In this document: in pieces, positions 1 through 64,000 of the stretch
How the letters are laid out: each line of letters begins with the position of its first letter
Numbering within the stretch: position 1 is the stretch's first letter
NCBI GenBank assembly: GCA_016873655.1
Contig: VGWI01000005.1
Location: forward strand, 1,455-65,454
Source of the DNA: Lentisphaerota bacterium
GTDB lineage: Bacteria > Verrucomicrobiota > Kiritimatiellia > UBA8416 > VGWI01
DNA: 64,000 nucleotides
Direction: 5' to 3'
Made by a program: the position numbers and the translations under genes
The notes under the pieces: generated by a model
The model's input: the letters and a program-made list of their open reading frames with translations, nothing else
Database searches by the model: none
Told to the model about the DNA's origin: nothing

Positions 1-80
1 TGTCGGAAGTGCTCGCTTCGCTGCCCGCAAGTCCGGCCGTCTCGATGCTGGCTGACTCGTGGTAGGGCCGGCAGGCTGTT

Positions 81-371
81 TCAGATCTCCTCTTCCACCG
101 GCAGCGAGAATATCTTCAGCCCCTCGCCCGGATACAACCCGCTGCGGAACTCGCGAAGCGCCGCGGCCAGGTCCTTGCCTTTCTGGTCGCTTACGGCGGT
201 AAACAGGAGGGCCGAACGTTCCGGCCATACGTGCGTGCCGAGTTTCAGCCCCGTTTCGCCCTCGCCAGTCACGGATTCCAGCTCCGAATAAGCGTGCACC
301 CCGTGGCCCCGGATGACTTCACGAACACCCTCGACACGGTCAGGAGGACATATGACCATCAACAGCTTCAT
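81..371 (-). CDS. small PII/CutA-like protein (DUF3240-like), terminal gene of the RND operon
   Basis: 96-aa ORF. Its start overlaps the RND permease stop by ATGA. The size and position behind an RND pump resemble small PII-fold proteins; this is from recollection only. Confidence 0.5.
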   Translation of the reverse strand: MKLLMVICPPDRVEGVREVIRGHGVHAYSELESVTGEGETGLKLGTHVWPERSALLFTAVSDQKGKDLAAALREFRSGLYPGEGLKIFSLPVEEEI

Positions 372-3300
372 TTCCGCACCCCCTCATGCGCCTTGCCCCC
401 GTACATCATCGCGTAAACAACCGGGATCACGCCCAGCGTGAATGCCGTGGACACAAACAGTCCGAATATGATGGACCAGGCCAATCCGCTGAAAATCGGG
501 TCGAACGTGATCGGCCATGCGCCGAGAAGCGTGGTTCCGGTGGTAAGGAAGATCGGCCTGAAACGCGTGGCCCCGGCCGCTATCACCGCCTCGCGCAGGC
601 CGGCGCCGCGCGCCATCGAGTTGCGGATGAAATCGATGAGGACGATCGCGTTGCGCTGCACTATGCCGCCCAGCGCTATCATCCCGATCATCGCCGTCGC
701 GGTGAAGAATACCGGATTCGGATACCCTCCCACCGGGCTGTTGACAATCGTGTTAAGGAGCCAGAACCCCGGCATTATGCCTATCAGCGTCAGCGGGATC
801 GAAAGCATGATGACCCCTGGCAAACCGTACGACCCCGTCTCGTAAACCAGCAGGGCATAGATCGCCAGCAGCGCCACCGCAAACGCGATGCCAAGGTCGC
901 GGAAGACATCGAGCGTTATCTTCCATTCGCCCTCTCCCCTCCAGTCCACCCGGATACCGCCCGGCAACGGGTTCTTCTCGAAATGCCGCTGCGCGTCGAG
1001 CACCGCGTAGGCCGGCCCCCTGCCCGCCGTCTCGGCCGTAACGTAAACCACGCGTTCCAGGTTCTTGTGGAAGATGGTCTTGTCCTCCACACGCTCGGAG
1101 AACTTTCCGAGTTCCCCAAGCTGCACGGAGCCCCCGCGCCCCTTCACCGGCAGGGAACGCAGCAGCGCGGCGTTGGACCGCTTCTCCTGCGGCAGGCGCA
1201 GGATGATCGGCAACTCGTTCTTCTCGGTCGGGACATGCAGCGTGCCCGCAAACATGCCGTCCAGCGCAAGGGCCAGTGTGGACGTGACGTCCTCGGTCGA
1301 AAGCCCGTTCCTCGCCGCTTTCTCGCGGTCCACTTCGAAAACCAGCTTGGCCTGGTCGCTTTCGGCCGTCACATCGGCCTCGACAACGCCCTCCTGCCGC
1401 GCCAGCGCTTCGCGAACCGTCCCCGCCGCGGCGATGAGGCCTGCGTACGGTTGCGGCGACGTGCCGTAGACCTCGGCAACCACGGTCGCCAGCACCGGTG
1501 GCCCCGGCGGCACCTCGACCAGACTCACCTGTGCGCCGTTGCGCCCCGCAATTTCGCCTACGTCTCGCCGGATCCGCAGAACGATCGAATGGCTGCTCAT
1601 CTCACGCTTGGCGCGATGCATCAGGTTCACCCGGACGTCGGCCGTGTGCGGCCCCTGGCGCAGGTAGTAGTGCCTGACCATGCCGTTGAAATCCATCGGC
1701 GACGCCTTGCCCACGGTAGAGGTGAAATTGGCGACCTCGGGCATCGTCCGCAGGTAATCCTCGATCTCCCGCACCACGGCATCGGTCCGCTCCAGCGTGC
1801 TGCCTTCCGGCATGTCGACAACCACCTGGAACTCGTTCCTGTTGTCGTACGGCAGCATTTTGAGCGGCACACGGCCGGTAACAGCCAGCATTACAGAAAA
1901 GAGGAAGAGACCCGCGACGGCCGCCAGAAGGGCAACCGATCTCCATCGGTGCCCGATAAACGGCCCCACGAGGCGCGAGTAGATGCGGTATGTCTTCGTC
2001 TCGCTCTCCTCCGCCGCGCCCCCCTCCTCACCGCCAGCCTTGAGCAGCTTGCTTGCCACCCACGGGGTGATCATGAAGGACACCAGCATGGAACAGAGCA
2101 TCGTAAGGGGCACGTTCAGGGCCATCGGCGCCATGTAAGGCCCCATCATTCCGCTGATGAAGAACATCGGAACGAAGGCGACCATGATCGCAAGTGTCGC
2201 CAGCACGATCGGCGGATGCACTTCCTTCATCGCGAGCGAGATCGCCTTGAGCCGCGGGTACCGTTTCATCGCAAGGAACCGCGATATGTTCTCGACGCCG
2301 ACTATCGGGTCATCCACCAGAAGGCCAAGGGCAAGGATCAGGGCAAAGAGAGTAACCCTGTTCATCGTGTATCCGAGCAGGTAGTTGAAAAGCAGCGTAA
2401 GCGAATAGGTTATCGGAATCGCCAGTCCCACGATAACACCCTCGCGCCATGACATCGTAAGCCATATCAGCCCGACAACGGTTATGACGCCCAGCGCCAG
2501 GTTCAACACCAGGTTGTTCACCTTCTCGTTGGCGGTCTCGCCGTAGTTGCGCGTGATCCGCGCCGTCACGTCGGCCGGAAGTACGGTCTCAGTCAACGCG
2601 TCCACCGCGTGCTCGACTTCGCGGGCCACCCGCACTGCGTTGCTCCCCTTCTTCTTCGCCACGGCCACGGTCACAGCCTGCTCGGAAGGCGCGCCGGGGC
2701 GCTCGGGGTCGGCGGGCCCGAAACCGATCCTGGAATAGGAGACAATCTCATCGGGGCCGTCGGTTACGGTCGCGATGTCCCGGAGATGCACAGGCCTGCC
2801 TCCGTGCATGCCGACGAGCAAGTTGGACGCCTCGCGCGCATCGCGCAGGAACAGCCCGGCCTCAACCAGTATCCGCCTGTCGGCCTGCGAGAACGAGCCC
2901 GACTGGGACTGGACATTGGACACCTTCAGCGCGCCGGCTATCTCCATTGCCGAGAGCCCGTAAGCAGCGAGACGTTCGGGGTCGAGTTCCACGCGGATAA
3001 TCCGCCGCTCGCCTCCGTGTATGGTGACGGCAGCCGCGTCCGGTATGCGCTGCATCCGCTGCACCGCCTCTTCCGCAATGCGGTAGAGCCCGTGCGTATC
3101 GGTGCGCGGACTGTGAAGCGCGACGGTGACAATCGGAACATCGTCTATCTCGATCGGCTTGATCACCCACCCGGCTATTCCCGGGGTCGTCTTGTCCACG
3201 TTCTGGAAGACCTTGTTGTAGAGCTTGATCAGGCTGGCTTCACGGTCTTCCCCAACCCTGAACCGGACGGTGACCACCGCCATGCCGGGGCGCGACATGG

Positions 3301-3577
3301 AATAGACATACTCAACGCCGTCTATCTGGTAGAGAAGCCGCTCGAGCCGCGACGAGACCATCTGCTCGACTTCCTCGGCGCTGCCGCCGGGATACGAAAC
3401 CAGTACGTCGGCCAGCGGAACAACTATCTGCGGCTCCTCTTCGCGCGGCGTCGCAACCAGGGCTATCGCACCTGCAACGAGGCTGATGAGGATGAGCAGC
3501 ACGGCCAGGTTGCCGCTGAGAAAGCGGTCAATCAGGCCGCTGGTGAAACCTTCCGGACGATCAGAGTCCACGCTCAT
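368..3577 (-). CDS. RND efflux transporter permease (AcrB/CzcA superfamily)
   Basis: 1069 aa, with the two-fold large-periplasmic-loop plus multi-TM layout typical of RND pumps. The N-terminus reads LIDRFL..NLAVLLILISLVAGAIAL. It lies immediately after the adaptor gene. Confidence 0.9.
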   Translation of the reverse strand: MSVDSDRPEGFTSGLIDRFLSGNLAVLLILISLVAGAIALVATPREEEPQIVVPLADVLVSYPGGSAEEVEQMVSSRLERLLYQIDGVEYVYSMSRPGMAVVTVRFRVGEDREASLIKLYNKVFQNVDKTTPGIAGWVIKPIEIDDVPIVTVALHSPRTDTHGLYRIAEEAVQRMQRIPDAAAVTIHGGERRIIRVELDPERLAAYGLSAMEIAGALKVSNVQSQSGSFSQADRRILVEAGLFLRDAREASNLLVGMHGGRPVHLRDIATVTDGPDEIVSYSRIGFGPADPERPGAPSEQAVTVAVAKKKGSNAVRVAREVEHAVDALTETVLPADVTARITRNYGETANEKVNNLVLNLALGVITVVGLIWLTMSWREGVIVGLAIPITYSLTLLFNYLLGYTMNRVTLFALILALGLLVDDPIVGVENISRFLAMKRYPRLKAISLAMKEVHPPIVLATLAIMVAFVPMFFISGMMGPYMAPMALNVPLTMLCSMLVSFMITPWVASKLLKAGGEEGGAAEESETKTYRIYSRLVGPFIGHRWRSVALLAAVAGLFLFSVMLAVTGRVPLKMLPYDNRNEFQVVVDMPEGSTLERTDAVVREIEDYLRTMPEVANFTSTVGKASPMDFNGMVRHYYLRQGPHTADVRVNLMHRAKREMSSHSIVLRIRRDVGEIAGRNGAQVSLVEVPPGPPVLATVVAEVYGTSPQPYAGLIAAAGTVREALARQEGVVEADVTAESDQAKLVFEVDREKAARNGLSTEDVTSTLALALDGMFAGTLHVPTEKNELPIILRLPQEKRSNAALLRSLPVKGRGGSVQLGELGKFSERVEDKTIFHKNLERVVYVTAETAGRGPAYAVLDAQRHFEKNPLPGGIRVDWRGEGEWKITLDVFRDLGIAFAVALLAIYALLVYETGSYGLPGVIMLSIPLTLIGIMPGFWLLNTIVNSPVGGYPNPVFFTATAMIGMIALGGIVQRNAIVLIDFIRNSMARGAGLREAVIAAGATRFRPIFLTTGTTLLGAWPITFDPIFSGLAWSIIFGLFVSTAFTLGVIPVVYAMMYGGKAHEGVRK

Positions 3578-3578
3578 T

Positions 3579-4643
3579 TCAAAACACCTCTTGCGGCACG
3601 GCCAGAACAGTCTCGCCCTCGGTCAGGCCGGCAAGGATCTCGGTCCTGCCGTCCATCCTCATCCCGCTCCTGACAAGACGCCTTGAAGCCGTCCCGCCCC
3701 GGACGACATACACATACTCCAACTGGCCGACCCTGGTTATCGCCGAGTCCGGCAGCATGTATCTCCGGACCGGATCGTCCTCTACGTAAAGCCGCCCGAA
3801 TGTGCCCGGCAGAACCTGTCCGCCCGCTTCCGGAAGCGCTATCTTCACCTTCTGAGTCCTGCTCGCGGGATCCACCTCCCCGACGACCTCGGTTACCTTG
3901 CCCCTGAACGCCCTGGCGGGACGCTCGAGCACCACGTCCACCTCCTGGCCAAGCTTCAGTTTCTCCACCAGCCGCACGGGAATGTCGGCCTCCAGCCGCA
4001 TGCGCGCCGGATCGTACACCGAGAGGAGCGGCTGCCCGGGCCCCGCCAGGTCGCCGACCTCAATGCGCCGCTCGGTTACCACCCCGTCTATTGGCGACGA
4101 TATCCGCGCGTACGTCAGCATCACCCGCACCCTGTCCACCTGCGCCTTCGCGGCATTGAACGATGACTCCGCGGCGACAAGCGCCTGGTCCGTGGCCGCC
4201 TTCCCGTCAAACAACTGGCGCGTGCGCAGGAATTCCGTTTCCGCCTGCTTGAACTGCGCCTCGGCGCCGGCAAGCTGCTCCCGGATCTCCCGGTCATCAA
4301 GGACCACCAGTTCGTCCCCGCGCTTTACCGCCGTCCCGGACGAGACGTGCACGCTGCTGATCGTCGCCGGAATCCGCGCGCTGAGGTGTATCTTCTCCTC
4401 CGATGCCGTGGTCCCGACAACCTGCACAAGGGCCGGCGCCTCCTCCGCCTTCACGGCAACGGTTTCGGCATCCGCGCCTACAGCGACGCCTGTGCGGCCG
4501 TCCTCCATCACCCCTGGCGCGACCTTTTCCGTGCAAGCGCCGCCAACCCACGCCATTATCGCCGCAAGCGCGGCCGATCCCGCGATCCACCGTACCGAAC
4601 GCTTCGCCTTCCGAAGGATCTCCCCCATCCGTGATATGTTCAT
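3579..4643 (-). CDS. RND periplasmic adaptor (HlyD/MFP family)
   Basis: 354 aa. Lipoprotein-like N-terminus (AWVGGAC), coiled-coil hairpin segment (EQLAGAEAQFKQAETEF...), beta-barrel C-terminus. Located between the OMF and the RND pump. Confidence 0.85.
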   Translation of the reverse strand: MNISRMGEILRKAKRSVRWIAGSAALAAIMAWVGGACTEKVAPGVMEDGRTGVAVGADAETVAVKAEEAPALVQVVGTTASEEKIHLSARIPATISSVHVSSGTAVKRGDELVVLDDREIREQLAGAEAQFKQAETEFLRTRQLFDGKAATDQALVAAESSFNAAKAQVDRVRVMLTYARISSPIDGVVTERRIEVGDLAGPGQPLLSVYDPARMRLEADIPVRLVEKLKLGQEVDVVLERPARAFRGKVTEVVGEVDPASRTQKVKIALPEAGGQVLPGTFGRLYVEDDPVRRYMLPDSAITRVGQLEYVYVVRGGTASRRLVRSGMRMDGRTEILAGLTEGETVLAVPQEVF

Positions 4644-4670
4644 GTCACTCCCCTCCGCTGTCGCGCGCCG

Positions 4671-6032
4671 CTACTTCTTCGCGCCTTCCGCATTGCTGTA
4701 AATGCCAACCAGTTCCCCCCTCGCCCGAGCCAGGTTGGACCGCGCGACGAGACAGTCGTAGCGGGCCGCAACATTCCGCGACCGGGTCGCGGTCAACCCA
4801 AGCTCCGCGGTCAGGAGAATCGATATGTCCGCAACGCCCTGCCTGTAACGTTCCCTTGTTATCCGCGCCGCCTCCAACGCGTTCTCCACGCTCTTCCGGG
4901 CTACCTCGGCCCTTTCAATTGCCTCGTCAAACATCAGGCCGGCGCGTTTCACGTCAAGCGCAACGCTGCTCCTGGCCGCCACAGCCTCATGCCTGGCGGC
5001 ATCCAGGTCAGCCCTCGCCTGCGCAACGGCGTGACCGCGCTGGAATCCGGTGAAGACATCCCATTCCGCGGCCAGCCCGGCCATGTAGCTTCCCTCAAAC
5101 GAATCGCCTTCCTCGGTGTCCCAGTCGTATGAACCGAACAGGCTGACCGCCGGAGAATATGCGCGCCGCGCCCTTGCCAGCGCATTCTCGCTGACCCGCA
5201 CCATCGCATCGGCCGCCGCGACTTCGGCCCGCATGAATTCCGCCCCATCCTGCCCGCCCCGCACTTCGCACACCTCTCCCGCTCCATCACCTGCATCAGC
5301 TATCCCTGCTTCCGGAACGAGCTCGATCCCTATAGCCGTGTTCAAGGCGGCAATCGCCATGCGCACGCCGTTCCTGGAACGAATGAGATCCTCCTTCGCC
5401 TGGGCAAGCTGGACCTCCAGGTTCAAGACATCCGTCTGCACAGCCGCGCCTGCAGACAGCCTCTCGCGCGCCACCCTGAGGCTCTCTTCCAGGCTCGAGA
5501 CGGAACTTTCCATCACCCCCACGAAGGACTGCGCCTGCAGAACGCCGTAGTACCCCCTTGTCACCTCGTGTATCAAACCGTTCCTGGCAGCGCTCACCGC
5601 ATGGCCGGCCGCGGACGCCCCGGCTTCGGCCATCCCGGCCTGGGCGGCCCGCAGCCCGCCATCGAAACACCTGTACCTGAGACCGGCCGAGAACCTCATA
5701 TTCGCACTGTCATCCGGCTCGTTCGGGTTGAAAGCCGGATCCATCATGTCCAGCGAACGCTGGTTGAGCGCCATCATGAACGCCTGCGGCGGGTTGTCTG
5801 TCATCGCCCACGATGCGCCCACCCCCAACCTCGGCCACCACGCTGACCGCGCCTGCCCAACCGCCTCCCGCGCCGAAACGGCCCTCGCCGCCGCCGCGCG
5901 CACCCCGGGATTTCCCGACAACGCCTCGCGCACACACTCTCCCAGGGAAATGACAGCCGGAGCAGAAACACCGTCCGCGCCGGCGACACCGCACATCACC
6001 AACACCCCGGCAAGCCAGGTTACTGTCTTCAT
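4671..6032 (-). CDS. TolC-family outer membrane efflux protein
   Basis: Signal peptide MKTVTWLAGVLVMCGVAGA and two tandem TolC-like repeats. I chose the ATG at 6032, which overlaps the arsR stop (ATGA). The ORF-track start at 6062 is probably too long. Confidence 0.85.
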   Translation of the reverse strand: MKTVTWLAGVLVMCGVAGADGVSAPAVISLGECVREALSGNPGVRAAAARAVSAREAVGQARSAWWPRLGVGASWAMTDNPPQAFMMALNQRSLDMMDPAFNPNEPDDSANMRFSAGLRYRCFDGGLRAAQAGMAEAGASAAGHAVSAARNGLIHEVTRGYYGVLQAQSFVGVMESSVSSLEESLRVARERLSAGAAVQTDVLNLEVQLAQAKEDLIRSRNGVRMAIAALNTAIGIELVPEAGIADAGDGAGEVCEVRGGQDGAEFMRAEVAAADAMVRVSENALARARRAYSPAVSLFGSYDWDTEEGDSFEGSYMAGLAAEWDVFTGFQRGHAVAQARADLDAARHEAVAARSSVALDVKRAGLMFDEAIERAEVARKSVENALEAARITRERYRQGVADISILLTAELGLTATRSRNVAARYDCLVARSNLARARGELVGIYSNAEGAKK

Positions 6033-6331
6033 CGCGCTTTCCCCTTCCCCCTCATGCAACACAGCACACTCATGCAGCGCCTGTCCGCAAGGTCATACCA
6101 CACCTCTTTGCCGCGCCTTTCCGCGCGGACCAGCCCAGCCTGCCTCATACGCGCCAGGTGCCCGGACACAGCCCCCTGCTTCATCCCCGTCCTCGCCATT
6201 ACTTCATGCACAGGAGCAGCGCCACCGTCGCCAATGGCAATCAGCATCCGCAACCTCTGCGGATGCGCCATCAGCTTCAGCGACTCAGCCATCTTCTCCA
6301 GCGTCCGATCAGATACACGCGCCTTCTTCAT
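6029..6331 (-). CDS. ArsR/SmtB-family transcriptional regulator
   Basis: 100 aa. Carries the winged-HTH signature LKLMAHPQRLRMLIAI...VHEV......QGAVSGHLARMRQAGLV..ERRGKEVWY. It is the first gene of the efflux operon. Confidence 0.85.
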   Translation of the reverse strand: MKKARVSDRTLEKMAESLKLMAHPQRLRMLIAIGDGGAAPVHEVMARTGMKQGAVSGHLARMRQAGLVRAERRGKEVWYDLADRRCMSVLCCMRGKGKAR

Positions 6332-6624
6332 GGGCGCGCATCATATCGTGTTATTCCTATATGTCAATACGTCTTCGTTGCTCACGCGAAATCCGGCCCG
6401 ACACGCAACTCCCGCGGTGCCGGCGCATGCGACACTTTGCCGTCGTCTCACGGCCCCTTTGAGACACGCGGACACATCGGGAGCCATCCGTCCGCCACAC
6501 CTCTTGTGCGCGGAAGTTGCTGTCGAACCGGGCGTTGCGTCGGCATCACATCAAAGCAATATACTGCTTGGCATGCGGCTTGCATAAGGGAGAGACTCGT
6601 TTCTGAAGAACAGGAGGACGGGAT

Positions 6625-7146
6625 ATGATCAAGCTTGTTGTTGGTGCGGCTCTGGGTGCGGCAATTGGCGGATGGATAGGGTACGCAAGCAAGTGTTCCG
6701 GAGGGGGCTGTCCGCTCATGGGGAATCCGGCCGGTGGAGCGATGTTCGGGGCGGTGATCGGCATTCTTATGGCTTCGTCCATCGCAGGCAGAACATCCAC
6801 CAGTGCGGTGCATTCGGAGCATGTGATTGAGGTGGCGGGGGTCGAGGCGTTCGATGCGTTGTTGAAGGCCCACCCCGTCGCGCTCGTTGATTTCTACGCG
6901 GACTGGTGCGGGCCCTGCAGGAAACTGAAGCCGGCCATCCATGAACTGGCCGACACGTACGAGGGCCGGGCAGCCGTGCTTGCCGTTAATGTTGACCGGA
7001 ACAGGGAACTCGCGGAAAGACACGGTGTAAGCGGAATACCGGATGTACGCGTCTTCAAGGACGGACAGGAAAAGAAGCGCTTCGTCGGACTGGGGCCTAA
7101 GTCTCAGTACTCGTCCGCGATAGACAGCCTGCTGGCCGGAGAGTGA
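6625..7146 (+). CDS. membrane-anchored thioredoxin with an N-terminal glycine-zipper/CxGGxCP domain
   Basis: The C-terminal part has VDFYADWCGPCRKLKP (WCGPC active site). The N-terminal ~55 aa is Gly-rich and hydrophobic, with the motif CSGGGCPLMGNP. Confidence 0.85.
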   Translation: MIKLVVGAALGAAIGGWIGYASKCSGGGCPLMGNPAGGAMFGAVIGILMASSIAGRTSTSAVHSEHVIEVAGVEAFDALLKAHPVALVDFYADWCGPCRKLKPAIHELADTYEGRAAVLAVNVDRNRELAERHGVSGIPDVRVFKDGQEKKRFVGLGPKSQYSSAIDSLLAGE

Positions 7147-7150
7147 TGGC

Positions 7151-8914
7151 ATGAGGTCCGCGCGCAACCAAACGACCGGAGGCAGGGGGACCATGACGAA
7201 GGCGACTCTCGAGGAGAGATCGTCCGCCATAACCCTGTCCGACATGGAGATATTCATATTCCCCGACCTCATGTACTCGCTCGTGCTGGCGAACATCATG
7301 TCGCCCCGGGTCTGGCTCTGGCGCGATGATCCCTGGTTTGACGGGATAGAGCGCATGACGCCATACCGGCGCATAGTCCGGCTCAAGCAGTACCTTATGG
7401 ACCACTATGCCTTCAACCTGGACCTCGACACATGGGGCCTGACCACGAAACAGCGCGAGATCAGCCGCTTTGCCCCGTTCATCGATTCCGCCACCCTCGC
7501 CGAATCCAACGCTCTCTTCGGTTACGAGGGAGACAAGTACTACTTCGACATAGATATCCGGCGCCACTTCGGCCTGGACAAGTACGACACCGACACGATC
7601 CCTTACTGGAAGACGGAAACGGTCGAAGCCATGGACGCATTCCGCCACAGGCCCGGCTATTCGACCGGCGCGGGCGAATGCGTTTCTCTTTCCACTCTGT
7701 ACGCCGCGGCGCTCTTCATAGTCGCCCGGATACCCCTGAATGACATCTTCCTGCTCGCCACGCCGCTTCACTCGCAGAATTTCGTGGATGTTGACGACGG
7801 CGTCCTGACCAACAACCGCCGTATCGTGACCAAGAACATGTGGTTCAACGGGACAGCGCTCTCCGCACAGGCCCGGCGGGCGCTTGAGAACGAACGGGTC
7901 ACCGTGGTCGCCCACGAGTCCGGTCATGTCCACACGCTCTATCCTGAAGCCACGATGGACAGGGCCGCCTACAACCGGTTCAGCGCGAAGCTTTCCGGCT
8001 TCCTCGCAACCGATCTCACCGCAGACACCCTGGGCAACTTCCTGCGCCACAACACTTCCATACAGAAATGCTTCCAGGTCCGCTGGCCGAGGCACGGGGC
8101 CGATTCGTATATCGGCGTGGAACAGGTGCTGGCATACGAAAACTCGTGCCCTTACAGGCTGAGCGATCGCACGAGGCCGAAGCTGATGCAGGAGGTAGAG
8201 TCCGAGGAGTTCAGCCCCAACCCACTCGCTTCCCGCATCGTCCTGAACGATCTGGAGGATTTCCTCCGGACGGAGAAGATCAGCATCCTGGATGGGCCCG
8301 GAACCGCGCGGCTGAAGGAAAGGTTCGCGACAAGCTGCCTGAACGCGGAGATCGCAATAGAATCCCTGCGCCGGTTCTGCGTAACGCGCCCAAGGCTGCC
8401 TGATACGGCAGGGAAGACATTCGCCCCGTCATCAACCCCGCTGGGTCTGGACGTCGAAATGACGCGCGAGGAAGTGATCGAACGCCTTGGTTCGCTCAGA
8501 GACAGGTCCCGTACGGCGGACCTTTCCTTCTACGCATTCAGGGATGTGCTTTCCACGGACGCAGCCCCTTTTGTCACAGCGGCCTGCGCCCGTTCGCCGG
8601 TATCGCTCACGGCAACCGCCGACATGGACCTGCCGGATGTGCTGGAAAAACTGGCGCAGATGCCCGGAGATTCCATCTACGACGGCAAGGGCCGGTTGGC
8701 CCAGCCGGATGAAGTGTGGAACTTCGGCCGGGGTGACGGAGTTGAGAAGGCTCTCCTGCTGGCCAATATCCTTCACAACAGGCGGCCGGACGAGAAGGTC
8801 GGGATAACCTGCAACGGAAACAAAGTGCTGGTCTCATCCCCCGCCGGAGAATACCATTTCGAATGTGCAAAAGGGATAGTTGGCGCTGAATGGGTGGTGG
8901 AACCGAAAGTCTAG
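7151..8914 (+). CDS. hypothetical protein with a transglutaminase-like Cys-His core
   Basis: 587-aa ORF starting 4 nt after the thioredoxin stop; an alternative start is 7193. GAGECVSLSTLYAAALFIVARIP...TPLHSQNFVDVDDG resembles the papain/transglutaminase-like Cys...His...Asp arrangement. A second, Cys-less copy of the motif (GRGDGVEKALLLANIL) lies near the C-terminus. Confidence 0.6.
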   Translation: MRSARNQTTGGRGTMTKATLEERSSAITLSDMEIFIFPDLMYSLVLANIMSPRVWLWRDDPWFDGIERMTPYRRIVRLKQYLMDHYAFNLDLDTWGLTTKQREISRFAPFIDSATLAESNALFGYEGDKYYFDIDIRRHFGLDKYDTDTIPYWKTETVEAMDAFRHRPGYSTGAGECVSLSTLYAAALFIVARIPLNDIFLLATPLHSQNFVDVDDGVLTNNRRIVTKNMWFNGTALSAQARRALENERVTVVAHESGHVHTLYPEATMDRAAYNRFSAKLSGFLATDLTADTLGNFLRHNTSIQKCFQVRWPRHGADSYIGVEQVLAYENSCPYRLSDRTRPKLMQEVESEEFSPNPLASRIVLNDLEDFLRTEKISILDGPGTARLKERFATSCLNAEIAIESLRRFCVTRPRLPDTAGKTFAPSSTPLGLDVEMTREEVIERLGSLRDRSRTADLSFYAFRDVLSTDAAPFVTAACARSPVSLTATADMDLPDVLEKLAQMPGDSIYDGKGRLAQPDEVWNFGRGDGVEKALLLANILHNRRPDEKVGITCNGNKVLVSSPAGEYHFECAKGIVGAEWVVEPKV

Positions 8915-9139
8915 CGCACATTGTTCATGTTCTTCGTCGCGAGAGGGCGCAGGGTGCGTCAGATCAACGGCTTGCCGAAGAGGGCCGGATGGCGGCGTGT
9001 TGACACACGTCAAAGTCGGCCATCAAGGCAAGTCGCTGAGGTGGCGTATCATGTGCACTCGCAGCAGAAGGTTCATGAATAATGTGCGCCAGGACCGTAC
9101 GTCAGGCAAAGAAGAACACGACAGCAACAGGAGGGTAGT

Positions 9140-9502
9140 ATGGGAACTGCATCGGACCTGTGGTGGAAAATGAACAAGCAGACCGACGAAACCGGCGAGA
9201 CCGGCGAGAAACACACGCCCTATCTCACCGTTGAAGGCGATGCCAAACCCGGCAACGCCGTGAAGGTCACGGTTGACGTCGGACGCGGCAAACACCCCAA
9301 CGAGGCCGCACACAGCATCCAGTGGGTCGAACTGCGCGCGAACGATCTCTACATCGGAAGGGCCGAGTTCGCGGCCGGCATCACGAAGCCGATAGCGACG
9401 TTCACCGTCGTCGTCCCGGCCCAGGGCAGCATAGCGCTGACAGCCGTGGAGCGCTGCAACCTGCACGGGCTGTGGCAGAGCAATCCGCTCAAACTGGGTT
9501 GA
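9140..9502 (+). CDS. sor: superoxide reductase (1Fe-SOR / neelaredoxin type)
   Basis: Motifs GEKHTPYL, HPNEAAHSIQWVEL and CNLHGLW match the His4-Cys iron site of SORs. A GGAGGG Shine-Dalgarno lies 4 nt before the ATG. Confidence 0.85.
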   Translation: MGTASDLWWKMNKQTDETGETGEKHTPYLTVEGDAKPGNAVKVTVDVGRGKHPNEAAHSIQWVELRANDLYIGRAEFAAGITKPIATFTVVVPAQGSIALTAVERCNLHGLWQSNPLKLG

Positions 9503-9541
9503 CGGTCAGGATCAGAAACTGAAGGATGGCCGGGACAGCCG

Positions 9542-11455
9542 TCATGCTTGCCCGGCCATCCTTCTTCTTATGCGCACGGCCACCCGTGGCAGAGACCTGG
9601 CGCCAGACAGAAAAAGCCTGACCGGTCTGACAAGGAAATACAGGAACGCCAGACATCCGGGCAGATTCACGGCCTTCCAGTCGCTGTAGCTCGGAAGAAT
9701 CGCCAGAAGGGACAAATGCCGTATCCGGTCCCTCAGCCGCTCCCGGATCGCAAGATGAAAACGCAGACTCCTGTCCCAGGTTGAGCCTGCCCCGGAAGGC
9801 TTTGCCATGCAGTGCAACACCCTCTCGGCAAGCAGCTCTGCTTCCGCGTCTCCGCCCGACGGCCATCCTTCAAGTCCAGGGACGCCGGCCACTCCAGCCG
9901 CCAGCACGAGCCCCGTACGCACGATGCGCTCACAACCGGCCGACCGCGCCTGCCGCAACACATGCTCGCCGTCAAGACGGTCGCGCCGCGACAGCAACCC
10001 GGCAACGTCCATCACCCACATTGCCCTGTCCCACTCGTGCTTCGCACCATGAATGCAGCATAGAAAGAGGTGGTCCTCAGGCGATAGCGACGGCAGTTCA
10101 CAACCGTCTATCATCACCTGACGACGGCGACGCCAGAAGACATCGAAGTCGGGAAACGGCATGAAGTGTCTCGACACAACTCCGCACGACAGCTCAACGC
10201 TCAAAGGACTGCGTTTCGACCGGAAAGACATTTCACCCGTAAGCCGCGCGTGAACGGGCATCCGTTCGGTCGGGAGACCCCCCTGCCAGACGTAGCCGCA
10301 GTCCTCCATCACTTTCCACGCGCGGCCCATCTCCCGCCGGTCAATGAGAATGTCAACGTCCCAGGAGTTGCGCAGGAACGGATCGCCGTACGCCGCGAGA
10401 GAAAGAACGGGACCCTTGAGCGGCAGACACCTTACCCCTTCTCCACCCAGCTTCGCGCAAATGGCGCCGGTTTCAGCCAGTATCGCCAGACTCCTCGCCT
10501 TCGCATGGAGGGCATCCACTCGAAGCGATTCTCTTGTTTCCGAAGGAACGGTCTTCCACGCATGCCGTCGGAGCCCATCGAGGAGTAACGGCTGAACCGC
10601 GTGACTTCTCGCAAGGCGTTCGACTTCACTCCAATCGGAAACCTGGATCTTCAGGTCATCGGCCCTTGCAGGGCTCACAACGCAGGCACAAGCATCAATC
10701 ACTGCGTCGAGTTCTCGACCCCAACGGCGCCAGCCCGGAATTCTCCCCGCCCCCGGATCGGCGCGGCCAGCCACACCGTGAAAGGGTGAATGCGGCGGGG
10801 CCAGGACCTCGAACGGAAAACTGCAGCGCCAGCGTCCATCTTCGGCCCGTTCCCATCCCACAACCCGCCGCCCTACCATGAGCTTCCGCGTTGAATTCGG
10901 CCCTTCCCCAAACCGGACAATACGTGGTCGGCGCCGAAAGAGCACTGCACGGCATACGCTGTCAGACAACGCAAGCGCACGAAACGTCCGCGTCACGGCA
11001 CGCAGGATACGGCAGACCGAACGCGCAGACACGGCCAGCAGGAGACCCGTCACCCCACCCGCCACCCGCTTCACTTCCTTTCCGCGCCAACGCTTCACCA
11101 CAAGCCCCAGCACCTGCGTTCGATCAAGCGTCCACGGGTCGGCGCCACAACAGGCGTCGCCGCGAGTGCAGAGCGACCCAGGAACCCCGCTGACGACCCT
11201 ATGAACCACTATTCCGCCGGAACCGGACGGCACGGCGGCCACGACATCGCCAACCCGCACTGGCTTGTCGGCGCACGGGATTACCTCAAGAAGGTCGCCT
11301 TCCCGCAAAACCGGGAACATGCTGTCACCGCGATGTACGCAAAAGAACGCGCCCGAAGGGTCCCCGGGATTGACGGCAAATAAACGCTCTCCCCCAGCCA
11401 CGCGGGAAAAAGACAACTGAACAGCGGAAGGCGGCCTGTATCCGCAGGCTTTCAC
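9542..11455 (-). CDS. fusion of a SipW-type (S26B-like) signal/leader peptidase domain with an uncharacterised nucleotidyltransferase (NTP_transf_5-like)
   Basis: The N-terminus has HRGDSMFPVLREGDLLEV...GIVVHRVV...TRGDAC..D, a Ser/His peptidase pattern. The C-terminal part has LKGPVLSLAAYGDPFLRNSWDVDILI, typical of the nucleotidyltransferase family seen in lasso/RiPP clusters. I chose the GTG at 11455, which overlaps the upstream stop (GTGA); the track start at 11533 would overlap by 82 nt. Confidence 0.7.
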   Translation of the reverse strand: MKACGYRPPSAVQLSFSRVAGGERLFAVNPGDPSGAFFCVHRGDSMFPVLREGDLLEVIPCADKPVRVGDVVAAVPSGSGGIVVHRVVSGVPGSLCTRGDACCGADPWTLDRTQVLGLVVKRWRGKEVKRVAGGVTGLLLAVSARSVCRILRAVTRTFRALALSDSVCRAVLFRRRPRIVRFGEGPNSTRKLMVGRRVVGWERAEDGRWRCSFPFEVLAPPHSPFHGVAGRADPGAGRIPGWRRWGRELDAVIDACACVVSPARADDLKIQVSDWSEVERLARSHAVQPLLLDGLRRHAWKTVPSETRESLRVDALHAKARSLAILAETGAICAKLGGEGVRCLPLKGPVLSLAAYGDPFLRNSWDVDILIDRREMGRAWKVMEDCGYVWQGGLPTERMPVHARLTGEMSFRSKRSPLSVELSCGVVSRHFMPFPDFDVFWRRRRQVMIDGCELPSLSPEDHLFLCCIHGAKHEWDRAMWVMDVAGLLSRRDRLDGEHVLRQARSAGCERIVRTGLVLAAGVAGVPGLEGWPSGGDAEAELLAERVLHCMAKPSGAGSTWDRSLRFHLAIRERLRDRIRHLSLLAILPSYSDWKAVNLPGCLAFLYFLVRPVRLFLSGARSLPRVAVRIRRRMAGQA

Positions 11456-12351
11456 CTGGAAGGCGTCCTGCTGATGGCTTGCTCGATGGCGCTCCAGAAT
11501 CTGTTTCGGAGAGTGACTCGGAGAGAGAAACAAGGCACAGCCGAGGCTATCGCCCGCGCGTTGTCCAGTAGCTGGAGCCTTATCCGCCTTGTCTCCGCCC
11601 CGCCCGGCGCCTCAATCGCATCCCAGGAAGCATCATACGCCCTGCCCAGAAGCTCAATGGATGCGTTCGACACCCCCACAGGAGCAACGCGGCGCGCCGA
11701 ATCCCGAGACATGAAGAACACCCCGGCAAGCCGCACACCATGCGACACGCGCCAGGCCGCATTCGACTCTCCCTTGAACAGACGGCTCCACGTCGGCCAC
11801 GGATGAGCCCAGTAACTCCCGTCCGGCGCCTTGACCACAAGCGCTGCGTCATCGCTCAAAGACCGCCACGGCGCTTTGAAACGCCTGCTGGCCGTTGTCT
11901 TGCCCATTCCGGAAACACCAGCGAGAATGACACCTCTTCCTCGCAACTCCGCAAGTGCGCCGTGAAGAAGCAGCCCCCCGGATTCTTCAGCATGGCGGGA
12001 GAACACGTAGGCAAGCGACATCGCCCGCCCGATGAGCTCTGGTTCCCCTTCGAACGCCTCAACATGGCATGTCAACCGTTCGGGACTCGGAGGCCGGCCC
12101 CTGCACGGAGCCGCGGACGCGAAAGGAATGTATACGCGGGGAGCCACCACGCGACACTGCCGACGGCCCGACAACCGGGAAACAGACGCCACGTCGAGCA
12201 GCAGATTCGCAGCCACGGAAGACCTCGGCCGCTCGCATCTCATTGTGCGGCACAGGCGCCCGACCAGCTGACCGGCAATGCCATCCGCCCCTTCAAGACG
12301 CCACACAGCGCCACTCTTGAGGCGCAAACACCGCCCGCTGGACAAACCCAT
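11452..12351 (-). CDS. HPr-kinase-related protein (ScmC-like)
   Basis: 299 aa. LHGALAELRGRGVILAGVSGMGKTTASRRF resembles the HprK/P P-loop region. It sits 27 nt downstream of the precursor gene. Confidence 0.7.
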   Translation of the reverse strand: MGLSSGRCLRLKSGAVWRLEGADGIAGQLVGRLCRTMRCERPRSSVAANLLLDVASVSRLSGRRQCRVVAPRVYIPFASAAPCRGRPPSPERLTCHVEAFEGEPELIGRAMSLAYVFSRHAEESGGLLLHGALAELRGRGVILAGVSGMGKTTASRRFKAPWRSLSDDAALVVKAPDGSYWAHPWPTWSRLFKGESNAAWRVSHGVRLAGVFFMSRDSARRVAPVGVSNASIELLGRAYDASWDAIEAPGGAETRRIRLQLLDNARAIASAVPCFSLRVTLRNRFWSAIEQAISRTPSR

Positions 12352-12378
12352 CTCGGCTTCCGTTCCGGCGGCCCCGGG

Positions 12379-12588
12379 TCAGCTTCCCTGGTTACCGGAC
12401 GCACAGGAACCGCTGGGAGGAACGTTGCCGCTCTTGCACTGGTTCACCTGCGGCGTGCTCCCGTTGCCACACACCTGCGAAACGCTGGTGCCATGACTGC
12501 ATTTCTGCATCACACCACGCCCGCTGGCCAGCCCACCCAGAGGCAGAACCGTCGGCTTCGCCCATTCCGGCTTCTGATTCTCTTTCAC
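12379..12588 (-). CDS. RiPP precursor peptide (69 aa, Cys/Gly/Ser/Asn-rich core)
   Basis: GTG start at 12588, preceded by AAGGGAGGA with a 6-nt spacer. Sequence: (M)KENQKPEWAKPTVLPLGGLASGRGVMQKCSHGTSVSQVCGNGSTPQVNQCKSGNVPPSGSCASGNQGS. It lies between the rSAM genes and the kinase-like gene. The track lists only a 111-aa version that overlaps the rSAM gene. Confidence 0.6.
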   Translation of the reverse strand: MKENQKPEWAKPTVLPLGGLASGRGVMQKCSHGTSVSQVCGNGSTPQVNQCKSGNVPPSGSCASGNQGS

Positions 12589-12625
12589 TGCTTGTCCTCC
12601 CTTGCTCAGGAACGTTCCTGCAGCT

Positions 12626-13717
12626 TCAAACCGTACCGCCAACACGGGTGCTCGGAAACAAGCCCTGCTCCTCTGCCTGCTCACAGAACCAGTAAGGCCC
12701 CCACATGCTGCCAAGCCTGTAATAATTCTGAGCCAGGCACGCCCCCAAGCATCTTGAATTCATGAGACAACGACCGCAGACGCCCTGCAGCCTCTGCGGC
12801 AACCCCGCGCGAATCTCGCCCAGAACGCGGCTTCCGCGCCATATTCCGCTTAGATTATCCTTCCCTGCCATTCCGAAAACAAGCTCTTTCACCTGCATTC
12901 CTATGCCGCACAAGGCGTAGTGGCCGGTGCTCAGAAGACCTAGTATCGTCAGTATCCCGCAACTTTCGTCTGATCTGGCGATCCGTCCCAGCGGACGGAA
13001 TGCCTGCGGAATGTCGAAGTGGAGCGACATCCTGGTCCTGGCGGCCAGATCCGAATCAACGATCCGCCCCGCGGCAACAAGCTCCTCTACGCCCGGCAAC
13101 GCATTGGCCCGACCAAGATCAGCCCCGCGCGCTGTCGGCTCAACCATGTTGAACCTAACGGACCCGGCGCCAAGCCGCTCAGCCATCCTTACCACCGCCT
13201 CGATCTGGCCCATGTTCTCGCGCACAAGAGTCATCACAACCTGGGGCGCCAGCCCCGCTTCCGACAGGTTCCTGACCGCACGGCAAGCCTTGTCGAATGA
13301 CCCGGCAATGCCCCTCAGCCACTCGTGCGTGGCGGCGTCTGCCCCGTCAATGCTCACCGACACAAACGGCCTTGGCGCTCCGGCGATCAGCCTGGCCGTC
13401 TCAGGAGTGCATAGAAGACCGTTTGTCTCGACCTGCACGGATACTCCAGCCTTCGACGCTATCTCGACAAGATCGCCGAACCGAGGGTGAAGCAGCGGCT
13501 CGCCACCGGTGAACTTGACCGACGACAGGCCCAAAGGCTTGGCTTCACGAACCACCCCCTCAAACACGTCCACGGGGAGAACGGCATGCCCGCTGCCGTC
13601 AGCATCGAACTTGGGCGCCAGCCAGCAGTGCCTGCACGCAAGGTTGCACCCTTCCGTGAGGTAACAGTAGATCGTCCCGAGCGGCGGCACGCTGCCGTCT
13701 TCAACGGCATCACTCAT
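12626..13717 (-). CDS. radical SAM/SPASM-domain peptide maturase
   Basis: CNLACRHC (CxxxCxxC) near the N-terminus. The C-terminus has Cys-rich SPASM motifs (CGILT...ALCG, CGRCLMNSRCLGAC). Its start overlaps the upstream rSAM stop by ATGA. Confidence 0.9.
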   Translation of the reverse strand: MSDAVEDGSVPPLGTIYCYLTEGCNLACRHCWLAPKFDADGSGHAVLPVDVFEGVVREAKPLGLSSVKFTGGEPLLHPRFGDLVEIASKAGVSVQVETNGLLCTPETARLIAGAPRPFVSVSIDGADAATHEWLRGIAGSFDKACRAVRNLSEAGLAPQVVMTLVRENMGQIEAVVRMAERLGAGSVRFNMVEPTARGADLGRANALPGVEELVAAGRIVDSDLAARTRMSLHFDIPQAFRPLGRIARSDESCGILTILGLLSTGHYALCGIGMQVKELVFGMAGKDNLSGIWRGSRVLGEIRAGLPQRLQGVCGRCLMNSRCLGACLAQNYYRLGSMWGPYWFCEQAEEQGLFPSTRVGGTV

Positions 13718-14850
13718 GGTATATCCTCCGGCCTTCCGCCTGAATCAAGGAAGCGCCTGAGACAGCCGTCGGGACTCGGCGCATTCACCCGCCGGCTCTG
13801 CGTGTAAGCCATGGCAGGACAGCTGCCCGTGCAGTACGGAGAATAGAGACACGCGCGGCAGTACTCGAAATCCTTCAACTCTATTGAAGATCTCGACCTC
13901 AATTCGGCGAGCACCGGACTGTTATTCCAGACCGCTTCGAGCGAATCTTTGTTGATTCTCCCCATCTCCATGTGCGCGAGCAGCACACAGGGGATAATTA
14001 CGCCGTCGGCACGGACAGCACATGTTGTGAAATGGCAACCGCACCCGGTCAGCCTCCCGCCGTCATCAAAGGTCCCGGCCCCGCATCCGGCGGCATCCAG
14101 CATCTTCCTCCACGTCAGGGCATCGGCAAGAGGCCCGGCATTGGCCAGAACCCTGCCCGGATACCGGCCCGCAATTCTCACAAGCGCCTGCATCGCCTCG
14201 GCGTGGAGAGCGGGATCAAGAAGCAGTTCGTCGGCGTGCCGCCGGCATGTTCCGATATACCCCGCGGAATTGGTCCCGAATCTCGCCAGCCCAAGATCTT
14301 CGAGAAGAAACCGCGCCGTCTCTTCCAGATGGCCGACGTTGTGACGACTGATGGTCACGCGCACGCCAACCGGAATGCTGTGCGACTGAAGACGTTTGAG
14401 CCCGGCAATCGCGGCATCGAAACTGCCCCGGCCCCGGGTCGCGTCATGGATCCTGGCGCATGGGCCATCCACGGAAACCTGCACCTGGTCACACCTGTTG
14501 GTCCGCGCAATGAACGCAGCCATGGAGTCGTCTATAAGCGTTCCGTTGCTCAGAACCGCAAAACGCATCCTGTTCTCAACCACCCCGCTGATGACTTCCC
14601 GAAGGTCGCCGCGCATGAAGGGCTCGCCGCCCTGGAGCGTCACCCGCATGACCCCGCAGCGGCCCAGCTCCTCAAAGAAACTCAACCATTCCCCGAGTGG
14701 AAGATCGTGATAGGGCACTTCGGGATTGTCGAAGAAGTAGCAGTAGCTGCATCGCTGGTTGCATGCGGCTGTTATCTCTACGTCAACGTACCTGGGGGTG
14801 CGTATCACGCGCATCCCATGCGCCGACCCCCCTTTTTCTCCATCGGACAT
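13714..14850 (-). CDS. radical SAM/SPASM-domain peptide maturase (second copy)
   Basis: CNQRCSYC cluster and C-terminal SPASM cysteines (GCGCHFTTC...PC, YCRACLYSPYCTGSCP). The ATG at 14850 is 2 nt after the PqqD-like stop. I rejected the 503-aa track version because it overlaps the PqqD-like gene. Confidence 0.9.
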   Translation of the reverse strand: MSDGEKGGSAHGMRVIRTPRYVDVEITAACNQRCSYCYFFDNPEVPYHDLPLGEWLSFFEELGRCGVMRVTLQGGEPFMRGDLREVISGVVENRMRFAVLSNGTLIDDSMAAFIARTNRCDQVQVSVDGPCARIHDATRGRGSFDAAIAGLKRLQSHSIPVGVRVTISRHNVGHLEETARFLLEDLGLARFGTNSAGYIGTCRRHADELLLDPALHAEAMQALVRIAGRYPGRVLANAGPLADALTWRKMLDAAGCGAGTFDDGGRLTGCGCHFTTCAVRADGVIIPCVLLAHMEMGRINKDSLEAVWNNSPVLAELRSRSSIELKDFEYCRACLYSPYCTGSCPAMAYTQSRRVNAPSPDGCLRRFLDSGGRPEDIP

Positions 14851-14852
14851 GT

Positions 14853-15143
14853 CTACCCCTCGGCACCCTCGGCGACGCCGAAGAAACCGTCGCGCGCGAG
14901 TTCGTCTGCGAAAGACAGCACTTCGCCGGACGCACCCTCCGGCACGTTGCTGAAACGCCGGGCAACGGTGGCGGCTATGTCCCTCAAGGAACGCGTGCCG
15001 TCGGCCTGCTTCCAGATCTCGACCCCAACCGGGTTGGTCCCGACCGCGGCGCTGGTGTCGGGATTGAACAGAATCGCCCAGTCGTCGGATTCCTCCCTGA
15101 GCACTACCACGGGGTTCGGCACGGGCGCGTCGTCGAGTTTCAT
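14853..15143 (-). CDS. PqqD-family peptide chaperone (RiPP recognition element, ScmD-like)
   Basis: 96 aa. ...ILFNPDTSAAVGTNPVGVEIWKQADGTRSLRDIAATVARRF......EVLSFADELARDGF is the typical PqqD/RRE pattern. It is the first gene of the minus-strand operon. Confidence 0.8.
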   Translation of the reverse strand: MKLDDAPVPNPVVVLREESDDWAILFNPDTSAAVGTNPVGVEIWKQADGTRSLRDIAATVARRFSNVPEGASGEVLSFADELARDGFFGVAEGAEG

Positions 15144-15390
15144 CGTCGGGCCTCTTACGCTGATTTGGACTCAAATCTGCACATTTCGCGTCTTCCATTG
15201 TCTCAACGGCATTTCGCTCTTGCAAGGCACTAATGCCGCCCTACCCTTGTGCAATGAACGGCGCGGCACAAGCATCCTGTCGGGAACCTGTCTCTCGCGG
15301 CAGCCATCTCTGCAGAAAGGTCTGAACTTGGCTATACCTCCACGAGGCGTGGGCTCACGCGGCGGTAGGGCCCGTTCAACGGACGACCCA

Positions 15391-17181
15391 GTGAAGGCGC
15401 CCGAACTCTTTCGCCGCCTCACACGCACCATCATGCTGGTCTGGAGGGCGGCGCCCGGATGGACGGCCTGCAACTCGGTTCTGCTTCTTGTTCAAGGCAT
15501 CCTGCCGCTCCTTACCCTCTACCTGATCAAACGCATCACCGACACAATCACAGCCGCTGCCACATCAGGCGGCGCGGATGTGCGTCAATCGGCAATTCTG
15601 ATCGCCGCCGCGGCGGGTGCGGCGCTGTTCGGCGCAATGTGCGCAAGCCTCGGCAGACTGGTCACCGAAATGCAGGCGCAGACGGTAACGGACTACGTTC
15701 TCGACCTCCTGCACGCCAAATCGCTTGAGACGGACCTGGAGTACTACGAGACCCCGTCATACTACGACACTCTCCACATGGCTCAGATGGAGGCGCCGTA
15801 CCGCCCTCCCATGATCGTCAACAACCTCGTCCAGGTCGTCCGAGGCGGCATATCACTGACAGCGGTCGCAGGGCTTCTGTTCGCGTTCCACTGGGGGCTG
15901 ACGCTTATCCTCGTGTCCGTGGCGCTGCCGGGCATGGTCTTTCGTTTCCGCCAGTCGAAAGACCTGTTCCGATGGCACCGCCGGAGAACCCCGACGGAAC
16001 GGAAGGCGAATTACTACAGTTGGATGATGACAACCGACGCGCACGCGAAGGAAAACCGCCTGCTGGGGCTCGCCGACATTCTCCGGGACCGCTTCATGGA
16101 ACTGCGCCTGGTTATGCGCGGCGAACAGCGCTCGCTGGCCGCCCGCCGGGCAGGCCGGGAACTGCTTGCGCAGACGGCTTCAATCCTCGCGGGCTTCGGA
16201 GTGCTTCTGTCCATGGCCGCAAGGGCCATCAAGGGAAGCATCACCCCCGGCCATCTCGTCATGCTCTACATGGCCTTTCAACGCGGACAGGGGTTCATGT
16301 CGGAAATGACGAACGGGCTCGTGTCGCTGTACGAAAACAGCCTCTTCATCAGTTCCTTCTACACGTTCCTGGACGTGAAACCGCGCGTTTCAGAATCGCC
16401 TTCGCCCGTTGCCGCTCCGTCGCTCAGAAAGAGCGAGATCCGTTTCGAGTCGGTGAGCTTCTCATACCCGGGGAGCGACCGGCCGGCCATTGAGAACGTT
16501 TCTTTCGCAATCCGCCCCGGTTCGCGCGTGGCACTGGTGGGTGAGAACGGGGCCGGCAAGACGACCCTCGTGAAACTGCTCTGCCGGCTCTACGACCCGT
16601 CCGGCGGCCTGATTACGGTCGGCGGCACGGACCTCCGCGACCTGCGCACGCCGGAATGGCGCTCAGGCATCGGGATACTGTTCCAGGATTACGCACGCTA
16701 CCAGCTCAGCGCGCGCGAAAACGTCTGGCTCGGGAACGTCGCCCTGCCGCCCGACGACATCCGCCTGCACTCGGCGGCGGCAGCCTCGGGCGCGGACGAA
16801 GTGATCCGCTCGCTTCGCGACGGCTACGACACGCAGCTCGGCAAATGGTTCGAAAACGGCGAGGAACTCAGCGTCGGCCAGTGGCAGAAAATCGCGCTGG
16901 CACGGTGCTTCGCGCGAGACGCGGACCTCTTCATCCTCGACGAGCCGACAAGCGCGCTGGACGCGCAAGCCGAGAACGAGGTGCTGGAAGCGTTCCGCAG
17001 GCTGGCGGCGGGGAGAACGGTGATCACGATCAGCCACAGACTCTCAACGGCGCGGTGTGCGGACCTGATAGTCGTGCTGGACAACGGCCGCATAGTCGAG
17101 CAGGGAGCGCACGACGAGCTGATGTCCTCGAACGGGGTCTACGCACGGCTGTTCAATCTCCAGGCCCATAACTACGCCTGA
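15391..17181 (+). CDS. ABC exporter, fused permease/ATPase (MsbA/MdlB type), no C39 peptidase domain
   Basis: Six-TM N-terminal half. Walker A GENGAGKTTL, signature LSVGQWQKIALAR, Walker B LFILDEPTSALD. The start is GTG 15391 or ATG 15433. The track fuses it to an antisense artefact (13972-17181). Confidence 0.85.
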   Translation: MKAPELFRRLTRTIMLVWRAAPGWTACNSVLLLVQGILPLLTLYLIKRITDTITAAATSGGADVRQSAILIAAAAGAALFGAMCASLGRLVTEMQAQTVTDYVLDLLHAKSLETDLEYYETPSYYDTLHMAQMEAPYRPPMIVNNLVQVVRGGISLTAVAGLLFAFHWGLTLILVSVALPGMVFRFRQSKDLFRWHRRRTPTERKANYYSWMMTTDAHAKENRLLGLADILRDRFMELRLVMRGEQRSLAARRAGRELLAQTASILAGFGVLLSMAARAIKGSITPGHLVMLYMAFQRGQGFMSEMTNGLVSLYENSLFISSFYTFLDVKPRVSESPSPVAAPSLRKSEIRFESVSFSYPGSDRPAIENVSFAIRPGSRVALVGENGAGKTTLVKLLCRLYDPSGGLITVGGTDLRDLRTPEWRSGIGILFQDYARYQLSARENVWLGNVALPPDDIRLHSAAAASGADEVIRSLRDGYDTQLGKWFENGEELSVGQWQKIALARCFARDADLFILDEPTSALDAQAENEVLEAFRRLAAGRTVITISHRLSTARCADLIVVLDNGRIVEQGAHDELMSSNGVYARLFNLQAHNYA

Positions 17182-17204
17182 GCCCGGAGCGCCTCAACGC
17201 CGGC

Positions 17205-17672
17205 TCATGGCCCGGCGGGCCGCACGCCGAGGACTTCCGCAAGCACCGCCGGATCGTTCCTGAACGGGGAGCCGCGCCCTTCATAGAATCCGTGCGCCTC
17301 TATCATGTGAACGGACAGGTCCGTGAACACGATCTCCCGGCCTGACTTCACGTTCCGGACAATCGTGTTCACCTTCTCGAACACGCCGTCGTGGAACGGG
17401 CAGGGTATCTTGCCACGCACGCCGGCTATCCTCACCACGTGGTCAGGCGGCACATCCACTTCTTCGCCCAGCCCGCTCTTTCCGGCCTCGCGGAGTTCCC
17501 TCATGCGGTCGGCAATCCCCTGATGGGTCAACCCGAGCCGCCGCACGGCCGCGTCGTCGTCGGACAGTATGTCCGCAAGCCTCCGCTGGTCGGCGCCGAG
17601 AAACCCGGCGGCGGATATACGCCCGGGCGCCATCTCGGCCTGCACACTGTCCATCTCCGGCGTCTGCTTCAT
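17205..17672 (-). CDS. hypothetical protein, sixth gene of the Rnf/Nqr-like operon
   Basis: 155-aa ORF beginning 22 nt after the NqrF-like stop. It contains a CPFHDG motif. I recognise no family. Confidence 0.55.
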   Translation of the reverse strand: MKQTPEMDSVQAEMAPGRISAAGFLGADQRRLADILSDDDAAVRRLGLTHQGIADRMRELREAGKSGLGEEVDVPPDHVVRIAGVRGKIPCPFHDGVFEKVNTIVRNVKSGREIVFTDLSVHMIEAHGFYEGRGSPFRNDPAVLAEVLGVRPAGP

Positions 17673-17694
17673 CGTCGGTCCCTCATGCAGGGGC

Positions 17695-18795
17695 TCACGA
17701 GAACTTGTCGTAGAATATCCTGTCCTCGGGCATGCCCTTCTTCTTCAGCAACTCAACGCAGGCGTCTATCATCAACGGGCTGCCGCAGAGATACGCCTCT
17801 TTCTCGGACACATCACCGGCGCGACGGCCGACGACGTCGGTCACAAGACCGGTCTCGCCGCTCCATTCATCGCCGCCCTCCGGCGCGGCAAGAGAGGGTA
17901 TGAACCTGAACGACGGCATCTCGCGCTCAATCCGCTGCATCAGATCCTCCAGGAACAGGTCTTCCCGAGACCGCGCCCCGAAGTAGTACTCCGCGTTGCG
18001 ACGGCAGCCCGTGCGGGCCATCTCGAGCAGCATTGACTTGATGGGCGCCATCCCTGACCCGCCGGCAATGAAGATCACGTCGCGCCCGGTGTCGGAAAGC
18101 CGGAAGTCGCCGTATGGTCCGTTTATGTTCACCCTTTCGCCGACCTTCAAGTGCCTGTGCACGTAAGTGGTGCAGATGCCGTTCGGCACGTAGCGGATCT
18201 CCAGCTCGATCGCGCCCCGGTCAACCGGGTCGGACGATATGGAGTAGGCCCTGTAGACAGGCTCGTCGGTGAGCTTGTATGCAGGCACTTCGAACTGCAC
18301 GTACTGACCCGCCTTGAACGTCATCGCGCCCGGCTCGATCAGCTTCAGCCGCACTTCCTTGATATCGTGTGTAAGGTCCGCGATCGATGCCACCTCCACT
18401 TCGTACTGGGCAACGGACAGCAGTTCTTCGGGAATCCGGATTGCCAGGTCGCCCTTCACCTTCACCTGGCACGCAAGCCGGACGCCGCCCTTCACTTCAT
18501 CCTTCGAAAGCCACGGCAGCTCAGTGGCAAGGGGCTCTCCGCCGCCTTCCACCCGCACCTTGCACAACCCGCAGGAGCCGCGCCCGCCGCAGGCGGACGG
18601 TATGAAAATGCCGCTGTCCTTCAGCGTGGACAGAAGCGACCGCCCGCCCGCCGCCTTCACTTCGCGGTCCCCGTTCACGCGGACAGTGCATTCCCCGTAG
18701 TCGCCGACTGTCGCGCCGGCAAAAAGGATCAGGCCGGTGAGGACCAGGTTGATCGCCACCGCCACGCCGACCGCCAACAGGAAAGCCCCGAGCAT
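17695..18795 (-). CDS. NqrF-like subunit (TM helix + 2Fe-2S ferredoxin + FAD/NAD(P)H reductase)
   Basis: N-terminal TM helix, ACGGRGSCGLCKV...RLACQV (plant-type 2Fe-2S), RAYSIS (FAD), GGSGMAP (NAD). Confidence 0.85.
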   Translation of the reverse strand: MLGAFLLAVGVAVAINLVLTGLILFAGATVGDYGECTVRVNGDREVKAAGGRSLLSTLKDSGIFIPSACGGRGSCGLCKVRVEGGGEPLATELPWLSKDEVKGGVRLACQVKVKGDLAIRIPEELLSVAQYEVEVASIADLTHDIKEVRLKLIEPGAMTFKAGQYVQFEVPAYKLTDEPVYRAYSISSDPVDRGAIELEIRYVPNGICTTYVHRHLKVGERVNINGPYGDFRLSDTGRDVIFIAGGSGMAPIKSMLLEMARTGCRRNAEYYFGARSREDLFLEDLMQRIEREMPSFRFIPSLAAPEGGDEWSGETGLVTDVVGRRAGDVSEKEAYLCGSPLMIDACVELLKKKGMPEDRIFYDKFS

Positions 18796-18836
18796 TTCGC
18801 CTCCGGTGAAACTGACAAAGCCGACTCTGAATGGAC

Positions 18837-19430
18837 TCAGTTAAGCCGCATCATGCCGTTGAAACCCATGAACGCCAGCGCCATTATGCCCGCGATCACC
18901 AGCGCGAGCCCCGCGCCCTCCATGCCCTTCGGAACACGAGAGCCGCCGATCCTCTGGCGGATTCCCGCCATCGCAAGTATCGCCACGGCCCAGCCCACGC
19001 CGCTCCCCGCACCGTATGCGAGGGATTCGAGAAACGTGTATGACCTGATGACCATGAAAAGGCTCACCCCGAGAATGGCGCAGTTGACCGTTATGAGCGG
19101 CAGGAATATCCCGAGCGCCGCATAGAGCGTGTCGGAAACGCGCTCGATAACCATCTCCACGATCTGAACGAAGGCCGCGATGACCACGATGAAGACAATG
19201 AACCGCAGGTACTCGAGCCCCAGCGGCGCCAGCACGAAGGAGTACACAAGCCAGTTGAGGACGCTCGTGGCAGTCATCACGACAACAACCGCCGCCCCAA
19301 GTCCCATCGATGTCTTCACCTCGCGCGATACGCCGAGAAACGAGCACATTCCGAGGTAGTTCGTGAGAAGTATGTTGTTCGTGAACACCGCCGCGAAAAA
19401 CACGGCAAATGCATGTCCCATGGAGTTCAC
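18837..19430 (-). CDS. RnfA/NqrE-family membrane subunit
   Basis: Polytopic. NNILLTNYLGMCSFLGVS and LPLITVNCAILG are typical of RnfA/NqrE. GTG 19430 overlaps the upstream stop (GTGA); an alternative ATG is at 19421. Confidence 0.85.
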   Translation of the reverse strand: MNSMGHAFAVFFAAVFTNNILLTNYLGMCSFLGVSREVKTSMGLGAAVVVVMTATSVLNWLVYSFVLAPLGLEYLRFIVFIVVIAAFVQIVEMVIERVSDTLYAALGIFLPLITVNCAILGVSLFMVIRSYTFLESLAYGAGSGVGWAVAILAMAGIRQRIGGSRVPKGMEGAGLALVIAGIMALAFMGFNGMMRLN

Positions 19431-20050
19431 CGCGCACCTGCCTTCCCCGCATCCGCCGGCGCGGAATCGAGCCACACGCCTTTCACGATCCATATGAAGA
19501 CGGCCAGCATGAAGAAGGCGCCTGGCGCGGTCACCATGATGGACCAGTTGACCCATCCGTCTCCAAGCACCCTGACACCCCAGATCGTGCCCGAGCCCAG
19601 CAGCTCGCGGAAGAACGCGATGACCAGCAGAACATACGAGTAACCGACGCCGGAGGAGACTCCGTCGGCCAGCGCCGCGCCAGGCGGATTGGTCAGGGCA
19701 AAGGCCTCTGCCCTGCCCATGACTATGCAGTTGGTTATGATCAGGCCGACATACGGGCCGAGCTGGCGCGCTATGTCCGGAACGAACGCCCTCAATGCAA
19801 TGTCAACGACGATGACGTAAGAGGCTATCACCAGCACCTCCACCATCATTCTCACTCGGCCCGGAATCAGCCTGCGCATCGCGGAAACAGTCACGTTCGA
19901 CAGCGCCAGGGTGAAGATAAGCCCCAGGCACATGACCGCCGTGTTCTTGAGCACATTGGTGACTGCCAGCGTGGAGCAGATGCCGAGTATCTGCGCGAAT
20001 ACCGGGTTGTCCCGGCCAAGGTTGCGCAGAACTATCTTCCCGGTTTTCAA
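19427..20050 (-). CDS. RnfE/NqrD-family membrane subunit
   Basis: NPVFAQILGICSTLAVT and GLIITNCIVMGRAEAFA are typical of RnfE/NqrD. The start appears to be TTG at 20050, 1 nt after the upstream stop. Confidence 0.85.
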   Translation of the reverse strand: MKTGKIVLRNLGRDNPVFAQILGICSTLAVTNVLKNTAVMCLGLIFTLALSNVTVSAMRRLIPGRVRMMVEVLVIASYVIVVDIALRAFVPDIARQLGPYVGLIITNCIVMGRAEAFALTNPPGAALADGVSSGVGYSYVLLVIAFFRELLGSGTIWGVRVLGDGWVNWSIMVTAPGAFFMLAVFIWIVKGVWLDSAPADAGKAGAR

Positions 20051-20051
20051 T

Positions 20052-20651
20052 TCATTCCCCTCCCCGGATGTCCGGAATCGCGCCGTTCACAAGATCGCGC
20101 ACGGCCGACGACGTGATCGTCGCGCCGGTTATGGCATCAATCTCCGTCGGAGCTGCCGAGCCTGTCCCCTCGGGAACGAGGCTGAAAGGCCCGGTCTTCC
20201 CGCGGAACTGCCCCACGAACCATGCCTCCTCAATGCGCGCCCCAAGCCCGGGGGTCTCGTTCTGCTCGGTGAACGCCACACCCGTCAACGTCTTCCCGTC
20301 CCCGGAAAAGCCAACCAGCCCGCGCACCCGCCCCCACAAACCCGCCGCCTCCGCCTCCAGCACAACCGCCGCGGAGCCGCCGGTGCCGCCGCGTACCCGG
20401 TAGGCAACGCGGCCCGACTGCAGGACCTCGCGCTCCACATCCCCGGCCCACCACCGGTTCAGCTCTGATGCGCCCGTGGCCGGCAGCCCGGCAGCGGCCC
20501 GCACCGCCTTCCGCAGGAACAGCGACTCGTTGGCGGCCACCACGTTTGCCGTGGCGAGATGCAGACCCGCAACCGCGCCGATGCAGACCGCCGTCACGGC
20601 CGTCATGAACAGCATCGTGGCAAGCCATTCAGAACGCCCGGTCTTTTTCAC
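20052..20651 (-). CDS. RnfG/NqrC-family FMN-binding subunit
   Basis: N-terminal TM anchor, FMN_bind region with GLGARI and the flavinylation-type motif DAITGATITS. GTG 20651 overlaps the RnfD-like stop (GTGA). About 199 aa, which is RnfG-like in size. Confidence 0.8.
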   Translation of the reverse strand: MKKTGRSEWLATMLFMTAVTAVCIGAVAGLHLATANVVAANESLFLRKAVRAAAGLPATGASELNRWWAGDVEREVLQSGRVAYRVRGGTGGSAAVVLEAEAAGLWGRVRGLVGFSGDGKTLTGVAFTEQNETPGLGARIEEAWFVGQFRGKTGPFSLVPEGTGSAAPTEIDAITGATITSSAVRDLVNGAIPDIRGGE

Positions 20652-21589
20652 GCACGCCCTTTCTTCTGGACGGCCCTGATGGCATGGTCGGTTATCGGGG
20701 CGAACATGTTGGCGAGCAGTATCGCGAACATCGTGCCGGCCGGCCACGCGGAGAACACCGATATCACCGGCGACATGGCGCCTATGAAAGCGCCGTAGAT
20801 CCATCTGCCTGGATTGGTCTGGGCGGCGGATACGGGGTCGGTCGCATAGAAGAAGAGCCCGATGGCTATGCTTCCGCCCAGCGCCGTATGCAACGGGTCG
20901 CCGGCGCCTTGAACGCCCGCAAGCCAGAGCGCGGTCTGGGTAACGAAAAACGCCGCCCATGCGGAAACAACGATTCTGTAGTTGGCGGCCTTGGTCCACA
21001 CGAGATACAGGCCGCCCAGTATCGCCAGCAGGGCCGTTGTGCCGCCAACCGTTCCGGACGTCGCGCCGGTAAGCAGCGGCACTATGTCCTGCGCCACCCC
21101 GTCCTTCATGAGCATGCCCGGCGTGGCGCGGGTAACCGCGTCAGCCGCATAAGCCCCCCAGCCGCCGGCAGGGCCGCCAACCGGCTCCACCCACGATGCG
21201 GTCATGTGCCCGCCGAAGCTTGCGTAAAGGAAGGCGCGCCCGGTCAGGGCCGGATTGAACACGTTGCGACCGAACCCGCCGAACACCATCTTCCCGAAGA
21301 GAACCGCCACCACGATCCCGACCGCAACCATCCACATGGGAAGATTCGGGGGGAGCGAGAGAACATACAGGAAACACGTCACGAAAACGGCGGAGCTTAC
21401 CGATTGCCCCCACCTCCGCACAAAGGCGTACTCGGTGAGGAAACCCGCCGCACAGGCGATCGCCAGCATCACGAGAACCCGCCAGCCGAAGAAATGGATC
21501 GAGGCGAGAACTATCGGCGTAAGCGCAAGCAGCACCCGCTTCATCGGCAACTGCCACTTGATCAACGGAACTGAAGATGTCTCGGACAT
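20648..21589 (-). CDS. RnfD/NqrB-family membrane subunit
   Basis: 313 aa, polytopic. GGFGRNVFNPAL and TGATSGT (S/TGAT flavinylation-type motif). Its size is nearer RnfD than NqrB. Confidence 0.85.
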   Translation of the reverse strand: MSETSSVPLIKWQLPMKRVLLALTPIVLASIHFFGWRVLVMLAIACAAGFLTEYAFVRRWGQSVSSAVFVTCFLYVLSLPPNLPMWMVAVGIVVAVLFGKMVFGGFGRNVFNPALTGRAFLYASFGGHMTASWVEPVGGPAGGWGAYAADAVTRATPGMLMKDGVAQDIVPLLTGATSGTVGGTTALLAILGGLYLVWTKAANYRIVVSAWAAFFVTQTALWLAGVQGAGDPLHTALGGSIAIGLFFYATDPVSAAQTNPGRWIYGAFIGAMSPVISVFSAWPAGTMFAILLANMFAPITDHAIRAVQKKGRA

Positions 21590-21849
21590 TCAACACCCCC
21601 CCCCTCGGCAAGGCCCATACGGTAGGCCAGCCGGCTCCGCCATTTCAACCCCATTCCCGCTTGCACCTCATTGCCGGCCTTCGGTCACCGCCGCCATCGC
21701 CGCCCTGTGGTCAGGCCAGGCAACCGCGCTGCGACTTTCACCCATCCCAAGATTCAGTTTGTCCGTTCCCGCGCCCGCGCTTACAATTCAGCCCGCGTAT
21801 CGGGTTTTGCGCCGCCGGGGGCGCGGCGGAACAATAGGGGGATATCACC

Positions 21850-22011
21850 ATGCAGAAGTATGTTTGTGACGTTTGCGGTTACATCTACGATCCGGCAAAG
21901 GGCGACCCCGGCAGCGGCGTGAAGCCGGGCACCTCTTTTGATCAGCTTCCGGATGACTGGGTCTGCCCGGATTGCGCGGCGGGGAAAAGCGATTTCTCGC
22001 CCGTGGAATGA
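21850..22011 (+). CDS. rub: rubredoxin
   Basis: 53-aa ORF, below the ORF-track cutoff: [53 protein letters not shown], with two CxxC pairs in the canonical rubredoxin context. Confidence 0.85.
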
Positions 22012-22020
22012 CAGGGCGGC

Positions 22021-22803
22021 ATGATTGACCCGGACGCCCTTGAGCGGCTCTATCTCGCGTATAACAAGCGCCGCTACGTTTCTCCGGACCCGCTGCAATT
22101 CCTCTACAACTACAAAGAGCCCGCGGATCGCGAGGTCGTCGGGCTCGTCGCTGCCTCGCTTGCATACGGGCGCGTGGCCCAGATTCTGCGCAGCGTGGAC
22201 AACGCGCTGACCAGACTCGACGGGAAACCGCACCTCACGCTGATATCGTCGTCGCCCCGCGAGCTTGAACGCCGGGCGGCGGGATTCCGGCACCGCTTCA
22301 CGTCGGACTCCGACCTTGCGTCTCTCTTCAAGGGGATCCGCTCGGTCCTTCTGGCACACGGCTCTTTGAAATCATGTTTCCTGGCCGGGCTGGCCGAGAA
22401 GGACAAAACGGTGATCCCGGCGCTGGAGCGATTCAGGGCCCGGTTCGACTGCCCCGCCGCCCACGTGCTGCCTTCCGCCGCCGGAGCGGGCAAACGCCTG
22501 CACCTGTTTCTGCGCTGGATGGTGCGGCACGATGACGTTGACCCGGGGGGCTGGGAGGAGGCAGGCGCGCATCGCCTCCTGATCCCGCTGGACACCCACA
22601 TGTCGCAGTTCGGACGGGAGTTTCACCTGACACGCATGAAGACGTCCGGCCGCAAGATGGCCGAGCAGATAACCGACGGCTTCCGTGCCATCCGGCCAGA
22701 TGACCCGGTCCGCTACGACTTCGTCATCACACGCTTCGGCATACGCAGCGATATGAACCAGTCCGAACGAGCAGCCCTGGGCTCTTTCCCTGCCCGGCCT
22801 TGA
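22021..22803 (+). CDS. TIGR02757/DUF2400-like conserved hypothetical protein
   Basis: 260 aa. The N-terminal LERLYLAYNKRRYVSPDPLQFLYNY...DREVVGLVAASLAYGRV matches my recollection of that family. Confidence 0.6.
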   Translation: MIDPDALERLYLAYNKRRYVSPDPLQFLYNYKEPADREVVGLVAASLAYGRVAQILRSVDNALTRLDGKPHLTLISSSPRELERRAAGFRHRFTSDSDLASLFKGIRSVLLAHGSLKSCFLAGLAEKDKTVIPALERFRARFDCPAAHVLPSAAGAGKRLHLFLRWMVRHDDVDPGGWEEAGAHRLLIPLDTHMSQFGREFHLTRMKTSGRKMAEQITDGFRAIRPDDPVRYDFVITRFGIRSDMNQSERAALGSFPARP

Positions 22804-22805
22804 AC

Positions 22806-23144
22806 TCACCCGTCGGCCGTCGCCTCCGCCACCCACTTCGCATAGTCGGGTGTGACTTCCAGCGGCTCGATGACGATTTCCGGCAGCTCGTACGGGTGAA
22901 GCTTCCGCAGTGCCGCAACCAGCTCCTTCGCCCTGCCGGGCGCGGTTTTCAGCCGCAACAGCCTCTCGGTCTCACGACGCACTTCGCCCTTCCACCTGTA
23001 GACGCTCGTGATCGGCGTGACCTGCCCGCACGCCGCCAGCCGCCCATTGACAAGCTCGTCAGCTATCCTCTCCGCCGTCGCCGCGTCGGAGAAGGTCGTG
23101 GATACCGCGCTGCACATCCCAACGGAACCGTCTGTTGTGAACAT
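22806..23144 (-). CDS. cutA: divalent-cation tolerance protein CutA
   Basis: 112 aa. RLAACGQVTPITSVYRWKGEV..E.E..L.LKT.......L...LRKLHPYELPEIV is the CutA1 pattern. Confidence 0.8.
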   Translation of the reverse strand: MFTTDGSVGMCSAVSTTFSDAATAERIADELVNGRLAACGQVTPITSVYRWKGEVRRETERLLRLKTAPGRAKELVAALRKLHPYELPEIVIEPLEVTPDYAKWVAEATADG

Positions 23145-23301
23145 CTCCGCCCTCCCCTCAGGCAGGTAGATTCGAACACGCGCAGTCCGCCGTCAAGCAC
23201 GCTCGCCCGTTCCTTCCTTGTCCGTTCCGCCGGCCGCCGTGCATAATGTACGCCTGTCACACACACGCCGGAGACCCGGGGCGAACGAAAGACACTGAGA
23301 T

Positions 23302-24939
23302 ATGGAACGGCTGGACGCCATACTGATAGCAGGCGACGAGCCGCTCGAGGTGCTGGGGAAGGATGAGCGGGCGAGCATGCGCCTCGATGTGGACGGACAC
23401 CCGGCGTCGATCGACTTCCTCGACGCATATTTCAGAACCGGCCGCGACGCCGGCAGAGCCTCGTCACTCCTCGCATCCGACGGCCGCCCGTTCCTCTCTC
23501 TGAATGGCGAATACCTCCGGCAGCACCTCGAATCGCGCGGACTCCGCGTCGAGGTGATCCGCAACTACTCGGCCACGCGTGAGCGCTTCCTTGCGGACCT
23601 GGCAACCGCGCCTCCACGGGCAGTCGTGATATCAACCACCTTCCTGCCGTTCGCGGCGCAGATTGACGCCGTCGCCGCGGAAATCAAGCAGGCCGCGCCC
23701 GGAACCGCCGTCATCGCCGGCGGCATACAGGTGTGGAAGTCACACCAGCACCGGTTGATGGCGGAAAAGGGCCTCGTCGGACACGATATCCTGCCCGCGC
23801 TGGCGGAACACAACTACCTCGTGGACCCGGCCCGGCCTTCACCTGTGGATTTCCTCATCATCAGCGAATACGGGGAAAGCACTCTCGCGGACCTGCTGCT
23901 GACTCTGCGCGGCGTAGGCGGAACAGGCTCCGTTCCCAACCTTGCGCGCCAGATGCATGGCAAGTGGCGGATCGGCCGGCTTGAGCCGGAAACACCGCGC
24001 GAGGTGCGCGTTGACTGGGCCCGCGTCTCTTTCCCGCATCCCCGCGTGTATGTGCCGATCGAGTCCGGCGTGGGCTGCGGGTTCCATTGCTCGTTCTGCG
24101 ATTTCCGAGGACTGAGACCCGTACGCCTCCGCAGCGTGCCCTCGGTGGTGGACGAGATACGCTCTATCCCGCCGCAGAGAGACGGTTTCCGCCGCGTGTA
24201 TTTCACCGACGATAACCTGTTCGGATCGAAGAAGCGCGCGGCCGACATCTGCCGCGCGCTCATCACGGCCAAGCTGGCGGTGAGGTGGCGCGGCATGGTC
24301 AGGATAGGCATCGTTGACGGCGAGATCGCGGAGCTGATGGCCCGGTCAGGCTGCCTGGAGATCCTGCTCGGAATAGAATCCGGCGATCCGGACATCCTGC
24401 TTTCGATGAACAAGCAGATCACCCCGGACCGCATACTTGCCGGCGTCAACCATCTGGCCGACCACGGCATAAACACGAAAAGCACCTTCATAGTAGGTTT
24501 CCCGGGCGAGACCGAACGTACGGTATCGAACACCGTGGACCTGCTGAATGCATACCCGTGCGACGGCAACTCGGCCCACAGGTTTCTCTTCTTCATGTTC
24601 GCGGTCCTGCCCCTCTCGCTCACGGCATCGCCCGAATGGCGCGAGCGTTTCGGCATCAAGGGCTACGGCTACAAGTGGCGCCACGCGACGATGGACTCGA
24701 CCGAAGCCGCGTCACATGTCGCCGCCATGCACGACAGGGTGAGGGACGAAATAAGCCCAAGCTACTTACTGGAAGTGCCGGAGCTTAACGGGTTCTCCCA
24801 TGCGCATATAAGGACCGTTTACACCTTGAGGACCAGGCTGGCCCGGGCTCAAAGGGGCGCCGCGTTCGCGGGACGCGAACGGGAACTGTGGGCCGCGATG
24901 GAGAGCCTCTTCCCGACGGGAAAAGGCGCGCACTCCTGA
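23302..24939 (+). CDS. B12-binding-domain radical SAM protein
   Basis: 545 aa. A Rossmann-like N-terminal region is followed by GVGCGFHCSFCDF (CxxxCxxC) and an ELP3-like core. Confidence 0.8.
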   Translation: MERLDAILIAGDEPLEVLGKDERASMRLDVDGHPASIDFLDAYFRTGRDAGRASSLLASDGRPFLSLNGEYLRQHLESRGLRVEVIRNYSATRERFLADLATAPPRAVVISTTFLPFAAQIDAVAAEIKQAAPGTAVIAGGIQVWKSHQHRLMAEKGLVGHDILPALAEHNYLVDPARPSPVDFLIISEYGESTLADLLLTLRGVGGTGSVPNLARQMHGKWRIGRLEPETPREVRVDWARVSFPHPRVYVPIESGVGCGFHCSFCDFRGLRPVRLRSVPSVVDEIRSIPPQRDGFRRVYFTDDNLFGSKKRAADICRALITAKLAVRWRGMVRIGIVDGEIAELMARSGCLEILLGIESGDPDILLSMNKQITPDRILAGVNHLADHGINTKSTFIVGFPGETERTVSNTVDLLNAYPCDGNSAHRFLFFMFAVLPLSLTASPEWRERFGIKGYGYKWRHATMDSTEAASHVAAMHDRVRDEISPSYLLEVPELNGFSHAHIRTVYTLRTRLARAQRGAAFAGRERELWAAMESLFPTGKGAHS

Positions 24940-24961
24940 ACAGCCGGGAGCCGGATTTCAG

Positions 24962-25339
24962 TCAGGCTCCCGGAAACAGGTTCACCAGCATCGGGAGCAG
25001 ATCTTCCCACGCGCGCTGCTTGCCGCAGGTGGCATCGGTGCCCGCATCCAGGGCGGAACCACGGGTCATCCCGTCGTCTTCGAGCGTGAGGATGACCACC
25101 TTCGGCGCATCGGGCAGAGCCTTGATTGTGCGCACTTTGCTCCAGACGTCGGCCCCGGGCATCTTGACGTCTATCACGACCAGGTCGGGCTTCTCGCGAA
25201 CCGCACTCTCGACAACCGCCTCCGCACCCGCCTCCTCGGCGACAACCTGGAATGGCCCGCGGTCCTCCAGGAAACGACGGAGCGACTGCCGCAATACCGG
25301 TGAATCATCTACTACAAGCGTTCGTATGATCCGGTTCAT
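24962..25339 (-). CDS. single-domain response regulator (REC only)
   Basis: TLVVDDSPVLRQSL...PDLVVIDVKMPG...KVVILT are receiver motifs. The start is uncertain (ATG candidates at 25339, 25348 and 25372). The track version overlaps the upstream gene. Confidence 0.7.
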   Translation of the reverse strand: MNRIIRTLVVDDSPVLRQSLRRFLEDRGPFQVVAEEAGAEAVVESAVREKPDLVVIDVKMPGADVWSKVRTIKALPDAPKVVILTLEDDGMTRGSALDAGTDATCGKQRAWEDLLPMLVNLFPGA

Positions 25340-25430
25340 GGGGATCATGGTCCATGATCCCGGCGAATTCATGAATACAGGGAATCCTGTAATCCGCGTC
25401 AGTAATATCCTGTATGCGCGGGGAAGGGAT

Positions 25431-26090
25431 TCAGGCCTGCGTCCAGCCCTGCCTGATGGCGTAGCGGACAACTTCACTGGCCGAATGGGCATCGAGCTTG
25501 CGCATCAAGTTCGCTCTGTGCGTATCAACGGTCAGAACGCTTATTCCGAGTTCGGATGCCATTTCCTTGCTGCTCTTCCCTTCGGCGATGAGCTGGGCGA
25601 TCTCGCGCTCGCGCTCGGTGAGGACCTCGCCACGTTCGCGCAGGGATTCCTGGACGTTGCGCGGCGACGCGTAGTCGCCGAGTAGAAGATCGGAAACATC
25701 CGATGTGAAGAAGGGCTTGTGTTCGGACAGCGCTTCCAGGGCGGCGACAATCAACTCGCCGGCATCGGTCTTCAACATGCAGCCCCTGGCGCCGGCGTCC
25801 AGCACCTCGCGAAGCAACTGACGGGAACTGTGCATCGTGAGGACCAGCACTTCACAGTCAGGAAGGTGACGGCGGATGCGCCGCGCCGCTTCCAGCCCGT
25901 TGAGAAGCGGCATCGTTATGTCCAGGATGGCTATGTCAGGCTTAAGGGCCGCCGCAAGCTCAACGGCATCCCTGCCGTTGTCGGCCTCGCCGACCAACTC
26001 CCACCGGTCGTCGCCGCTCACCAGTGAACGCACACCGCGCCTGACCATTTCGTGATCGTCGGCGATGATTATCCGCCAGCACTTCTTCAC
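25431..26090 (-). CDS. NarL/LuxR-family response regulator
   Basis: REC domain (IIIADDHEMVR...DIAILDITMP) plus a C-terminal LuxR HTH (LTEREREIAQLIAEGKSSKEMASELGISVLTVDTHR). Confidence 0.9.
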   Translation of the reverse strand: MKKCWRIIIADDHEMVRRGVRSLVSGDDRWELVGEADNGRDAVELAAALKPDIAILDITMPLLNGLEAARRIRRHLPDCEVLVLTMHSSRQLLREVLDAGARGCMLKTDAGELIVAALEALSEHKPFFTSDVSDLLLGDYASPRNVQESLRERGEVLTEREREIAQLIAEGKSSKEMASELGISVLTVDTHRANLMRKLDAHSASEVVRYAIRQGWTQA

Positions 26091-27157
26091 TGCTCGATCT
26101 CCATGAACGGAAGAACGGCTTTCACCGTCGTTCCGCCGGGGCCGCTGGCTATATCGAGCCTGCCCCCAAGCTGACGCATGCGTTCACGCATCCCGCGGAT
26201 CCCAATTCCCAGCAGAACGCCGCCAGGGCCGCCTGAACCTGGCAGTTCCCCGGGCATTCCCCTTCCCTTGTCGTTCACCTCAAGCCCGATCTCTCCCGCG
26301 CCCCGAGTAAACCGGACCGCCGCCGTGCTGCTGCCGGAATGCCGCAGAATGTTGGCCAGGCTTTCCTGCATCACCCGGAACAGCGCGGTTTCCGTCTCGG
26401 GAGGCAGGCGGCCGAGGTCCGCCGGCACGTCCAGTTCCACGGCAATGCCGCTTCTGTCCGCAAACCCGTCCACGTATTCCTTGACCACACCGGCCAGCCC
26501 CATCTCCTCAAGCAGAGGCGGATAGAGCAGATGCGACATCGTCTTCAGCTCGGATGCGCAGCGCTCGGCACACACCACGCTGTCGGCCAGCGCGGCCCTG
26601 CCGTCAGCACCCAACGCGTCCATGTGCCTGCGAAGGACGGAAAGGTTCATGGAAAGAGCGGCAAGATCCTGCGCCGTTCCGTCATGCAGCTCGCGCGCAA
26701 GCCGCCGTCTCTCCTCGTCCTGCAACTGCAGGAGCCTGGCCGACATGTCGTGCAAAGCCTTCTGGTTAGCCGCCCGCTCTATCGCGTAGGTGATGGAACG
26801 TTTGAGCAGGGATTCGTCAACCTGATCTTTCACCAGGTAATCCTGCGCCCCGGCTTTCATCGCTTCGTGGGCAACTTCGTCGTCGTTCAAAACGGTGAGA
26901 ATCACGATCGGCGTATCGCCAGCGGCCGCGCGCATCCGGGAAAAAGTCTCTATCCTGCGGCTGTCGGGAAGTCCCAGGTCGAGCAGAACCACGTCAAACC
27001 CGCCTGCGCGGATCGCCGACAGCGCCTCTGCCAGCGAGCCGGCCGCGTCAACGGTGAAACGGCCGTGCCCTTTCCTGACAAGCAGGTCACGCACGAGATA
27101 AACGAAACCCGCGTTGTCCTCGACAAGAAGAACTCTGGTTGCTTCTGCTGTGGACAC
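26087..27157 (-). CDS. hybrid histidine kinase (REC + HisKA_3 + HATPase_c)
   Basis: VLLVEDNAGF...VVLLDLGLPD receiver, then ERRRLARELHDGTAQDL (the HisKA_3 H-box), then N/G boxes. The GTG at 27157 is the first start downstream of the tRNA. The 443-aa track ORF reads through tRNA-Gly. Confidence 0.8.
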   Translation of the reverse strand: MSTAEATRVLLVEDNAGFVYLVRDLLVRKGHGRFTVDAAGSLAEALSAIRAGGFDVVLLDLGLPDSRRIETFSRMRAAAGDTPIVILTVLNDDEVAHEAMKAGAQDYLVKDQVDESLLKRSITYAIERAANQKALHDMSARLLQLQDEERRRLARELHDGTAQDLAALSMNLSVLRRHMDALGADGRAALADSVVCAERCASELKTMSHLLYPPLLEEMGLAGVVKEYVDGFADRSGIAVELDVPADLGRLPPETETALFRVMQESLANILRHSGSSTAAVRFTRGAGEIGLEVNDKGRGMPGELPGSGGPGGVLLGIGIRGMRERMRQLGGRLDIASGPGGTTVKAVLPFMEIEQ

Positions 27158-27171
27158 CTGAAGCCCGGAAA

Positions 27172-27246
<75 letters not shown>

Positions 27247-27332
27247 CCGAGTGCGCGGCAAGGATAGCCGTATCCCCGCCGCAAATACAAGCTCCAGTTA
27301 CGGGTGCATGCGCATAGGCGCCGCCCCGCCGT

Positions 27333-29486
27333 TCACCTCGCTTCCGCAAGCACGCGGAAGGGACTGCCTGAGCGATAGAGCGCCAGCCGCGCCTCGACCT
27401 GTCCGAGGCGGTCGCCATCGGCGCCCGCCCGCCTCAACAGCGCAACAGCAGCCGTCGCGGTCTCAACCGCCGCGTCATACCTGCCGGCCTCGGCAAGGGC
27501 GGCGGCCAGAACATCGAGCACCTCGGCGCTTTGCCCGCCGGTCGCCCGGTTTGCTTCCTCGGCAAGCTGAACGGCATCTTCCCCATCCCTTAGTGCGTCG
27601 TCGGACGATACCGCCAGCAGCCACGCGAGATGCTGCCGCGCCGGCGTCAATCCCGGCTCTCCGCGCAGCGCCGACCGGAGATGCGCCACGGCGTCGGAGT
27701 GCCGCCCCTCCTGCTCGGCCATCAGCCCAAGAAAGAAATGCGGCTTGGCGTAGCCGGGGCTCACCGCCAGCGCCTGCCGCCACATCTCCGCGGCCTCCTC
27801 GCGCCTGCCGGTGCGGTCGTAGGCAAGCGCCAGGTTGTTGTACGTCTTGGGATGCGAAGGATATATCCGTATCGCCTCGAGGTAATGCGGAACGGCATCC
27901 GCGTCCCGCCCCTGCCCGTAGAGGGCAAGCCCCATGTTGTTTCGCGCTGAGGCATGCAGCCTGGTGACCGAAAGAGCGCGCCGCCGCCCTTCACCGTCGG
28001 GGATCCCTGCGATGTCGGCCTCCGTCGTTGCCGGCACTGACTCAAGCCTGCGAAGCAACTCTGCGCAGCATGCCTCCGCTTCGGCATGCCGGCCTTCGCC
28101 GAGAAGCCCCACCGAGAGCCCGACATAGGCGCGCAGGTTCTCCGGCCGCTTGCGCAACACGTCCTGCCAGACCGTTACGGCGGACCGGTAAACCGTGTTT
28201 CTTTGATGTGACAGCAGAACAAGAACAGCCGCGACCGGCGCCAGCAGGCACACAAGCGCCACCCCCCTCGACGCCAGGCGGCGGCCGGGCCCGCCGCCGC
28301 GCGCCAGCTTCCGCATCAGCCAGTCGGCGCCAAACACAAAAGCCGCTGAAGCCGACGCGAGCGGAAGATAGGCCCTGTGCTCGAAGAAGACGTCCTCAAG
28401 CGGCATCACACTTGATGTCGGGGCGAGTATCCCGAAGAACCACAACCCCAGGAACCCGACGGCAGGATGCCGAAAGAACGCCCACAACGTGGCCGCGCCG
28501 GCAAAGAGCAGCGGCAGGGCGCCGGCAACTGCGCCCCATGACACCGGGGGCGGTTCGAATGCCGGATCGAGGCACTGCCCGGCCGGGATCAACGCAAGCC
28601 GCAGGTAACGCATCACCGCTCCCGGCTGCGCGAGTATATAGCGGACCCTGTCCACCTCCAGCCCCATCTCCCGCGCCGCATGCGGCGCCGCCGCCTCAAG
28701 CGCCATCAGAGAGGCGAGCACGACCCATGTCGCACACAGCCCGGCGTAGAACATCGGCCGTTCCTGCAACGCCTTGCGGAAGGAACCGGAGATGAAGACC
28801 CGGTCAAAGAGCAAGAGCATCACCGGCGCCGTCACCATCACCTGTTTGGTCCCCATCCCAAGCGCACATGCCACAACCCCCAACCCCTGCCACATCGCAC
28901 GGCTCCGACAGGAAAGGCTCCTCAACAGTGAGTAGAGCGCCGCAAGGTAGAACATGCCCATCAGCGACTCGGAACGCTGACACAGGTACGTGACGCTTCC
29001 AGTCTGCAACGGGTGCACGGCCCAGAGCAGGGCAACACAGAATGCCAGAGGCAAAGAGGCCGGCCCGTATGCCCCGGCCAGCTTCGGGAGAAGACAGACG
29101 CGCCGCACGGCGCCGAACAGGAACAGCGCCGCCGCCAGGTGTATCAGTATGTTCGTGAGGTGGTAGTCGGCCGGGTTGAGCCTGCCCGTCGCGTAGTTGG
29201 CCGCGAAGGTCAGGTCCGTCACGAACCTGCACGGCTGGAAGATGTGATCCCACGGCGGCAGGAACTCGCGCGCGCGCCGGTTTGCAAGAATCACGTTCGC
29301 GTCGTCAAACAGGAACGGCGAGGTGAACGTGTTCGAGTAGGCGGCAAAGACCGCCATGGCGATGACCAGCGGAGCGATCACGTTCCAGCGCAGGCGCACG
29401 CGGCCACGCGCGCCTTCCGCCTTCATGGGGCTGACTCCCTGCCCGGTCACACTCTCCCCTTCCTGTTCGTCGCCTGAGCCCGTCAC
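27333..29486 (-). CDS. polytopic membrane protein with a C-terminal TPR array (PMT/GT39-like fold family)
   Basis: 717 aa. About 11 predicted TM helices in the N-terminal 440 aa, then repeated TPR-like units (A..Y.....P....A..NLA.A). The GTG start overlaps the thiD stop. Confidence 0.7.
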   Translation of the reverse strand: MTGSGDEQEGESVTGQGVSPMKAEGARGRVRLRWNVIAPLVIAMAVFAAYSNTFTSPFLFDDANVILANRRAREFLPPWDHIFQPCRFVTDLTFAANYATGRLNPADYHLTNILIHLAAALFLFGAVRRVCLLPKLAGAYGPASLPLAFCVALLWAVHPLQTGSVTYLCQRSESLMGMFYLAALYSLLRSLSCRSRAMWQGLGVVACALGMGTKQVMVTAPVMLLLFDRVFISGSFRKALQERPMFYAGLCATWVVLASLMALEAAAPHAAREMGLEVDRVRYILAQPGAVMRYLRLALIPAGQCLDPAFEPPPVSWGAVAGALPLLFAGAATLWAFFRHPAVGFLGLWFFGILAPTSSVMPLEDVFFEHRAYLPLASASAAFVFGADWLMRKLARGGGPGRRLASRGVALVCLLAPVAAVLVLLSHQRNTVYRSAVTVWQDVLRKRPENLRAYVGLSVGLLGEGRHAEAEACCAELLRRLESVPATTEADIAGIPDGEGRRRALSVTRLHASARNNMGLALYGQGRDADAVPHYLEAIRIYPSHPKTYNNLALAYDRTGRREEAAEMWRQALAVSPGYAKPHFFLGLMAEQEGRHSDAVAHLRSALRGEPGLTPARQHLAWLLAVSSDDALRDGEDAVQLAEEANRATGGQSAEVLDVLAAALAEAGRYDAAVETATAAVALLRRAGADGDRLGQVEARLALYRSGSPFRVLAEAR

Positions 29487-30271
29487 GGCATCTTCGCCCC
29501 GCGCCAGCGAAGCGGACTGTGGCGGCCGACGGGAACCGATCCGCGAAGGGCGCCGGCAACGAACTTCTGCGCCGACTCAACAGCCGCCGGCAGTCCGCGG
29601 CCCAGCGCGAGATACGCAGCGAGTGCGGCGGAGAAGGTGCAGCCCGTGCCGTGAGTCTGCGCGGTCCTGATACGCGGCGTCCTGAATTCGTGGATCCGCC
29701 CGCCATCGGCAAGCACGTCCACCACATCGTCGCCATGCTCCAGGTGGCCGCCCTTTACGACAAACGCCGCGCCGTACCGGCCGGAAAGATCCATTGCGGC
29801 CGCCCTTATCGAGTCAAGCGAGTCCATGCGCCGGCCGGCCAGCACCTCGGCTTCGGGAAGGTTCGGCGTCACAACCGTCGCCGCCGGCAGAAGTCTCCGG
29901 CACATCGCCTCGACGGCGTCTTCGGCAAGCAGCCGCGCGCCGGATGTGGCGACCATCACCGGGTCCACGACCAGCGCGGGAATCCGAGCGGCCGCCAGCG
30001 CCTCGACCGCGGCATCGATCAACTCCGTGGAATAGAGCATTCCCGTCTTGGCGGCGCGCACGTCAAATGCTTCCACGACCGCCTTGACCTGCGCCGCCAC
30101 AATCCCGGGACTCGCGGCCTCAACGCCTTGTACGCCGTCCGGATTCTGGGCGGTGAGACAGGTGATTGCGCAAGTGCCGAAAACTCCGATCGCCTCGAAG
30201 GTCTTGAGATCCGCCTGTATTCCGGCCCCGCCGCCGCTGTCGGACCCGGCGACGGTCAGAACGGCGGGCAT
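29483..30271 (-). CDS. thiD: hydroxymethylpyrimidine/phosphomethylpyrimidine kinase
   Basis: [25 protein letters not shown] matches the ThiD N-terminus, and [10 protein letters not shown] lies near the C-terminus. I chose the ATG at 30271; a GTG at 30337 is possible. Confidence 0.85.
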
Positions 30272-30343
30272 CGCGTCCGCCGTTCCCGGTCTGTCTCCAG
30301 CGCGGCTCATTTCGTCACGGTCCAGCCGGCAGCCCACGGCCCG

Positions 30344-31576
30344 TCACGCGCGTATCTGCCCGGCCCTGGCAAGGGCCTTGGCTTCGACGCTCTGGATCTC
30401 GGCGTAGCCCTGCGAGCTCACCGGATTCAGCCCGGCGCTCGCCTCCATCGAAGAGTCGGCCTCGTTGTAGATTGAACCAGGGCAATCGCTCAGGCTTGAG
30501 AAGAGGATGTTGCCCTTGTACAGGTTCACCCTCACAAGCCCGTTGGCATGCTGTGCGAATGAATCCATCGCCGCCAGCGAAGCCGTCGTCAGCGGGTCGA
30601 AATAGCGCCCGTCATAAACCTGCCCGGCCACCAGCGAGGAAAGCTGCTGAAACAGCGCCGTGCAGCGACGATCCAGCACCGCCTGGTATACCTGCCTGAG
30701 GCAAAAGCCGAGCAGTTCCATTCCCGGCGCTTCATACACGCCCCGGCTCTTGGTGCCGACAATCCTGTTCTCAAGCGCGTTCTTGAGACCGATCCCGTTC
30801 CGCCCGCCGATGTGGTTGGCTATCTGCATCGCATCGAGCGCGGACACCGGCTTGTTCTGTATCTCCACGGCGTTGCCGCGGCGGAAACGGACAACAAACG
30901 GCTCCGGCCTGTCCGGCGCCTTCATCGGCCACACGCCCATCTGCGGCTCCACGATCGTGCTGGGAGTTTCCAGGCTCTCCAGATCCTCCGCCTCGTAGGA
31001 TAGCCCCGCGAGGTTCGCATCCGTCGAGTAACGTTTGCGGCCGCCCGGGAACGCTTCGATCCCGGCATTGCTCAGGTAGTCGGCCATCTGCTTCCGGCCC
31101 GGGAATTCCTTCAGCATGTCCGGATCGCGCCAGGGCGCGTAAATCTTCATTTCTGGCGCCAACACGTTGGTGTACCGCTCAAACCGCATCTGGTCATTGC
31201 CGCGCCCGGTGGCGCCGTGAACGAGGACTGCGCACCCGCGCTTCTTCATCTCCGGGATCAGCCCGCGCACCGTCACCGCGCGTGCTATGCCGGTCGAGTT
31301 CCAGTAGCCGCCGTCGTACATCGCCTGCGCGCGGATCATCTGGAAACAGGCCTCGGCCATTTCCTGCTTCAGGTCAACTATCGTCGTGTGCACGCCGCAC
31401 GGGGCCATGCGCTTCGATATCTCGCCGATATCGGACTCATCAGCCTGCCCCAGGTCGGCCGCAAAGCACTGCACGTTCGCGCCGGCGTCAACAAGCCTCT
31501 TCGCGATCGTGCGGCTGTCAAGGCCGCCGGAAACGCAAACACCCAGCTTCTCGCCCCTTACGTCAGCCAGCTTCAT
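30344..31576 (-). CDS. argG: argininosuccinate synthase
   Basis: [10 protein letters not shown]-loop and a type-1 ArgG-like sequence. The ATG at 31576 is preceded by GGAGGGAG. The track start overlaps argD. Confidence 0.9.
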
Positions 31577-31604
31577 CGAAGCTCCCTCCAGGAAAAACGG
31601 CCCA

Positions 31605-32807
31605 TCACTCGGCGGTCTGCTCGCCATGCCACTCGGCAAGGCAGTCGCCCACGATGTCCACGGCCTCCTCCAATTCGTTGTCCCGCACGTTCAACGGAGG
31701 CAGGAACCGCACAACCTTCTCCGCCGTGGCAAGCGTCAGCAGCCCGGCGTCGGACAGCATCTGCACCAGCGGCCCGGCCGGTTCGTCGAGGACAATGCCG
31801 ACCATCAAACCGCGGCCTCGGACTTCCTTGACGTGAGCGAACTTGCCGACGAATCCGCCAAGGGCGTTCCTGAACTCCGCACCCTTCTCCGCCGCGCGCG
31901 ACAGAAGCCCCTCCTCCTCAATCACCCGGATCGCCGCCAACGCCGCGGCGCAGGCCAGGGGCGTGCCGCCAAATGTGCTGGCATGCTTGCCCGGCTGGAA
32001 CACGTCCGAAACCCCGGGCGCCGCCACAACCGCGCCGATCGGGTAGCCGTTCCCCAGCGCCTTGGCCAGCGAAAATGCGTCAGGCTGGACTCCGTAGCCC
32101 TGGAACCCGAACCAGTTTCCCGTCCGGCCCATGCCGCACTGCACCTCGTCGCAAAGCATCAGCAGCCCCTTGTCATTGCAGAGCTGGCGCACGCCGTTGA
32201 AGAACGCCTCGTCGGCGGGAACAACGCCCCCTTCGCCCTGCACAGCCTCGAGCAGAACCGCCACGGTCTTCTCGCCGACCAGCGCCGCGACAGAGTCGAG
32301 GTTGTTGAACTCGGCATGGACAAACCCTTCCGGCATCGGCTCGAAGCCTTTCTTGACCTTGTCCTGCCCGGTCGCCGCCGCCGTCGCAAGAGTGCGCCCG
32401 TGGAAGGAGTTCTTCATGCAAATGACCTCGTAACGGCCCTTGTCATGCCCCCAGAGCCGCGCGAGCTTTATGAGCCCCTCGTTCCCCTCGGCGCCGGAGT
32501 TGCAGAAGAAACACTTGCCGCCCATCGAAAGCGATGAAAGCTTCTCGGCCAGCAATGACTGGTTCTCGTTGTAGTACATGTTCGAAACGTGGGTCAGAAC
32601 CTGCGCCTGCTCGGCCACCGCCTGCGCGACCGCCGGATGGCTGTGGCCGACGTTGACGACCGAAATGCCGGCCGCAAAGTCGAGATAGACCTTTCCCTCG
32701 GAATCCCACACGCGGGTGCCCTTGCCGCGCACCAGCGCGAGCTTCTGCGCGTATGTGGGCATCACGTACTTCTGGTACCGTTCGACTATTTCCTGGGTCT
32801 TGCTCAT
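31605..32807 (-). CDS. argD: acetylornithine aminotransferase
   Basis: Class-III aminotransferase motifs (FCNSGAEGNE, LCDEVQCGMGRTG, the KALGNGYPIG PLP-Lys region). Located between argB and argG. Confidence 0.9.
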   Translation of the reverse strand: MSKTQEIVERYQKYVMPTYAQKLALVRGKGTRVWDSEGKVYLDFAAGISVVNVGHSHPAVAQAVAEQAQVLTHVSNMYYNENQSLLAEKLSSLSMGGKCFFCNSGAEGNEGLIKLARLWGHDKGRYEVICMKNSFHGRTLATAAATGQDKVKKGFEPMPEGFVHAEFNNLDSVAALVGEKTVAVLLEAVQGEGGVVPADEAFFNGVRQLCNDKGLLMLCDEVQCGMGRTGNWFGFQGYGVQPDAFSLAKALGNGYPIGAVVAAPGVSDVFQPGKHASTFGGTPLACAAALAAIRVIEEEGLLSRAAEKGAEFRNALGGFVGKFAHVKEVRGRGLMVGIVLDEPAGPLVQMLSDAGLLTLATAEKVVRFLPPLNVRDNELEEAVDIVGDCLAEWHGEQTAE

Positions 32808-32808
32808 T

Positions 32809-33711
32809 TCACATTATCTCCGTCCCTACTCCCTCATCCGTGAACACTTCCAGCAGGATCGAGTGCGGCATCCGGCCGTCCACCATGTGCACCTTCCGCA
32901 CGCCGGCGTGAACCGCGTCAATGCAGCCCTGTATCTTCGGCAGCATCCCGCCCGATATCACGCCTTCCTGCACAAGCCTCTCAACATCCCCCACCTTCAA
33001 CGTGGAAAGAAGGGATGTCTCGTCTTCCGGGTCCCTCAACACCCCCGGCACGTCGCTGAGAAATACCAGTTTCCTCGCATGAAGCGCCTTTGCCACCGCC
33101 GCGGCGGCGGAATCGGCGTTGACGTTATGCACCTTCCCGTCCGGGCCGCGCCCCAGCGGCGTCATCACCGGAACCGCTCCCGAATCAAGCGCAGAAAGAA
33201 TCGGACCCGTGTCCACATCGCCGGGCTCGCCGACAAATCCCCAGTCCAGCAGCTCGCCGGTCTTCTCGTCCAGGTGTGTCTTGCGGACAACCCGCAACAC
33301 GTCCTCGCCGTTCATGCCCACGGCATTCGCTCCCATCCCGCCCAACACGGAAACGAGGTACGGGTTCAGCTCTTCCTTCATCACCTGCTCCACGATCCTG
33401 ATCGTGCGCTCGCAGGTAACCCTGTGTCCGCGCACGAAGGAGGGCTTGATGCCGTGCCTGTCCATCCCGCGCGATATCGCCTTGCCGCCTCCATGCACCA
33501 CCACAGCCCGCATGCCGACACACTCCATGAAAGCCACGTCACGCAGAACGCTCTCGACGTGCGACTTGTCCTCCATCGCGCTGCCGCCGAGCTTCACGAC
33601 GACTATCTCGTTCCGGAAACGCTGGATGTACGGCAATGCCTCGATCAGGACCGCGGCCTTGCGGATGAGTTCGCCGGTGCGCTTGCCGCCGGACGTGCCG
33701 GTTGCGCTCAC
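32809..33711 (-). CDS. argB: acetylglutamate kinase
   Basis: VVVKLGGSAM, VVVHGGG and NVNADSAAAAVA motifs. The GTG start overlaps the argJ stop. Confidence 0.9.
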   Translation of the reverse strand: MSATGTSGGKRTGELIRKAAVLIEALPYIQRFRNEIVVVKLGGSAMEDKSHVESVLRDVAFMECVGMRAVVVHGGGKAISRGMDRHGIKPSFVRGHRVTCERTIRIVEQVMKEELNPYLVSVLGGMGANAVGMNGEDVLRVVRKTHLDEKTGELLDWGFVGEPGDVDTGPILSALDSGAVPVMTPLGRGPDGKVHNVNADSAAAAVAKALHARKLVFLSDVPGVLRDPEDETSLLSTLKVGDVERLVQEGVISGGMLPKIQGCIDAVHAGVRKVHMVDGRMPHSILLEVFTDEGVGTEIM

Positions 33712-34931
33712 GTGGTGTACTCCGAGTTGATGCTGACGTATTCGTGGCTGCAGTCGCAGGTGAACAGCCGCGTTTCGGCGGCGCCGGCGTTCAGGTTCAC
33801 GTCCACGGTGAACCGCTTCCGCTTCAGGACCTCGGCAAGAGCGCCCTTGGTCATCCCCGGCGCTGCCATGCCGCCGCGCACCGCCGCAAGCTCATCGTAG
33901 GAGATGTCCACCCGGTCAGGATCGAAGATCGCGCCGGAATAACCGGCGGCGTCTATCACCCTGCCCCAGTTCGGATCCTGCCCGAACCACGAGGTCTTCA
34001 CCAGGAGCGAGTTTGCTATCGCGCGAGCCGCCTTCTCGGCGTCCGAGTCGCTCGCGGCCCCGCGGATCTGGACGGTGACGAACTTCGTTGCGCCTTCCCC
34101 GTCGATCACTATCTTGTGCGCCAGCCGCATGGCCACGTTCTCGAGCGCCGCCTCGAACACCGGCCAGTCAGGATGCTTCTCGCCGAGCACCGCGCCCGCC
34201 GCCGCGCCGTTCGCAAGCAGAAGCACCGTGTCGTTGCAGCTCTGGTCCCCGTCCACGCTTATGCGGTTGAAAGTCCTGTTCACCACCCGCGCAAGGGCGT
34301 TCTGAAGGGATGCCCCGTCAACCGCGGCATCGGTGGTGATGAACGAAAGCATCGTCGCCATCTTCGGCTCGATCATGCCAGCGCCTTTTGCCATGCCGCC
34401 AAGCCGTGACTTCACCCCGCCGGCCGTGAACTCGACCGCCGCCCTCTTGGGCCCGGTGTCGGTGGTCATGATCGCCTCGGAAGCATCATCGCCGCCCTGT
34501 GCGGAGACCAGGCCGGCAGCCTTCGCAATGCCCTTCTCAATCACGTCCATCGGGAGGAATATCCCGATCGTGCCCGTGGAGCATACGAAAACCGTGGACT
34601 CGGCCGTCTTCAGGGCCGACGCGGTAACGGCGGCCATGCGCCCGGCGTCCGCAATCCCGCGCGCGCCGGTGCATGCGTTGGCGCATCCGCTGTTGATGAC
34701 GATCGCCGACGCCTTCCCGCCGCGCAAACGCTCGCGGCAGAGCTTCACGGTGGCGCCTTGCACGCGGTTTGTCGTGAAAACGCCCGCGACTGCCGCGGGC
34801 GGATTCGAAACGACGATCGCAAGGTCCTTCGAGCTCTTCTTGATGCCGGCGTGGATTCCCGCCGCCGAATACCCTTTCGCCGCAGTCACACCGCCTTCCA
34901 AATCAACCATACCGCTGGTATTGCTGCTCAT
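33708..34931 (-). CDS. argJ: bifunctional glutamate N-acetyltransferase / amino-acid acetyltransferase
   Basis: GVTAAKGYSAAGIHAGIKK N-terminus and the autoprocessing-site region ATMLSFITTDA. The ATG at 34931 follows GGAGA. Confidence 0.9.
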   Translation of the reverse strand: MSSNTSGMVDLEGGVTAAKGYSAAGIHAGIKKSSKDLAIVVSNPPAAVAGVFTTNRVQGATVKLCRERLRGGKASAIVINSGCANACTGARGIADAGRMAAVTASALKTAESTVFVCSTGTIGIFLPMDVIEKGIAKAAGLVSAQGGDDASEAIMTTDTGPKRAAVEFTAGGVKSRLGGMAKGAGMIEPKMATMLSFITTDAAVDGASLQNALARVVNRTFNRISVDGDQSCNDTVLLLANGAAAGAVLGEKHPDWPVFEAALENVAMRLAHKIVIDGEGATKFVTVQIRGAASDSDAEKAARAIANSLLVKTSWFGQDPNWGRVIDAAGYSGAIFDPDRVDISYDELAAVRGGMAAPGMTKGALAEVLKRKRFTVDVNLNAGAAETRLFTCDCSHEYVSINSEYTT

Positions 34932-35030
34932 CAGTAGTCTCCGGGAGCACAAAAAACGCGCGTCACTATCCGCAATCGGCCATGGAAAGTCGAACAGAAA
35001 CTGGACGCCCGCAATGGAGCCGCGACTCGT

Positions 35031-36542
35031 TCAACGCCGCGGATGCCGAGGCCGCCCTGCGCCGGGACGATAGCCGCTTCTACCGCGCTCCGGACGCTGC
35101 TCGCGCCGCCGGCGGAAGGCGGCTTCAGGCGCCGGTTGGAGCAGATCCTCCGGCGGCACCGAACACGGAAGACTCCGGCCAATGTACTTCTCTATCTCGG
35201 GAATGACGAACGACTCGTCCTCGCATGCCAGCGACACGGCGACGCCTCTCTGTCCCGCACGGCCGGTCCTGCCGATACGGTGTACGTAGTCCTCGGGTTC
35301 GTAGGGGAAGTCGTAATTCACCACGTGCGATATGCTGTCCACGTGTATGCCGCGGCCGGCGACATCCGTCGCGACTAGAACGCCCAGCCGCCCATCCCGA
35401 AACGCATCGAGTATCTTCAGGCGTTTCTTCTGTTCCACGTCGCCGGAAAGCATGTCGGTCGAGAGCCCGCAGGCGCCAAGCATCTCCACGAGATCGCGCG
35501 TGCGGTCGCGCCGGTTGACGAACACGAGAACCTTCGTTGCCTCCGGCTTCCTGAGAATGTTGTAGAGAACGGCGAACTTCTCCTTCGAGGCAACCGCGTA
35601 TACGACCTGGTCCACCGTCTGGACAGCGACGTTTTCCGGCTCGACCTCCACCACAACCGCGTTCTTCATCCACTGACCCGCAAGCATGCGGACCTCGGAA
35701 GTCAGCGTCGCGCTGAACAGCAGCGTCCGCCGGTTGTCCCTGCCGGGCAATTTGCCGACGATGCGCCTGACGTCGGGAATGAAACCCATGTCGAGCATCC
35801 GGTCAGCCTCGTCAACAACGAAGACCTCGACCGCCGAGAGGTCAATTACGCCCCTGCGCACAAAGTCCAGAAGACGCCCCGGAGTGGCAGCCACAAGGTC
35901 AGGCGCTTCGGCCGTCAGTTCCCTCTCCTGCTTGTCCATGTCCATGCCGCCGTAAACGGCAAGCGACCTGAAACCCGCATATCGCCCGAGCATGTCGGCT
36001 TCCTCGACGATCTGCACGGTCAGCTCGCGCGTCGGCGCGATCACCAGGGCCCGTGGCCTGGCAGGCCTGCCGCCATGCGCGCTGCGGGGATTCTCCAGAA
36101 AGCGGCGGAAGAGAAGTATCAGGAACGCGGCGGTCTTGCCCGTTCCCGTCTGCGCGCGGCCGGTCAGGTCGGAATCGTCTGGCCTGGCCAGCACCTTCGC
36201 CTGGATCGGCGTGCAATAGCTGAATCCGCACTCGTGGATCCCGCGCATCAGCGGGTCCGGCAGCCCCAGGTCGTGGAACCGGACACTGCCGGCTTTCTCG
36301 GGCACGGGATGATCCGCCTGGGTCCACGCAGCGGACTCCTGCGCCGACGGCGCCTGGTCAGGCTGTGCGGGACGAATGAGCTGCTCGGACTGCGCCACCG
36401 GGCGTTTCCGCCTGCGGCGCTGCCTCCGGCGCGGTTCACCGGAGGAAACCGACATGGACTTGGCGACCGGGCCCGGCTTCCCGGCCCGGGCCGGGCTTCC
36501 GAAAATATGGCGGCTCAGCCGCTTAAGAAATGCAATCGGCAT
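35031..36542 (-). CDS. DEAD-box ATP-dependent RNA helicase
   Basis: Q-motif/GFSYCTPIQ, AQTGTGKT, VVDEAD, SAT, and HRIGRTGRAG. Basic N- and C-terminal tails. Confidence 0.9.
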   Translation of the reverse strand: MPIAFLKRLSRHIFGSPARAGKPGPVAKSMSVSSGEPRRRQRRRRKRPVAQSEQLIRPAQPDQAPSAQESAAWTQADHPVPEKAGSVRFHDLGLPDPLMRGIHECGFSYCTPIQAKVLARPDDSDLTGRAQTGTGKTAAFLILLFRRFLENPRSAHGGRPARPRALVIAPTRELTVQIVEEADMLGRYAGFRSLAVYGGMDMDKQERELTAEAPDLVAATPGRLLDFVRRGVIDLSAVEVFVVDEADRMLDMGFIPDVRRIVGKLPGRDNRRTLLFSATLTSEVRMLAGQWMKNAVVVEVEPENVAVQTVDQVVYAVASKEKFAVLYNILRKPEATKVLVFVNRRDRTRDLVEMLGACGLSTDMLSGDVEQKKRLKILDAFRDGRLGVLVATDVAGRGIHVDSISHVVNYDFPYEPEDYVHRIGRTGRAGQRGVAVSLACEDESFVIPEIEKYIGRSLPCSVPPEDLLQPAPEAAFRRRREQRPERGRSGYRPGAGRPRHPRR

Positions 36543-36601
36543 CTGGACGGTTCTCGCGCCCTGAACACGCAGGGCGCGCTGTCTTGCTCAATCCCGGCGA
36601 A

Positions 36602-37000
36602 TTAACGCTTCGAGAACTGGAAGCGCTTGCGGGCGCCGGGCTGGCCGGCCTTCTTGCGTTCCTTCATGCGGGCGTCCCGCGTGAGGCAACCGCTGCTCCT
36701 GAGCACATCGCGAAGAGAGGCATCCGCGGCCAGCAACGCCCTGGCCAGCGCGTGGCGCACCGCGCCCGCCTGGCCGGTCGGCCCGCCGCCGGAAACCTTG
36801 GCGAAAAGGTCGTAACGGCCCACGGCGTTCGTCAGCTTCAGAGGCTGCTCAATGAAGCTGCGAAGGGCCTCGCTGGGGAAATAGTTCTCGAACGGGCGCC
36901 GATTCACCTGCTGCTTGCCCGTGCCGGGCGACAGCCATACGCGGGCGACGGCATCCTTCCTGCGCCCGGTGGCAACAAACGCGTTCTTGGTATCAACCAC
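36602..37000 (-). CDS. rpsI: 30S ribosomal protein S9
   Basis: 132 aa ending ...RKKAGQPGARKRFQFSKR, the S9 signature. Confidence 0.95.
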   Translation of the reverse strand: MVDTKNAFVATGRRKDAVARVWLSPGTGKQQVNRRPFENYFPSEALRSFIEQPLKLTNAVGRYDLFAKVSGGGPTGQAGAVRHALARALLAADASLRDVLRSSGCLTRDARMKERKKAGQPGARKRFQFSKR

Positions 37001-37033
37001 GTTTCACTCTCCCGCCCCGAACACGGGGCACTG

Positions 37034-37468
37034 TCACTTCGCCGAACCCGCGGCAACCGGCGCTTGCGCCGCGTGCGGGTGTTCCGGCCCGGCGTACACC
37101 TTCAGCCGTGTCTCGAGCTTCCGCCTCGTGGCGTTGCCCGGCAACATGCCGTGTACCGCCTCGCGGATCATCCTGTCGGGATGACGCTCCCTCATGACCG
37201 CAGCCGTTGTCTTCTTCAGACCTGCGCGGTAGCCGGAGTAACGCTGGTATATCTTCTGCGTTTCCTTGCGGCCGGTAAGTTTCACGCGCTCGGCGTTGAT
37301 CACAACGACGAAGTCGCCGGTATCAACGTTCGGAGTGTAATCAGGGTTGTTGCGCCCGCGCAAAGCGTTGGCAACCTTTACCGCCAGCCGGCCAAGCGGC
37401 TGACCCGCGGCATCAAACACAACCCACTTCCTGTTGTCGCCGGGATCACCGGCCCTGGTAGTCTTCAT
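37034..37468 (-). CDS. rplM: 50S ribosomal protein L13
   Basis: 144 aa. KWVVFDAAGQPLGRLA...LRGRNNPDYTPNVDTGDFVVVINAE is the L13 signature. Upstream of rpsI, as usual. Confidence 0.95.
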   Translation of the reverse strand: MKTTRAGDPGDNRKWVVFDAAGQPLGRLAVKVANALRGRNNPDYTPNVDTGDFVVVINAERVKLTGRKETQKIYQRYSGYRAGLKKTTAAVMRERHPDRMIREAVHGMLPGNATRRKLETRLKVYAGPEHPHAAQAPVAAGSAK

Positions 37469-37565
37469 ACTTATATCTTTCCACCTGATGGGGCAAAAAA
37501 GAGAGGCGCACAGTACCGAAGCCCGCGAAGGATGTCAACTGCTTCCAACAGGAAAACTTCGGCGG

Positions 37566-40361
37566 TCAGTTTGCGCTTGCGCCCGCCTGCTCCTGCCCCG
37601 CCGCAACCGCCACGACGGGAGACTCATCAGCCGCGTCAAGTTCCATCTCGCGCAGCCTGACTTCCCGCCTGCGGTCCGACAGTTTCGCTTCCTGTTCCGC
37701 CACCAACCCGCTCCTCACCTGCACCTCGCGCTCCGAACCGCCAAGCGCTCTTTCCCTCTCGGCCAGTTCCAGTTCACGGCGGCGCAGCTGGAGTTCTTTC
37801 TCGGCCAGTTCCTGTTCGCGCCGGGCGATGTCCAGATTCTTCTGCCTTGCCGTCATCACCTCGGTTCTCGCCTTGAGAATCCGCTCGCGGACGGCCAGCT
37901 CGGCCTCGGCGACCCTGATCGCCGCTTCCGCGTCACGCCCGTCGGAGCCCGCGGGAACACGGGCGCTGCCGGGGTCGGGAGACCGGACCGGAGCCGCCGG
38001 TTTCGGCGCCGGCGGCTGCCCCTTCTTCGCCGGAGATCCGCGGGCGGGATCGGCCAGTTCACTCTCCGACCACCCCTGCTTCCAGAGCCCCTCCGCCTGC
38101 AAAGCCTGCTTCCGCCTCCGCGACTCGGCGGCTATGTCTTCCGGCGTGTCGAGCACATACGGCGTGATGAAAACCACCGTCTCGGTCTTCGATGCGGTCT
38201 TGCCGTGCGACCCGAACAGCCAGCCCAGGAACGGGATGGAACTCAGCACGGGGATGCCGCCCTTTGTGTTTGACGTCCGCTCGGAAACGAGCCCGCCAAG
38301 CACGATCGTCTGCCTGTTCTCCACGGCTATGGCCGCGGACAGGGTGCGCGAGCTGTAGATGATCGTACCCGTCAAATTCTCGGTCGCCACGCCCTGGGTC
38401 GCCTTGGCGTTCGGCTGGCTCAGCCGCTGCTCGATGTCCATCATCACAACCCGGTTTTCGTTGATGTGCGGCTTGACCGTCAGCTCGAGGCCGACTTCCT
38501 TCTGCTCGTAGTTGTCGTAATCGCCGCCCTCGGTTGAACTGCGCCTTGTCGTGCCGGAATAGACGTACATCAGATCCGTTGAAGTGATCTTGGCCTCTTT
38601 GTTGTCCGTGGTGAGGATCACCGGCGTTGACACGACCTTCACGCGGCTGTCCGTCTGCGCCATCTTCAGCACGGCGTCAAGGTTCAGCCCGAAGTAGGTA
38701 AAGTAGTACGACAGCCCGGCAAACGGAACCGGACTGGAAGCCGCCGTGGCGTTGAACGGCGTGGCCGAGCCGCCGCCGCCGGACCCGGTGAAAGCCAGGA
38801 CCGGAGTCCTGGTGCCCGCCCCGTTCTCATTGAAAGACACCATCGAACGCTGCAGCCAGTCGACGCCGGCGCTCAGCGTGTCGCTCAACTGGATATCCAG
38901 GATCGCCGCCTCTATCAGCACCTGTGAAAGCATCATGTCCATGTCCGCGACGATCTCCGATATCGTCGCGATGTCGGACCGGCTGGCCATGATTATCAGC
39001 GAGTTCGTCCGCTCGTCTGAGAGTATCTTGATGTTGTCCTTGTAAAGCTCGCCTATCTTCGACTTCCCTGCCTTCTCCGCGCCGCCGGCACCAAGGCTCT
39101 TCACGTAATCGCGCAACGCGGCGGCCTCGCCTTCCGCAGCCCCCTCCGCGCGCACCGGCTTGGACGCGTCTTCGCCTTTCGCCGCGGCGCCGACAAGATC
39201 GTTGAGCATGCCGGCGACCGCCTTGGCTTCGGCGTATTCCAGCCTGAACACCTTCACTATCACGTCAGGCGCGGTGGCGACGTCGAGCACCTTTATGATC
39301 TTTTCGAAGAACGACATGTTCTCCGGCCTGGTGATGATTATGAGAATGCCGGTCCGGTCGTCGGAGACTATCCTGACCTTGCCGCGGATGATGCCGCGCT
39401 CGGCTTCCTCTATGACTGTCTCGACGATCTGCTCCTCGGCTGGCGACGGTGCTGTCGGGACCAGCGAGCGCAACCCGGGCCGGATCAGGCCGACGGGCGC
39501 CGCCGGGCCAGCCGGCCGGGGCACGACACCCGGCGCGCCGGACATGCGCGGCTGCGCGACAACCGCCTTCTTCGCCTCGTCCTTCTGCGATTCGGCGATT
39601 ATCTCCTCAAGCTTGGCCTTTATGTCGGCCGGCTTCGCGTGAAGGATGTGAATGATGTTCGGCTCCTCCCGCACCTCCACCGGCTGGTCCACTATGCGCA
39701 GCATCTGCATGATCCTGTTTATGTTGGCGGCATCGTCGGTGATCAGGAGGCTGTTGATGCTCTCGAAGGGAACAACCTTCGCGTAGCCGTGTTTCAGCGC
39801 ATCAACCGCCTTCTTCGCTGTTTCCAACTCGATGTTGCGGATCACCATCATCTGGCTGACGAGCTGCCCCTTCTCCGGCAGCGGATCCTCGCCGGCGACT
39901 TCACTGATCTTCATCGCTTCCTCGCCGGCCTGGGCGATGGGAACGGCCTTCAGGAAAGTGTCGCCGACCTTCAGCAGCGCTATCCCGTTCATCGTGAGAA
40001 CGGTGTCTATCGCCTGGAGGTAGTCGGTCATCGGGAGAGCGCCCTGACTCCGGAGCGTCACGCTTACCTTCGGCAGGTTGGGCGCCATCAGCAGTGTGCG
40101 CCCGGTCTTCTGCGCGTAGTCGTTCAGCACGATCTCCGTGCTGGCCATGTTGAATTTGAGCTCGCCCCCGGGCAGATCGGCGGCCGGATCAGGGACGGCG
40201 GCCGGGGCACTCGCTGCCGGCGTCGGCATCACCGCCGGCGCGGATCCGAGCCCGTTCGGCAGACGCACCGGCGCCGAAGGCGGCAGCAGGTCCTGCGCGA
40301 GGGATCTCAACGAAAAAGCGAACAGGAGCGACAGGCACGTTCCAGCCGTAAATCTGCTCAT
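37566..40361 (-). CDS. gspD: type II secretion system secretin (GspD-like) with a long C-terminal extension
   Basis: Signal peptide, N0-N3-like repeats, and the secretin core (..GGLVSERTSNTKGGIPVLSSIPFLGWLF....VVFITPYVL). About 215 extra C-terminal residues are Pro-rich, then E/R/L-rich. Confidence 0.85.
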   Translation of the reverse strand: MSRFTAGTCLSLLFAFSLRSLAQDLLPPSAPVRLPNGLGSAPAVMPTPAASAPAAVPDPAADLPGGELKFNMASTEIVLNDYAQKTGRTLLMAPNLPKVSVTLRSQGALPMTDYLQAIDTVLTMNGIALLKVGDTFLKAVPIAQAGEEAMKISEVAGEDPLPEKGQLVSQMMVIRNIELETAKKAVDALKHGYAKVVPFESINSLLITDDAANINRIMQMLRIVDQPVEVREEPNIIHILHAKPADIKAKLEEIIAESQKDEAKKAVVAQPRMSGAPGVVPRPAGPAAPVGLIRPGLRSLVPTAPSPAEEQIVETVIEEAERGIIRGKVRIVSDDRTGILIIITRPENMSFFEKIIKVLDVATAPDVIVKVFRLEYAEAKAVAGMLNDLVGAAAKGEDASKPVRAEGAAEGEAAALRDYVKSLGAGGAEKAGKSKIGELYKDNIKILSDERTNSLIIMASRSDIATISEIVADMDMMLSQVLIEAAILDIQLSDTLSAGVDWLQRSMVSFNENGAGTRTPVLAFTGSGGGGSATPFNATAASSPVPFAGLSYYFTYFGLNLDAVLKMAQTDSRVKVVSTPVILTTDNKEAKITSTDLMYVYSGTTRRSSTEGGDYDNYEQKEVGLELTVKPHINENRVVMMDIEQRLSQPNAKATQGVATENLTGTIIYSSRTLSAAIAVENRQTIVLGGLVSERTSNTKGGIPVLSSIPFLGWLFGSHGKTASKTETVVFITPYVLDTPEDIAAESRRRKQALQAEGLWKQGWSESELADPARGSPAKKGQPPAPKPAAPVRSPDPGSARVPAGSDGRDAEAAIRVAEAELAVRERILKARTEVMTARQKNLDIARREQELAEKELQLRRRELELAERERALGGSEREVQVRSGLVAEQEAKLSDRRREVRLREMELDAADESPVVAVAAGQEQAGASAN

Positions 40362-40918
40362 GGATTGGCTCCAGCCGTACTCCCCGCGGCGGACGGGGAC
40401 TTCTCACGCCTGTACGCACAGTGAACAACGAACCGGCCGCGCAACTGGTCCTTGCCCACCGGCTTCACAAGCAACTGACGCACGTCGAACATAACACCGC
40501 GTGTTTGCAGATCAAAGAGGAAATGGACCAGCGAGGAAAGCGTGCCTTCCCACTGGCACTCGACGGGAAGCTCAAATATCTCTCCCATCGCCCGCTCGTC
40601 CAGCGCCTGCCGGCGCGGAATGTTCAACCCGTGCATGGAAGCCACCCGGTCTATCTCTGAAAGCCAGAACACGTCGGTTCTGCCGGATGCCGGCCGCGCC
40701 ACGAGCTTCGAACTCAATTCGTCGAATTTCGCCTGCCAGCCGGGAGCCTCTGCGATCAGCCCCTCGTACTCCGCAATAGTCTCGCGGGCCGCGCGCTGCT
40801 CAGATCTCAGGGCCTTCCAGCGCTCCAGGTTCGGGCGCGCCAGGATCGCCGTTCCGCCGAAGAGGCAGACGGCAAGCGTGGCAACACCAAGAGTCGCTTC
40901 CCTCCTCGTGAGCTTCAT
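40358..40918 (-). CDS. GspM/PilO-like bitopic assembly protein
   Basis: 186 aa, with a single N-terminal TM (LGVATLAVCLFGGTAIL), a coiled coil, then an alpha/beta domain. It overlaps both neighbours by ATGA. Confidence 0.55.
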   Translation of the reverse strand: MKLTRREATLGVATLAVCLFGGTAILARPNLERWKALRSEQRAARETIAEYEGLIAEAPGWQAKFDELSSKLVARPASGRTDVFWLSEIDRVASMHGLNIPRRQALDERAMGEIFELPVECQWEGTLSSLVHFLFDLQTRGVMFDVRQLLVKPVGKDQLRGRFVVHCAYRREKSPSAAGSTAGANP

Positions 40919-42285
40919 TCGGACGCCTCCGGAAGCTTCAGTTCCACCTCGAACGTGTTCTTCCTGCGCTGACGGTCCCATGCCGGCCCGTTCAGCGTGG
41001 CACCGGCGAGCGTGCTGCTGGCATCGAGCTTCCTGCGGAAGTCGTAGATCAGGTTCACATCCTCGCACTCGCCGCCGATCTTCAGGGCATCGCCCTTCCT
41101 GTAGGTGAACGAGTTGAGGTCCAGGCCCTGCGGCTGTATCGAGGCTATCTCGCGCATGCAGTCCAACGCGGAAAGGGCACCCTTGCCGTAGGTCCCGAGT
41201 TGTATGACGCGCCGCCTGAGAGTCCTCACGTCCATCGCCTTCGGCTTGAGCATGTCGCGCTCGGCTTCAAGGGCGCGAAGCCTGCCCTCCTCGACTCCGA
41301 CGCCGCCAAACAGCGCCGCGGCCGACAGCGCCCACAGGATAAGGACCGCAGCCAGGATGCCGATCGCGCGGGTTCTGAACTCCAGCACGCGCCGCACCTT
41401 CCGCCATGATTCCGGCGTCAGATCCAGCACGGGAGTCGCACGAGGCATGCCGCGGCGCGCCACACCCTCGCTGCGCGGGGCAAGCTCGAGGAGAGACCGC
41501 GACTGCCCCCGCGCTCCGAGCAGCTTGCCCAGCGCTGCGGCAAGAACGGGATCGGAATCCGACGCGCGCCAGACAACAACCGACGAAACCGAGCCGGCGC
41601 CGTGATCCATCTCAACGGCCATCAGCGCGAACGCGACCGACCCGGAGAGCGTGGATGCAAGGGCCTCGGGCCCACACCCAGGTTCAACATCAAGCGGCCG
41701 CATCAGCAACGGCGCGCCGTGCTGGTAGACGACAAGCTCCCATCCGCCGGATTCCTCGACGAGGAGCACATGCCGGCCGGACTCCTCGACCGCCGACGCA
41801 TCCGCCAGCGTCTGCCACCTGCCCATGGCGGATATGTCAACGCGCCTCGGATCAAAACCCGCTCCGCGGGCAAGGGCGCCGGCGGCGTCCGCCACCTCTT
41901 CGCGCACAAGACCGATGAGAACGAGAGCGCCATTCTCGGATTCCCCGAGAACCTCGTGCGAGACAACGGTCTTTTCCACCGGGAAAGGCGAAATCTTGTC
42001 CGCCTGCAGCCTGGCCATGGAAGCGATCTCGGCCGGGTCCCTCGTGGGAAGCTCGACCACCCTGACAAGCGTGTCGCTGAGCGGAACCGCCACCGAAACC
42101 GCGCCGCGCGCGCGCCCGGCCGCCGCACGAACCGCGGCGCCGAGCGCCGCCGGCTCAAGCGGTTTCGAATTTCCGTCAACAGCCGGAACTTCCGCGTTAA
42201 CGGCCGCGCGGCCGCCGGGTTTCACGATGGAAACACCGACGCACCCGCCTTCCGCAACCCAACCGGCATGAATGTCCCGGGGCAT
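40915..42285 (-). CDS. GspL-equivalent: PilM-like cytoplasmic domain fused to a TM and a PilN-like domain
   Basis: 456 aa. The N-terminal ~290 aa is soluble, a TM follows (AIGILAAVLILWALSAAALF), and the periplasmic C-terminus has a PilN/fimbrial-assembly-like pattern. The position between gspK and the gspM-like gene supports the call. Confidence 0.55.
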   Translation of the reverse strand: MPRDIHAGWVAEGGCVGVSIVKPGGRAAVNAEVPAVDGNSKPLEPAALGAAVRAAAGRARGAVSVAVPLSDTLVRVVELPTRDPAEIASMARLQADKISPFPVEKTVVSHEVLGESENGALVLIGLVREEVADAAGALARGAGFDPRRVDISAMGRWQTLADASAVEESGRHVLLVEESGGWELVVYQHGAPLLMRPLDVEPGCGPEALASTLSGSVAFALMAVEMDHGAGSVSSVVVWRASDSDPVLAAALGKLLGARGQSRSLLELAPRSEGVARRGMPRATPVLDLTPESWRKVRRVLEFRTRAIGILAAVLILWALSAAALFGGVGVEEGRLRALEAERDMLKPKAMDVRTLRRRVIQLGTYGKGALSALDCMREIASIQPQGLDLNSFTYRKGDALKIGGECEDVNLIYDFRRKLDASSTLAGATLNGPAWDRQRRKNTFEVELKLPEASE

Positions 42286-42294
42286 CGCCTGCGG

Positions 42295-43320
42295 CTACTC
42301 CTCTTCCTGCCACCTGAGAATCGTGAGGCGCCCGCGGTCGGCATTGAACCGAACAACGCTTCCGACACGCCGCCTCACGCCCTGCACCTCGCCGACGGAA
42401 GTGACACGATAGTAGTTCTCTTTCTGGGTGGTGATGTACTTGCGGATATTCTCGTCGTTCAGTTCCGGGATCCGCTTGAAAAGGTCAGCATCATCCTTGA
42501 AGAAAGCACCCTTGCCCTCGTACCCGGCGCGCTCCTCAACGACCGCGCCGGCAAGCACATCGTCCATCCCGGGAACCGACTGTAGAACGCGGCGCGTGGC
42601 GGCGTTGACGTTCACCTGCGCCCCGCCGTAGACGGTAAGCAGATCGGCAATGCCCGAAACGGTGATCTGCGCCGCGCCTTCCGCGCCCGGGTCAAGCACG
42701 CCTCCGTATAGTATGACCGGCGTGAAACCCTTGACAAGGAGAAGTTCCCCCACCGTATCCAGCGGCCCGTTCTTCGCGCGGATCGGCGGCTCAATCGTCG
42801 CGTAGTAGTCCTCGGTTTCGGCGCCGTCGCCCGGCCGCGGAGAGTTGTCGGTGTCAATCCAGTCCAGCGCCGGGTCAATCAGCTTCGGCCACATGTCCTC
42901 CGGAATCCCGCCGACCTCGAGAACCTTCTCCCATTCAAGCTCGGTCTTGAGCGTGTTGACGTTCCGCCGGGCTTTCTCCGTAACGATGGTTACGGTGACC
43001 GCGCCGTCCCCGGCCTTCTCTGTCACCGTTACGGATGCTCCTTCCTTCAGCCGCCTGGCGTCTTCGAACCAGCGGTCCCCTTCTTCCGCCTCGGCGTTGT
43101 CCAGAATGGCCTGGCTACGCACCATGAGCATGCGCGCGACTTCCACGCCGGACCGGGCAAGGTGCTCGGCCTTGACGCGTTTGCGGTAGTAGGACGTGAT
43201 TCGCGCCTCGATGTGCGCGTCGAACGCCAGCGAGGAAACCAGCACGGATAGAAGGCCAAGGACCCAAAGCGTCACGATGAGCGCCGAACCGCCTCCGCGC
43301 CTGTTCCGACACGCGTTCAC
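42295..43320 (-). CDS. gspK: T2SS minor pseudopilin GspK-like
   Basis: N-terminus RRGGGSALIVTLWVLGLLSVLVSSLA. 341 aa, with the position and size of GspK. GTG start overlaps the upstream stop. Confidence 0.7.
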   Translation of the reverse strand: MNACRNRRGGGSALIVTLWVLGLLSVLVSSLAFDAHIEARITSYYRKRVKAEHLARSGVEVARMLMVRSQAILDNAEAEEGDRWFEDARRLKEGASVTVTEKAGDGAVTVTIVTEKARRNVNTLKTELEWEKVLEVGGIPEDMWPKLIDPALDWIDTDNSPRPGDGAETEDYYATIEPPIRAKNGPLDTVGELLLVKGFTPVILYGGVLDPGAEGAAQITVSGIADLLTVYGGAQVNVNAATRRVLQSVPGMDDVLAGAVVEERAGYEGKGAFFKDDADLFKRIPELNDENIRKYITTQKENYYRVTSVGEVQGVRRRVGSVVRFNADRGRLTILRWQEEE

Positions 43321-44006
43321 GGCTTGACCGCCTGCAGAAGCGCGACGGGTATCTCAACCAGCCTGCGAAGCTCCAGCGGCTCCCGCCCGCCCAGACCGCG
43401 GAGATGAACGGTCACCTCGACGTAGCGCGGAATCCTGTTCGTCAGTTCACCTTCCCACTCGTCTTCCCACTTTATCTCGCCGTCCTCGAGGCCGAGCGCG
43501 CAGCGACAGTCGAAGCCCTCCACCCTGCGGGATATGAAGACGGGCTTCTCATCCGACGGGTCGAAATCCTCCGGCTGCCCTACAACGCGCCACGCGCGCA
43601 CCGATACCTGGGAATCATCCCCCGCACCCTCGATCGTGAACTCGACGCGGTGCGGGCTGTCGGCAAGCTCCGATTGCCGGCCGACAAGAGAGGAACCAAG
43701 CTTCACCCAGCTCACCTTGTCGTGCGCGTAGCGGCCGTCGGAACCGTCTTCAACGAGAAACCCGTACCCCTTCGCCTGCCCGTCGGGGCAGTATGCGGAC
43801 CGCATCGCCATGACAAGCTGGTCAAGCACGTAGTCGCCGTGGTGTATGCCCTCGGCCATCTCCGTGCCGCGCTTCCACGCGGTGATGACGGTGTTGAAAG
43901 TCAGGTACGTCAGCGCGCTCACGACCACGAGGATCGAAACCGCAAGCAACAGCTCAAGCAGCGTGAAGCCGCCTCCGCGCCCGCCATGACGCCATCCCGC
44001 GCTCAC
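43317..44006 (-). CDS. T2SS minor pseudopilin (GspJ-like)
   Basis: Prepilin-type N-terminus GGGFTLLELLLAVSILVVVSAL. The GTG at 44006 follows AAGGAGAAG and overlaps the upstream stop. Confidence 0.6.
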   Translation of the reverse strand: MSAGWRHGGRGGGFTLLELLLAVSILVVVSALTYLTFNTVITAWKRGTEMAEGIHHGDYVLDQLVMAMRSAYCPDGQAKGYGFLVEDGSDGRYAHDKVSWVKLGSSLVGRQSELADSPHRVEFTIEGAGDDSQVSVRAWRVVGQPEDFDPSDEKPVFISRRVEGFDCRCALGLEDGEIKWEDEWEGELTNRIPRYVEVTVHLRGLGGREPLELRRLVEIPVALLQAVKP

Positions 44007-44476
44007 CGCTTCTTCTCCTTGAAGTCCGGGTCCCGCACGAAAGAGACGACTTCTTCGAACGCTTCCCCTCCACGGTCCGCCCACGTAACCTTCGTGCGCA
44101 TGACGCACAGACCGTCCTCGTCATCGTCCGGATCGACCTCGCGCGAGAACGTGAATCCAGGAACCAGCGAGGAATCCCCCGCAACCTCGAAACTGTCGAG
44201 GCTGTTGGTCTCCGTGGTGAAGTGCGCGGCTTCGCCGAGCGTCAGAACCCACTGCGCCGTCTGGTAGTCGCGCGCGCGGCGCATCACGGCAAGACACCGC
44301 GAAGCCGCGGTCAGCAGCACCGCCAGCCCGCTGCCAAGTATCGCCACCGCCAGCAGAACCTCCACGAGCGTCAGCCCCGCACGCCGCCGCAGCGCGCGCA
44401 ATGCGGGAAGCCGCGACTCAGGGCCTGGTGATTTCCGCGCTGGAAAGGGCGTCAACACTGATGAGTATCCGTTCAT
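44003..44476 (-). CDS. T2SS minor pseudopilin (GspI-like)
   Basis: RRRAGLTLVEVLLAVAILGSGLAVL is a prepilin motif. The start is uncertain: 44476 overlaps the gspH-like gene by 59 nt, and a TTG at 44401 would give a short basic leader. Confidence 0.6.
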   Translation of the reverse strand: MNGYSSVLTPFPARKSPGPESRLPALRALRRRAGLTLVEVLLAVAILGSGLAVLLTAASRCLAVMRRARDYQTAQWVLTLGEAAHFTTETNSLDSFEVAGDSSLVPGFTFSREVDPDDDEDGLCVMRTKVTWADRGGEAFEEVVSFVRDPDFKEKKR

Positions 44477-44960
44477 CCCTGTCGTCCGATATCATCACAC
44501 TGTACGGTTCGCATGTTCCGTTGCTGCTGTAAGTGATCGCAACTGAACCGGCCCTGGCCGTTCCGGCGGCGGCGCGCTCCACCTGAACCACGCGCACCCG
44601 GTCGAGCAGCCTGTCGAGCGTGCTCCCCGACCCGGTCCCGGCATCGCCGGCCGGCGCTTCGTCCTCAAGCAGGTCCTCCGCCGACGGCGCTTTGATCCGC
44701 TCCGGGTCGAAGCGCGGAGCGGGCGTCACCACTATGCGGCCAGCGTCAAGATCGATCCGCATCAGCATGTTCTCCTGCCGAAGCACCGCGAAACTGCGCG
44801 CGTACCGCCCCGCGGCCGCAACGGTGCGGGCCGCGGCCCGCAGCCTGTTGCCGCGCAGTGAACGCACGAATGTCGGCATCGTGACGGCCGTGACGATGCC
44901 TATGATCGCGAGAACCAGCAGCAGTTCGACGAGCGTGAAGCCTCTGTGCGCGGCGCGCAT
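44418..44960 (-). CDS. T2SS minor pseudopilin (GspH-like)
   Basis: MRAAHRGFTLVELLLVLAIIGIVTAV prepilin N-terminus. 180 aa. Confidence 0.65.
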   Translation of the reverse strand: MRAAHRGFTLVELLLVLAIIGIVTAVTMPTFVRSLRGNRLRAAARTVAAAGRYARSFAVLRQENMLMRIDLDAGRIVVTPAPRFDPERIKAPSAEDLLEDEAPAGDAGTGSGSTLDRLLDRVRVVQVERAAAGTARAGSVAITYSSNGTCEPYSVMISDDRDERILISVDALSSAEITRP

Positions 44961-44982
44961 GTCCGATCCCGGCCGCCGCCGG

Positions 44983-45381
44983 TCACCAGCTCGTTATCTG
45001 GCCGGTTCCGTCGCCGGGGCCTGGTGAAACAACCTGGTAACCGTCGCCGCTCTGGCTGTACTGGTAGTCGTTGCCCCACGGATCCTTCGGGAGCCCGCCC
45101 CTGATGTACGGCCCGCGCCAGTTCGGCGAGCCGTCGCTCTGGATGAGGGAGTTCAACGCGGGCGGCAGGCGGCCGGTATCCACCTCATACATGTCCACCG
45201 CCGTACAGATGTTCTGAATGCTGGCCCTGCATGCGTCCACCATGGCCTTCTTCTGCTTGCCCGCGAAGTTCACGACTACCACGCCGGCAAGGATCCCAAG
45301 GATGGCGACCACAAGCAGCACCTCGATCAGGGTGAAACCGGATGCACCGCTCCGGCGCTTCTCATTGTCTTTTCCTCTCAT
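44983..45381 (-). CDS. gspG: T2SS major pseudopilin GspG
   Basis: GFTLIEVLLVVAILGILAG...DPWGNDYQY is the GspG signature. The ATG at 45381 follows GGAGG. Confidence 0.85.
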   Translation of the reverse strand: MRGKDNEKRRSGASGFTLIEVLLVVAILGILAGVVVVNFAGKQKKAMVDACRASIQNICTAVDMYEVDTGRLPPALNSLIQSDGSPNWRGPYIRGGLPKDPWGNDYQYSQSGDGYQVVSPGPGDGTGQITSW

Positions 45382-45408
45382 GCCGCACCTCCATTGCATC
45401 AGCTGACC

Positions 45409-46620
45409 TCAGACGTTCAGCCCGCTCGTCATGTTGAACACCGCCATGAGAATGCTCACGGCAACAAACCCGACCATCACCGCCACCACCACGATCAGGA
45501 TCGGCTCGAGCGCCGTGGTGAATATCTTCACGCTGCGGTCCAGTTCCCCTTCATATCTGCGCGCAATGTGGTTCAGCGCGCCGGCCACGTCGCCGGTCTG
45601 CTCCCCGATGGCCAGCATGTCGGTCATGATCGCGGGAAACACCTTGCCTGCCGCCAGCGGGCCGGAGATCGTCGTGCCGTCGGTCACCCTCGTGCGGGCA
45701 TTGCGGATTTCGGCGGATATCACCGCGTTACCCACCGTGTCCTCGACAATCTCCAGCGCCCTGAGAACGGGCACGCCGTTGCCGAGCAGGGTGGAAAGCG
45801 TGCGCGCGAAGTTGGAATACACGGCGGACGCCACAATTCCGCGGATCAGCGGAATACGGAGCAGGAACGCGTGCCATGCGTTCCGCCCGCGCCCGCCCTG
45901 GATCAACCGCTTGAACATGACCCCGGCGATCCCGATGCCGACCAGCAGGAATACCCCGTACCTCGCGAGCCAGCGGCTGGTCCCGATCAGTATCCGCGTC
46001 GGAAGCGGCAACGCCATCTGCATCTGGTCAAAAATAAGCGTGAACTTCGGCACCACGTAAACCATGGAGAAGGCGAGCGTCACGACGCCCATGACGACGA
46101 CAATCGCCGGGTACACGAGAGCCATCACGACCTTCTCGCGCACCTCCTGCACGCGCTCGTAGTGGGTCACGAGACGCCTCAACACTTCCTCCATCGCGCC
46201 GCCCACTTCGCCCGCCCGGATCATGTTGACGTACAGGTAGGAGAACGTGCGCGGATGCTTCGCCATGGCGTCGGAAAGGGAAACGCCCTGCACGATGGCT
46301 TCGGCGAGATCCGCTATCACCTTGTCGGACCCGCGCCCGGTCTTGCGGGAGGACAGCGTGTTCAGCGCCTGCCCGAGGCGCATGCCGGCGGATAGAAGAT
46401 CGCTCAACTCCGTGGTGAAAATGAGCAGCTCCCGCCCGCCCATCCGGACCTCGCCCCGGCCGGGCCCGGCAGCCGCTGCCGCGGCGCCTTCTGAAACGGT
46501 CACGGGCACGACGCCGAGCCTCTCAACCGCGGCAAGCGCCTCCCGCCTGTCCCGTGCTTCGACAACACCCTTCACCTGCTCGCCGCCGCGGCTGCGGCCG
46601 GTGTATGCGTATGAAGGCAT
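45409..46620 (-). CDS. gspF: T2SS inner-membrane platform protein GspF
   Basis: 403 aa, with two GspF/PilC repeats and three TM segments. Confidence 0.9.
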   Translation of the reverse strand: MPSYAYTGRSRGGEQVKGVVEARDRREALAAVERLGVVPVTVSEGAAAAAAGPGRGEVRMGGRELLIFTTELSDLLSAGMRLGQALNTLSSRKTGRGSDKVIADLAEAIVQGVSLSDAMAKHPRTFSYLYVNMIRAGEVGGAMEEVLRRLVTHYERVQEVREKVVMALVYPAIVVVMGVVTLAFSMVYVVPKFTLIFDQMQMALPLPTRILIGTSRWLARYGVFLLVGIGIAGVMFKRLIQGGRGRNAWHAFLLRIPLIRGIVASAVYSNFARTLSTLLGNGVPVLRALEIVEDTVGNAVISAEIRNARTRVTDGTTISGPLAAGKVFPAIMTDMLAIGEQTGDVAGALNHIARRYEGELDRSVKIFTTALEPILIVVVAVMVGFVAVSILMAVFNMTSGLNV

Positions 46621-46652
46621 TTGCGCGGACCTCCTGTGGCTGAAATGGCCTG

Positions 46653-48437
46653 TCAGCCGGCGTCCTCGGAAACACGCACAACTTCGTCAACAGTGGTGAC
46701 GCCCTCGGCCACCTTCTGCCACCCGTCGTCGCGGAGAGTCGTCAGCCCTTCCTCCATCGCGCGCTGGCGTATCTCGTGTGTGGGCCGCCTGCCGATCACC
46801 AGGGACTCAATCGCCTCGGTGACCTGCAGCAGCTCGAATATCCCGCTCCGGCCGCGGTAGCCGGTCCCGACGCACTTCTCGCAGCCGGCCGCCTCGAAAA
46901 TACGACCCGACTCCATCTTGTCGTCCGGGAAACCCACCGCGCGGAGCGACTCGATGTCCTTGTGCGCCTCGCGCCGGCACTCGGGACACAAACGACGCAC
47001 CAGCCGCTGCGCCACGACGGCCACCACGGCGGAAGCAACGAGGAACGGCTCCACACCCATGTCTATGAGCCGGGTAAAAGCGCCGGACGAGTCGTTCGTG
47101 TGCAGGGTGGAGAAAACAAGGTGGCCGGTAAGCGCCGCGCGGATCGCGATCTCCGCGGTCTCGGCGTCGCGGATCTCGCCCACCATCACCACGTCGGGGT
47201 CCTGGCGCAGGAACGACCTCAAGGCCCGGGCGAACGTAAGCCCTATATCGGGCCTGACAAGCACCTGGTTCACGCCGGCCATCTCGTACTCGATCGGGTC
47301 CTCGACGGTGAGTATCCGTTGATCAACGGTGTTGATCTCGTTGAGGAAGGCGTAGAGCGAGGTGCTCTTGCCGGAACCGGTCGGACCGGTGACGAGGATG
47401 ATCCCGCTGGGGCGGCTTATGAGTTTCTGTATACGCGCACGGTCGCGGTCGCAAAGCCCCAACTGCGTGATGGTCGCTATGCTGCCCTTGCGCTGGAGAA
47501 GCCGCAGGCTCACGCTCTCGCCATATACCGTCGGCATCGTTGAAACACGGATGTCGAGCTCCTCGCCCTTCACCCTCAACCCGATCCGGCCGTCCATGGG
47601 CAAACGCTTCTCGGCAATGTCAACGTTCGCCATGACCTTGATGCGCGAGATTATCGCGGCCTGGAACCGCGCAAGCTGGCCGGGGACCGGGGTCTGGTGC
47701 AGTACTCCGTCTATGCGGTAGCGGATCCGCAGCCGGTCCTCCATCGGCTCGAAGTGTATGTCCGTCGCGCCCTGTTCGTAGGCCTCAAGCACTATCTGGT
47801 TCACGAACTTGACGATCGAGGTCTCCTTGTCGGCGTCGTCGAGATCGGCTTTGGCAAGGGATTGGTCCGCGGCGACGTCGTAGCGGTCGTCGCGGATCAT
47901 GCTGTCCACGGTCTCGGCGCCGACACCGTAGAAACGGCGCGCGGCCTTGGCGATGTCGTCGGAGGTGCTGAGCCCCACACGCACGCGAGTGCCGGCGGCG
48001 ATCCGCAACGCCTCGGCAAGCCCCGGAAAGAACGGATCGTTCACCGCGGCCGTCAGCACGTTGTTCTCGAATGAAACCGGAAGCACCAGATACTGGAACA
48101 CCGCCTTGGTCGGAAGCCGGTCAAGCACCCCCTGCTCGATGTCGAGCGGCGCGAGGTCGATGAACTGCATGCCGAGCACGCCCGCCAGCGCCTTCAGCAG
48201 CGCTTCCTCCTGCGCATAGCCGCCGGCAACCAGCGCCCGCACAACTCCTTCGCCGCCTTCCCGGCGCGCGGCAAGAACAGCGTCGAGGTCAACACCGGAG
48301 AAAAGGCCGGTGCGGCGCAGGATCTCCGAGAGATGAGTTGTCTGGGATGCGCCCACGGACCGGATAATAACCGCAAGCACGCGGCGGCGTGAACGAAAAA
48401 CGGAGCAGCCCGCCGGCGCGCGGATGCCGGCAGGCAT
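46653..48437 (-). CDS. gspE: T2SS ATPase GspE
   Basis: Walker A GPTGSGKST, Asp box, Walker B, the His box, and a tetracysteine motif (CPECR...CEKC). The exact start is uncertain. Confidence 0.9.
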   Translation of the reverse strand: MPAGIRAPAGCSVFRSRRRVLAVIIRSVGASQTTHLSEILRRTGLFSGVDLDAVLAARREGGEGVVRALVAGGYAQEEALLKALAGVLGMQFIDLAPLDIEQGVLDRLPTKAVFQYLVLPVSFENNVLTAAVNDPFFPGLAEALRIAAGTRVRVGLSTSDDIAKAARRFYGVGAETVDSMIRDDRYDVAADQSLAKADLDDADKETSIVKFVNQIVLEAYEQGATDIHFEPMEDRLRIRYRIDGVLHQTPVPGQLARFQAAIISRIKVMANVDIAEKRLPMDGRIGLRVKGEELDIRVSTMPTVYGESVSLRLLQRKGSIATITQLGLCDRDRARIQKLISRPSGIILVTGPTGSGKSTSLYAFLNEINTVDQRILTVEDPIEYEMAGVNQVLVRPDIGLTFARALRSFLRQDPDVVMVGEIRDAETAEIAIRAALTGHLVFSTLHTNDSSGAFTRLIDMGVEPFLVASAVVAVVAQRLVRRLCPECRREAHKDIESLRAVGFPDDKMESGRIFEAAGCEKCVGTGYRGRSGIFELLQVTEAIESLVIGRRPTHEIRQRAMEEGLTTLRDDGWQKVAEGVTTVDEVVRVSEDAG

Positions 48438-48464
48438 CGGGAAATGGGCAGGCGGCGGGCGGCG

Positions 48465-49460
48465 TCAGAACCCCTGCCGTCTGCCCCATGCGGCCAGCAA
48501 CCTGTCGAATACCGCCGAGACGGCCGGGTCAACCGACTGCCTGGCCGGGTCCTCGCGGAACCACCTGACCGACTCGCGGATGCCGTCCCTGAACAGGGTA
48601 TTGCACCGGAACCCCGGCACCGCGGCCTTGATCTTTGAGTTGTCGAAGACGCCGGGCTCGGCCTTGTCGCCCTTCAGCCTGGCAACCATGTCGGGTTCGA
48701 CGTTGCAGATGAAATCCGTCGGCATCGAGACAATCCTCGGATGCATCGCGCCGACCGCGGCGACGGTCTCGGAGTATATCTGCGACCAGGTCAGATGCTC
48801 GTCGGTCGTTATGTGGTACGCCTCGCCGATGGCATCCTTCAGGCCCGTCAACCCCGCAAGCCCGGCGGCAAAATCCGATGCGGCGGTAATCGCCCATGGA
48901 GTCCGGCCGCCGTCGTGGATGAATACCGGCTCTCCCCGCTCAAGCCGCGCGGCGAAGGTGTAACCGGCGCTCGTCACCGGGTTCGGAATCCACCGGTTCG
49001 AATAGGTGTGCGAAGGCCGCACGATCGTCACGGGAAATCCGGACTTCACGTGCCTGGCCATCAGCCACGCCTCGCACTGCTCCTTGTCGCGCGCGTACTG
49101 CGAGAACGGATTCCCCAGCCGCGAGGTCTCGCGGATAGGCAGCTCGCGGTGAGGTTTGGCATAGACTGTGGCGGAACTGATGAAGATGTACTGCGAGACC
49201 CGGCCGCTCAGAAGCTCGAAGTCGGTCTTGACGTCGGGAACCGTGTAGCCGAGGAAATTCACCGCGGCGTCAAACTCGAGCCCGCCCAGCGCGGCGGCCA
49301 TGGAGTCCCGGCTGCCCCTGTCGGCGACAAGCGGCCTGGCGCCGGCCGCCACAGGACGCTTCCCGCGAGTCAGGATCCATACCTCGTCGCGCCGCGCGAG
49401 CAGCCTCTCAACGGTCGCCGAGGAGATGTTGCCGCTGCCGCCTATGACCAGAACCTTCAT
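48465..49460 (-). CDS. NAD-dependent epimerase/dehydratase family protein
   Basis: MKVLVIGGSGNISS Rossmann motif and YxxxK (YARDK). I chose the start at 49460 over the track start at 49571. Confidence 0.8.
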   Translation of the reverse strand: MKVLVIGGSGNISSATVERLLARRDEVWILTRGKRPVAAGARPLVADRGSRDSMAAALGGLEFDAAVNFLGYTVPDVKTDFELLSGRVSQYIFISSATVYAKPHRELPIRETSRLGNPFSQYARDKEQCEAWLMARHVKSGFPVTIVRPSHTYSNRWIPNPVTSAGYTFAARLERGEPVFIHDGGRTPWAITAASDFAAGLAGLTGLKDAIGEAYHITTDEHLTWSQIYSETVAAVGAMHPRIVSMPTDFICNVEPDMVARLKGDKAEPGVFDNSKIKAAVPGFRCNTLFRDGIRESVRWFREDPARQSVDPAVSAVFDRLLAAWGRRQGF

Positions 49461-49629
49461 GCCGTTTACCCCGCTGCCGGAAAGAGGAAACCGCATTCTA
49501 TCCGGCATCCCGGCAAACTCAAGCCGCGCCTGCCTGCAGCCTGCGTCTGCCGGCGGCCGGACATGCGGCATTGACTCTGCCGCCTCCCTTCTGCAACCTC
49601 ACGGTATCGTTAACCGAAAGGACTCAGCC

Positions 49630-50157
49630 ATGAAGCGAGCCGCCTTCCCGCCAGCCGATCTCCTCGTCCGCCCACACGAACTCTGGTCGCGCCGCTGGCT
49701 TCTTCTCGCCGCCGGCAGCCTTGAAAAGAACGATTTCAACGCGATGACCGTCGGATGGGGCAGCTTCGGCACGATGTGGAACAAGCCGTTCGCCCAGATC
49801 GTCGTGCGCCCCACGCGCCATACGTTCGCCTTCCTCGAGAAATACCCGACCTTCACACTGTCGGCGTTCACGGAAGAGCAGCGCCCGGCCCTGCAATTGA
49901 CGGGCAGCAGGTCCGGCCGCGATTGCGACAAGATCGCCGAGTCCGGGCTCCACGTTGAGCCGTCGGCGAAGGTTGACGCGCCGTCGTTCACCGAGGCGGA
50001 GCTGGTGATCGAATGCCGCACCATCTACCGCGCCGACTTCGACCCGGCCGCGTTCGGCGACCTGTCAATCGAGCGCAACTACCCGAAGAAGGACTACCAC
50101 AGGAGCTACTTCGGCGAAATCGTGGCCGCTTCGGCCGTCCCACGGCACTACCGCTGA
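49630..50157 (+). CDS. flavin reductase-like (FMN-binding split-barrel) protein
   Basis: 175 aa from the ATG at 49630. NAMTVGWGSFGTMWNKPF resembles flavin-reductase-domain proteins. The upstream part of the track ORF is antisense to the epimerase gene. Confidence 0.6.
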   Translation: MKRAAFPPADLLVRPHELWSRRWLLLAAGSLEKNDFNAMTVGWGSFGTMWNKPFAQIVVRPTRHTFAFLEKYPTFTLSAFTEEQRPALQLTGSRSGRDCDKIAESGLHVEPSAKVDAPSFTEAELVIECRTIYRADFDPAAFGDLSIERNYPKKDYHRSYFGEIVAASAVPRHYR

Positions 50158-50699
50158 ACCGCCCGGTATTCGCGGACCTCTTCGAGCGGCCTGCGCGCGG
50201 AAGGAAGCGCCGGCGGCTCGTCAGCCGCGTAGCCCAGCGAAAAAACCACGTCTATTCGCGCGCGGCGCGGAAGCCCGAGCGCCTTCTTCACCCCCGCCGC
50301 GCTGAACCACCCCAGCCAGCACGTCCCCAGCCCCTCCGCCGCGGCCTGAAGCGCGAAATGCTCACCCGCAATCCCGATGTCCACCAGGTTGTACCGCACC
50401 CCGCGCAGCAGGCCGCCCACCCTTGCCGCAACCTTTGACGGCAAAGTGACAACCACGACGAGAACCGGCGCGCTCTTCGCAAACCCGTTCATCGCGTACG
50501 CGCCGGTGAACGCGGCTTCGGCCAGGAGAGCACGGCTCTCTGGATCGTCCACCACGATGAAATGCCACGGCTGCGAGTTGCAGGCCGACGGCGCAAGCCG
50601 CGCAGCCTCGATGCAGCGGTCCACGACCTCCCGCGGAACCGGCCTGTCCGAGTACCGCCGCACACTCCGCCTCGCCTTGATCACCGCCTCCAGTTCCAT
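50148..50699 (-). CDS. nitroreductase-family protein
   Basis: IKARRSVRRYSDRPV and APSACNSQPW are nitroreductase motifs. 183 aa. Confidence 0.8.
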   Translation of the reverse strand: MELEAVIKARRSVRRYSDRPVPREVVDRCIEAARLAPSACNSQPWHFIVVDDPESRALLAEAAFTGAYAMNGFAKSAPVLVVVVTLPSKVAARVGGLLRGVRYNLVDIGIAGEHFALQAAAEGLGTCWLGWFSAAGVKKALGLPRRARIDVVFSLGYAADEPPALPSARRPLEEVREYRAVQR

Positions 50700-50777
50700 A
50701 CCCGTCCCCCGTTCAATCCGCCCCTTACCGCGTCCCGCCGAGGAAATGCCCTGGGCAGTGAGACTCTGGCGCTTCCG

Positions 50778-51161
50778 CTAACGACCGGAGGTACGCCGCA
50801 CCGTCGGGGCTTCGTTCTCTCCGTACGGCACCCTCTCCTCCCGCAGCAGATGCACGCAATGCTCATTGAGGCTCTCACCATGGCGCATCGCGCCGATGGC
50901 CAGGGGCTTGTGCAGATCCCGACCCACGCGGACAACAAACTTCCCTGAGTATTCCCTTCCGGCTGTCGCTTCCGGGAGCGGCCGACCATCCTGTTCATGG
51001 ATGTCGATCCACTCTTCGACTGCCTGACAAAGCTCCTTGTATACCTTGGTCTCGTCATCTCCGTGGATGCCGCCAAGCATAAGCCCGGGACACGTCCCAA
51101 CATAGCACCGGTCTTCTTCCGACCACTCGACTATCTTGAGGTATTGATCCCCCGCTTTCAT
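50778..51161 (-). CDS. hicB: HicB-family antitoxin (orphan)
   Basis: The YLKIVEWSEEDRCYVGTCPGL....IHGDDE..VYKEL..AVEEWI HicB fold pattern plus a C-terminal RHH-like SGKFVVRVGRDLHKPLAIGAMRHGESLNEH. No hicA is nearby. Confidence 0.7.
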   Translation of the reverse strand: MKAGDQYLKIVEWSEEDRCYVGTCPGLMLGGIHGDDETKVYKELCQAVEEWIDIHEQDGRPLPEATAGREYSGKFVVRVGRDLHKPLAIGAMRHGESLNEHCVHLLREERVPYGENEAPTVRRTSGR

Positions 51162-51229
51162 TCCACAAACCCCACGGGACTGCGAATGCGATGCAGTCAT
51201 GGCCGATCCGGGGCTATAGTATACAGCAC

Positions 51230-52138
51230 ATGATCATAAGCGCCAGCCGCAGGACGGACATTCCGGCATTCTACCCGGACTGGTTCATGAACCGGGTGCG
51301 CGCAGGCTCGTGCGTCGCCGTGAACCCGTTCAACCCGAGCCAACGCCGCGTAGTGTCGCTCCAGCCCGGCGATGTCGAGGCCGTCGTCTTCTGGACCAGG
51401 AACCCCGAGCCGCTTGAACAATACCTGCATGAACTCGACCGGCTCGGGATCGGGTACGTCTTTCTGTTCACCCTGAACGCCTACCCCGCCTGCCTCGAAC
51501 CGGGCGCCCCCGGCCCCGACAGGGCAGTCCGGACCTTCCGCCGCCTGTCCGCATGCCTCGGCCCGCAAAGAATGGCATGGCGCTACGACCCGATCATCCT
51601 CTCGCGCGACCTCGACGCCGCATGGCACGCTGCACGGTTCGACGAACTCGCCTCCGCACTGGAAGGCGCGGCATCAAGGGCAATCACCAGCTTCCTCGAC
51701 ATGTACCGCAAAACCGCGCGCCGCCTCCGGGCTCTGAAGGACAACCTGCCGGATATACACCCCGACCCCGCATCGCATCCGGCGGCGCCGGAACTTCTAC
51801 GGACCATGGCCGCTTCGGCGCGGAAACACGGCATGGCCCTCCAGACCTGCTGCGAACCGGGCGACTTCACCGCCTCCGGCTCCCGGCCCGGCGCATGCGT
51901 GGACGCCGCATGGCTCTCCGCCGCCCTCGGCCGGCCCGTTGCCGGCGGCCGCGACCAGGGCCAGCGCCCCGCCTGCCTGTGCTCCCTTTCCGTGGATATC
52001 GGCGCCCCGGACACCTGCCTGCACGACTGCGCATACTGCTACGCCACCTCGTCCCGCAAAGCCGCCATCAACGCCTTCTCCGCCCGCGATCCCGCATCCC
52101 CGTCCCTCCGCCCCGACCGTTCCGGCCGCAGCGGGTAA
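51230..52138 (+). CDS. DUF1848-domain protein
   Basis: The MIISASRRTDIPAFYPDWFMNRV N-terminus matches my recollection of DUF1848, with a C-terminal Cys cluster (CLCSLSVDIGAPDTCLHDCAYCY). Confidence 0.65.
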   Translation: MIISASRRTDIPAFYPDWFMNRVRAGSCVAVNPFNPSQRRVVSLQPGDVEAVVFWTRNPEPLEQYLHELDRLGIGYVFLFTLNAYPACLEPGAPGPDRAVRTFRRLSACLGPQRMAWRYDPIILSRDLDAAWHAARFDELASALEGAASRAITSFLDMYRKTARRLRALKDNLPDIHPDPASHPAAPELLRTMAASARKHGMALQTCCEPGDFTASGSRPGACVDAAWLSAALGRPVAGGRDQGQRPACLCSLSVDIGAPDTCLHDCAYCYATSSRKAAINAFSARDPASPSLRPDRSGRSG

Positions 52139-52212
52139 CCCCCGCTGTTTTTCTCTTGCCCCGTGAGCGAACCTGATGCATTATGCGCGCTTCGTTGCAG
52201 GTTCATGCACAA

Positions 52213-53040
52213 ATGATCATACAGGAAAACACAGGCCTGGCGGCGGAACGGCTGCAGAAGATCCGCGATTTCCTGCGCCTGCGCCGCGCGGCGCGTGTCG
52301 CGGAACTGCGCCGGGCGCTGGGAGTGTCGTCCGCCACCGTCCGGCGCGACCTCGCGGAGCTTGAGGCGGTCGGCCAGGTGAAGCGCGTCCACGGCGGCGC
52401 GGTTGGCGTCGAGGGCCGGCTGGAGGAGCCGCTTTTCGACGACAAGGCCTCAATCGCGTCGGCGGAGAAGCGTGCAATCGCCGGGGCGGCCCTGGCGTGC
52501 GTGAAAGCGAACATGTCGGTCTTTCTGGACGGCGGGAGCACGGTGCTGCTCCTGGCGGAGCTGCTTGCGGGCCGCGCCGACATCACCGTGGCGACGAATT
52601 CCCTGCGCGTGGCCGGCGTTCTTTCCGCGGCCGGCCCGCACCTGATCCTGATCGGCGGCGAGCTTCGCAGAAAGAGCCAGACGTTCGTCGGCCCCCTGAC
52701 GGAGCCTGTGGTGGAAAACCTGCGGTTCGACCTGGCATTCATGGGAACGATGGGGCTTTCGGCGGAAGACGGGCTGACGACCACCGATCCGCACGAGGCA
52801 TTCACCAAGGGCCGGGTCATGGGAAGGTCGCGCCAGGTCGTGCTGCTGGCGGACAGCAGCAAGATAGACGCTGTCTCGTTCGTTTCTTTCGCAAAAGTAA
52901 GTGAGATTGGCACGCTGATCACCGACGCGCATGCACGCGCGGCGTCGGTGCGCGAGTTCCGTAAACTGGGTGTGAACGTCGTGCTTGCCGGATCGCGGCG
53001 GACAAGAAACGCCGCGGCGGCTGCGCGCAAAGGAGAGTGA
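52213..53040 (+). CDS. DeoR-family transcriptional regulator
   Basis: HTH ERLQKIRDFLRLRRAARVAELRRALGVSSATVRRDLAELE plus a sugar-phosphate-binding DeoR C-domain. An alternative ATG is at 52183. Confidence 0.85.
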   Translation: MIIQENTGLAAERLQKIRDFLRLRRAARVAELRRALGVSSATVRRDLAELEAVGQVKRVHGGAVGVEGRLEEPLFDDKASIASAEKRAIAGAALACVKANMSVFLDGGSTVLLLAELLAGRADITVATNSLRVAGVLSAAGPHLILIGGELRRKSQTFVGPLTEPVVENLRFDLAFMGTMGLSAEDGLTTTDPHEAFTKGRVMGRSRQVVLLADSSKIDAVSFVSFAKVSEIGTLITDAHARAASVREFRKLGVNVVLAGSRRTRNAAAAARKGE

Positions 53041-53043
53041 ACG

Positions 53044-55338
53044 ATGCCGAACTACCTGAGCAACATGAGACCCGATTTCAAACCACGCACTGTGCAGTGC
53101 GGCAAGATCCCGTGCTACCAGTACAGGGGATCGCTGAAGGACGCGGTCGCCGACGGTTCGTTGTCGAAACAGACCGCGATCGACATGCTGGAGGACATGC
53201 TGACGATCCGCGAGTTCGAGGAGATGATCGTCAAGCTGCGCTCCGGCGCGTATGAGCCGACGCCGACATACAACTACCGCGGCCCGACCCACGTCTCCAT
53301 CGGGCAGGAGGCGACTTCCGTCGGAGCCTGCTTCGGGATCGCGCCGGACGACTACATAACCTCGACCCACCGCGGCCACGGCGACAGCATCGCCAAGGGC
53401 TGCGCGGCAATTCGCGCCATGGATGTGGAGGACCTCCAGGCCCGCGTGCCGGACGCGAAAGCGAAGTCCCGCAAGGAACTTGTTGAAGCGGCGCTGGAAG
53501 ACCATGTGTACCGGACCATAGCGGAGCTCTTCGGCAAGGAGGACGGCTACTGCAAGGGCCGGGGCGGCGGGATGCACATCGCGGACTTCAAGGTGGGCCA
53601 CCTCGGCGCCAACGCAATCGTGGGCGGCGGAGTGCCGATAGCCACCGGCGCCGCGACCGCGGCCCGCTACCTCGGCGACGGGATCGTGACCTGCTGCTTC
53701 GCCGGCGACGGCGCCTATGCAAACGGCGTCGTGCTGGAATCGCTGAACTGGGCCGCGATGGGCCAGTTCACGAACGCGCTGGCAAAGGACAAGGCGTTCG
53801 GCCTGCCGGTGATCTACCTCATAGTGAACAACCACTACGGCATGACCCACCGCTCAGACGACGAGGTGATGGGAGTCGAGTTCATGTCGCGCCGGGCCGC
53901 CGGGTTCGCAGACAACAACATGCACGCGGAAACCGTGAACGGCATGGACGTGATGGCCGTGCGCGACGCGGTGATGCGCGCGGCGGAAGGGTGCCGCAAG
54001 GGCAAGGGGCCGTACCTGGTTGAGCTGGACACCTACCGCTACTACGGCCACTCGCTGAGCGACCCGCGCAACGAATACAGGACGAAGGACGAGGAAATGG
54101 CGTGGAAGGCGGTGGACCCCGTCGAGACGTTCGAGCGGGACCTGCTCGAAGCGAAGGTCGTCTCGCCGGCTAAGCTGAACGCACTCCGGCAGAAGGTGGC
54201 CGACCGCAACGCGCGCGCCGCGAAGAAAGCGGCTGACGCGGCCGACCCGAACCCGGCCGACGTCATCAAGTACATGTACACCGACACCGCGGCCGACAAG
54301 GTGCCGGAGCGCTTCGCCAAGGTGGAAATCGTGAAGGAGGCGCCGGTGATCAAGCGCACCGACGCCGGGGAATTGACCTACAAGGACGCGATCAAGGAGG
54401 CGCTGTTCGAGGAAATGCTCCGCGACGGACGCGTCATCCACTACGGAGAGGACATCTCCGACTACGGCGGGGCGTTCAAGGTGACCAAGGGCCTGCTGGA
54501 GGCGTTCGGCCGCCAGCGCGTGTTCAACTCCCCCATCTCAGAGGCTGCGCTGTGCGGCGTGGCGGTGGGCGCGGCGATGACGGGCCTGAGGCCGGTGGTG
54601 GAGCTGATGTACATGGACTTCTGCCTCATGGCGTCGGACCAGATCAGCAACCAGGCGGCGAAGTGGCACTATATGTCCGGCGCATGCGCCGAGATCCCCC
54701 TCGTCTATCGCGCGTCGGTCGGCGGCGGCAAGGGCTATGGCGGCCAGCATTCGCAGACGCTGGAGTCGGTCTTCGCCCACATCCCGGGCCTCTACGTCGT
54801 CTACCCGGCCACGCCGTACGACGCGAAGGGCATGCTGAAATCGGCGATCAGGGACAATAACCCCATCCTCTTCGTGGAATCCCAGCTCCTCTACGGCAAC
54901 AAGGGGGTCGTCCCGCGGGAGGAATACCTGATCCCGCTCGGAACGGCGGACGTGAAACGTCAGGGCAAGGACCTGACGATCGTGTGCTGGGGCCCGGCGG
55001 TCCTGGATTCCCTCGCGGCGGCGGAAATGCTGGAGAAGGAATCCGGAGTCAGCGTCGAGGTGCTCGACCTGCGCTCGCTCGTTCCTCTGGACGAGGCGGC
55101 GATCCTCGAATCGGTCCGCAAGACCGGCCGCTGCGTGGTGGCCAGCCAGTGCATCACGATAGGCAGCTACATGGGCGACATCACGTCACTCATCATGGAG
55201 AAGGCGTTCGACTCACTCGACGCCCCGGTCGTCCGCGTGGGCGCGAAGAACGGCATCGCCCCGCAGTCGCACATCCTGGAAGCGGCGTTCCTGCCGAACG
55301 CAAAGGATATCGCGGCGGCGGCGCGCGGCATTCTGTGA
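53044..55338 (+). CDS. fused E1 alpha-beta subunit of a 2-oxoacid (pyruvate/acetoin-type) dehydrogenase
   Basis: 764 aa. The N-terminal half has the TPP motif (GDGAYANG...N). The C-terminal half is a transketolase-like pyrimidine-binding domain (FNSPISEAALCG). Confidence 0.85.
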   Translation: MPNYLSNMRPDFKPRTVQCGKIPCYQYRGSLKDAVADGSLSKQTAIDMLEDMLTIREFEEMIVKLRSGAYEPTPTYNYRGPTHVSIGQEATSVGACFGIAPDDYITSTHRGHGDSIAKGCAAIRAMDVEDLQARVPDAKAKSRKELVEAALEDHVYRTIAELFGKEDGYCKGRGGGMHIADFKVGHLGANAIVGGGVPIATGAATAARYLGDGIVTCCFAGDGAYANGVVLESLNWAAMGQFTNALAKDKAFGLPVIYLIVNNHYGMTHRSDDEVMGVEFMSRRAAGFADNNMHAETVNGMDVMAVRDAVMRAAEGCRKGKGPYLVELDTYRYYGHSLSDPRNEYRTKDEEMAWKAVDPVETFERDLLEAKVVSPAKLNALRQKVADRNARAAKKAADAADPNPADVIKYMYTDTAADKVPERFAKVEIVKEAPVIKRTDAGELTYKDAIKEALFEEMLRDGRVIHYGEDISDYGGAFKVTKGLLEAFGRQRVFNSPISEAALCGVAVGAAMTGLRPVVELMYMDFCLMASDQISNQAAKWHYMSGACAEIPLVYRASVGGGKGYGGQHSQTLESVFAHIPGLYVVYPATPYDAKGMLKSAIRDNNPILFVESQLLYGNKGVVPREEYLIPLGTADVKRQGKDLTIVCWGPAVLDSLAAAEMLEKESGVSVEVLDLRSLVPLDEAAILESVRKTGRCVVASQCITIGSYMGDITSLIMEKAFDSLDAPVVRVGAKNGIAPQSHILEAAFLPNAKDIAAAARGIL

Positions 55339-55437
55339 TTGGCCGGCGGCCGTGAAAACGGCCGCGATTGTTGATGTGTTTGCCCGCGCCGCGGCAAAGC
55401 CGCCGCCCGCGCGGATCCTGGAAAGGTGGAAAACAAA

Positions 55438-56856
55438 ATGGCACAAGCCGTGGCTATGCCCAAGTTCGGGCAGATGGTTGAGGAATCGTCCATCGTCAAG
55501 TGGCACAAGAAGGAAGGCGACTCCGTCCGCAAGGGCGAGATCCTGTTCGAGATCGAGACCGACAAGGCGGTGATGGAGGTCGAAAGCTTCTTCGAAGGCA
55601 CACTCCTGAAGATACTGGTGAAGGAGAACGTGTCCGTCCCGGTCTCATCGGTGGTCGGCTACATAGGCACGCCGGGCGAAGCCATACCGGCAACACCACC
55701 CCCCACCGCGGCGGCGGCACCGGTCCCGCCGCAAACACCGGCGCCCGCGCAGCCGGCAAAGCCGCAGCCTGCGCCGGTCCAGCAGGCGTCCGCAGCCCTG
55801 CCCGCAGTTGCGCCGCGCGCGCCCGCCTCCGTGCGCCCCGACGGGCTTGTCCCGTCGGACGCAAAGGTCACACCGGGCGCCCGCGCGCCCGCCCCGGCCC
55901 TGCCTGCCGCGCCCGCGCGGCAGATCATCTCGCCGAGGGCGAAAGCGCTGGTGAAGAGAAGCTGCATTGACCCGTCGCCCATCGCCGGATCAGGCCCGGG
56001 TGGACGTGTGCAGGAACGCGACGTGCGCGCCTACATGGAAAGCCGCAATTACTCCGCGATCCGCATCAGCCCGGCGGCAAAGAAGCTCGCCGCCGCCAGG
56101 GAGGTGGACATCCTCCGCGTCCGCGGAACCGGCGCCGGCGGCCGCATCATGATCCACGACGTGGAACGCGCTGTCGCGGAAAGACCGCGCGCCCTTACGA
56201 AGATGCGCCAGGTGATAGCCCGCCGCCTTACGGAGAGCTTCACCACCACGCCGCACTTCTACGTGACGGTCGCGGCGGACATCACCGACCTGCTCGTGTT
56301 CAGGAAAGACCTGAAGAACCGCGGGGAAGTGTACACCGTGACGGACTTCGTGCTGGAAGCGGTCATCATGTCCCTGCAGGAGTTCCCGATCCTCAACAGC
56401 GTGTGTGACGGCCGCACCGTGCGCTGGCACGGCAGCGTTGACCTCGGCATGGCTGTGTCGCTGGAGGACGGGCTGGTCGTGCCCGCGATCCGCAACGCGC
56501 AGGATCTGGGGATGCGGGAGCTGCACGACACCGCGGCTTCGCTCGCCGCGCGGGCAAGGGAAGGCAAACTCACTCCCGACGAGATGACGGGCAGCACGTT
56601 CACAGTCTCCAACATGGGCATGCTGGATGTGGACACCTTCCACGCGATCATCAACCCGGGCGAGGCCGGGATACTGGCCGTGGCAACCGCGCGGGATCGC
56701 GTGGTAGCCCGGAACGGGAAAATGGAAATACGCTCGATGATGAACATGACGCTGTCGGTTGACCACAGGATCGTTGACGGGTCGCTGGCGGCGGATTTCG
56801 TGAACGCAATCCGGAAGAAGCTGGAGGATGTGGCTCTATGGACAAGTTTGACGTAG
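55438..56856 (+). CDS. dihydrolipoamide acyltransferase (E2)
   Basis: Lipoyl domain (EIETDKAVMEVE), an Ala/Pro linker, a peripheral-subunit-binding domain, and a catalytic domain with DHRIVDG. The ATG at 55438 follows AAGGTGGA. Confidence 0.9.
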   Translation: MAQAVAMPKFGQMVEESSIVKWHKKEGDSVRKGEILFEIETDKAVMEVESFFEGTLLKILVKENVSVPVSSVVGYIGTPGEAIPATPPPTAAAAPVPPQTPAPAQPAKPQPAPVQQASAALPAVAPRAPASVRPDGLVPSDAKVTPGARAPAPALPAAPARQIISPRAKALVKRSCIDPSPIAGSGPGGRVQERDVRAYMESRNYSAIRISPAAKKLAAAREVDILRVRGTGAGGRIMIHDVERAVAERPRALTKMRQVIARRLTESFTTTPHFYVTVAADITDLLVFRKDLKNRGEVYTVTDFVLEAVIMSLQEFPILNSVCDGRTVRWHGSVDLGMAVSLEDGLVVPAIRNAQDLGMRELHDTAASLAARAREGKLTPDEMTGSTFTVSNMGMLDVDTFHAIINPGEAGILAVATARDRVVARNGKMEIRSMMNMTLSVDHRIVDGSLAADFVNAIRKKLEDVALWTSLT

Positions 56857-58241
56857 TTGTGATGGGCGCCGGGCCCGGCGGCTACCCGGCGGCAATACGG
56901 GCGGCCCAGCTCGGGGCATCCGTGGCGATCGTCGAGCGCGAGAAACTCGGCGGAACATGCCTCAACTGGGGCTGCATCCCGACGAAGACGCTGATCGCGT
57001 CGTCGGAACTCTTCCATGCCGCGCGCCGCGGCGAGGCGCTGGGAATCAAGGCCGGCAAGCTGGAGTATGACTACGCGGCCATGGCGAAACGCAAGGACGA
57101 GGTCGTCGCCACGCTCAACCGCGGAGTGGAACAGCTCCTGAAGGCGAATGGTGTGAAGATATTCGAAGGCACGGCCTCGTTCGACGCGCCGACCCGCGTG
57201 AACATCGCGCCGGCCGGCGAGGGCCGCGACACCCGGATCGAAGGCGGCACGGTCATCATCGCCACCGGTTCGGCATCCGCTGTTCCGGGCTTCCTTCCGA
57301 AACACAGGCGCGTGGTCGAGAGCCGCGCGTTTCTCGACCTCACCGCCCTGCCATCGAGCCTGCTCGTGCTTGGCGGCGGAGTCATCGGCTGCGAGTTCGC
57401 GTGCATGGCGGCACAGCTCGGCGCCGAAGTCACCGTTGTCGAAATGCTCGATGACATCCTCGCGATGCTCGACTCCGACGTGCGCCGCGAACTGAGACGC
57501 CACATGGAGCAGGATCTCGGCATCCGCGTCCTCACCGGCAAACCGCTGGAGAACATAGAGGCGTCTGCTTCCGGCGTTTCAGGCAAGGCCGGCGAAACTG
57601 AACTCAAGGCCGACATGCTTCTTGTTTCGGTCGGCCGCAGGCCGGTCACGGATGGACTGGCGCTTGACCGCGCCGGCCTGTCGGTGAACGAGCGCGGCTT
57701 CATCGCCGTCGACGCCGCCTGCCGCACGCGCAACGCAAGCGTCTTCGCGATCGGCGACGTCACCGCCGGCAGCACGCTCCTCGCCCACGCGGCGACGGCG
57801 CAGGGCGTGACCGCCGCGGAGAACGCGGTGCTGAAGACGCGCAAGCCCGCCGGCAGCCTCGTGCCGTCGTGCATATTCACCTCGCCGGAGATCGGGGCCG
57901 TGGGAATCACCGAACAGCAGGCGCGCGACGCGGGCCGCAAGGTCAGCGTGGGCAAGTTCGGGTTCGCCGGACTCGGCAAGGCGCTGGCCTCGGGCGAACC
58001 AAACGGGTTCGTCAAGCTGATCGCCGATTCCGAAACCGACCAACTGCTCGGAGCGCATGCCGTGGGTCCTCACGCGACGGACCTTATCGGCGAAGCGGCG
58101 CTGGCGATTCACGGCGAATTCACGGCGGAGGAACTCGGGCGCGTGATTCACGCGCACCCGACCTTCGCGGAATCGTGGATGGAAGCCGCACACGCGCTGC
58201 ACGGCGCCTGCATCCATGCCGCGCCAAAACGCAGGAAGTAG
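56838..58241 (+). CDS. lpdA: dihydrolipoyl dehydrogenase (E3)
   Basis: GAGPGGY FAD motif, the redox disulfide GGTCLNWGCIPTK, and the C-terminal HAHPTFAE. Confidence 0.9.
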   Translation: MDKFDVVVMGAGPGGYPAAIRAAQLGASVAIVEREKLGGTCLNWGCIPTKTLIASSELFHAARRGEALGIKAGKLEYDYAAMAKRKDEVVATLNRGVEQLLKANGVKIFEGTASFDAPTRVNIAPAGEGRDTRIEGGTVIIATGSASAVPGFLPKHRRVVESRAFLDLTALPSSLLVLGGGVIGCEFACMAAQLGAEVTVVEMLDDILAMLDSDVRRELRRHMEQDLGIRVLTGKPLENIEASASGVSGKAGETELKADMLLVSVGRRPVTDGLALDRAGLSVNERGFIAVDAACRTRNASVFAIGDVTAGSTLLAHAATAQGVTAAENAVLKTRKPAGSLVPSCIFTSPEIGAVGITEQQARDAGRKVSVGKFGFAGLGKALASGEPNGFVKLIADSETDQLLGAHAVGPHATDLIGEAALAIHGEFTAEELGRVIHAHPTFAESWMEAAHALHGACIHAAPKRRK

Positions 58242-58256
58242 CACAGAACCCAGACG

Positions 58257-58286
58257 GACAAGCCCACCCGCCCCGGTGGGCTTGTC
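58257..58286 (+). terminator. stem-loop after lpdA (12-bp perfect stem, no U-tract)
   Basis: GACAAGCCCACC-cgcccc-GGTGGGCTTGTC begins 15 nt after the lpdA stop. Confidence 0.45.
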
Positions 58287-58524
58287 CCGCCGGACGGAAA
58301 GGTTGGGGTGCGGACTCCGACGCCTGCCCATACCCCCTTCCCTCTGCAGTCCTTGACTGCGGCCGGGACAGCCGGCTCCGCGTCGGGAATGCGGCTGCGA
58401 TCCATCCGCCCGGTTATGCCTTGGCCGTTATTCGCGCCGTAAACGCTTGGCACCGTTCGCAACCTTGGGCTATTGTCCCGCGCGGCAATGCGGCATTGCG
58501 CCCGCATGTTGTTGTTTGACACAC

Positions 58525-58615
58525 GGAGAGGTGACCGAGTGGCCGATGGTGCAGCACTGGAAATGCTGTGTACCCCTAAAGGGTACCGCGGGTTCAAATC
58601 CCGCCCTCTCCGCCA
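58525..58615 (+). tRNA. tRNA-Ser (anticodon GGA)
   Basis: GGAGAGGTGACCGAGTGGCCGATGGTGCAGCACTGGAAATGCTGTGTACCCCTAAAGGGTACCGCGGGTTCAAATCCCGCCCTCTCCGCCA. A class II tRNA with a long variable arm, anticodon loop CTGGAAA, and an encoded CCA. Confidence 0.9.
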
Positions 58616-58622
58616 GCCTTCG
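58570..58622 (+). repeat. direct repeat copy 1 (3' half of tRNA-Ser plus 7 nt)
   Basis: 53 nt. It differs from copy 2 only in the variable-arm loop (CTAA here, GCAA in copy 2). The last 43 nt (AGGGTACC...GCCTTCG) are identical. Confidence 0.85.
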
Positions 58623-58623
58623 C

Positions 58624-58938
58624 ATGAAACAGTCGACACGCGAGTCCGCCTGGTCGGTGTACGTTCTCTACAGCCCAAGCGCCAAGCGCACCTACGTGGG
58701 CTGTGCGCACGATGTGGCGGCGCGTCTCACTCAGCACAATGCCGGTAAGGTGAGCGCCACGCGCCGAGGCGTGCCCTGGCACGCCGTGCATACGGAACAT
58801 GTAGGGGAGTATGTGTTGGCTGTGCGCCGTGAACGGTACTACAAGAGTGCCGCGGGCCGGCGTCGTCTCAGGGCCATCCTCCCGGCGCTCGATGCAAGGC
58901 TAACGTCACGTCCTGCGCCCGCGACGCCAGCGACGTGA
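58624..58938 (+). CDS. GIY-YIG (URI-domain) nuclease family protein
   Basis: 104 aa. WSVYVLYS....RTYVGCAHDVAARLTQHNAG.........PW....E......A..RE...K is the short stand-alone GIY-YIG pattern. It starts 8 nt after the tRNA. Confidence 0.8.
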   Translation: MKQSTRESAWSVYVLYSPSAKRTYVGCAHDVAARLTQHNAGKVSATRRGVPWHAVHTEHVGEYVLAVRRERYYKSAAGRRRLRAILPALDARLTSRPAPATPAT

Positions 58939-58977
58939 GGCAGCGCGGCAGGAAATGCTGCCCGCCCCGCTCCGCGG

Positions 58978-59060
58978 GGCGAGGTCTCGCCTCTGCCCGA
59001 AGGCAGAGGCGGATGTACCCCGCAAGGGTACCGCGGGTTCAAATCCCGCCCTCTCCGCCA
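58978..59060 (+). other. tRNA-Ser-derived tRNA-like element or remnant
   Basis: GGCGAGG can pair 6 of 7 positions with the 3' CCTCTCC. There is no D-arm. A 10-bp hairpin (CGCCTCTGCC-cgaa-GGCAGAGGCG) replaces the anticodon arm. The variable arm, T-arm and CCA are intact. Confidence 0.35.
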
Positions 59061-59067
59061 GCCTTCG
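59015..59067 (+). repeat. direct repeat copy 2 (displaced 3' half of tRNA-Ser, att-like)
   Basis: See copy 1. It lies at the left edge of the accessory island. Confidence 0.85.
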
Positions 59068-59243
59068 ACCTGCGGGCTTCGGCTGGCACGCCATTCGACG
59101 CGCCCGCTGCCGCGGGCTTGCTCATGGCAAGCCATCTTGCGGCGCGGCGAATGCCCTGAGCCTGTCGAAGGGCTGTCTGCATCCCTGTGAAACTGGACGA
59201 CGACGGACCACGGGGCCGGGAACCGGACATGCAAGACGGTGCT

Positions 59244-60158
59244 CTACGAAACGACGAAGCACTCGACCCTGTATTGGGTGCAAAGATCGCGGATGCCCGG
59301 GGAGATCGAGTGTGCAACGAGGAACGCCCGGCCCTGGCCGTGCTTTTGCTCGTGTGTGAGTTCCAGCATGGCTCGGTACTTCAGTGCCTGGAGAACGCCG
59401 GGCAGATCGAGGTCGCCAACACGGAGTTCAATTTCCACGCCGATGATCCGGCCCAGTGAGTCCTCAAGTACGATGTCCGCACGGTCGCCGGTTGGGAACG
59501 AGGATTCGACTTTGACAGTGCGCAGTCCCGCTTCACCCAGCACGGCCGAGGGGTCGGCGGCGACGCGTTCCTTGAGGTGCTTGTGTTCGGGAGATTCGCC
59601 GCCGGTGCCACGGACACGGGGAGAATGCTTCTTTCGCAGGGCCCTCGTCACGAGGTCTGACCGGCCAGCCCGACGCTTGAAGATTGCGACCAGCGTTTCG
59701 TACTCCTCTTTGCTGATCCGCTTCAGGCCTGACTTGCGGTCGCCGAATCCGCGAAGGTTGTAGCTGGGCTTGTAGCCCAGGACGCGGTTGAGTTCTGCGC
59801 GCTGAACGAATCCGTTCGACGAAAGCAGTTCGGTGGCCGCCTGCCAGCACCAGCAGATCTCGGTGCCATCGACGTACCTTGTAACGGTTGTGTCCGGATT
59901 TCGGTGGATTCCCTCAAGGGCGCGAGTGACAGCAACGATGCCTTCTTTGCCCCGCACGGACTTCACCGCATACGTCGAGCCATCAGCCTTCTCTCTCAAC
60001 TCGGTCCGGCCTGAACGGGATTCATAGATGAGCACAGGGTCATCGGCGTGTAGTTGCACGCCAGCCTGCTGTCGCCCGTCGGGCAGCCAGACGCCGGACG
60101 GCTCCCGCTTCGAGTTGTCCGCGCGTGGTGGCCAGTGAGTTGTGATCCAGTAGTTCAT
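59244..60158 (-). CDS. PUA-like (EVE/ASCH-type) domain fused to a NucS/DUF91-like PD-(D/E)xK nuclease domain
   Basis: 304 aa from the ATG at 60158. The N-terminus has NYWITTHWPP...DDPVLIYES...EGIVAV, an EVE-like beta-barrel pattern. The C-terminus has SPEHKHLKERVAADPSAVLG...TGDRADIVLEDSLGRIIGVEIELRVG...GVLQALKYRA, a restriction-endonuclease-like core. The usual Lys position appears to be Arg. Confidence 0.55.
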   Translation of the reverse strand: MNYWITTHWPPRADNSKREPSGVWLPDGRQQAGVQLHADDPVLIYESRSGRTELREKADGSTYAVKSVRGKEGIVAVTRALEGIHRNPDTTVTRYVDGTEICWCWQAATELLSSNGFVQRAELNRVLGYKPSYNLRGFGDRKSGLKRISKEEYETLVAIFKRRAGRSDLVTRALRKKHSPRVRGTGGESPEHKHLKERVAADPSAVLGEAGLRTVKVESSFPTGDRADIVLEDSLGRIIGVEIELRVGDLDLPGVLQALKYRAMLELTHEQKHGQGRAFLVAHSISPGIRDLCTQYRVECFVVS

Positions 60159-60169
60159 GAGGCGGCCGG

Positions 60170-61360
60170 TCAGGTTGCCAGCACGCGGCGCACCTGATTC
60201 TTGCCCAACAGCTGCCAAAGTATCCGATGATCGTCGGCCTCGTGTCGGATGCGGCCGGCGACGATAGCCGGCGAGATGCGTAGCTCAGCGGACAATGCCC
60301 GGATCTGTGCCGCGGTGGAGTGACAGTCCAGGCGGGCGCCCTGCCAGGCCGACTCTGGAATGAGTGCATCGGACGCCAGGCGGTCGGCGTCGCGCTCCAT
60401 GGGTGACGTTCCACCCGCTTCGAGATCGTCGAAGAATGCTTCCGCGCCGCCCTCCAGATGCAGGGCCACGTGGGCCAGTTCGTGCGCCAGTGTGAACCAG
60501 AAATTGTCCAGGCGGTCGTATCTGAGTGTGAGGGCGATCAAGGGGCGCTCATCGGGCATGATCAACGCCGCGCCGTCGAGGTATGTCTTCGGAAGGTGCT
60601 TTTCCGCGAGCAGGTGGATACCACTCTTCGCCAGGTACTCACGGGCCAACATCACGCCGTCCTCGAAATAGCTCAATCGGGCCACCTCACGCATGAAATC
60701 GAGGGTGACGGTTCCGGGGGCATAGGGTGACACCTCTTGCTCGGTCGCCAGATGCATGACGCGTATTTTCCAAGCGCAGAGCGCGTAAGGATCCATCTCC
60801 TTGCCGTCTCTAACATGCTGCCGGGCGCACATGGGTAGCGCCACGTCTTCCTCAAAGGGCTCGGAGAACCTGCGCATGATATCTTCCGCATGTTCACGTA
60901 CGCACTGCGCAGAGCCCGGAAACTCGATCCAGCCCCGCTTACGCATTTCCACGACAGGGAAACGACCCCACTCGATATCGATGGCGGTATCCGGCAACGC
61001 AGCGTCATCCTCTCCGAGCAGAGATGAGGCTGGGATGCCCAGTCCCTTATGCAGGCGGCGCATCATGGACAGACTCAGCGCCCGCTTGCCGGAGAGAACT
61101 TCGGACACCCGGCTGGCAGTGCCAAGGTAGGGAACCAGATCCTTCTGCTTCAGGCCGGACTGCTCCATACGGAACTTGATCGCCTCGATGGGGTCCGGAA
61201 GCGGAATCGGATGGACCTTGTCCTCGTAGAGCTGAATCAGCGTCGCCCACACATCTAGTTCCGCCTCCTCCGGGGAGCCCGGCTCGGCATCCATGAGCTG
61301 CTCGACGTAGGCCAGAGCCGTGTCGTATTGCTCCTCGTTCTTGATGACAAAAGGCTTCAT
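60170..61360 (-). CDS. HigA-like HTH antitoxin fused to an ImmA/IrrE (DUF955) zinc metallopeptidase
   Basis: The N-terminus has NEEQYDTALAYVEQL...GTASRVSEVLSGKRALSLSMMRRLHKGLGIP, which is HigA/XRE-like. The C-terminus has FTLAHELAHVALH (HEXXH) ...ERDADRLASDALIP. The ATG at 61360 follows GGGAGGGG. Confidence 0.8.
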   Translation of the reverse strand: MKPFVIKNEEQYDTALAYVEQLMDAEPGSPEEAELDVWATLIQLYEDKVHPIPLPDPIEAIKFRMEQSGLKQKDLVPYLGTASRVSEVLSGKRALSLSMMRRLHKGLGIPASSLLGEDDAALPDTAIDIEWGRFPVVEMRKRGWIEFPGSAQCVREHAEDIMRRFSEPFEEDVALPMCARQHVRDGKEMDPYALCAWKIRVMHLATEQEVSPYAPGTVTLDFMREVARLSYFEDGVMLAREYLAKSGIHLLAEKHLPKTYLDGAALIMPDERPLIALTLRYDRLDNFWFTLAHELAHVALHLEGGAEAFFDDLEAGGTSPMERDADRLASDALIPESAWQGARLDCHSTAAQIRALSAELRISPAIVAGRIRHEADDHRILWQLLGKNQVRRVLAT

Positions 61361-61383
61361 CGCTTGACCCCTCCCGCAGGCGA

Positions 61384-61677
61384 TCACACCGTCGTTACGT
61401 CGATTCTGTCATACTCGGCATGTGTGCCGATGAACCGGACGTACATCACCCCGGTATTGTAGTGCACCTTGACCACCAACCGGTGCTTGTTGCCACAGAT
61501 GTTGAAGACCACCCGATTCCCCGCCACGATGCTCGCGTTCCCGTACTGCGCCTTGATCTCGGCCGGTGTTAGCCACGCCGCATGCTCCGCCTCCGCGTAC
61601 CACGCCAAGAGCGCCTGTTTGGCATCCGGATTGCGCTCCCAGAATTCGCGAAGCGTCTTCTTCTTGATTACCCGCAT
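61384..61677 (-). CDS. higB: HigB-family (RelE-fold) mRNA interferase toxin
   Basis: 97 aa. NRVVFNICGNKHRLVVKVHYNTGVMYVRFIGTHAEYDRID closely parallels the E. coli HigB pattern (VFNVGGNELRVV....YIREVMTHKEYD). Confidence 0.85.
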   Translation of the reverse strand: MRVIKKKTLREFWERNPDAKQALLAWYAEAEHAAWLTPAEIKAQYGNASIVAGNRVVFNICGNKHRLVVKVHYNTGVMYVRFIGTHAEYDRIDVTTV

Positions 61678-61680
61678 GAG

Positions 61681-61727
61681 AATATTCCCATATCACGCGC
61701 CACCATGCAACAGCTATTTCCCAATAT
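61681..61727 (-). promoter_or_regulatory. pair of AT-rich TTCCCA(A)TAT boxes upstream of higB (candidate operator/promoter)
   Basis: AATATTCCCATAT (61681-61693) and TATTTCCCAATAT (61715-61727), within 50 nt upstream of the higB start in otherwise GC-rich DNA. Confidence 0.3.
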
Positions 61728-61860
61728 GGTAACTGCGTGCTTGCCCCCCGCTACGCATGCTGCCGGCTTCTGCTTCTTGCCGGTCGGCGGTCATCGGACC
61801 GCCGGCCCGCTTGAGCAGATCCTTGGCGGCTGCTTTGAATGACATCAGTTTTGTGGTCAT
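61714..61860 (-). CDS. 48-aa hypothetical ORF translationally coupled to the EVE gene
   Basis: The ATG overlaps the EVE stop (ATGA), and the GGAGGAAG inside the EVE 3' end serves as a Shine-Dalgarno. Sequence: MTTKLMSFKAAAKDLLKRAGGPMTADRQEAEAGSMRSGGQARSYHIGK. No family recognised. Confidence 0.3.
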   Translation of the reverse strand: MTTKLMSFKAAAKDLLKRAGGPMTADRQEAEAGSMRSGGQARSYHIGK

Positions 61861-62288
61861 GGGGCTTCCTCCGAGAGGGCCAGGACCGCATCGAACTCGG
61901 CGGGTGCGACGGGCATCACGGCGAGACGGGGGCGATGAACAAGGGGAAAAGTGGCGAGTGCGGGTGCAGTCTTGATCTTGGCCAGGGGCACAGGCCGTGC
62001 AAGCGTCTTGACCGGACGGAAATCGCAGGTCAGCCAACGCGGGTCCGAACTGGTCGGATCGGGACGGGCGCTTCCGCTAACTTCAAGAACGCCCACGACT
62101 GCCATTTCGCGTTGGCTGTGGTAGTAGAGAACGCGATCGCCGGGACGCATGGCGGCAAGATTGTTTCGCGCCTCTGGATTTCGGACCCCGCGCATAGCGA
62201 AGGAGCCGCGCCGGACAATCTCGGCCCAGGAGGTCCGGAAGGGCGCGAATTTGATCAGCCAGAAGGCCTTTTTTTCAGGTGTTGACAT
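61857..62288 (-). CDS. stand-alone EVE-domain protein (PUA-like modified-base reader fold)
   Basis: 143 aa. FWLIKFAP......W........GVRNPEARNNLAAMRPGDRVLYYHS....AVVGVLEV......DPT.......W...D..PV......PV.LA.IK....L..FPLV...RLAVMPV matches the canonical EVE pattern. Confidence 0.85.
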   Translation of the reverse strand: MSTPEKKAFWLIKFAPFRTSWAEIVRRGSFAMRGVRNPEARNNLAAMRPGDRVLYYHSQREMAVVGVLEVSGSARPDPTSSDPRWLTCDFRPVKTLARPVPLAKIKTAPALATFPLVHRPRLAVMPVAPAEFDAVLALSEEAP

Positions 62289-62346
62289 CTTTTCCGGGAT
62301 TTCGTTTCATATTGCCAGACACAGCCACCACGTGTGGAAGAGTGTT

Positions 62347-62652
62347 TTAGGGCGCGTTCGAAAGAGCGCGCCTCGTTTTTTGTGCCTCCGCGTACCGACG
62401 GTGCCACTTGGCTATATTGGGGCCTGTTGGGTATGCAGTCTTCAGAAGGAACCCGCTGCGTGCTAACGCTTTAACAATGACCACATAGCGCACGCCCGGG
62501 TGCCAGACATTCCAGTAGCGACTCGATTGTCGCGGCTCCCACCAGACTTTCAACGTCGACCAATTGGTGATCACTGGCCGAATCCATGGAATGCGCGTCA
62601 ATCGATCCACAGTCGGATTCGCACGGGCAGTCTCTGGTTGCCCTTGTGTCAC
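62347..62652 (-). CDS. hypothetical Trp-rich 101-aa ORF
   Basis: The GTG start overlaps the stop of the truncated SNF2 ORF (GTGA). There are 8 Trp in 101 aa (..IPWIRPVITNWSTLKVWWEPRQSSRYWNVWHPG..). No family recognised, and coding status is uncertain. Confidence 0.35.
   Translation of the reverse strand: MTQGQPETARANPTVDRLTRIPWIRPVITNWSTLKVWWEPRQSSRYWNVWHPGVRYVVIVKALARSGFLLKTAYPTGPNIAKWHRRYAEAQKTRRALSNAP
62350..62381 (+). terminator. plus-strand intrinsic terminator with no plus-strand gene upstream
   Basis: GGGCGCGTTC-GAAA-GAGCGCGCCT forms a 10-bp stem including G-U pairs, with a GNRA tetraloop. It is followed by CG and TTTTTT. Confidence 0.5.
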
Positions 62653-64000
62653 GACATGCCAATATCCGAGAAGGCCGTAAAGACGATCACCTTGCGGTTT
62701 CCGTCATTCAGGGGGGCGTCGATCTTGCCCTGTATCAGCCGCTTCAGTTCCTGAAACTTGGCGTCCCGGTCCGGCGTAACAGCCGCGGCCTTTTCATGGA
62801 TGGCGATAAGCTGCTTGCGATCCTTGTTGAGATCCCTCTTCCACTTCTTGCGGTCGATGTGCTCCAACTTGATCTGGATCTTCTTCCCGACCATCAGGCG
62901 TTCGAGCAGGGCGGCTTCCTCTTCCTCCCCCTGGTCCTTGAAAAGGTCCGGGCTGGTATACTTGTCCAGGTTGCCTTCGAAGTGATCGATCTTCTGCAGG
63001 AGATCGTCGATCTTCTTGATCGTGCGGTCGATGGAGACTTCGAAGCTGTGGATACTGCTTTCAAGCCGCTTGAGGTAGTTCGTCCGCATCATGCCGATAA
63101 GGTAGAACTCGCGCTGCTTCTGGTCTTGCAGGACCGATACGTCTTCCGCCGCATCCGGGTACTGTGAAATGGCGTCCGGCAGGATGTACGCCGTCGGGTT
63201 GAAGATGGTCAGCTTGTATTCCGAGATGGCTGAGTGCAGTTCATCGTACGACGGGAAATAGCCTTTCAGGTCCGTGACAGGATGCAGGGCGATCGGTTTG
63301 AGCCGCCTCGGGAACTCGCCAATGCCCTTGCTTCCGTAGTAGTCGATGATGTGCTTCCGGGATCGGGAGATCGTCAGCTCATCGAGCAGTTTGAAGAAGG
63401 TGGAGTCCAGGGCATCGAGCAAGCGGTTCACTTTGCGATCGGGGTTCTTCTTCGGATCGGCCCACTGCGTGAACTGGGTTTGGGCGTTCTTCATCACCTG
63501 CGAGATGCTTGAAACCTGCAGAGAGTCCTGGAAAGCCGTGTCCACGTCCTGCGTGATGAGAAGGAGCTGGTTTCGGAGATCCTTGAGACTGTTGTTGACC
63601 GGGGTCGCGGAAAGGAGCAGCACTTTCGTATCCACCCCGGTCTGGAGAACGCGATCCATAAGGAACTCATAGCGTGTGATTCGGCGTGTGCCGTCTTCGC
63701 GTTCCGTGCCCCGCGCGCTGTTCCGGAAATTGTGCGACTCGTCAATGACCACCAGGTCGTAATTGCCCCAGTTGTGGGTTTCGTAGGTGTCCCGCCCGAG
63801 GTCGGTATGCGCGAGGACTCGATACGCGAAACGGTCTCCCAGCAGCGGGTTCCGCGTGTCGTTCTCGCGGTAGATGTTCCAGTTGTCTTCGAGTTTCTTG
63901 GGGCAGAGAACAAGCACCCGGCCGTTGAGTAACTCGAAGTACTTGATGACGGCCAGCGCCTCGAATGTCTTCCCCAGGCCCACGCTATCGGCAACGATGC
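62649..64000 (-). pseudogene. SNF2-family helicase, 5' end outside the window, apparently truncated before the helicase C-terminal lobe
   Basis: (I)VADSVGLGKT motif I at the window edge, VVIDESHNFRN motif II, LLLSATPVNN motif III, and a long insertion. The ORF stops at ...NRKVIVFTAFSDIGMS, exactly where motif IV (helicase C) normally begins. GC is visibly lower than in flanking DNA. Confidence 0.6.

Follow-up and report, generated by a model that had tools for sequence, protein, structure and literature searches.

The question raised by a run of seven genes in a 64,000-nucleotide stretch of DNA from a Lentisphaerota bacterium (hereafter the window) is whether they form a working cassette of the SynChlorMet (Scm) type, which peptide such a cassette would act upon, and what would become of that peptide. 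The SynChlorMet cassette is widespread, yet it is without a product, a chemistry or a biological role in the searchable literature, where our searches turned up no paper on either the cassette or its product, in line with what an earlier note on this DNA had said of product structure and function. The locus is an intact copy of a cassette type otherwise defined by computer models alone, and a new, divergent member of this already known, experimentally orphan type. We consider it probable that the locus is a functional RiPP cassette acting on a 69-aa ScmA-like peptide, and its product is very probably a cross-linked, exported natural product derived from a small Cys-repeat peptide. Together with its relatives, the locus offers an experimental handle in the form of a short, highly conserved four-Cys substrate and a defined enzyme set, to which are added a predicted leader cleavage site and a testable link to the phospho-glycosylation chemistry of lasso peptides.

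Composition of the cassette

The features of the locus are as follows, with positions given in the window.

9542–17181, six genes on the minus strand plus a divergently transcribed ABC exporter: the seven-gene cassette
9542–11455, minus strand: peptidase::NTP_transf_5 fusion, 637 aa (PF14907, S26B boxes)
9896–10639, minus strand: NTP_transf_5 nucleotidyltransferase domain, C-terminal in the fusion (LKG...D366-x-D368)
about 11036–11353, minus strand: Sec11/SipW-type (S26B) peptidase domain, N-terminal in the fusion (Ser45, His85, Asp100/Asp106)
11452–12351, minus strand: ScmC, HPr-kinase/PEPCK-like P-loop protein, 299 aa (TIGR04249, PF27840)
12379–12588, minus strand: ScmA-like precursor, 69 aa (RBS, GTG start, homologues, substitutions rich in synonymous changes)
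12382–12510, minus strand: predicted core, residues 27–69, four C-x-x-G units
12511–12588, minus strand: predicted leader, approximately residues 1–26, ending G-R-G
12626–13717, minus strand: ScmF, second radical SAM/SPASM maturase, 363 aa (TIGR04251)
13714–14850, minus strand: ScmE, radical SAM/SPASM maturase, 378 aa (TIGR04250)
14853–15143, minus strand: ScmD, PqqD-family RRE-type protein, predicted leader-binding, 96 aa (TIGR04248, PF05402)
15144–15390, no strand: divergent intergenic spacer from scmD to the ABC gene, 247 bp, presumed promoter region
15391–17181, plus strand: ABC exporter, fused permease and ATPase, 596 aa (MsbA/HlyB-like models, PF00005)

All seven genes lie where the earlier note had placed them, and its SynChlorMet assignment was borne out by the Scm HMMs, which gave strong matches: ScmE, ScmF and ScmC exceed the NCBIfam trusted cutoffs, and the ScmD model is the top match for the PqqD-like gene. 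ScmE matches TIGR04250 over its full length (497.8 bits, E=1.5e-149; cutoff 400) and has Radical_SAM and SPASM Pfam domains, with a CNQRCSYC motif and a Cys-rich C-terminus evident in the translation. ScmF matches TIGR04251 (478.1 bits, E=1.9e-143; cutoff 400) and combines a Radical_SAM domain and a CNLACRHC motif with seven C-terminal Cys in a SPASM-like pattern. ScmC reaches 145.7 bits against TIGR04249 (cutoff 125), and PF27840 (ScmC) is the precomputed Pfam family of an identical protein, P0001. For ScmD, TIGR04248 is the best match at 85.1 bits, below its cutoff of 100, and the PqqD family PF05402 is matched above its threshold (48 bits; cutoff 23); an AAGAGG lies 8 nt upstream of the ScmD ATG. 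At the level of family profiles, these matches establish the window genes as members of the ScmC, ScmE and ScmF families and, with less certainty, of the ScmD family.

The D-E-F-A-C genes are clustered and share a strand, and no overlap or gap between neighbours is longer than 37 nt. Their earlier description as joined by 4-nt overlaps or short gaps applies in part, since overlaps occur at two junctions only, E/F (ATGA) and C/Pep::NT (GTGA, provided that the GTG at 11455 is the start), and the others are gaps of 2 nt (D/E), 37 nt (F-A) and 27 nt (A-C). The divergent spacer, which had been called visibly AT-richer, is so only mildly, its GC content being 0.583 where the window averages 0.637 (sd 0.038, 247-bp windows; 9th percentile). 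This spacer contains no consensus match to a sigma-70-like promoter, and no promoter or terminator signals were detected at the cassette.

Comparison with related loci raises the number of parts in the conserved cassette from five to eight (A, D, E, F, the S26B peptidase, C, ABC and NT). The closest relatives, L083 and L084, have the identical D-E-F-A-C-Pep::NT order, and 24 of the 32 well-flanked cassettes include an ABC homologue. Fusion of the peptidase to ScmC occurs in 31 loci and its fusion to the nucleotidyltransferase in the window, L083 and L084; in most cassettes the nucleotidyltransferase is a separate gene, and in many the precursor gene lies upstream of scmD. What the window shares with the SynChlorMet definition (TIGR04248–TIGR04252, PF27840) is co-linear ScmC/D/E/F genes in one operon with a Cys-repeat precursor. 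It departs from this definition in that the precursor gene follows scmF and precedes scmC instead of opening the operon, the peptidase has the nucleotidyltransferase rather than ScmC as its fusion partner, and the ABC gene is divergent. The precursor itself represents a divergent, W-type ScmA, in which PEWAKP takes the place of KYExP and the four-Cys core is conserved, and TIGR04252 does not pick it up.

The precursor peptide and its family

The gene for the 69-aa peptide begins with GTG, has a strong RBS (AAGGGAGGA) 6 nt upstream, and is also called by JGI at the same position. The peptide carries Cys at positions 30, 40, 51 and 62 and ends in Ser69, the last residue of its close relatives being S, T, R, Q or D. 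A phmmer search of 1.8 billion representative proteins returned 10 homologues (E down to 5e-20), among which the Cys and Gly are invariant, and the short gene that the earlier note had picked out is kept as a homologue in related cassettes. Relative to the L083 homologue, different codons are used at 24 of the 51 identical residues and there are only 18 amino-acid changes; the core is 78% identical, compared with 50% for ScmC and 39% for the Pep::NT fusion, which is kept at full length in L083. This pattern of conservation and codon change marks the peptide gene as real and under purifying selection.

With a profile built from the window peptide (A2), a co-oriented peptide gene is recovered at 62 of the 80 ScmC loci, and one on the same strand at all 32 ScmC loci with enough flank; the profile matches canonical cassette peptides at E=1.6e-14 to 1e-7. 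The ScmA model TIGR04252 (cutoff 35 bits) does not match the window peptide even at E<=1; its matches to canonical cassette peptides are weak (best E=8e-7, with 19 of 64 at E<=1), and most cassette precursors are missed by it in its current form. The homology of the window peptide to ScmA is transitive only, running from the A2 profile to the canonical peptides and from these to TIGR04252. TIGR04252 appears to be too narrow, rather than the window peptide being unrelated to ScmA, and the profile matches identify the peptide as a homologue of the precursor family that accompanies the Scm enzymes across bacteria and archaea.

Members of this family have a K-Y-E-x-P-x3-P-L-G leader (Y 99%, P 100% and L 96% conserved), a G-x-G junction with small residues at -3 and -1 (G/A in 88% and 96%), and 3–10 tandem C-x-x-G repeats of 10–11 residues. 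There are 3–10 Cys per peptide, spaced by 10 residues in 138 cases and by 11 in 75, and Gly occupies the +3 position in 83% of the repeats. Beyond Cys and Gly, no conserved acceptor residue is present in the family repeats, so the type and position of any cross-link are guesses.

Proposed leader peptidase, ScmC and nucleotidyltransferase

The peptidase domain scores below the cutoff of TIGR02228 (28.6 bits; cutoff 51.85) and bears the hallmarks of the S26B peptidases (Sec11, archaeal SPase and SipW), with boxes for the catalytic Ser (G-x-S-M-x-P) and His (V-H-R) and a G-D-N-N..D box. All 65 cassette peptidases compared carry G-x-S-M-x-P, V-H-R and G-D..D without variation, and the window enzyme contributes S45, H85, D100 and D106, with GDAC replacing GDNN. 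A profile of the cassette peptidases matches human SEC11C at E=4.8e-12 (SEC11C/A matches range from E ~1e-11 to 1e-12), and the presumed small-x-small cleavage site is likewise shared with S26B. The window peptidase differs from S26B enzymes in lacking an obvious N-terminal membrane anchor, in its fusion to cytoplasmic enzymes, and in being encoded within a RiPP operon. We propose that this Sec11-type Ser/His domain would cut the leader off after the small-x-small G-R-G26 junction; a 2023 review of RiPP leader proteases leaves signal peptidase, S26, Sec11 and SipW unmentioned. As a side observation, the peptidase active site is truncated by at least one gene call.

The nucleotidyltransferase domain of the fusion scores 181 bits against PF14907 (cutoff 31) and keeps the LKG and DxD motifs, without the E-x-H-W motif conserved in most cassette nucleotidyltransferases. 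In the ScmC family, G150, K151, T153, D167 and D168 (the P-loop and the catalytic Asp pair) are invariant, and the family profile aligns to the HPrK/P structure 1ko7 (E=0.002) over LHG, GxGKT and DD. The AF2 model of ScmC (pLDDT 83) finds its best PDB fold matches among PEP carboxykinases; in sequence, the nearest ScmC is only 50% identical to that of the window. Judged by sequence, the catalytic motifs of ScmC and of both fused domains are retained.

In the proposed pathway, ScmC would phosphorylate the peptide with ATP and the fused NTP_transf_5 domain would add a glycosyl or nucleotidyl group, a step that would parallel the pairing of an HPrK homologue with a nucleotidyltransferase in phospho-glycosylated lasso peptides. 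In those systems a precursor Ser is phosphorylated by the HPrK homologue, and a hexose is attached to this phosphate by the nucleotidyltransferase, which in some cases is fused to the leader protease (PMC8498205). As in the clusters for paeninodin (PadeK) and pseudomycoidin (PsmK/PsmN), the window brings an HPr-kinase homologue, a nucleotidyltransferase and a PqqD-like RRE together, and it further resembles lasso systems in its nucleotidyltransferase–leader protease fusion and in a peptide that ends in Ser. The Scm cassette differs in having no lasso cyclase or B2 transglutaminase-type protease, its protease being of the S26B type, and the C-terminal Ser targeted by lasso kinases is not conserved across ScmA peptides, whose final residue varies (G 12, A 8, T 7, P 7, S 5, and others).

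Alternatively, ScmC and NTP_transf_5 may serve the leader peptidase as an ATP-dependent accessory module, concerned with substrate handling, gating, regulation or self-immunity, so that the product would bear radical SAM modifications only. We regard this as a realistic, though not a likely, alternative. The fusion of the peptidase to ScmC elsewhere and to the nucleotidyltransferase in the window would fit such a role, as would the loss of E-x-H-W from the window domain and the lack of a conserved Ser/Thr target or C-terminal Ser in the ScmA family, but conservation extends to the catalytic motifs (Walker A, DD and DxD), phospho-glycosylation of lasso peptides by the same pair of enzymes has been demonstrated, and the nucleotidyltransferase stands as its own gene in most cassettes.

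Radical SAM maturases and the predicted product

Turning to the proposed cross-linking, ScmD would bind the leader through W/Y-x-x-P-x3-P-L-G, and ScmE and ScmF would cross-link the peptide intramolecularly via its four regularly placed Cys (C-x-x-G, spacing 10–11). A product with multiple thioethers is reasonably inferred from the SPASM enzymes and the conserved Cys, and thioethers are the most likely form of cross-link. These may be small, unnested rings, one per repeat, perhaps to the conserved Gly C-alpha, and one of ScmE and ScmF perhaps introduces a second, different modification. The product would be exported by the divergently transcribed ABC transporter, in which the domain-model search found no C39 or other peptidase domain and whose gene may start at either GTG 15391 or ATG 15433.

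The window contains the enzyme set of sactipeptides and ranthipeptides, a group that includes subtilosin (AlbA), namely a CxxxCxxC radical SAM maturase with SPASM and a discrete PqqD-family RRE, and shares with them a Cys-donor core and an ABC exporter. Scm cassettes differ from these systems by deploying two non-orthologous radical SAM enzymes per peptide, by the lack of a conserved acceptor side chain, with Gly at +3 only and predicted thioethers, and by adding kinase-like, nucleotidyltransferase and S26B peptidase genes. Freyrasin has a tandem repeated Cys motif in common with the window peptide, the freyrasin (PapB) precursor motif being a repeated C-x3-D. Small, unnested four-residue sactionine rings are known from streptosactin, a type-2 sactipeptide made by GggB (PMC9389541). 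Thioether formation alone is an insufficient explanation for two dissimilar radical SAM enzymes on one peptide.

We consider it improbable that, with the same cassette and substrate, ScmE and ScmF instead perform other radical chemistry (C-C or C-O cross-links, epimerization or Cys oxidation), with the Cys serving as metal ligands or disulfide partners. After their own models, the two enzymes best match the chemically diverse SPASM enzymes WgkB, MftC, AhbD, NirJ and PqqE, their nearest solved structures (SkfB, BlsE, CteB, PqqE and SuiB) are matched with weak E-values only, and two such different enzymes suggest two different reactions. Against this, Cys is the sole conserved side chain in every repeat, the repeats are without the conserved aromatic, Lys or Glu partners used by C-C and C-O cross-linkers, and the Cys repeats are absent from loci lacking radical SAM genes, as L023 and L066, both without any radical SAM gene, encode leader-bearing peptides devoid of C-x-x-G repeats.

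That the 69-aa ORF arose by chance or encodes an unrelated small protein, with the cassette using a peptide encoded elsewhere or having decayed, is scarcely credible: the missing TIGR04252 match and the position of the precursor upstream of scmD in many cassettes speak for it, but it is essentially refuted by the strong RBS, the homologues in the same slot of the closest cassettes, the profile matches that connect it with canonical ScmA peptides (best E=1.6e-14), some of which in turn match TIGR04252, and the synonymous-rich substitutions, and the window holds no second candidate peptide.

Returning to thioether formation followed through to the whole family, Scm products might constitute a new RiPP class, though we think this rather unlikely. 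Such products would have 3–10 tandem modules of 10–11 residues, each bearing a small C-x-x-G ring (in the simplest case S-C(alpha) to Gly), a modification by the second radical SAM enzyme, the first dedicated Sec11-type (S26B) leader peptidase, and a phosphate-linked sugar or nucleotide installed by ScmC and NTP_transf_5, and their producers would be hundreds of anaerobic bacterial lineages together with Methanothrix-type archaea. In the database, ScmC is represented by at least 1151 protein clusters, and it is carried by at least 158 genome species spanning Thermodesulfobacteriota, Chloroflexota, Acidobacteriota, Lentisphaerota, WOR-3 and Methanothrix.

Composition and setting of the cassette

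The cassette belongs to a known, computationally defined family, SynChlorMet (Scm), of which the window locus is a new and divergent member and not a new kind. It is set apart by a W-type leader, a conserved four-Cys core and the fusion of an S26-like peptidase to an NTP_transf_5 nucleotidyltransferase (Pep::NT), and its nearest ScmC relative is 50% identical. The seven genes that the earlier note placed at 9542-17181 are all present, and its SynChlorMet identification proved correct when we scored the products with NCBIfam equivalog models: ScmE, ScmF and ScmC score above cutoff, and the ScmD model is the top match of its gene at a score below cutoff.

Genes of the cassette, with strand, basis of the assignment and model scores
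14853-15143, minus: PqqD-family protein, ScmD (ORF map and family scans; TIGR04248, 85.1 bits, cutoff 100)
13714-14850, minus: radical SAM/SPASM enzyme, ScmE (ORF map and family scans; TIGR04250, 497.8 bits, cutoff 400)
12626-13717, minus: radical SAM/SPASM enzyme, ScmF (ORF map and family scans; TIGR04251, 478.1 bits, cutoff 400)
12379-12588, minus: 69-aa peptide ORF, ScmA-like (ORF map)
11452-12351, minus: HPr-kinase-like protein, ScmC (ORF map and family scans; TIGR04249, 145.7 bits, cutoff 125)
9542-11455, minus: 637-aa Pep::NT fusion (PF14907 NTP_transf_5, 181 bits; weak signal-peptidase match)
15391-17181, plus: ABC exporter without a peptidase domain (family scans)

Of the 4-nt overlaps or very short gaps described earlier, overlaps occur only at the scmE/scmF (ATGA) and scmC/Pep::NT (GTGA) junctions; scmD and scmE are separated by a 2-nt gap without overlap; gaps of 37 and 27 nt flank the peptide gene. 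Similarly, the 247-bp divergent spacer, said to be visibly AT-richer, does have a lower GC content, but the effect is mild (0.583 vs a window mean of 0.637; 9th percentile among the 247-bp windows of the stretch). A promoter scan returned no sigma-70-like sites, terminator-like sites did not exceed their frequency in shuffled sequence, and neither a second cassette nor a second precursor was found within the window.

Catalytic motifs in the cassette are intact. In translation, ScmE and ScmF both carry CxxxCxxC and a Cys-rich SPASM-type C-terminus. Their next-best families, at 100-140 bits, are chemically heterogeneous (WgkB, MftC, AhbD, GeoRSP, PapB), and the solved structures related to them (SkfB, BlsE, CteB, PqqE, SuiB, anSME) are distant; we rejected these structures as guides to the chemistry, as the best match (E 1e-17) covers the N-terminal domain only. 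With relatives either heterogeneous or too distant, homology cannot tell which type of reaction these enzymes catalyse. ScmC has G150, K151, T153, D167, D168 and H183 as invariant residues, and its family profile aligns with HPrK/P across the LHG, P-loop and DD regions. Foldseek searches with the AF2 model (pLDDT 83) gave PEP carboxykinases as best matches (TM ~0.45), not HPrK/P itself, which we take as consistent with an HPrK-like ScmC since HPrK/P and PEPCK have a common P-loop fold; the same search gave no clue to the N-terminal domain.

On the side of the Pep::NT gene, a desulfoferrodoxin-family (superoxide reductase-like) gene (9140-9502, plus) converges on the cassette end, some 40 nt away from the stop codon of Pep::NT, with no terminator-like hairpin detected between them. 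Farther out lie a thioredoxin gene with an N-terminal DUF6132 membrane segment (6625-7146) and, directly downstream of it, a 587-aa ORF without a Pfam match (7151-8914, plus). Beyond the exporter, a 155-aa ORF without a Pfam match (17205-17672, minus) precedes an NqrF-like gene with Fer2, FAD and NAD binding domains (17695-18795) and genes for Rnf/Nqr membrane subunits (18837-20050). The flanking desulfoferrodoxin and Rnf/Nqr genes suggest an anaerobic host. The only RNA genes found in the window by Rfam and ARAGORN are tRNA-Gly(CCC) at 27172-27246 (minus) and tRNA-Ser(GGA) at 58525-58615 (plus).

The precursor peptide and its family

Judged by its sequence and conservation, the 69-aa ORF is a real, conserved precursor. 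Its GTG start is preceded, 6 nt upstream, by AAGGGAGGA, and phmmer, run exhaustively against 1.84 billion representative proteins, retrieved 10 peptides of 64-90 aa (E 5e-20 to 9e-4). In the alignment of these homologues (A2), P12, L17 and G18 of the leader and C30, G33, C40, N42, G43, C51 and G54 of the core are invariant, with C62 and G65 conserved in at least 90%. The window leader reads ...PEWAKPTVLPLGGLASGRG and the core comprises the units C30SHG, C40GNG, C51KSG and C62ASG at spacings of 10, 11 and 11. The PqqA start is W-K-K-P-x4-L-x-L-G, which the window motif W-A-K-P-x4-L-G (leader nt 12511-12588) resembles; this likeness suggests a possible common PqqD-binding leader logic.

A similar peptide gene occupies the same slot in the closest homologous cassettes, a point on which the earlier note had made its proposal depend. 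In locus L082 the peptide adjoins ScmC upstream, and in L083 and L084 the arrangement is D(97 aa)-E(379)-F(384)-A(76)-C(310)-Pep::NT(630); the window's sub-architecture, with A between F and C and a Pep::NT fusion, is thus common to its nearest relatives. The window and L083 peptides are identical at 51 of 69 aligned residues, 24 of these 51 encoded by different codons. Between the same two loci, identity is 78% in the peptide core, 50% in ScmC and 39% in Pep::NT, so that the peptide is constrained more strongly than its enzymes.

The ScmA concept is already known, and the NCBIfam precursor model TIGR04252 (cutoff 35 bits) is narrow: it does not match the window peptide and, at E<=1, reaches only 19 of the 64 cassette peptides (best E 8e-7). 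The window peptide does conform to the ScmA-like family pattern. Counting from the leader aromatic as position 0, this pattern comprises Y0 (99%; W in the window subclade), E1 (76%), P3 (100%), L8 (96%) and G9 (80%), followed at the leader-core junction by G/A at +14 (88%) and +16 (96%) and a first Cys at +18 or +19. The core consists of 3-10 tandem repeats with Cys-Cys spacings of 10 (138 cases) or 11 (75 cases) and Gly at +3 in 83% of repeats, the remaining positions being variable and occupied by small, S/T/A/G-rich residues. Two ScmA-like leaders precede long low-complexity segments, namely poly-Gly blocks ahead of the Cys repeats (L072:5919-6638) and GT/GN/DRDW repeats with one Cys only (L060:14307-14780); these may be genuine variants, artefacts of assembly or genes in decay.

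Distribution and variants

ScmC homologues form at least 1151 clusters (E<=1e-3), and relatives are encoded by at least 158 GTDB species genomes. The 80 loci that we examined cover Thermodesulfobacteriota, Chloroflexota, Acidobacteriota, Lentisphaerota, Verrucomicrobiota, WOR-3, Brocadiaceae and Methanothrix/Methanoregula archaea. The window locus will not surprise a specialist, yet it offers a clean entry point into a RiPP class that is both orphan and very widespread. When an HMM built from A2 was run on all six-frame ORFs, a cassette-strand peptide was found in 62/80 loci and in all 32 with ample flank (scmC bordered by 5 kb or more upstream and 4.5 kb or more downstream).

Other components in the 32 well-flanked loci
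ScmD: 31/32
ScmE: 29/32
ScmF: 29/32
S26-like peptidase: 28/32
ABC: 24/32
NTP_transf_5: 22/32

From component presence across the surveyed loci, the conserved cassette has eight parts, most frequently in the order A-D-E-F-Pep-C-ABC-NT. In several genomes (L020, L039, L068, L076, L001 and L079) a 20-kb stretch contains more than one Scm-like gene set or additional ScmA-like peptides, some lying on opposite strands and some with more distant ScmE/F paralogues (about 280-310 bits). L057 looks like a decaying cassette: its ScmA-like ORF (8931-9206) and scmC (9656-10543) are each interrupted by an in-frame stop, and no radical SAM genes lie nearby.

A natural control comes from the Anaerolineae, where two amply flanked loci, L023 (8920-12641) and L066 (3246-7263), have the arrangement D-A-C-Pep-NT and contain no CxxxCxxC ORF of at least 200 aa. 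Their leader-bearing peptides are devoid of C-x-x-G repeats and have PGFTW or PGFSW as their C-terminal residues. These loci may represent a distinct, radical SAM-independent variant of the Scm system. As two cases that probably reflect one evolutionary event, they are only suggestive of a tie between the Cys repeats and the radical SAM pair, and likewise only suggestive that D, C, Pep and NT can function as a module in the absence of both.

The Pep::NT fusion and a proposed pathway

The database protein for the window fusion (P0131, 592 aa) begins at Met46, right after the catalytic Ser of G-D-S-M, and so omits the peptidase active site. A GTG at 11455, overlapping the scmC stop, yields the full 637-aa Pep::NT, and a JGI call on an identical contig takes this overlapping start. 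A word-indexed homologue search returned only 8 proteins, and conservation of the fusion is therefore established from the L083 locus. No N-terminal hydrophobic anchor is apparent by eye in the window protein. Across 65 cassette peptidase domains, G-x-S-M-x-P, V-H-R, T-x-G-D and D are invariant, and their profile matches human SEC11C (E=4.8e-12) and SEC11A with the Ser, His and GDNN..D boxes aligned. On these alignments we assign the peptidase as a homologue of the ER/archaeal-type (S26B) Ser/His signal peptidases, not of the bacterial Ser/Lys type. Type I signal peptidases follow a -3/-1 rule, which the conserved small-x-small just before the first Cys would fit. A review of leader proteases in RiPP pathways, published in 2023, mentions neither signal peptidase, S26, Sec11 nor SipW.

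In the pathway that we propose, ScmD would bind the leader and ScmE/F would install Cys-based cross-links, most likely thioethers; Gly C-alpha could, speculatively, serve as acceptor, and small unnested rings have a precedent in streptosactin (PMC9389541). The S26B domain would cleave after G-x-G, ScmC and the NT domain would add a phospho-linked decoration, and the ABC exporter would export the product. This scheme does not explain the rationale for two different radical SAM enzymes. The earlier statement that no product structure or function is known to have been published for SynChlorMet was borne out: in the literature searched, neither the name, its TIGR/PF accessions nor the Scm genes led to a relevant open-access paper or preprint, and ScmE and ScmF as whole words returned unrelated acronyms only.

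Lasso peptides offer a parallel to the proposed decoration. There, a homologue of HPr kinase puts a phosphate on the precursor's C-terminal Ser, in pseudomycoidin a nucleotidyltransferase places one or two hexoses onto the Ser phosphate, and in several cases the nucleotidyltransferase is fused to the B2 leader protease (PMC8498205; PMC7533575). The window peptide likewise ends in a Ser (Ser69), whereas no C-terminal residue is conserved across the ScmA family; with C-termini varying across 70 ScmA-like peptides, we rejected the terminal Ser as a general ScmC target. The window NT domain retains LKG and D366-x-D368 and lacks the E-x-H-W motif that most cassette NT proteins conserve. Beyond their genetic linkage, the enzymes are linked physically by pairwise fusions, Pep::ScmC in 31 loci and Pep::NT in the window and its nearest relatives, which argue that the peptidase, ScmC and NT activities all converge on the same substrate.

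Follow-up and report, generated by a model that had tools for sequence, protein, structure and literature searches.

The window, by which we mean the whole stretch of 64,000 nucleotides that was analysed, contains a set of genes for a putative RiPP pathway with the following features, numbered by position in the whole stretch.

9542-10795, minus strand: linker and PF14907 (NTP_transf_5) nucleotidyltransferase (NTase) domain, in the same ORF as the peptidase; Pfam
about 9896-10639, minus strand: Pfam core of the PF14907 domain
10796-11455, minus strand: S26B-like anchorless peptidase module, fusion residues 1-220; motifs, homologue alignment and model
11452-12351, minus strand: ScmC, 299 aa, P-loop phosphotransferase with an HPr-kinase/PEPCK fold
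12379-12588, minus strand: precursor peptide (ScmA-type), 69 aa; homologues in other Scm loci
12626-13717, minus strand: ScmF, radical SAM/SPASM maturase; TIGR04251, 478.1 bits against a cut-off of 400
13714-14850, minus strand: ScmE, radical SAM/SPASM maturase, start at the ATG of MSDGEKGG; TIGR04250, 496.5 against a cut-off of 400
14853-15143, minus strand: ScmD, PqqD-type RiPP recognition element (RRE); PF05402, 48.3 bits
15391-17181, plus strand: divergent MsbA-like ABC exporter; PF00005 and MsbA-type NCBIfam matches

The cassette runs in the order ScmD, ScmE, ScmF, precursor, ScmC and peptidase::NTase, with the ABC exporter divergent. ScmC (145.7 bits against TIGR04249, cut-off 125), ScmE and ScmF lie in a single operon and all exceed their curated NCBIfam cut-offs, and by these family matches the host operon is a SynChlorMet (Scm) radical-SAM peptide cassette. 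The best NCBIfam match of ScmD, TIGR04248, scores 84.5 bits, below its cut-off of 100, and its PqqD domain is clear. The exporter start is ambiguous between GTG 15391 and ATG 15433, and Pfam and NCBIfam scans gave no match to a C39 domain in this protein. A preliminary description of this DNA had proposed a radical-SAM rather than a lasso setting and an exporter lacking C39, and both proposals hold, the first on the scores of ScmE and ScmF and the second on the domain scans. A 587-aa protein and a thioredoxin (6625-8914) were considered as further cassette parts and rejected, as neither has a relative in the 80 related loci described below.

The SynChlorMet system is defined by database models (TIGR04248-04252, with Pfam PF27840 for ScmC), and the window shares with it the ScmC, ScmE and ScmF families as well as the ScmD and precursor families. 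It departs from the definition in having the peptidase and NTase as one ORF and the precursor between ScmF and ScmC. In NCBIfam and Pfam scans, none of the Scm-specific models was matched by the peptidase, which matched generic signal-peptidase models, or by the NTase, which matched PF14907. A literature search for the SynChlorMet cassette, for ScmC/E/F and for the TIGR numbers found no paper, only unrelated acronyms. The Scm cassette is database-named, widespread and unstudied.

The peptidase and NTase occupy a single ORF (9542-11533, minus strand), so both domains sit in one protein and are assigned as the preliminary description had claimed. The likeliest start is GTG 11455, which forms a GTGA overlap with the ScmC stop codon and yields 637 aa, the numbering used here; GTG 11401, which keeps Ser45, is a possible alternative. 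A start at TTG 11533 was rejected for the 82-nt overlap with ScmC that it would create, and the database call at ATG 11320 was rejected for removing the invariant nucleophile Ser45. The database copy of the fusion protein has 592 aa, called from an ATG just past the catalytic Ser, and the peptidase is therefore hidden in that record. This peptidase is often shortened by gene callers to a Met after its catalytic Ser.

Could the fusion be an assembly or sequencing artefact, with a stop codon lost between two genes? In another member of the order a single TAG does stand between peptidase and NTase genes that share a frame, yet we regard this explanation as extremely improbable, since at least nine other protein clusters (50% identity) have the same architecture, another contig of the window's genome carries a second fusion, 24% identical, and the same ORF is in the database entry for this contig. 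Six of the nine other clusters group with the window's fusion in a weakly supported clade. The fusion would instead be a lineage variant of a gene pair whose members usually lie side by side. Its description as unreported stands as far as papers are concerned, as our literature search found none describing it, while the other nine clusters and the second copy in this genome show that the architecture is not confined to the window. A fusion of an NTase with the lasso B2 leader peptidase, an unrelated enzyme, has been recorded (PMC8498205).

The Ser/His S26B-like motifs named in the preliminary description (GDSMFP, VVHRVV, RGD) are all found, as G43-D44-S45-M46-F47-P48, V83-V84-H85-R86-V87-V88 and R98-G99-D100. 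The catalytic core spans about residues 34-132, with S45 (11321-11323), H85 (11201-11203), D100 and D106, and is followed by a conserved helix-plus-beta-strand extension (residues 133-218), so that the module reaches to about residue 218 and not to residue 160 as first drawn. S45, M46, G69, D70, H85, R86, G99 and D100 are invariant in 101 homologues, and D106 is present in at least 90%; the N-N of the acidic G-D-N-N box is A-C in the window's peptidase. A profile of the homologues matches SEC11C (E 1.3e-14) and SEC11A (E 1e-13) with all three motifs covered, and the N-terminal part of the fusion scores 28.6 bits against archaeal-type signal peptidase I (TIGR02228), below the cut-off of 51.85. 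An AlphaFold2 model (pLDDT 86) fits E. coli signal peptidase I over residues 34-132 (Z 12.5, rmsd 1.8 Å, 97 residues), in line with the earlier proposal that the N-terminal domain should model as an S24/S26 peptidase; the best Foldseek matches are SEC11A, LexA and SpsB. A search for a membrane anchor found no 19-residue stretch with a Kyte-Doolittle value above 1.5 in the domain, and among the 101 homologues only two exceed 1.6 and none exceeds 2.0.

The nucleotidyltransferase assignment is sustained by a PF14907 match to fusion residues 273-520 (181 bits, cut-off 31.2) and by the presence of the G...D-x-D...D set, with active-site residues G348, D366-x-D368 and D483; in the domain alignment, G128, D146, D148 and D263 are invariant in 13 homologues. 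A PDB sequence search with the domain found no relative, the NCBIfam scan gave no match, leaving Pfam's PF14907 only, and a literature search for PF14907 returned an unrelated mention only.

ScmC, described initially as an HPr-kinase-like enzyme, merits that name by its fold and its catalytic motifs: H130 in LHG, a Walker A sequence (G-V-S-G-M-G-K151-T-T) and the pair S-D167-D168. After the D-D pair follows a family-specific A-H-P-W-P-T-W-S (residues 182-189). Across 33 ScmC homologues there is no variation in H130, G150, K151, T153, D167, D168 or HPWPTWS. Matches to HPr-kinase models are weak (PF07475, 17.8 bits, cut-off 33.3; TIGR04352, 25.7 bits; TIGR00679, 17.2 bits, cut-off 240), and a profile matches HPrK/P 1ko7 at E 0.004. 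In structure comparison the full chain of the AF2 model (pLDDT 83) aligns to PEPCK with Z 14, and the HPrK signature loop is absent from ScmC, which has its own HPWPTWS motif in that place. ScmC falls well short of the HPrK score thresholds, and as its whole chain resembles PEPCK, its acceptor need not be a protein hydroxyl. A protein-atlas search with ScmC returned ScmC clusters only.

ScmC alignment identified 80 related loci from many anaerobe phyla and methanogens, 45 of which extend over at least 12 kb and are counted here as well flanked. These 45 contain the peptidase in 43 cases, the NTase in 32, the ABC exporter in 36, the precursor in 42 and ScmD in 41. The cassette exporters have at most 642 aa in 40 of 42 cases and are thus too short for a C39 domain. 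The peptidase is fused to ScmC, in either order, in 35 of the 80 loci; other fusions join ScmD to the peptidase, the NTase to the peptidase (NT::PEP), and ScmC to the C-terminal half of the NTase, and a second homologue search added further RRE::peptidase fusions. These pairwise fusions argue for the kinase, peptidase and NTase acting as one complex. Some cassettes (ScmD-precursor-ScmC-PEP-NT) are without radical SAM genes, none being found within 9 kb on either side in one locus (L030) or over about 3 kb upstream in another (L074), and there ScmC and the NTase are the only candidate modifiers.

The roles of these proteins can be read against the linear polyphosphorylated peptide (LPP) pathway, lppA-K-B-S-D-N, of Paenibacillus alginolyticus DSM5050 (Popov et al., Nat Commun 2026, PMC13381572). 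There the SipW-like LppS is the RRE-dependent leader peptidase, with S/H/D mutants dead, and the HprK-like LppK polyphosphorylates core Ser3, beside the cleavage site; deletion of lppK abolishes phosphorylation, Thr is not accepted, and the unphosphorylated precursor is cut poorly (PMC13381572). The leader is cleaved after F-E-T, and no activity of LppN could be detected in the heterologous host (PMC13381572).

A dedicated leader-peptidase role for the S26B domain, as the preliminary description had suggested, is strongly backed by comparison across loci: the peptidase is present in nearly all of the well-flanked ones, is fused to ScmD or ScmC, is anchorless and is accompanied by exporters lacking C39. 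The experiments on its analogue LppS back it as well (PMC13381572). The fold is also common to LexA and UmuD, and the nucleophile is lost in some ScmC::PEP fusions (P0097, P0137), so that the domain might instead be self-cleaving or regulatory like LexA, trim the C-terminus, act as a TraF-like transpeptidase or be dead. We consider this very unlikely, as the general base is His and not Lys and the GD(NN) box is of the SipW/Sec11 type, the window's own catalytic set is intact, fusions to an RRE exist, 43 of 45 cassettes have the peptidase, and LppS is a demonstrated leader peptidase.

The precursor starts at a GTG behind a GGGAGGA Shine-Dalgarno and, as had been noted, ends in Ser (...GNQGS). 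Its leader closes with E-W-A-K-P-T-V-L-P-L-G-G-L-A-S-G-R-G, and its core carries four C-x-x-G modules, with Ser as the last residue. Scanned as a 111-aa read-through, it gave no NCBIfam match; the precursor aligns with 36 cassette precursors. In Scm precursors the G-x-G precedes the first Cys by 1-4 residues, and 49 of 66 have a spacing of 15-16 between the leader Pro and that Cys. Four residues after the first Cys, 67% of precursors have Ser, compared with 21% when all modules are counted; Ser and Thr together make up 73% at this first-module position, which is not invariant, and the window's precursor has Thr there. Of 68 precursors, only the window's has W instead of Y in the RRE-binding motif.

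The preliminary description had taken the C-terminal Ser as a paeninodin-style phospho-acceptor, with ScmC phosphorylating Ser69 as in paeninodin and pseudomycoidin and the NTase decorating that phosphate. The terminal Ser of this precursor fits such a scheme, as does the action of HprK-like lasso kinases on a C-terminal Ser, to whose phosphate PsmN adds a hexose (PMC8498205, PMC6993621). However, a terminal Ser is found in only 4 of 68 Scm precursors, although ScmC is present in every cassette; Gly, Ala, Thr and Pro are commoner, the closest relatives (same order and class) have Pro, Phe or Leu as last residue, and the precursor of the second cassette in the same genome ends in Leu. LPP, the nearest system to have been characterised and one with the same type of peptidase, uses core Ser3 as acceptor (PMC13381572). 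Since Ser, Gly, Thr and Ala abound in the cores, a single terminal Ser is unsurprising, and we consider Ser69 an improbable acceptor. Ser or Thr close to precursor C-termini is uninformative, the Ser and Thr composition being about 30%.

We think it reasonably probable, by analogy, that the window holds the processing and tailoring end of a SynChlorMet pathway, working like the LPP K, S and N enzymes. ScmD would bind the [Y/W]xxP leader motif and present the precursor, and ScmC would phosphorylate a precursor hydroxyl in an ATP-dependent manner, the likeliest acceptor lying near the core start in the first C-x-x-G-S/T module (T34/S35 here) and not at the C-terminal Ser. The Thr at this position counts against an LPP-like acceptor, as LppK refuses Thr. 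The cytoplasmic Ser45/His85/Asp106 peptidase domain would then remove the leader, with the cut falling at the conserved G-x-G (G23-R24-G25) or directly beside it, a predicted site that is a guess, since LPP is cut after F-E-T and not after G-x-G. The peptidase probably favours the phosphorylated substrate, which would explain why it so frequently forms a single polypeptide with ScmC. The fused PF14907 NTase would elaborate the phosphate further, ScmE and ScmF would introduce cross-links at the Cys modules, and the product would leave through the ABC pump without C39.

The frequent fusion of ScmC to the peptidase (35/80 loci) could also mean that ScmC leaves the peptide unmodified and serves the leader peptidase as a scaffold or ATP-binding partner, for substrate presentation or gating; the precursors have no strictly conserved hydroxyl residue, and HPWPTWS replaces the HPrK signature loop. 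This is unlikely in our estimate, because the phosphoryl-transfer residues (Walker A Lys, LHG His, DD pair) are invariant and the DD pair is essential in PsmK (PMC6993621), loss of LppK abolishes phosphorylation (PMC13381572), and the kinase-like protein and NTase are the only candidate modifiers in cassettes without radical SAM genes.

For experiments, the first core module now takes the place of the C-terminal Ser as the obvious target, and three SynChlorMet genes have testable roles. What is already known is the kind of back end, from LPP; what is new is its joining to two radical SAM/SPASM maturases outside Bacillota. The LPP-type machinery, described in 2026 as Bacillota-specific and linear, is here joined to such maturases in many anaerobe phyla and methanogens. 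More tentatively, the RRE, PEPCK/HPrK-fold kinase, anchorless S26B peptidase and PF14907 NTase may form a portable back end that moves between RiPP classes in bacteria and archaea and that in Scm gives a phosphate-based decoration of a radical SAM cross-linked peptide, a product type that would be new. Three such back ends are present in this genome. The W-type motif may insulate the window's precursor from the co-resident Y-type cassette, which, if true, would be the same pathway-discrimination principle as between LPP and paeninodin in Bacillota.

Among known proteins, the peptidase domain shares with SipW, Sec11 and archaeal signal peptidase I (MEROPS S26B) the fold, the S-M-x-P nucleophile, the H-R general base and the G-D-(N-N)...D box. 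Those enzymes have an N-terminal anchor, an active site outside the cytoplasm and a Sec signal peptide as substrate, whereas the window's domain is without a transmembrane anchor, has an extra conserved 85-residue C-terminal module and is predicted to act on a cytoplasmic RiPP leader. Paeninodin and pseudomycoidin lasso clusters likewise have a kinase and NTase pair and an RRE-dependent leader peptidase, and in pseudomycoidin the kinase DD (PsmK) and NTase DxD motifs are essential, the NTase adding hexose to the phosphate (PMC6993621). The NTase of lasso clusters is sometimes fused to the B2 protease (PMC8498205), comparable to the window's fusion. However, the lasso leader peptidase is a transglutaminase-fold Cys protease and not S26, the clusters have a macrolactam cyclase, and their acceptor is a conserved C-terminal Ser, which is not conserved in Scm precursors.

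The closest known system is the LPP pathway, a likeness drawn from family labels, architecture and leader motif. All six entries of the LPP part list are found in the window (RRE, HprK-like kinase, SpI-like peptidase, NTP transferase, MsbA-like exporter and [Y/W]xxP precursor), and the list recurs across the 45 large Scm loci (family definition: PMC13381572). A PDB search with the ScmD sequence did not find the LppB chain, only PqqD at E 0.38. Radical SAM maturases are absent from LPP, which yields linear products, whereas the two radical SAM/SPASM maturases in the window's operon depart from the LPP definition of a linear product without other core-modifying enzymes. LPP is reported only from Bacillota and the Scm back end lies outside them; the LPP leader ends in F-E-T and the Scm leader, by prediction, in G-x-G; and Scm cores are Cys-x-x-Gly repeats, unlike those of LPP. 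Finally, the LPP genes are all separate while the window's peptidase and NTase are fused, and the kinase and peptidase that are functionally coupled in LPP are often joined in one polypeptide in Scm.

The SynChlorMet (Scm) radical-SAM peptide cassette of the window is an operon with the order ScmD, ScmE, ScmF, precursor, ScmC and fusion gene, the last joining an S26B-like peptidase domain (PEP) to a PF14907 nucleotidyltransferase (NT, or NTase). An ABC exporter diverges from the operon, and a convergent superoxide reductase gene marks the end of the cluster.

14853-15143, minus strand: ScmD, a PqqD-type RRE, first gene of the operon
13714-14850, minus strand: ScmE, rSAM/SPASM maturase
12626-13717, minus strand: ScmF, rSAM/SPASM maturase
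12379-12588, minus strand: precursor, 69 aa, between ScmF and ScmC
11452-12351, minus strand: ScmC, kinase-like protein, 299 aa
9542-11533, minus strand: fusion ORF
about 15391-17181, divergent from the operon: ABC exporter
9140-9502, convergent: superoxide reductase gene

The likeliest start of the fusion is the GTG at 11455, which overlaps the ScmC stop codon as GTGA and reproduces the 637-aa length counted in the preliminary description. The public copy of the protein has 592 aa: its gene call begins with the ATG inside G-D-S-M-F-P, a single codon past the catalytic Ser45 (window 11318-11323). Searching 1.8 billion representative proteins for relatives of the peptidase gave 2552 with E<=1e-3, of which 532 reach E<=1e-10. 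The same Met is used as start in 11 of the 150 best relatives; truncation therefore looks systematic, and automated annotation conceals the nucleophile of this peptidase family. A 587-aa protein encoded at 7151-8914 (plus strand) does not belong to the cassette; it has no Pfam match, and no relative was found near any of the 80 fetched Scm loci.

Taken alone, the peptidase sequence gives weak matches (TIGR02228, 28.6 bits; SEC11A/C, E 0.04). A profile of 101 stand-alone relatives matches human SEC11C at E 1.3e-14 and SEC11A at 1e-13, spanning the S-M-x-P, H-R and G-D-N-N...D motifs. This alignment shows no variation at S45, M46, G69, D70, H85, R86, G99 or D100, and D106, which aligns with the second Asp of SEC11 V-D-D, is nearly invariant. 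Residues 34-132 of the AlphaFold2 model (pLDDT 86.4) fit E. coli signal peptidase I with Z 12.5 and rmsd 1.8 A, and LexA, UmuD, SpsB and SEC11 come next among the structural matches. The N-terminal domain therefore does model as S24/S26, so that the outcome named as refuting in the preliminary description did not occur. Unlike true signal peptidases, the window peptidase and 99 of the 101 relatives have no membrane anchor, and the window peptidase adds a conserved 85-residue extension (residues 133-218) of helices and a small sheet. Some ScmC::peptidase fusions (P0097 and P0137; alignment A2, columns about 430-470) have Asn or Ala for the nucleophile Ser, and one also lacks the His; such proteins may be pseudo-peptidase scaffolds.

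ScmC scores above the TIGR04249 cut-off, and its family is named PF27840 in Pfam 38.1. All of 33 aligned ScmC sequences share H130 (L-H-G), the Walker A Lys151, D167-D168 and an A-H-P-W-P-T-W-S motif without variation. The PEP carboxykinase fold class also includes HPrK/P. Since the entire ScmC model (pLDDT 83) aligns with PEP carboxykinases (Z 14) and sequence matches to HPrK are only faint, ScmC is an HPrK/PEPCK-fold phosphotransferase, but no HPr kinase proper. The NTase domain of the fusion matches PF14907 at 181 bits and keeps the G...D-x-D...D set (G348, D366, D368, D483). In pseudomycoidin biosynthesis, mutating the DD pair of the kinase PsmK or the DxD pair of the NTase PsmN abolished activity (PMC6993621). 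Matched by motif rather than by sequence alignment, these pairs would correspond to D167/D168 of ScmC and D366/D368 of the NTase.

Scanning the ScmC alignment over 185,579 species genomes gave 155 loci. The 80 fetched, annotated by iterated profiles seeded with the window's own proteins, come from Thermodesulfobacteriota, Chloroflexota, Lentisphaerota, Acidobacteriota, Aminicenantes, Nitrospirota, WOR-3, Methanotrichaceae, Methanoregula and others. Of the 45 loci with a length of 12 kb or more, 43 have a peptidase, 42 a precursor, 41 ScmD, 40 ScmE, 40 ScmF, 36 an ABC exporter and 32 an NTase. Cassette exporters are <=642 aa in 40 of 42 cases, even when measured from stop to stop, which leaves no room for a C39 domain. 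Two loci from Anaerolineae (L030:8929-12644 and L074:3246-7263) form minimal cassettes in which ScmD, a precursor, ScmC, a peptidase and an NTase are present but the available flanks (about 9 kb on each side for L030, no more than about 3 kb upstream for L074) contain no rSAM gene. ScmC and the NTase therefore seem to be peptide modifiers themselves. The two precursors are Cys-poor, ending ...K-x-P-G-F-[TS]-W, and glycosyltransferase genes adjoin the L030 cassette.

Peptidase and ScmC share one ORF in 35 of the 80 loci (23 PEP::ScmC, 12 ScmC::PEP), and ScmD::PEP and NT::PEP architectures also occur. At L066:1216-2799, ScmC is joined to the C-terminal half of PF14907 only (profile positions 130-249), and the catalytic half with G...DxD is missing; the C-terminal half may be a separable binding domain. 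Nine further 50%-identity clusters share the window's PEP::NT architecture. When the peptidase domains were placed in a quick tree, 7 of 10 PEP::NT sequences, the window's included, fell into one weakly supported group (SH-aLRT 83), and a single origin of these fusions is conceivable. In a genome of the same order, a peptidase gene (4592-5233 of locus L102) and an NTase gene (5237-6463) share a reading frame, with only one TAG and 15 nt between them, and are one mutational step from the window's fusion.

The 68 precursors follow a common pattern, K-Y-E-x-P-x-V-x-P-L-G-x-x-x-K-G-x-G and then C-x-x-G modules 10-11 residues apart. Phosphorylation had been placed on the C-terminal Ser, but the last residue is Ser in only 4 of the 68; most often it is Gly (13), Ala (8), Thr (7) or Pro (6), and same-order and same-class precursors terminate in Pro, Phe and Leu. 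The most conserved hydroxyl lies four residues after the first core Cys (67% Ser, 73% Ser+Thr, n=66), the equivalent position across all C-x-x-G modules being 21% Ser. An acceptor in the first core module is more likely than one at the C-terminus. The spacing from the YxxP Pro to the first Cys is 15-16 residues in 49 of 66 precursors.

Two further loci lie in the same genome. Contig 46 carries a second, different cassette (genes 5146-5658(+), 5639-6517(-), 6524-6706(-), 6722-7930(-), 7779-8162(-) and 8907-10070(-)) with an S26B-like peptidase that has the S-M, H-R and G-D motifs, an HprK-like protein, a precursor, one rSAM/SPASM enzyme, a PqqD protein and a PF14907 NTase; none of its genes matches the Scm models above cut-off. 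Its precursor (60 aa, MEAQKKKYERPVV..., one Cys, last residue Leu) has Y in the [Y/W]xxP RRE-binding motif, and the window precursor, alone among the 68, has W (W9, 12562-12564). In Bacillota, Y versus W in this motif determines which RRE binds which leader (PMC13381572), so by analogy W9 may insulate the window pathway from that of contig 46. On contig 51, 212-1948(+) encodes a second S24/S26-like::PF14907 fusion of 578 aa, which shares only 24% identity with the window's. Because the gene opens its contig, its upstream partners are lost; downstream of it are CinA, an H+-pyrophosphatase and an ABC transporter.

The gene set of the window's back end and precursor is exactly the one that defines the linear polyphosphorylated peptide (LPP) family of Bacillota (Popov et al. 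2026, PMC13381572): LppS, a signal peptidase I of the SipW-like kind; LppB, a discrete RRE; the HprK-like kinase LppK; the NTP transferase LppN; an exporter resembling MsbA; and a precursor with the YxxP motif. There, lppS deletion abolished processing, the S29A, H68A and D93A mutants were inactive, leader cleavage required the RRE, LppK added up to four phosphates to core Ser3, the unphosphorylated precursor was poorly cleaved, and LppN was inactive in the heterologous host (PMC13381572). By this analogy, ScmC and the fusion, with ScmD and the exporter, are read as an LPP-type back end on two rSAM/SPASM maturases; its exact acceptor, cleavage site and NTase product are inferred. Coupling of phosphorylation and cleavage as in LPP would be a simple reason for the frequent fusion of ScmC to the peptidase. 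The LPP paper describes SpI-like peptidases as previously undescribed in RiPP pathways, treats LPP as confined to Bacillota and makes no mention of radical SAM enzymes or of fusions (PMC13381572). The Scm cassette is already known from databases and the LPP mechanism from the literature; new are the link between them, the distribution over many phyla and into archaea, the fusion network that includes the window's peptidase::NTase, and the presence of three such back ends in one genome.

Follow-up and report, generated by a model that had tools for sequence, protein, structure and literature searches.

A GTG-initiated C-x-x-G repeat peptide gene as the probable precursor of a SynChlorMet-type radical SAM cassette

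Streptosactin (GggA/GggB) is a type II unnested sactipeptide in which a SPASM enzyme generates Cys25-Ser28 and Cys31-Gly34 alpha-thioethers (PMC8172795). In this system, C-x-x-G and C-x-x-S motifs become i to i+3 rings that follow one another unnested and do not build a hairpin. The peptide gene examined here lies in a 64-kb window (the whole stretch of DNA that was analysed) and encodes C-x-x-G motifs that would be suited to rings of this kind. By contrast, streptosactin has an unrelated leader, a single radical SAM enzyme and only two rings at 6-residue spacing, and is found in a Firmicute quorum-sensing context without an RRE protein, kinase or NTase. The homology of its maturase to the two maturases of the present locus, ScmE and ScmF, is merely generic.

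A second point of comparison is provided by the lasso peptides paeninodin and pseudomycoidin. In pseudomycoidin, the C-terminal Ser is the phosphorylation site of the HprK-type kinase PsmK, in which D158 and D159 are essential, and the NTP transferase PsmN adds a hexose to the phosphate (PMC6993621). These systems have in common with the present cassette a PqqD-type RRE, a leader with YxxPxLxxxG spacing, an HPr-kinase-like enzyme, an NTP transferase and an ABC exporter (PMC6993621). The peptide of the window also ends in Ser, as do PadeA and PsmA, although a C-terminal Ser is not conserved across the related precursors. Unlike the core of a lasso peptide, however, the core encoded here would be worked on by radical SAM enzymes, and no match to an Asn-synthetase-like macrolactam synthetase or B2 protease was detected among the cassette genes from 9542 to 17181.

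Repeat-motif ranthipeptides are also known, namely freyrasin with its CxxxD motif and the NxxC peptides. Together with the ACGX-repeat peptides (TIGR04340 system), these resemble the peptide of the window in having a variable count of short Cys repeats and iterative SPASM processing, but differ in motif (C-x-x-G with a 10-11-residue period in the present case), leader and accessory genes. When scored on the ACGX maturase model, ScmE reached 79 bits compared to a cut-off of 400.

The cassette to which the locus compares most directly, SynChlorMet (SCM), is catalogued in TIGRFAMs/NCBIfam and is experimentally uncharacterised; in the full-text library that was searched, no paper on the cassette was found. 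The locus agrees with the catalogue in that ScmE, ScmF and ScmC score above their equivalog cut-offs and a PqqD homologue is present, and the overall precursor architecture corresponds, by way of a relative of the peptide, to that of the ScmA model. It differs from the catalogue in that the sub-family of the window fuses an S26-type peptidase to NTP_transf_5. SCM cassettes are unusual in combining a pair of SPASM enzymes and an S26-type peptidase with a leader, RRE and kinase that are lasso-like.

The peptide gene and its product

The gene for the precursor peptide, which is of a divergent ScmA type, was located on the minus strand at 12379..12588 and consists of 69 codons and a stop, with a GTG start codon at 12588..12586 and a TGA stop at 12381..12379. 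A Shine-Dalgarno sequence, AAGGGAGGA (12595..12603, minus strand), is positioned 6 nt 5' of the GTG and separated from it by the spacer caagca (12594..12589). Upstream is the stop codon of scmF (12628..12626). The sequence-only reading had proposed the GTG at 12588, with this Shine-Dalgarno site and a 6-nt spacer, as the start; this placement was confirmed, and the translation it had given proved to be exact. That reading had also described the start as missed by the open reading frame track. The mechanical ORF list does contain only a 111-aa version that begins at a TTG (12379..12714), but this merely follows from the ORF-listing rule; the identical 69-aa GTG product (P0001) has already been called by metagenome gene callers. 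The longer version does have 42 codons before the GTG, all of which had been taken to overlap the radical SAM gene; only about 30 of these are within scmF, and about 12 are in the 37-nt intergenic spacer. The 111-aa ORF was rejected as a real gene based on its overlap with scmF and its lack of a Shine-Dalgarno site and of conservation. The internal ATG (Met26) was likewise ruled out as a start, since Met26 lacks conservation and the homologues reach further, to the aligned N-terminus.

A search of 5.8 billion proteins yielded 11 close homologues of 69-77 aa, in which the four Cys residues and the Gly residues at +3 to each were invariant by alignment. In six orthologous genes (that of the window and five others), the start codons were aligned in all six (three ATG, three GTG), and each was preceded by an AGGAGG-like site at 5-8 nt. 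The summed pairwise differences among these six genes were 289, 278 and 573 at codon positions 1, 2 and 3, respectively, a pattern that reads as the signature of purifying selection on the protein. Thus, the region evolves as coding DNA, and the possibility that it is untranslated, which the earlier reading had named as a reason to abandon its proposal, is not borne out. Based on the aligned starts, the Shine-Dalgarno sites and the third-codon excess, we conclude from comparative sequence analysis that the peptide gene is real, that the GTG is its true start and that it is translated. When the window was scanned with an HMM of the peptide family, the gene was the only match, at 80.9 bits compared to 11.4 bits for the next best score, and no second precursor copy was detected in the 64 kb. 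A promoter and terminator scan of 9300..15600 revealed nothing beyond shuffle expectation.

The 69-residue product can be divided, at an inferred boundary, into a leader of residues 1-25 (12514..12588, minus strand) and a core of residues 26-69 (12382..12513, minus strand). The leader contains the arrangement W9-x-x-P12-x-V14-x-x-x-G18 and ends in G23-R-G25; residues W9, P12, L17, G18 and G25 were invariant in the alignment with the 11 close homologues. The recognition motif of lasso peptides is YxxPxLxxxG, and the leader of the window peptide reproduces its spacing. Weak matches to the lasso leader model NF033521 were observed for 3 of 49 relatives.

The core carries Cys at residues 30, 40, 51 and 62 (minus-strand codons 12501..12499, 12471..12469, 12438..12436 and 12405..12403), at spacings of 10, 11 and 11 and each in a C-x-x-G context. 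The four C-x-x-G quasi-repeats described earlier are real: when the 44-residue core was shuffled 200,000 times, the presence of all four Cys in CxxG had a P of 2e-4, and spacings of only 10-11 residues had a P of 8e-4, while the two features were found jointly in 0 of the 200,000. The C-terminal Ser, which had been noted alongside the modules, is indeed the last residue of the window peptide, and Ser or Thr ends 9 of the 12 close relatives. Across the family, however, Ser or Thr is terminal in only 18 of 63 precursors. This residue was thus rejected as a defining feature, since an unconserved residue cannot define the family.

The cassette and its relatives

The peptide gene is part of a tightly packed minus-strand operon in the order scmD–scmE–scmF–peptide–scmC–(S26 peptidase/NTP_transf_5). 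The first gene, scmD (14853..15143), encodes a PqqD-like RiPP recognition element of 96 aa (PF05402, 48.3 bits). The next two encode radical SAM/SPASM maturases: scmE (13714..14850; PF04055, PF13186), which specifies 378 aa from an ATG at 14850 that was selected by alignment with locus L081, and scmF (12626..13717; PF04055), which specifies 363 aa. ScmE scored 496.5 bits on TIGR04250 over model positions 1-356 of 358, and ScmF 478.1 bits on TIGR04251 over positions 2-352 of 353, the cut-off being 400 for each. CxxxCxxC and CxxCx5Cx3C motifs are present in the maturase translations beside the Cys-containing precursor; in ScmF, CNLACRHC corresponds to the radical SAM cluster and CGRCLMNSRCLGAC to the SPASM domain. 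Downstream of the peptide gene, scmC (11452..12351, minus strand) encodes an HPr-kinase-like P-loop protein of 299 aa that scored 145.7 bits on TIGR04249 (cut-off 125) and whose orthologues are annotated as PF27840 ScmC. The last gene of the operon (9542..11455, minus strand) encodes an S26-like/NTP_transf_5 fusion of about 637 aa (TIGR02228 and PF14907), the GTG start of which overlaps the scmC stop as GTGA. An ABC exporter gene (15391..17181, plus strand; PF00005, 108.7 bits) is divergently transcribed and is placed and oriented alike in L081 and L082. The starts of the fusion and exporter genes were set by alignment.

Related loci were identified with ScmF as the query, using one genome per species. 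By this approach, 15 orthologous loci with ScmF identities of 47-62% were found in hosts that included Anaerolineae, Chromatiaceae, Deltaproteobacteria, Acidobacteriota, Aminicenantes, Chlorobiaceae, Campylobacterota, Syntrophus and others, and more distant loci were recovered as well. The set ScmD-ScmE-ScmF-ScmC was kept in most of these loci as judged by tblastn, while a stand-alone S26-like peptidase was detected in nine loci and NTP_transf_5 in only a few. ScmD was conserved upstream of ScmE in L001-L015 and L081-L083.

Precursors at these loci were sought with the peptide-family HMM and a simple periodic-CxxG scan. Small ORFs, mostly right after ScmF, were found to encode a K-x-[YW]-x-x-P-x-[VL]-x-x-L-G leader followed by 3 to 20 C-x-x-G modules; ORFs of this leader-and-repeat type adjoin ScmF in 14 genome loci of about ten phyla. 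In the window, the small leader and Cys-repeat ORF lies between scmF and scmC, and an equivalent position was observed in L003, L005, L010, L013 and L081-L087. The close homologues P0006, P0011, P0004, P0007 and P0001 are each encoded immediately upstream of ScmC and directly downstream of a radical SAM gene or gene fragment. The precursor of L015 has ten C-x-x-G modules, and that of L017 (a Candidatus Delongbacteria MAG; 2990-3733, plus strand), encoded right after the ScmF homologue, is a 236-aa protein with the family leader and 20 consecutive modules, the upper extreme of a range of 2 to 20 Cys. In addition, 1.84 billion cluster representatives were searched exhaustively with HMMER, and 43 of the 46 matches at E <= 1e-3 were small peptides of 53-119 aa with the architecture of the window peptide.

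Some of these loci have peculiarities of their own. In L081 (6864-7999) and L082 (5945-7080), the closest long contigs, the gene calls divide ScmF into two adjoining ORFs (164 and 213 aa) in two independent assemblies (JGI; Logan), which could reflect a real frameshift, a split gene or one organism sampled twice. In L086 (1208-4806), the peptide homologue P0008 is located beside DDE and rve transposase genes, with a 103-aa remnant at the position of ScmF, and insertion elements have apparently interrupted the cassette.

Family statistics were based on 63 precursors with 2-20 Cys each and 310 Cys in all. Gly was present at +3 for 296 of the 310 Cys (95%) and at +3 or +4 for 305 (98%), 194 of 247 Cys-Cys spacings were 10 or 11 residues, and the leader motif [YW]xxPx[LVIMF]xxxG was found in 50 of the 63 precursors. 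Loss of the Cys periodicity at orthologous loci would have counted against the earlier proposal; the periodicity is instead kept. The family-wide core unit thus emerges as a C-x-x-G module that is 10-11 residues long and occurs 2-20 times per precursor, and to it are added a lasso-like leader motif and, for the window genome, a substrate gene with its true start.

The relation of the peptide to the curated ScmA model, TIGR04252 (SCM_precur_ScmA; 49 positions, 35-bit cut-off), is less direct. The window peptide gave no match to this model even at E <= 10. Sub-threshold matches were obtained for 18 of 49 relatives with a best E of 5.4e-6, and the best among relatives scored individually was P0052 with 24.5 bits. 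Its alignment covers the model end to end (positions 1-49) and takes in the YEPP leader and three C-x-x-G modules. The 35-bit cut-off was reached by no peptide that was scored. When the 49-sequence alignment was used in a profile search for ScmA-named proteins, only unnamed or 'hypothetical' peptides were recovered, and the named database entries for such peptides read 'hypothetical protein'. The absence of a match for the window peptide and the sub-threshold matches of its relatives suggest a divergent member of the ScmA kind that lies outside the curated boundary. The curated model is so narrow that no tested peptide passes it, and the 63 precursors would serve as a better annotation seed.

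Taken together, the cassette context and the 63 related precursors support the proposal, made from the window DNA before these comparisons, of a precursor for the adjacent radical SAM enzymes, and we consider it highly probable that the peptide gene is the translated precursor of an SCM radical SAM RiPP cassette. A different explanation would be that the peptide is not a substrate at all, but a Cys-rich disulfide or metal-binding peptide that merely resides inside the operon and is perhaps kin of proteins with CGNG...QCDDGN repeats. The family HMM does cross-match three long secreted CGNGxxxxxxEQCDDGN proteins with 11-residue spacing, and one family member weakly matches TIGR02232. These cross-matches are limited to one short stretch, however, and the window peptide is without a signal peptide. 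A strict association, held across phyla, with two SPASM enzymes and a PqqD RRE, the RRE-type recognition motif in the leader and a module number that varies as is typical of RiPP cores also speak against this explanation, which we regard as extremely unlikely. The three long secreted proteins (P0019, P0032 and P0035) were rejected as relatives, as they contain myxobacterial-type cysteine-rich acidic repeats. Their CGNGxxxxxxEQCDDGN repeats (TIGR02232 type) have the 11-residue Cys spacing of modules 2-3 of the window peptide (VCGNGSTPQVNQCKSGN), and the likeness is probably convergent.

The C-x-x-G modules and candidate ring chemistry

With the peptide taken as an SCM precursor, the PqqD-like ScmD would bind the leader motif and hand the core to the enzymes. 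ScmE and ScmF begin directly with CxxxCxxC and have no N-terminal RRE, which makes the separate ScmD the likely leader-binding element. One or both of the SPASM radical SAM enzymes ScmE and ScmF would then modify every module at its Cys. The pairing of SPASM enzymes with an invariant Cys points to a radical route to thioethers. The product predicted as most likely is a small, unnested thioether ring in each module that joins the Cys sulfur to C-alpha of the near-invariant Gly at +3, and the outcome would be a 'beads-on-a-string' peptide. This Cys-Gly ring is favored based on the Gly at +3 being the only other near-invariant residue of the module and on the precedent of streptosactin. Taken alone, Cys-Gly sactionine chemistry is nonetheless a tentative assignment to which we would give somewhat less than an even chance.

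The maturases themselves were found to be of little help in this assignment. ScmE and ScmF resemble MftC, AhbD, WgkB and PqqE at least as closely as they resemble sactisynthases, and their nearest solved structures are SkfB, BlsE, PqqE, CteB, SuiB and anSME at E values of 1e-17 to 1e-7. With similarity at this generic level, the enzyme sequences provide no specific pointer to thioether formation. The invariant Gly at +3 could be a conformational requirement instead of an acceptor.

The same modules could be read as substrates for ranthipeptide crosslinks, in which the Cys sulfur would be joined to C-beta or C-gamma of a Ser, Asn or Thr at +2 or +4, or of an Ala or Pro at +6, with the Gly at +3 providing only a turn. 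Positions with a matching bias were detected in 114 modules, where S/N/T accounted for 59% at +2, S/N/G/T for 75% at +4 and A/P for 56% at +6; ScmE has a generic match of 90 bits to ranthipeptide maturases of the PapB type, and ranthipeptides with repeated motifs, such as freyrasin and NxxC, are familiar. Yet positions +2, +4 and +6 are far less conserved than the Gly at +3 (95%), whereas the acceptor residue is invariant in the known repeat ranthipeptides. An SCM precursor with ranthipeptide crosslinks is thus possible but doubtful.

Carried to the cassette as a whole, the Cys-Gly ring would make the SCM products a new RiPP class: linear strings of 2-20 i to i+3 Cys-Gly alpha-thioether rings installed by a SPASM pair under a lasso-type leader and RRE, with an HPr-kinase homologue (and, in some lineages, an NTP_transferase) and an S26B-type leader peptidase. 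This composite proposal is speculative, and we hold it to be improbable in its entirety. If true, it would mean that machinery of lasso peptides and of sactipeptides has been put together as an evolutionary mosaic that is spread among anaerobes of about ten phyla. The significance of the locus is that of a genome-mining lead and of a design for heterologous reconstitution; nothing known is overturned.

Tailoring, leader removal and export

ScmC has a Walker A motif followed by an aspartate pair (GVSGMGKTT...LSDD at residue 145), and this arrangement was kept in six loci. The enzyme may phosphorylate Ser or Thr of the peptide, and in the sub-family of the window NTP_transf_5 may decorate the phosphate. 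The C-terminal part of the fusion protein scored 181 bits on NTP_transf_5 (PF14907) and carries a KG...DVD nucleotidyltransferase motif; the NTase DxD is conserved in the related loci as well. PsmN is presumably also a PF14907 member. The presence of both enzyme types and of a terminal Ser or Thr in 9 of 12 members makes pseudomycoidin-like tailoring plausible for this sub-family. Across the SCM loci, ScmC is a core member of the cassette and the C-terminal Ser and NTase are not, so that the Ser and Thr residues of the modules are a more likely general target. Since the C-terminal Ser is unconserved and most SCM loci lack NTP_transf_5, phospho-glycosylation in the style of lasso peptides would be at most an embellishment of the sub-family.

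Phosphorylation of the modules could also be an activation step in a route that resembles that of lanthipeptides. ScmC would phosphorylate the module Ser and Thr residues, elimination would give dehydro-amino acids to which the Cys would add, and the radical SAM enzymes would, e.g., epimerise or form C-C crosslinks. Ser or Thr occurs within +1 to +5 of the Cys in 254 of the 310 modules (82%), and ScmC, whose kinase motifs are intact, belongs to the core of the cassette. The remaining 18% of modules, however, are without Ser or Thr near the Cys, no lyase or cyclase homologue was found among the cassette genes, and two SPASM enzymes with an invariant Cys are the classic signature of a radical thioether. 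We consider this lanthionine-like route, as the non-substrate explanation above, to be unlikely, and here the chance is small.

For the precursor modified by radical thioether chemistry, removal of the leader may be carried out by the N-terminal part of the fusion protein. This part contains the boxes of an ER/archaeal-type (S26B) signal peptidase (GDSMFPVL, VVHRV and TRGDA) and matched TIGR02228 at E = 1.1e-6; it spans about residues 1-160, with S45 in GDSMFPVL and H85 in VVHRV. Orthologues of the fusion are annotated as Peptidase_S24/S26 with NTP_transf_5. The S26 boxes GxSMxPxL / VHR[VI] / TRGDN were conserved in nine SCM loci. A conserved S26B-type peptidase and a leader that ends in G-x-G suggest cleavage at that site, and the ER-type signal-peptidase-like domain would remove the leader behind this small-residue segment. 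The activity of S26 peptidases is normally found outside the membrane, and we infer for the S26-like domain a role as a cytoplasmic leader peptidase. The conserved S26-type enzyme is in this way a candidate leader peptidase added by the present analysis and, if the assignment is true, would be the first RiPP leader peptidase of the S26B type. The finished product would leave the cell through the divergently encoded ABC exporter, which is probably the export pump.

Several neighbouring genes were also observed. In L083 (8064-13291) and L084 (4904-7029), both of the close sub-family, NTP_transf_5 is followed by opposite-strand glycosyltransferase genes (Glycos_transf_4, Glyco_trans_1_4 and Glycos_transf_2), a block that could provide sugar decoration or could merely be a neighbouring polysaccharide locus. 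In the window, a gene for a TolC-like outer-membrane efflux protein (4671..6062, minus strand; PF02321, 184 bits) is located downstream of the cassette, and on the opposite strand from it is a 587-aa ORF without a Pfam match (7151..8914, plus strand); L081 and L082 have a 583-aa gene, also with no recorded Pfam match, at the equivalent position and orientation. On the other side, immediately beyond the ABC exporter gene, an Nqr/Rnf-type operon was read from translations at 17695..21000 (minus strand), with an NqrF-like 2Fe-2S/FAD subunit encoded at 17695..18795 and membrane subunits at 18837..20050 and 20052..20999.
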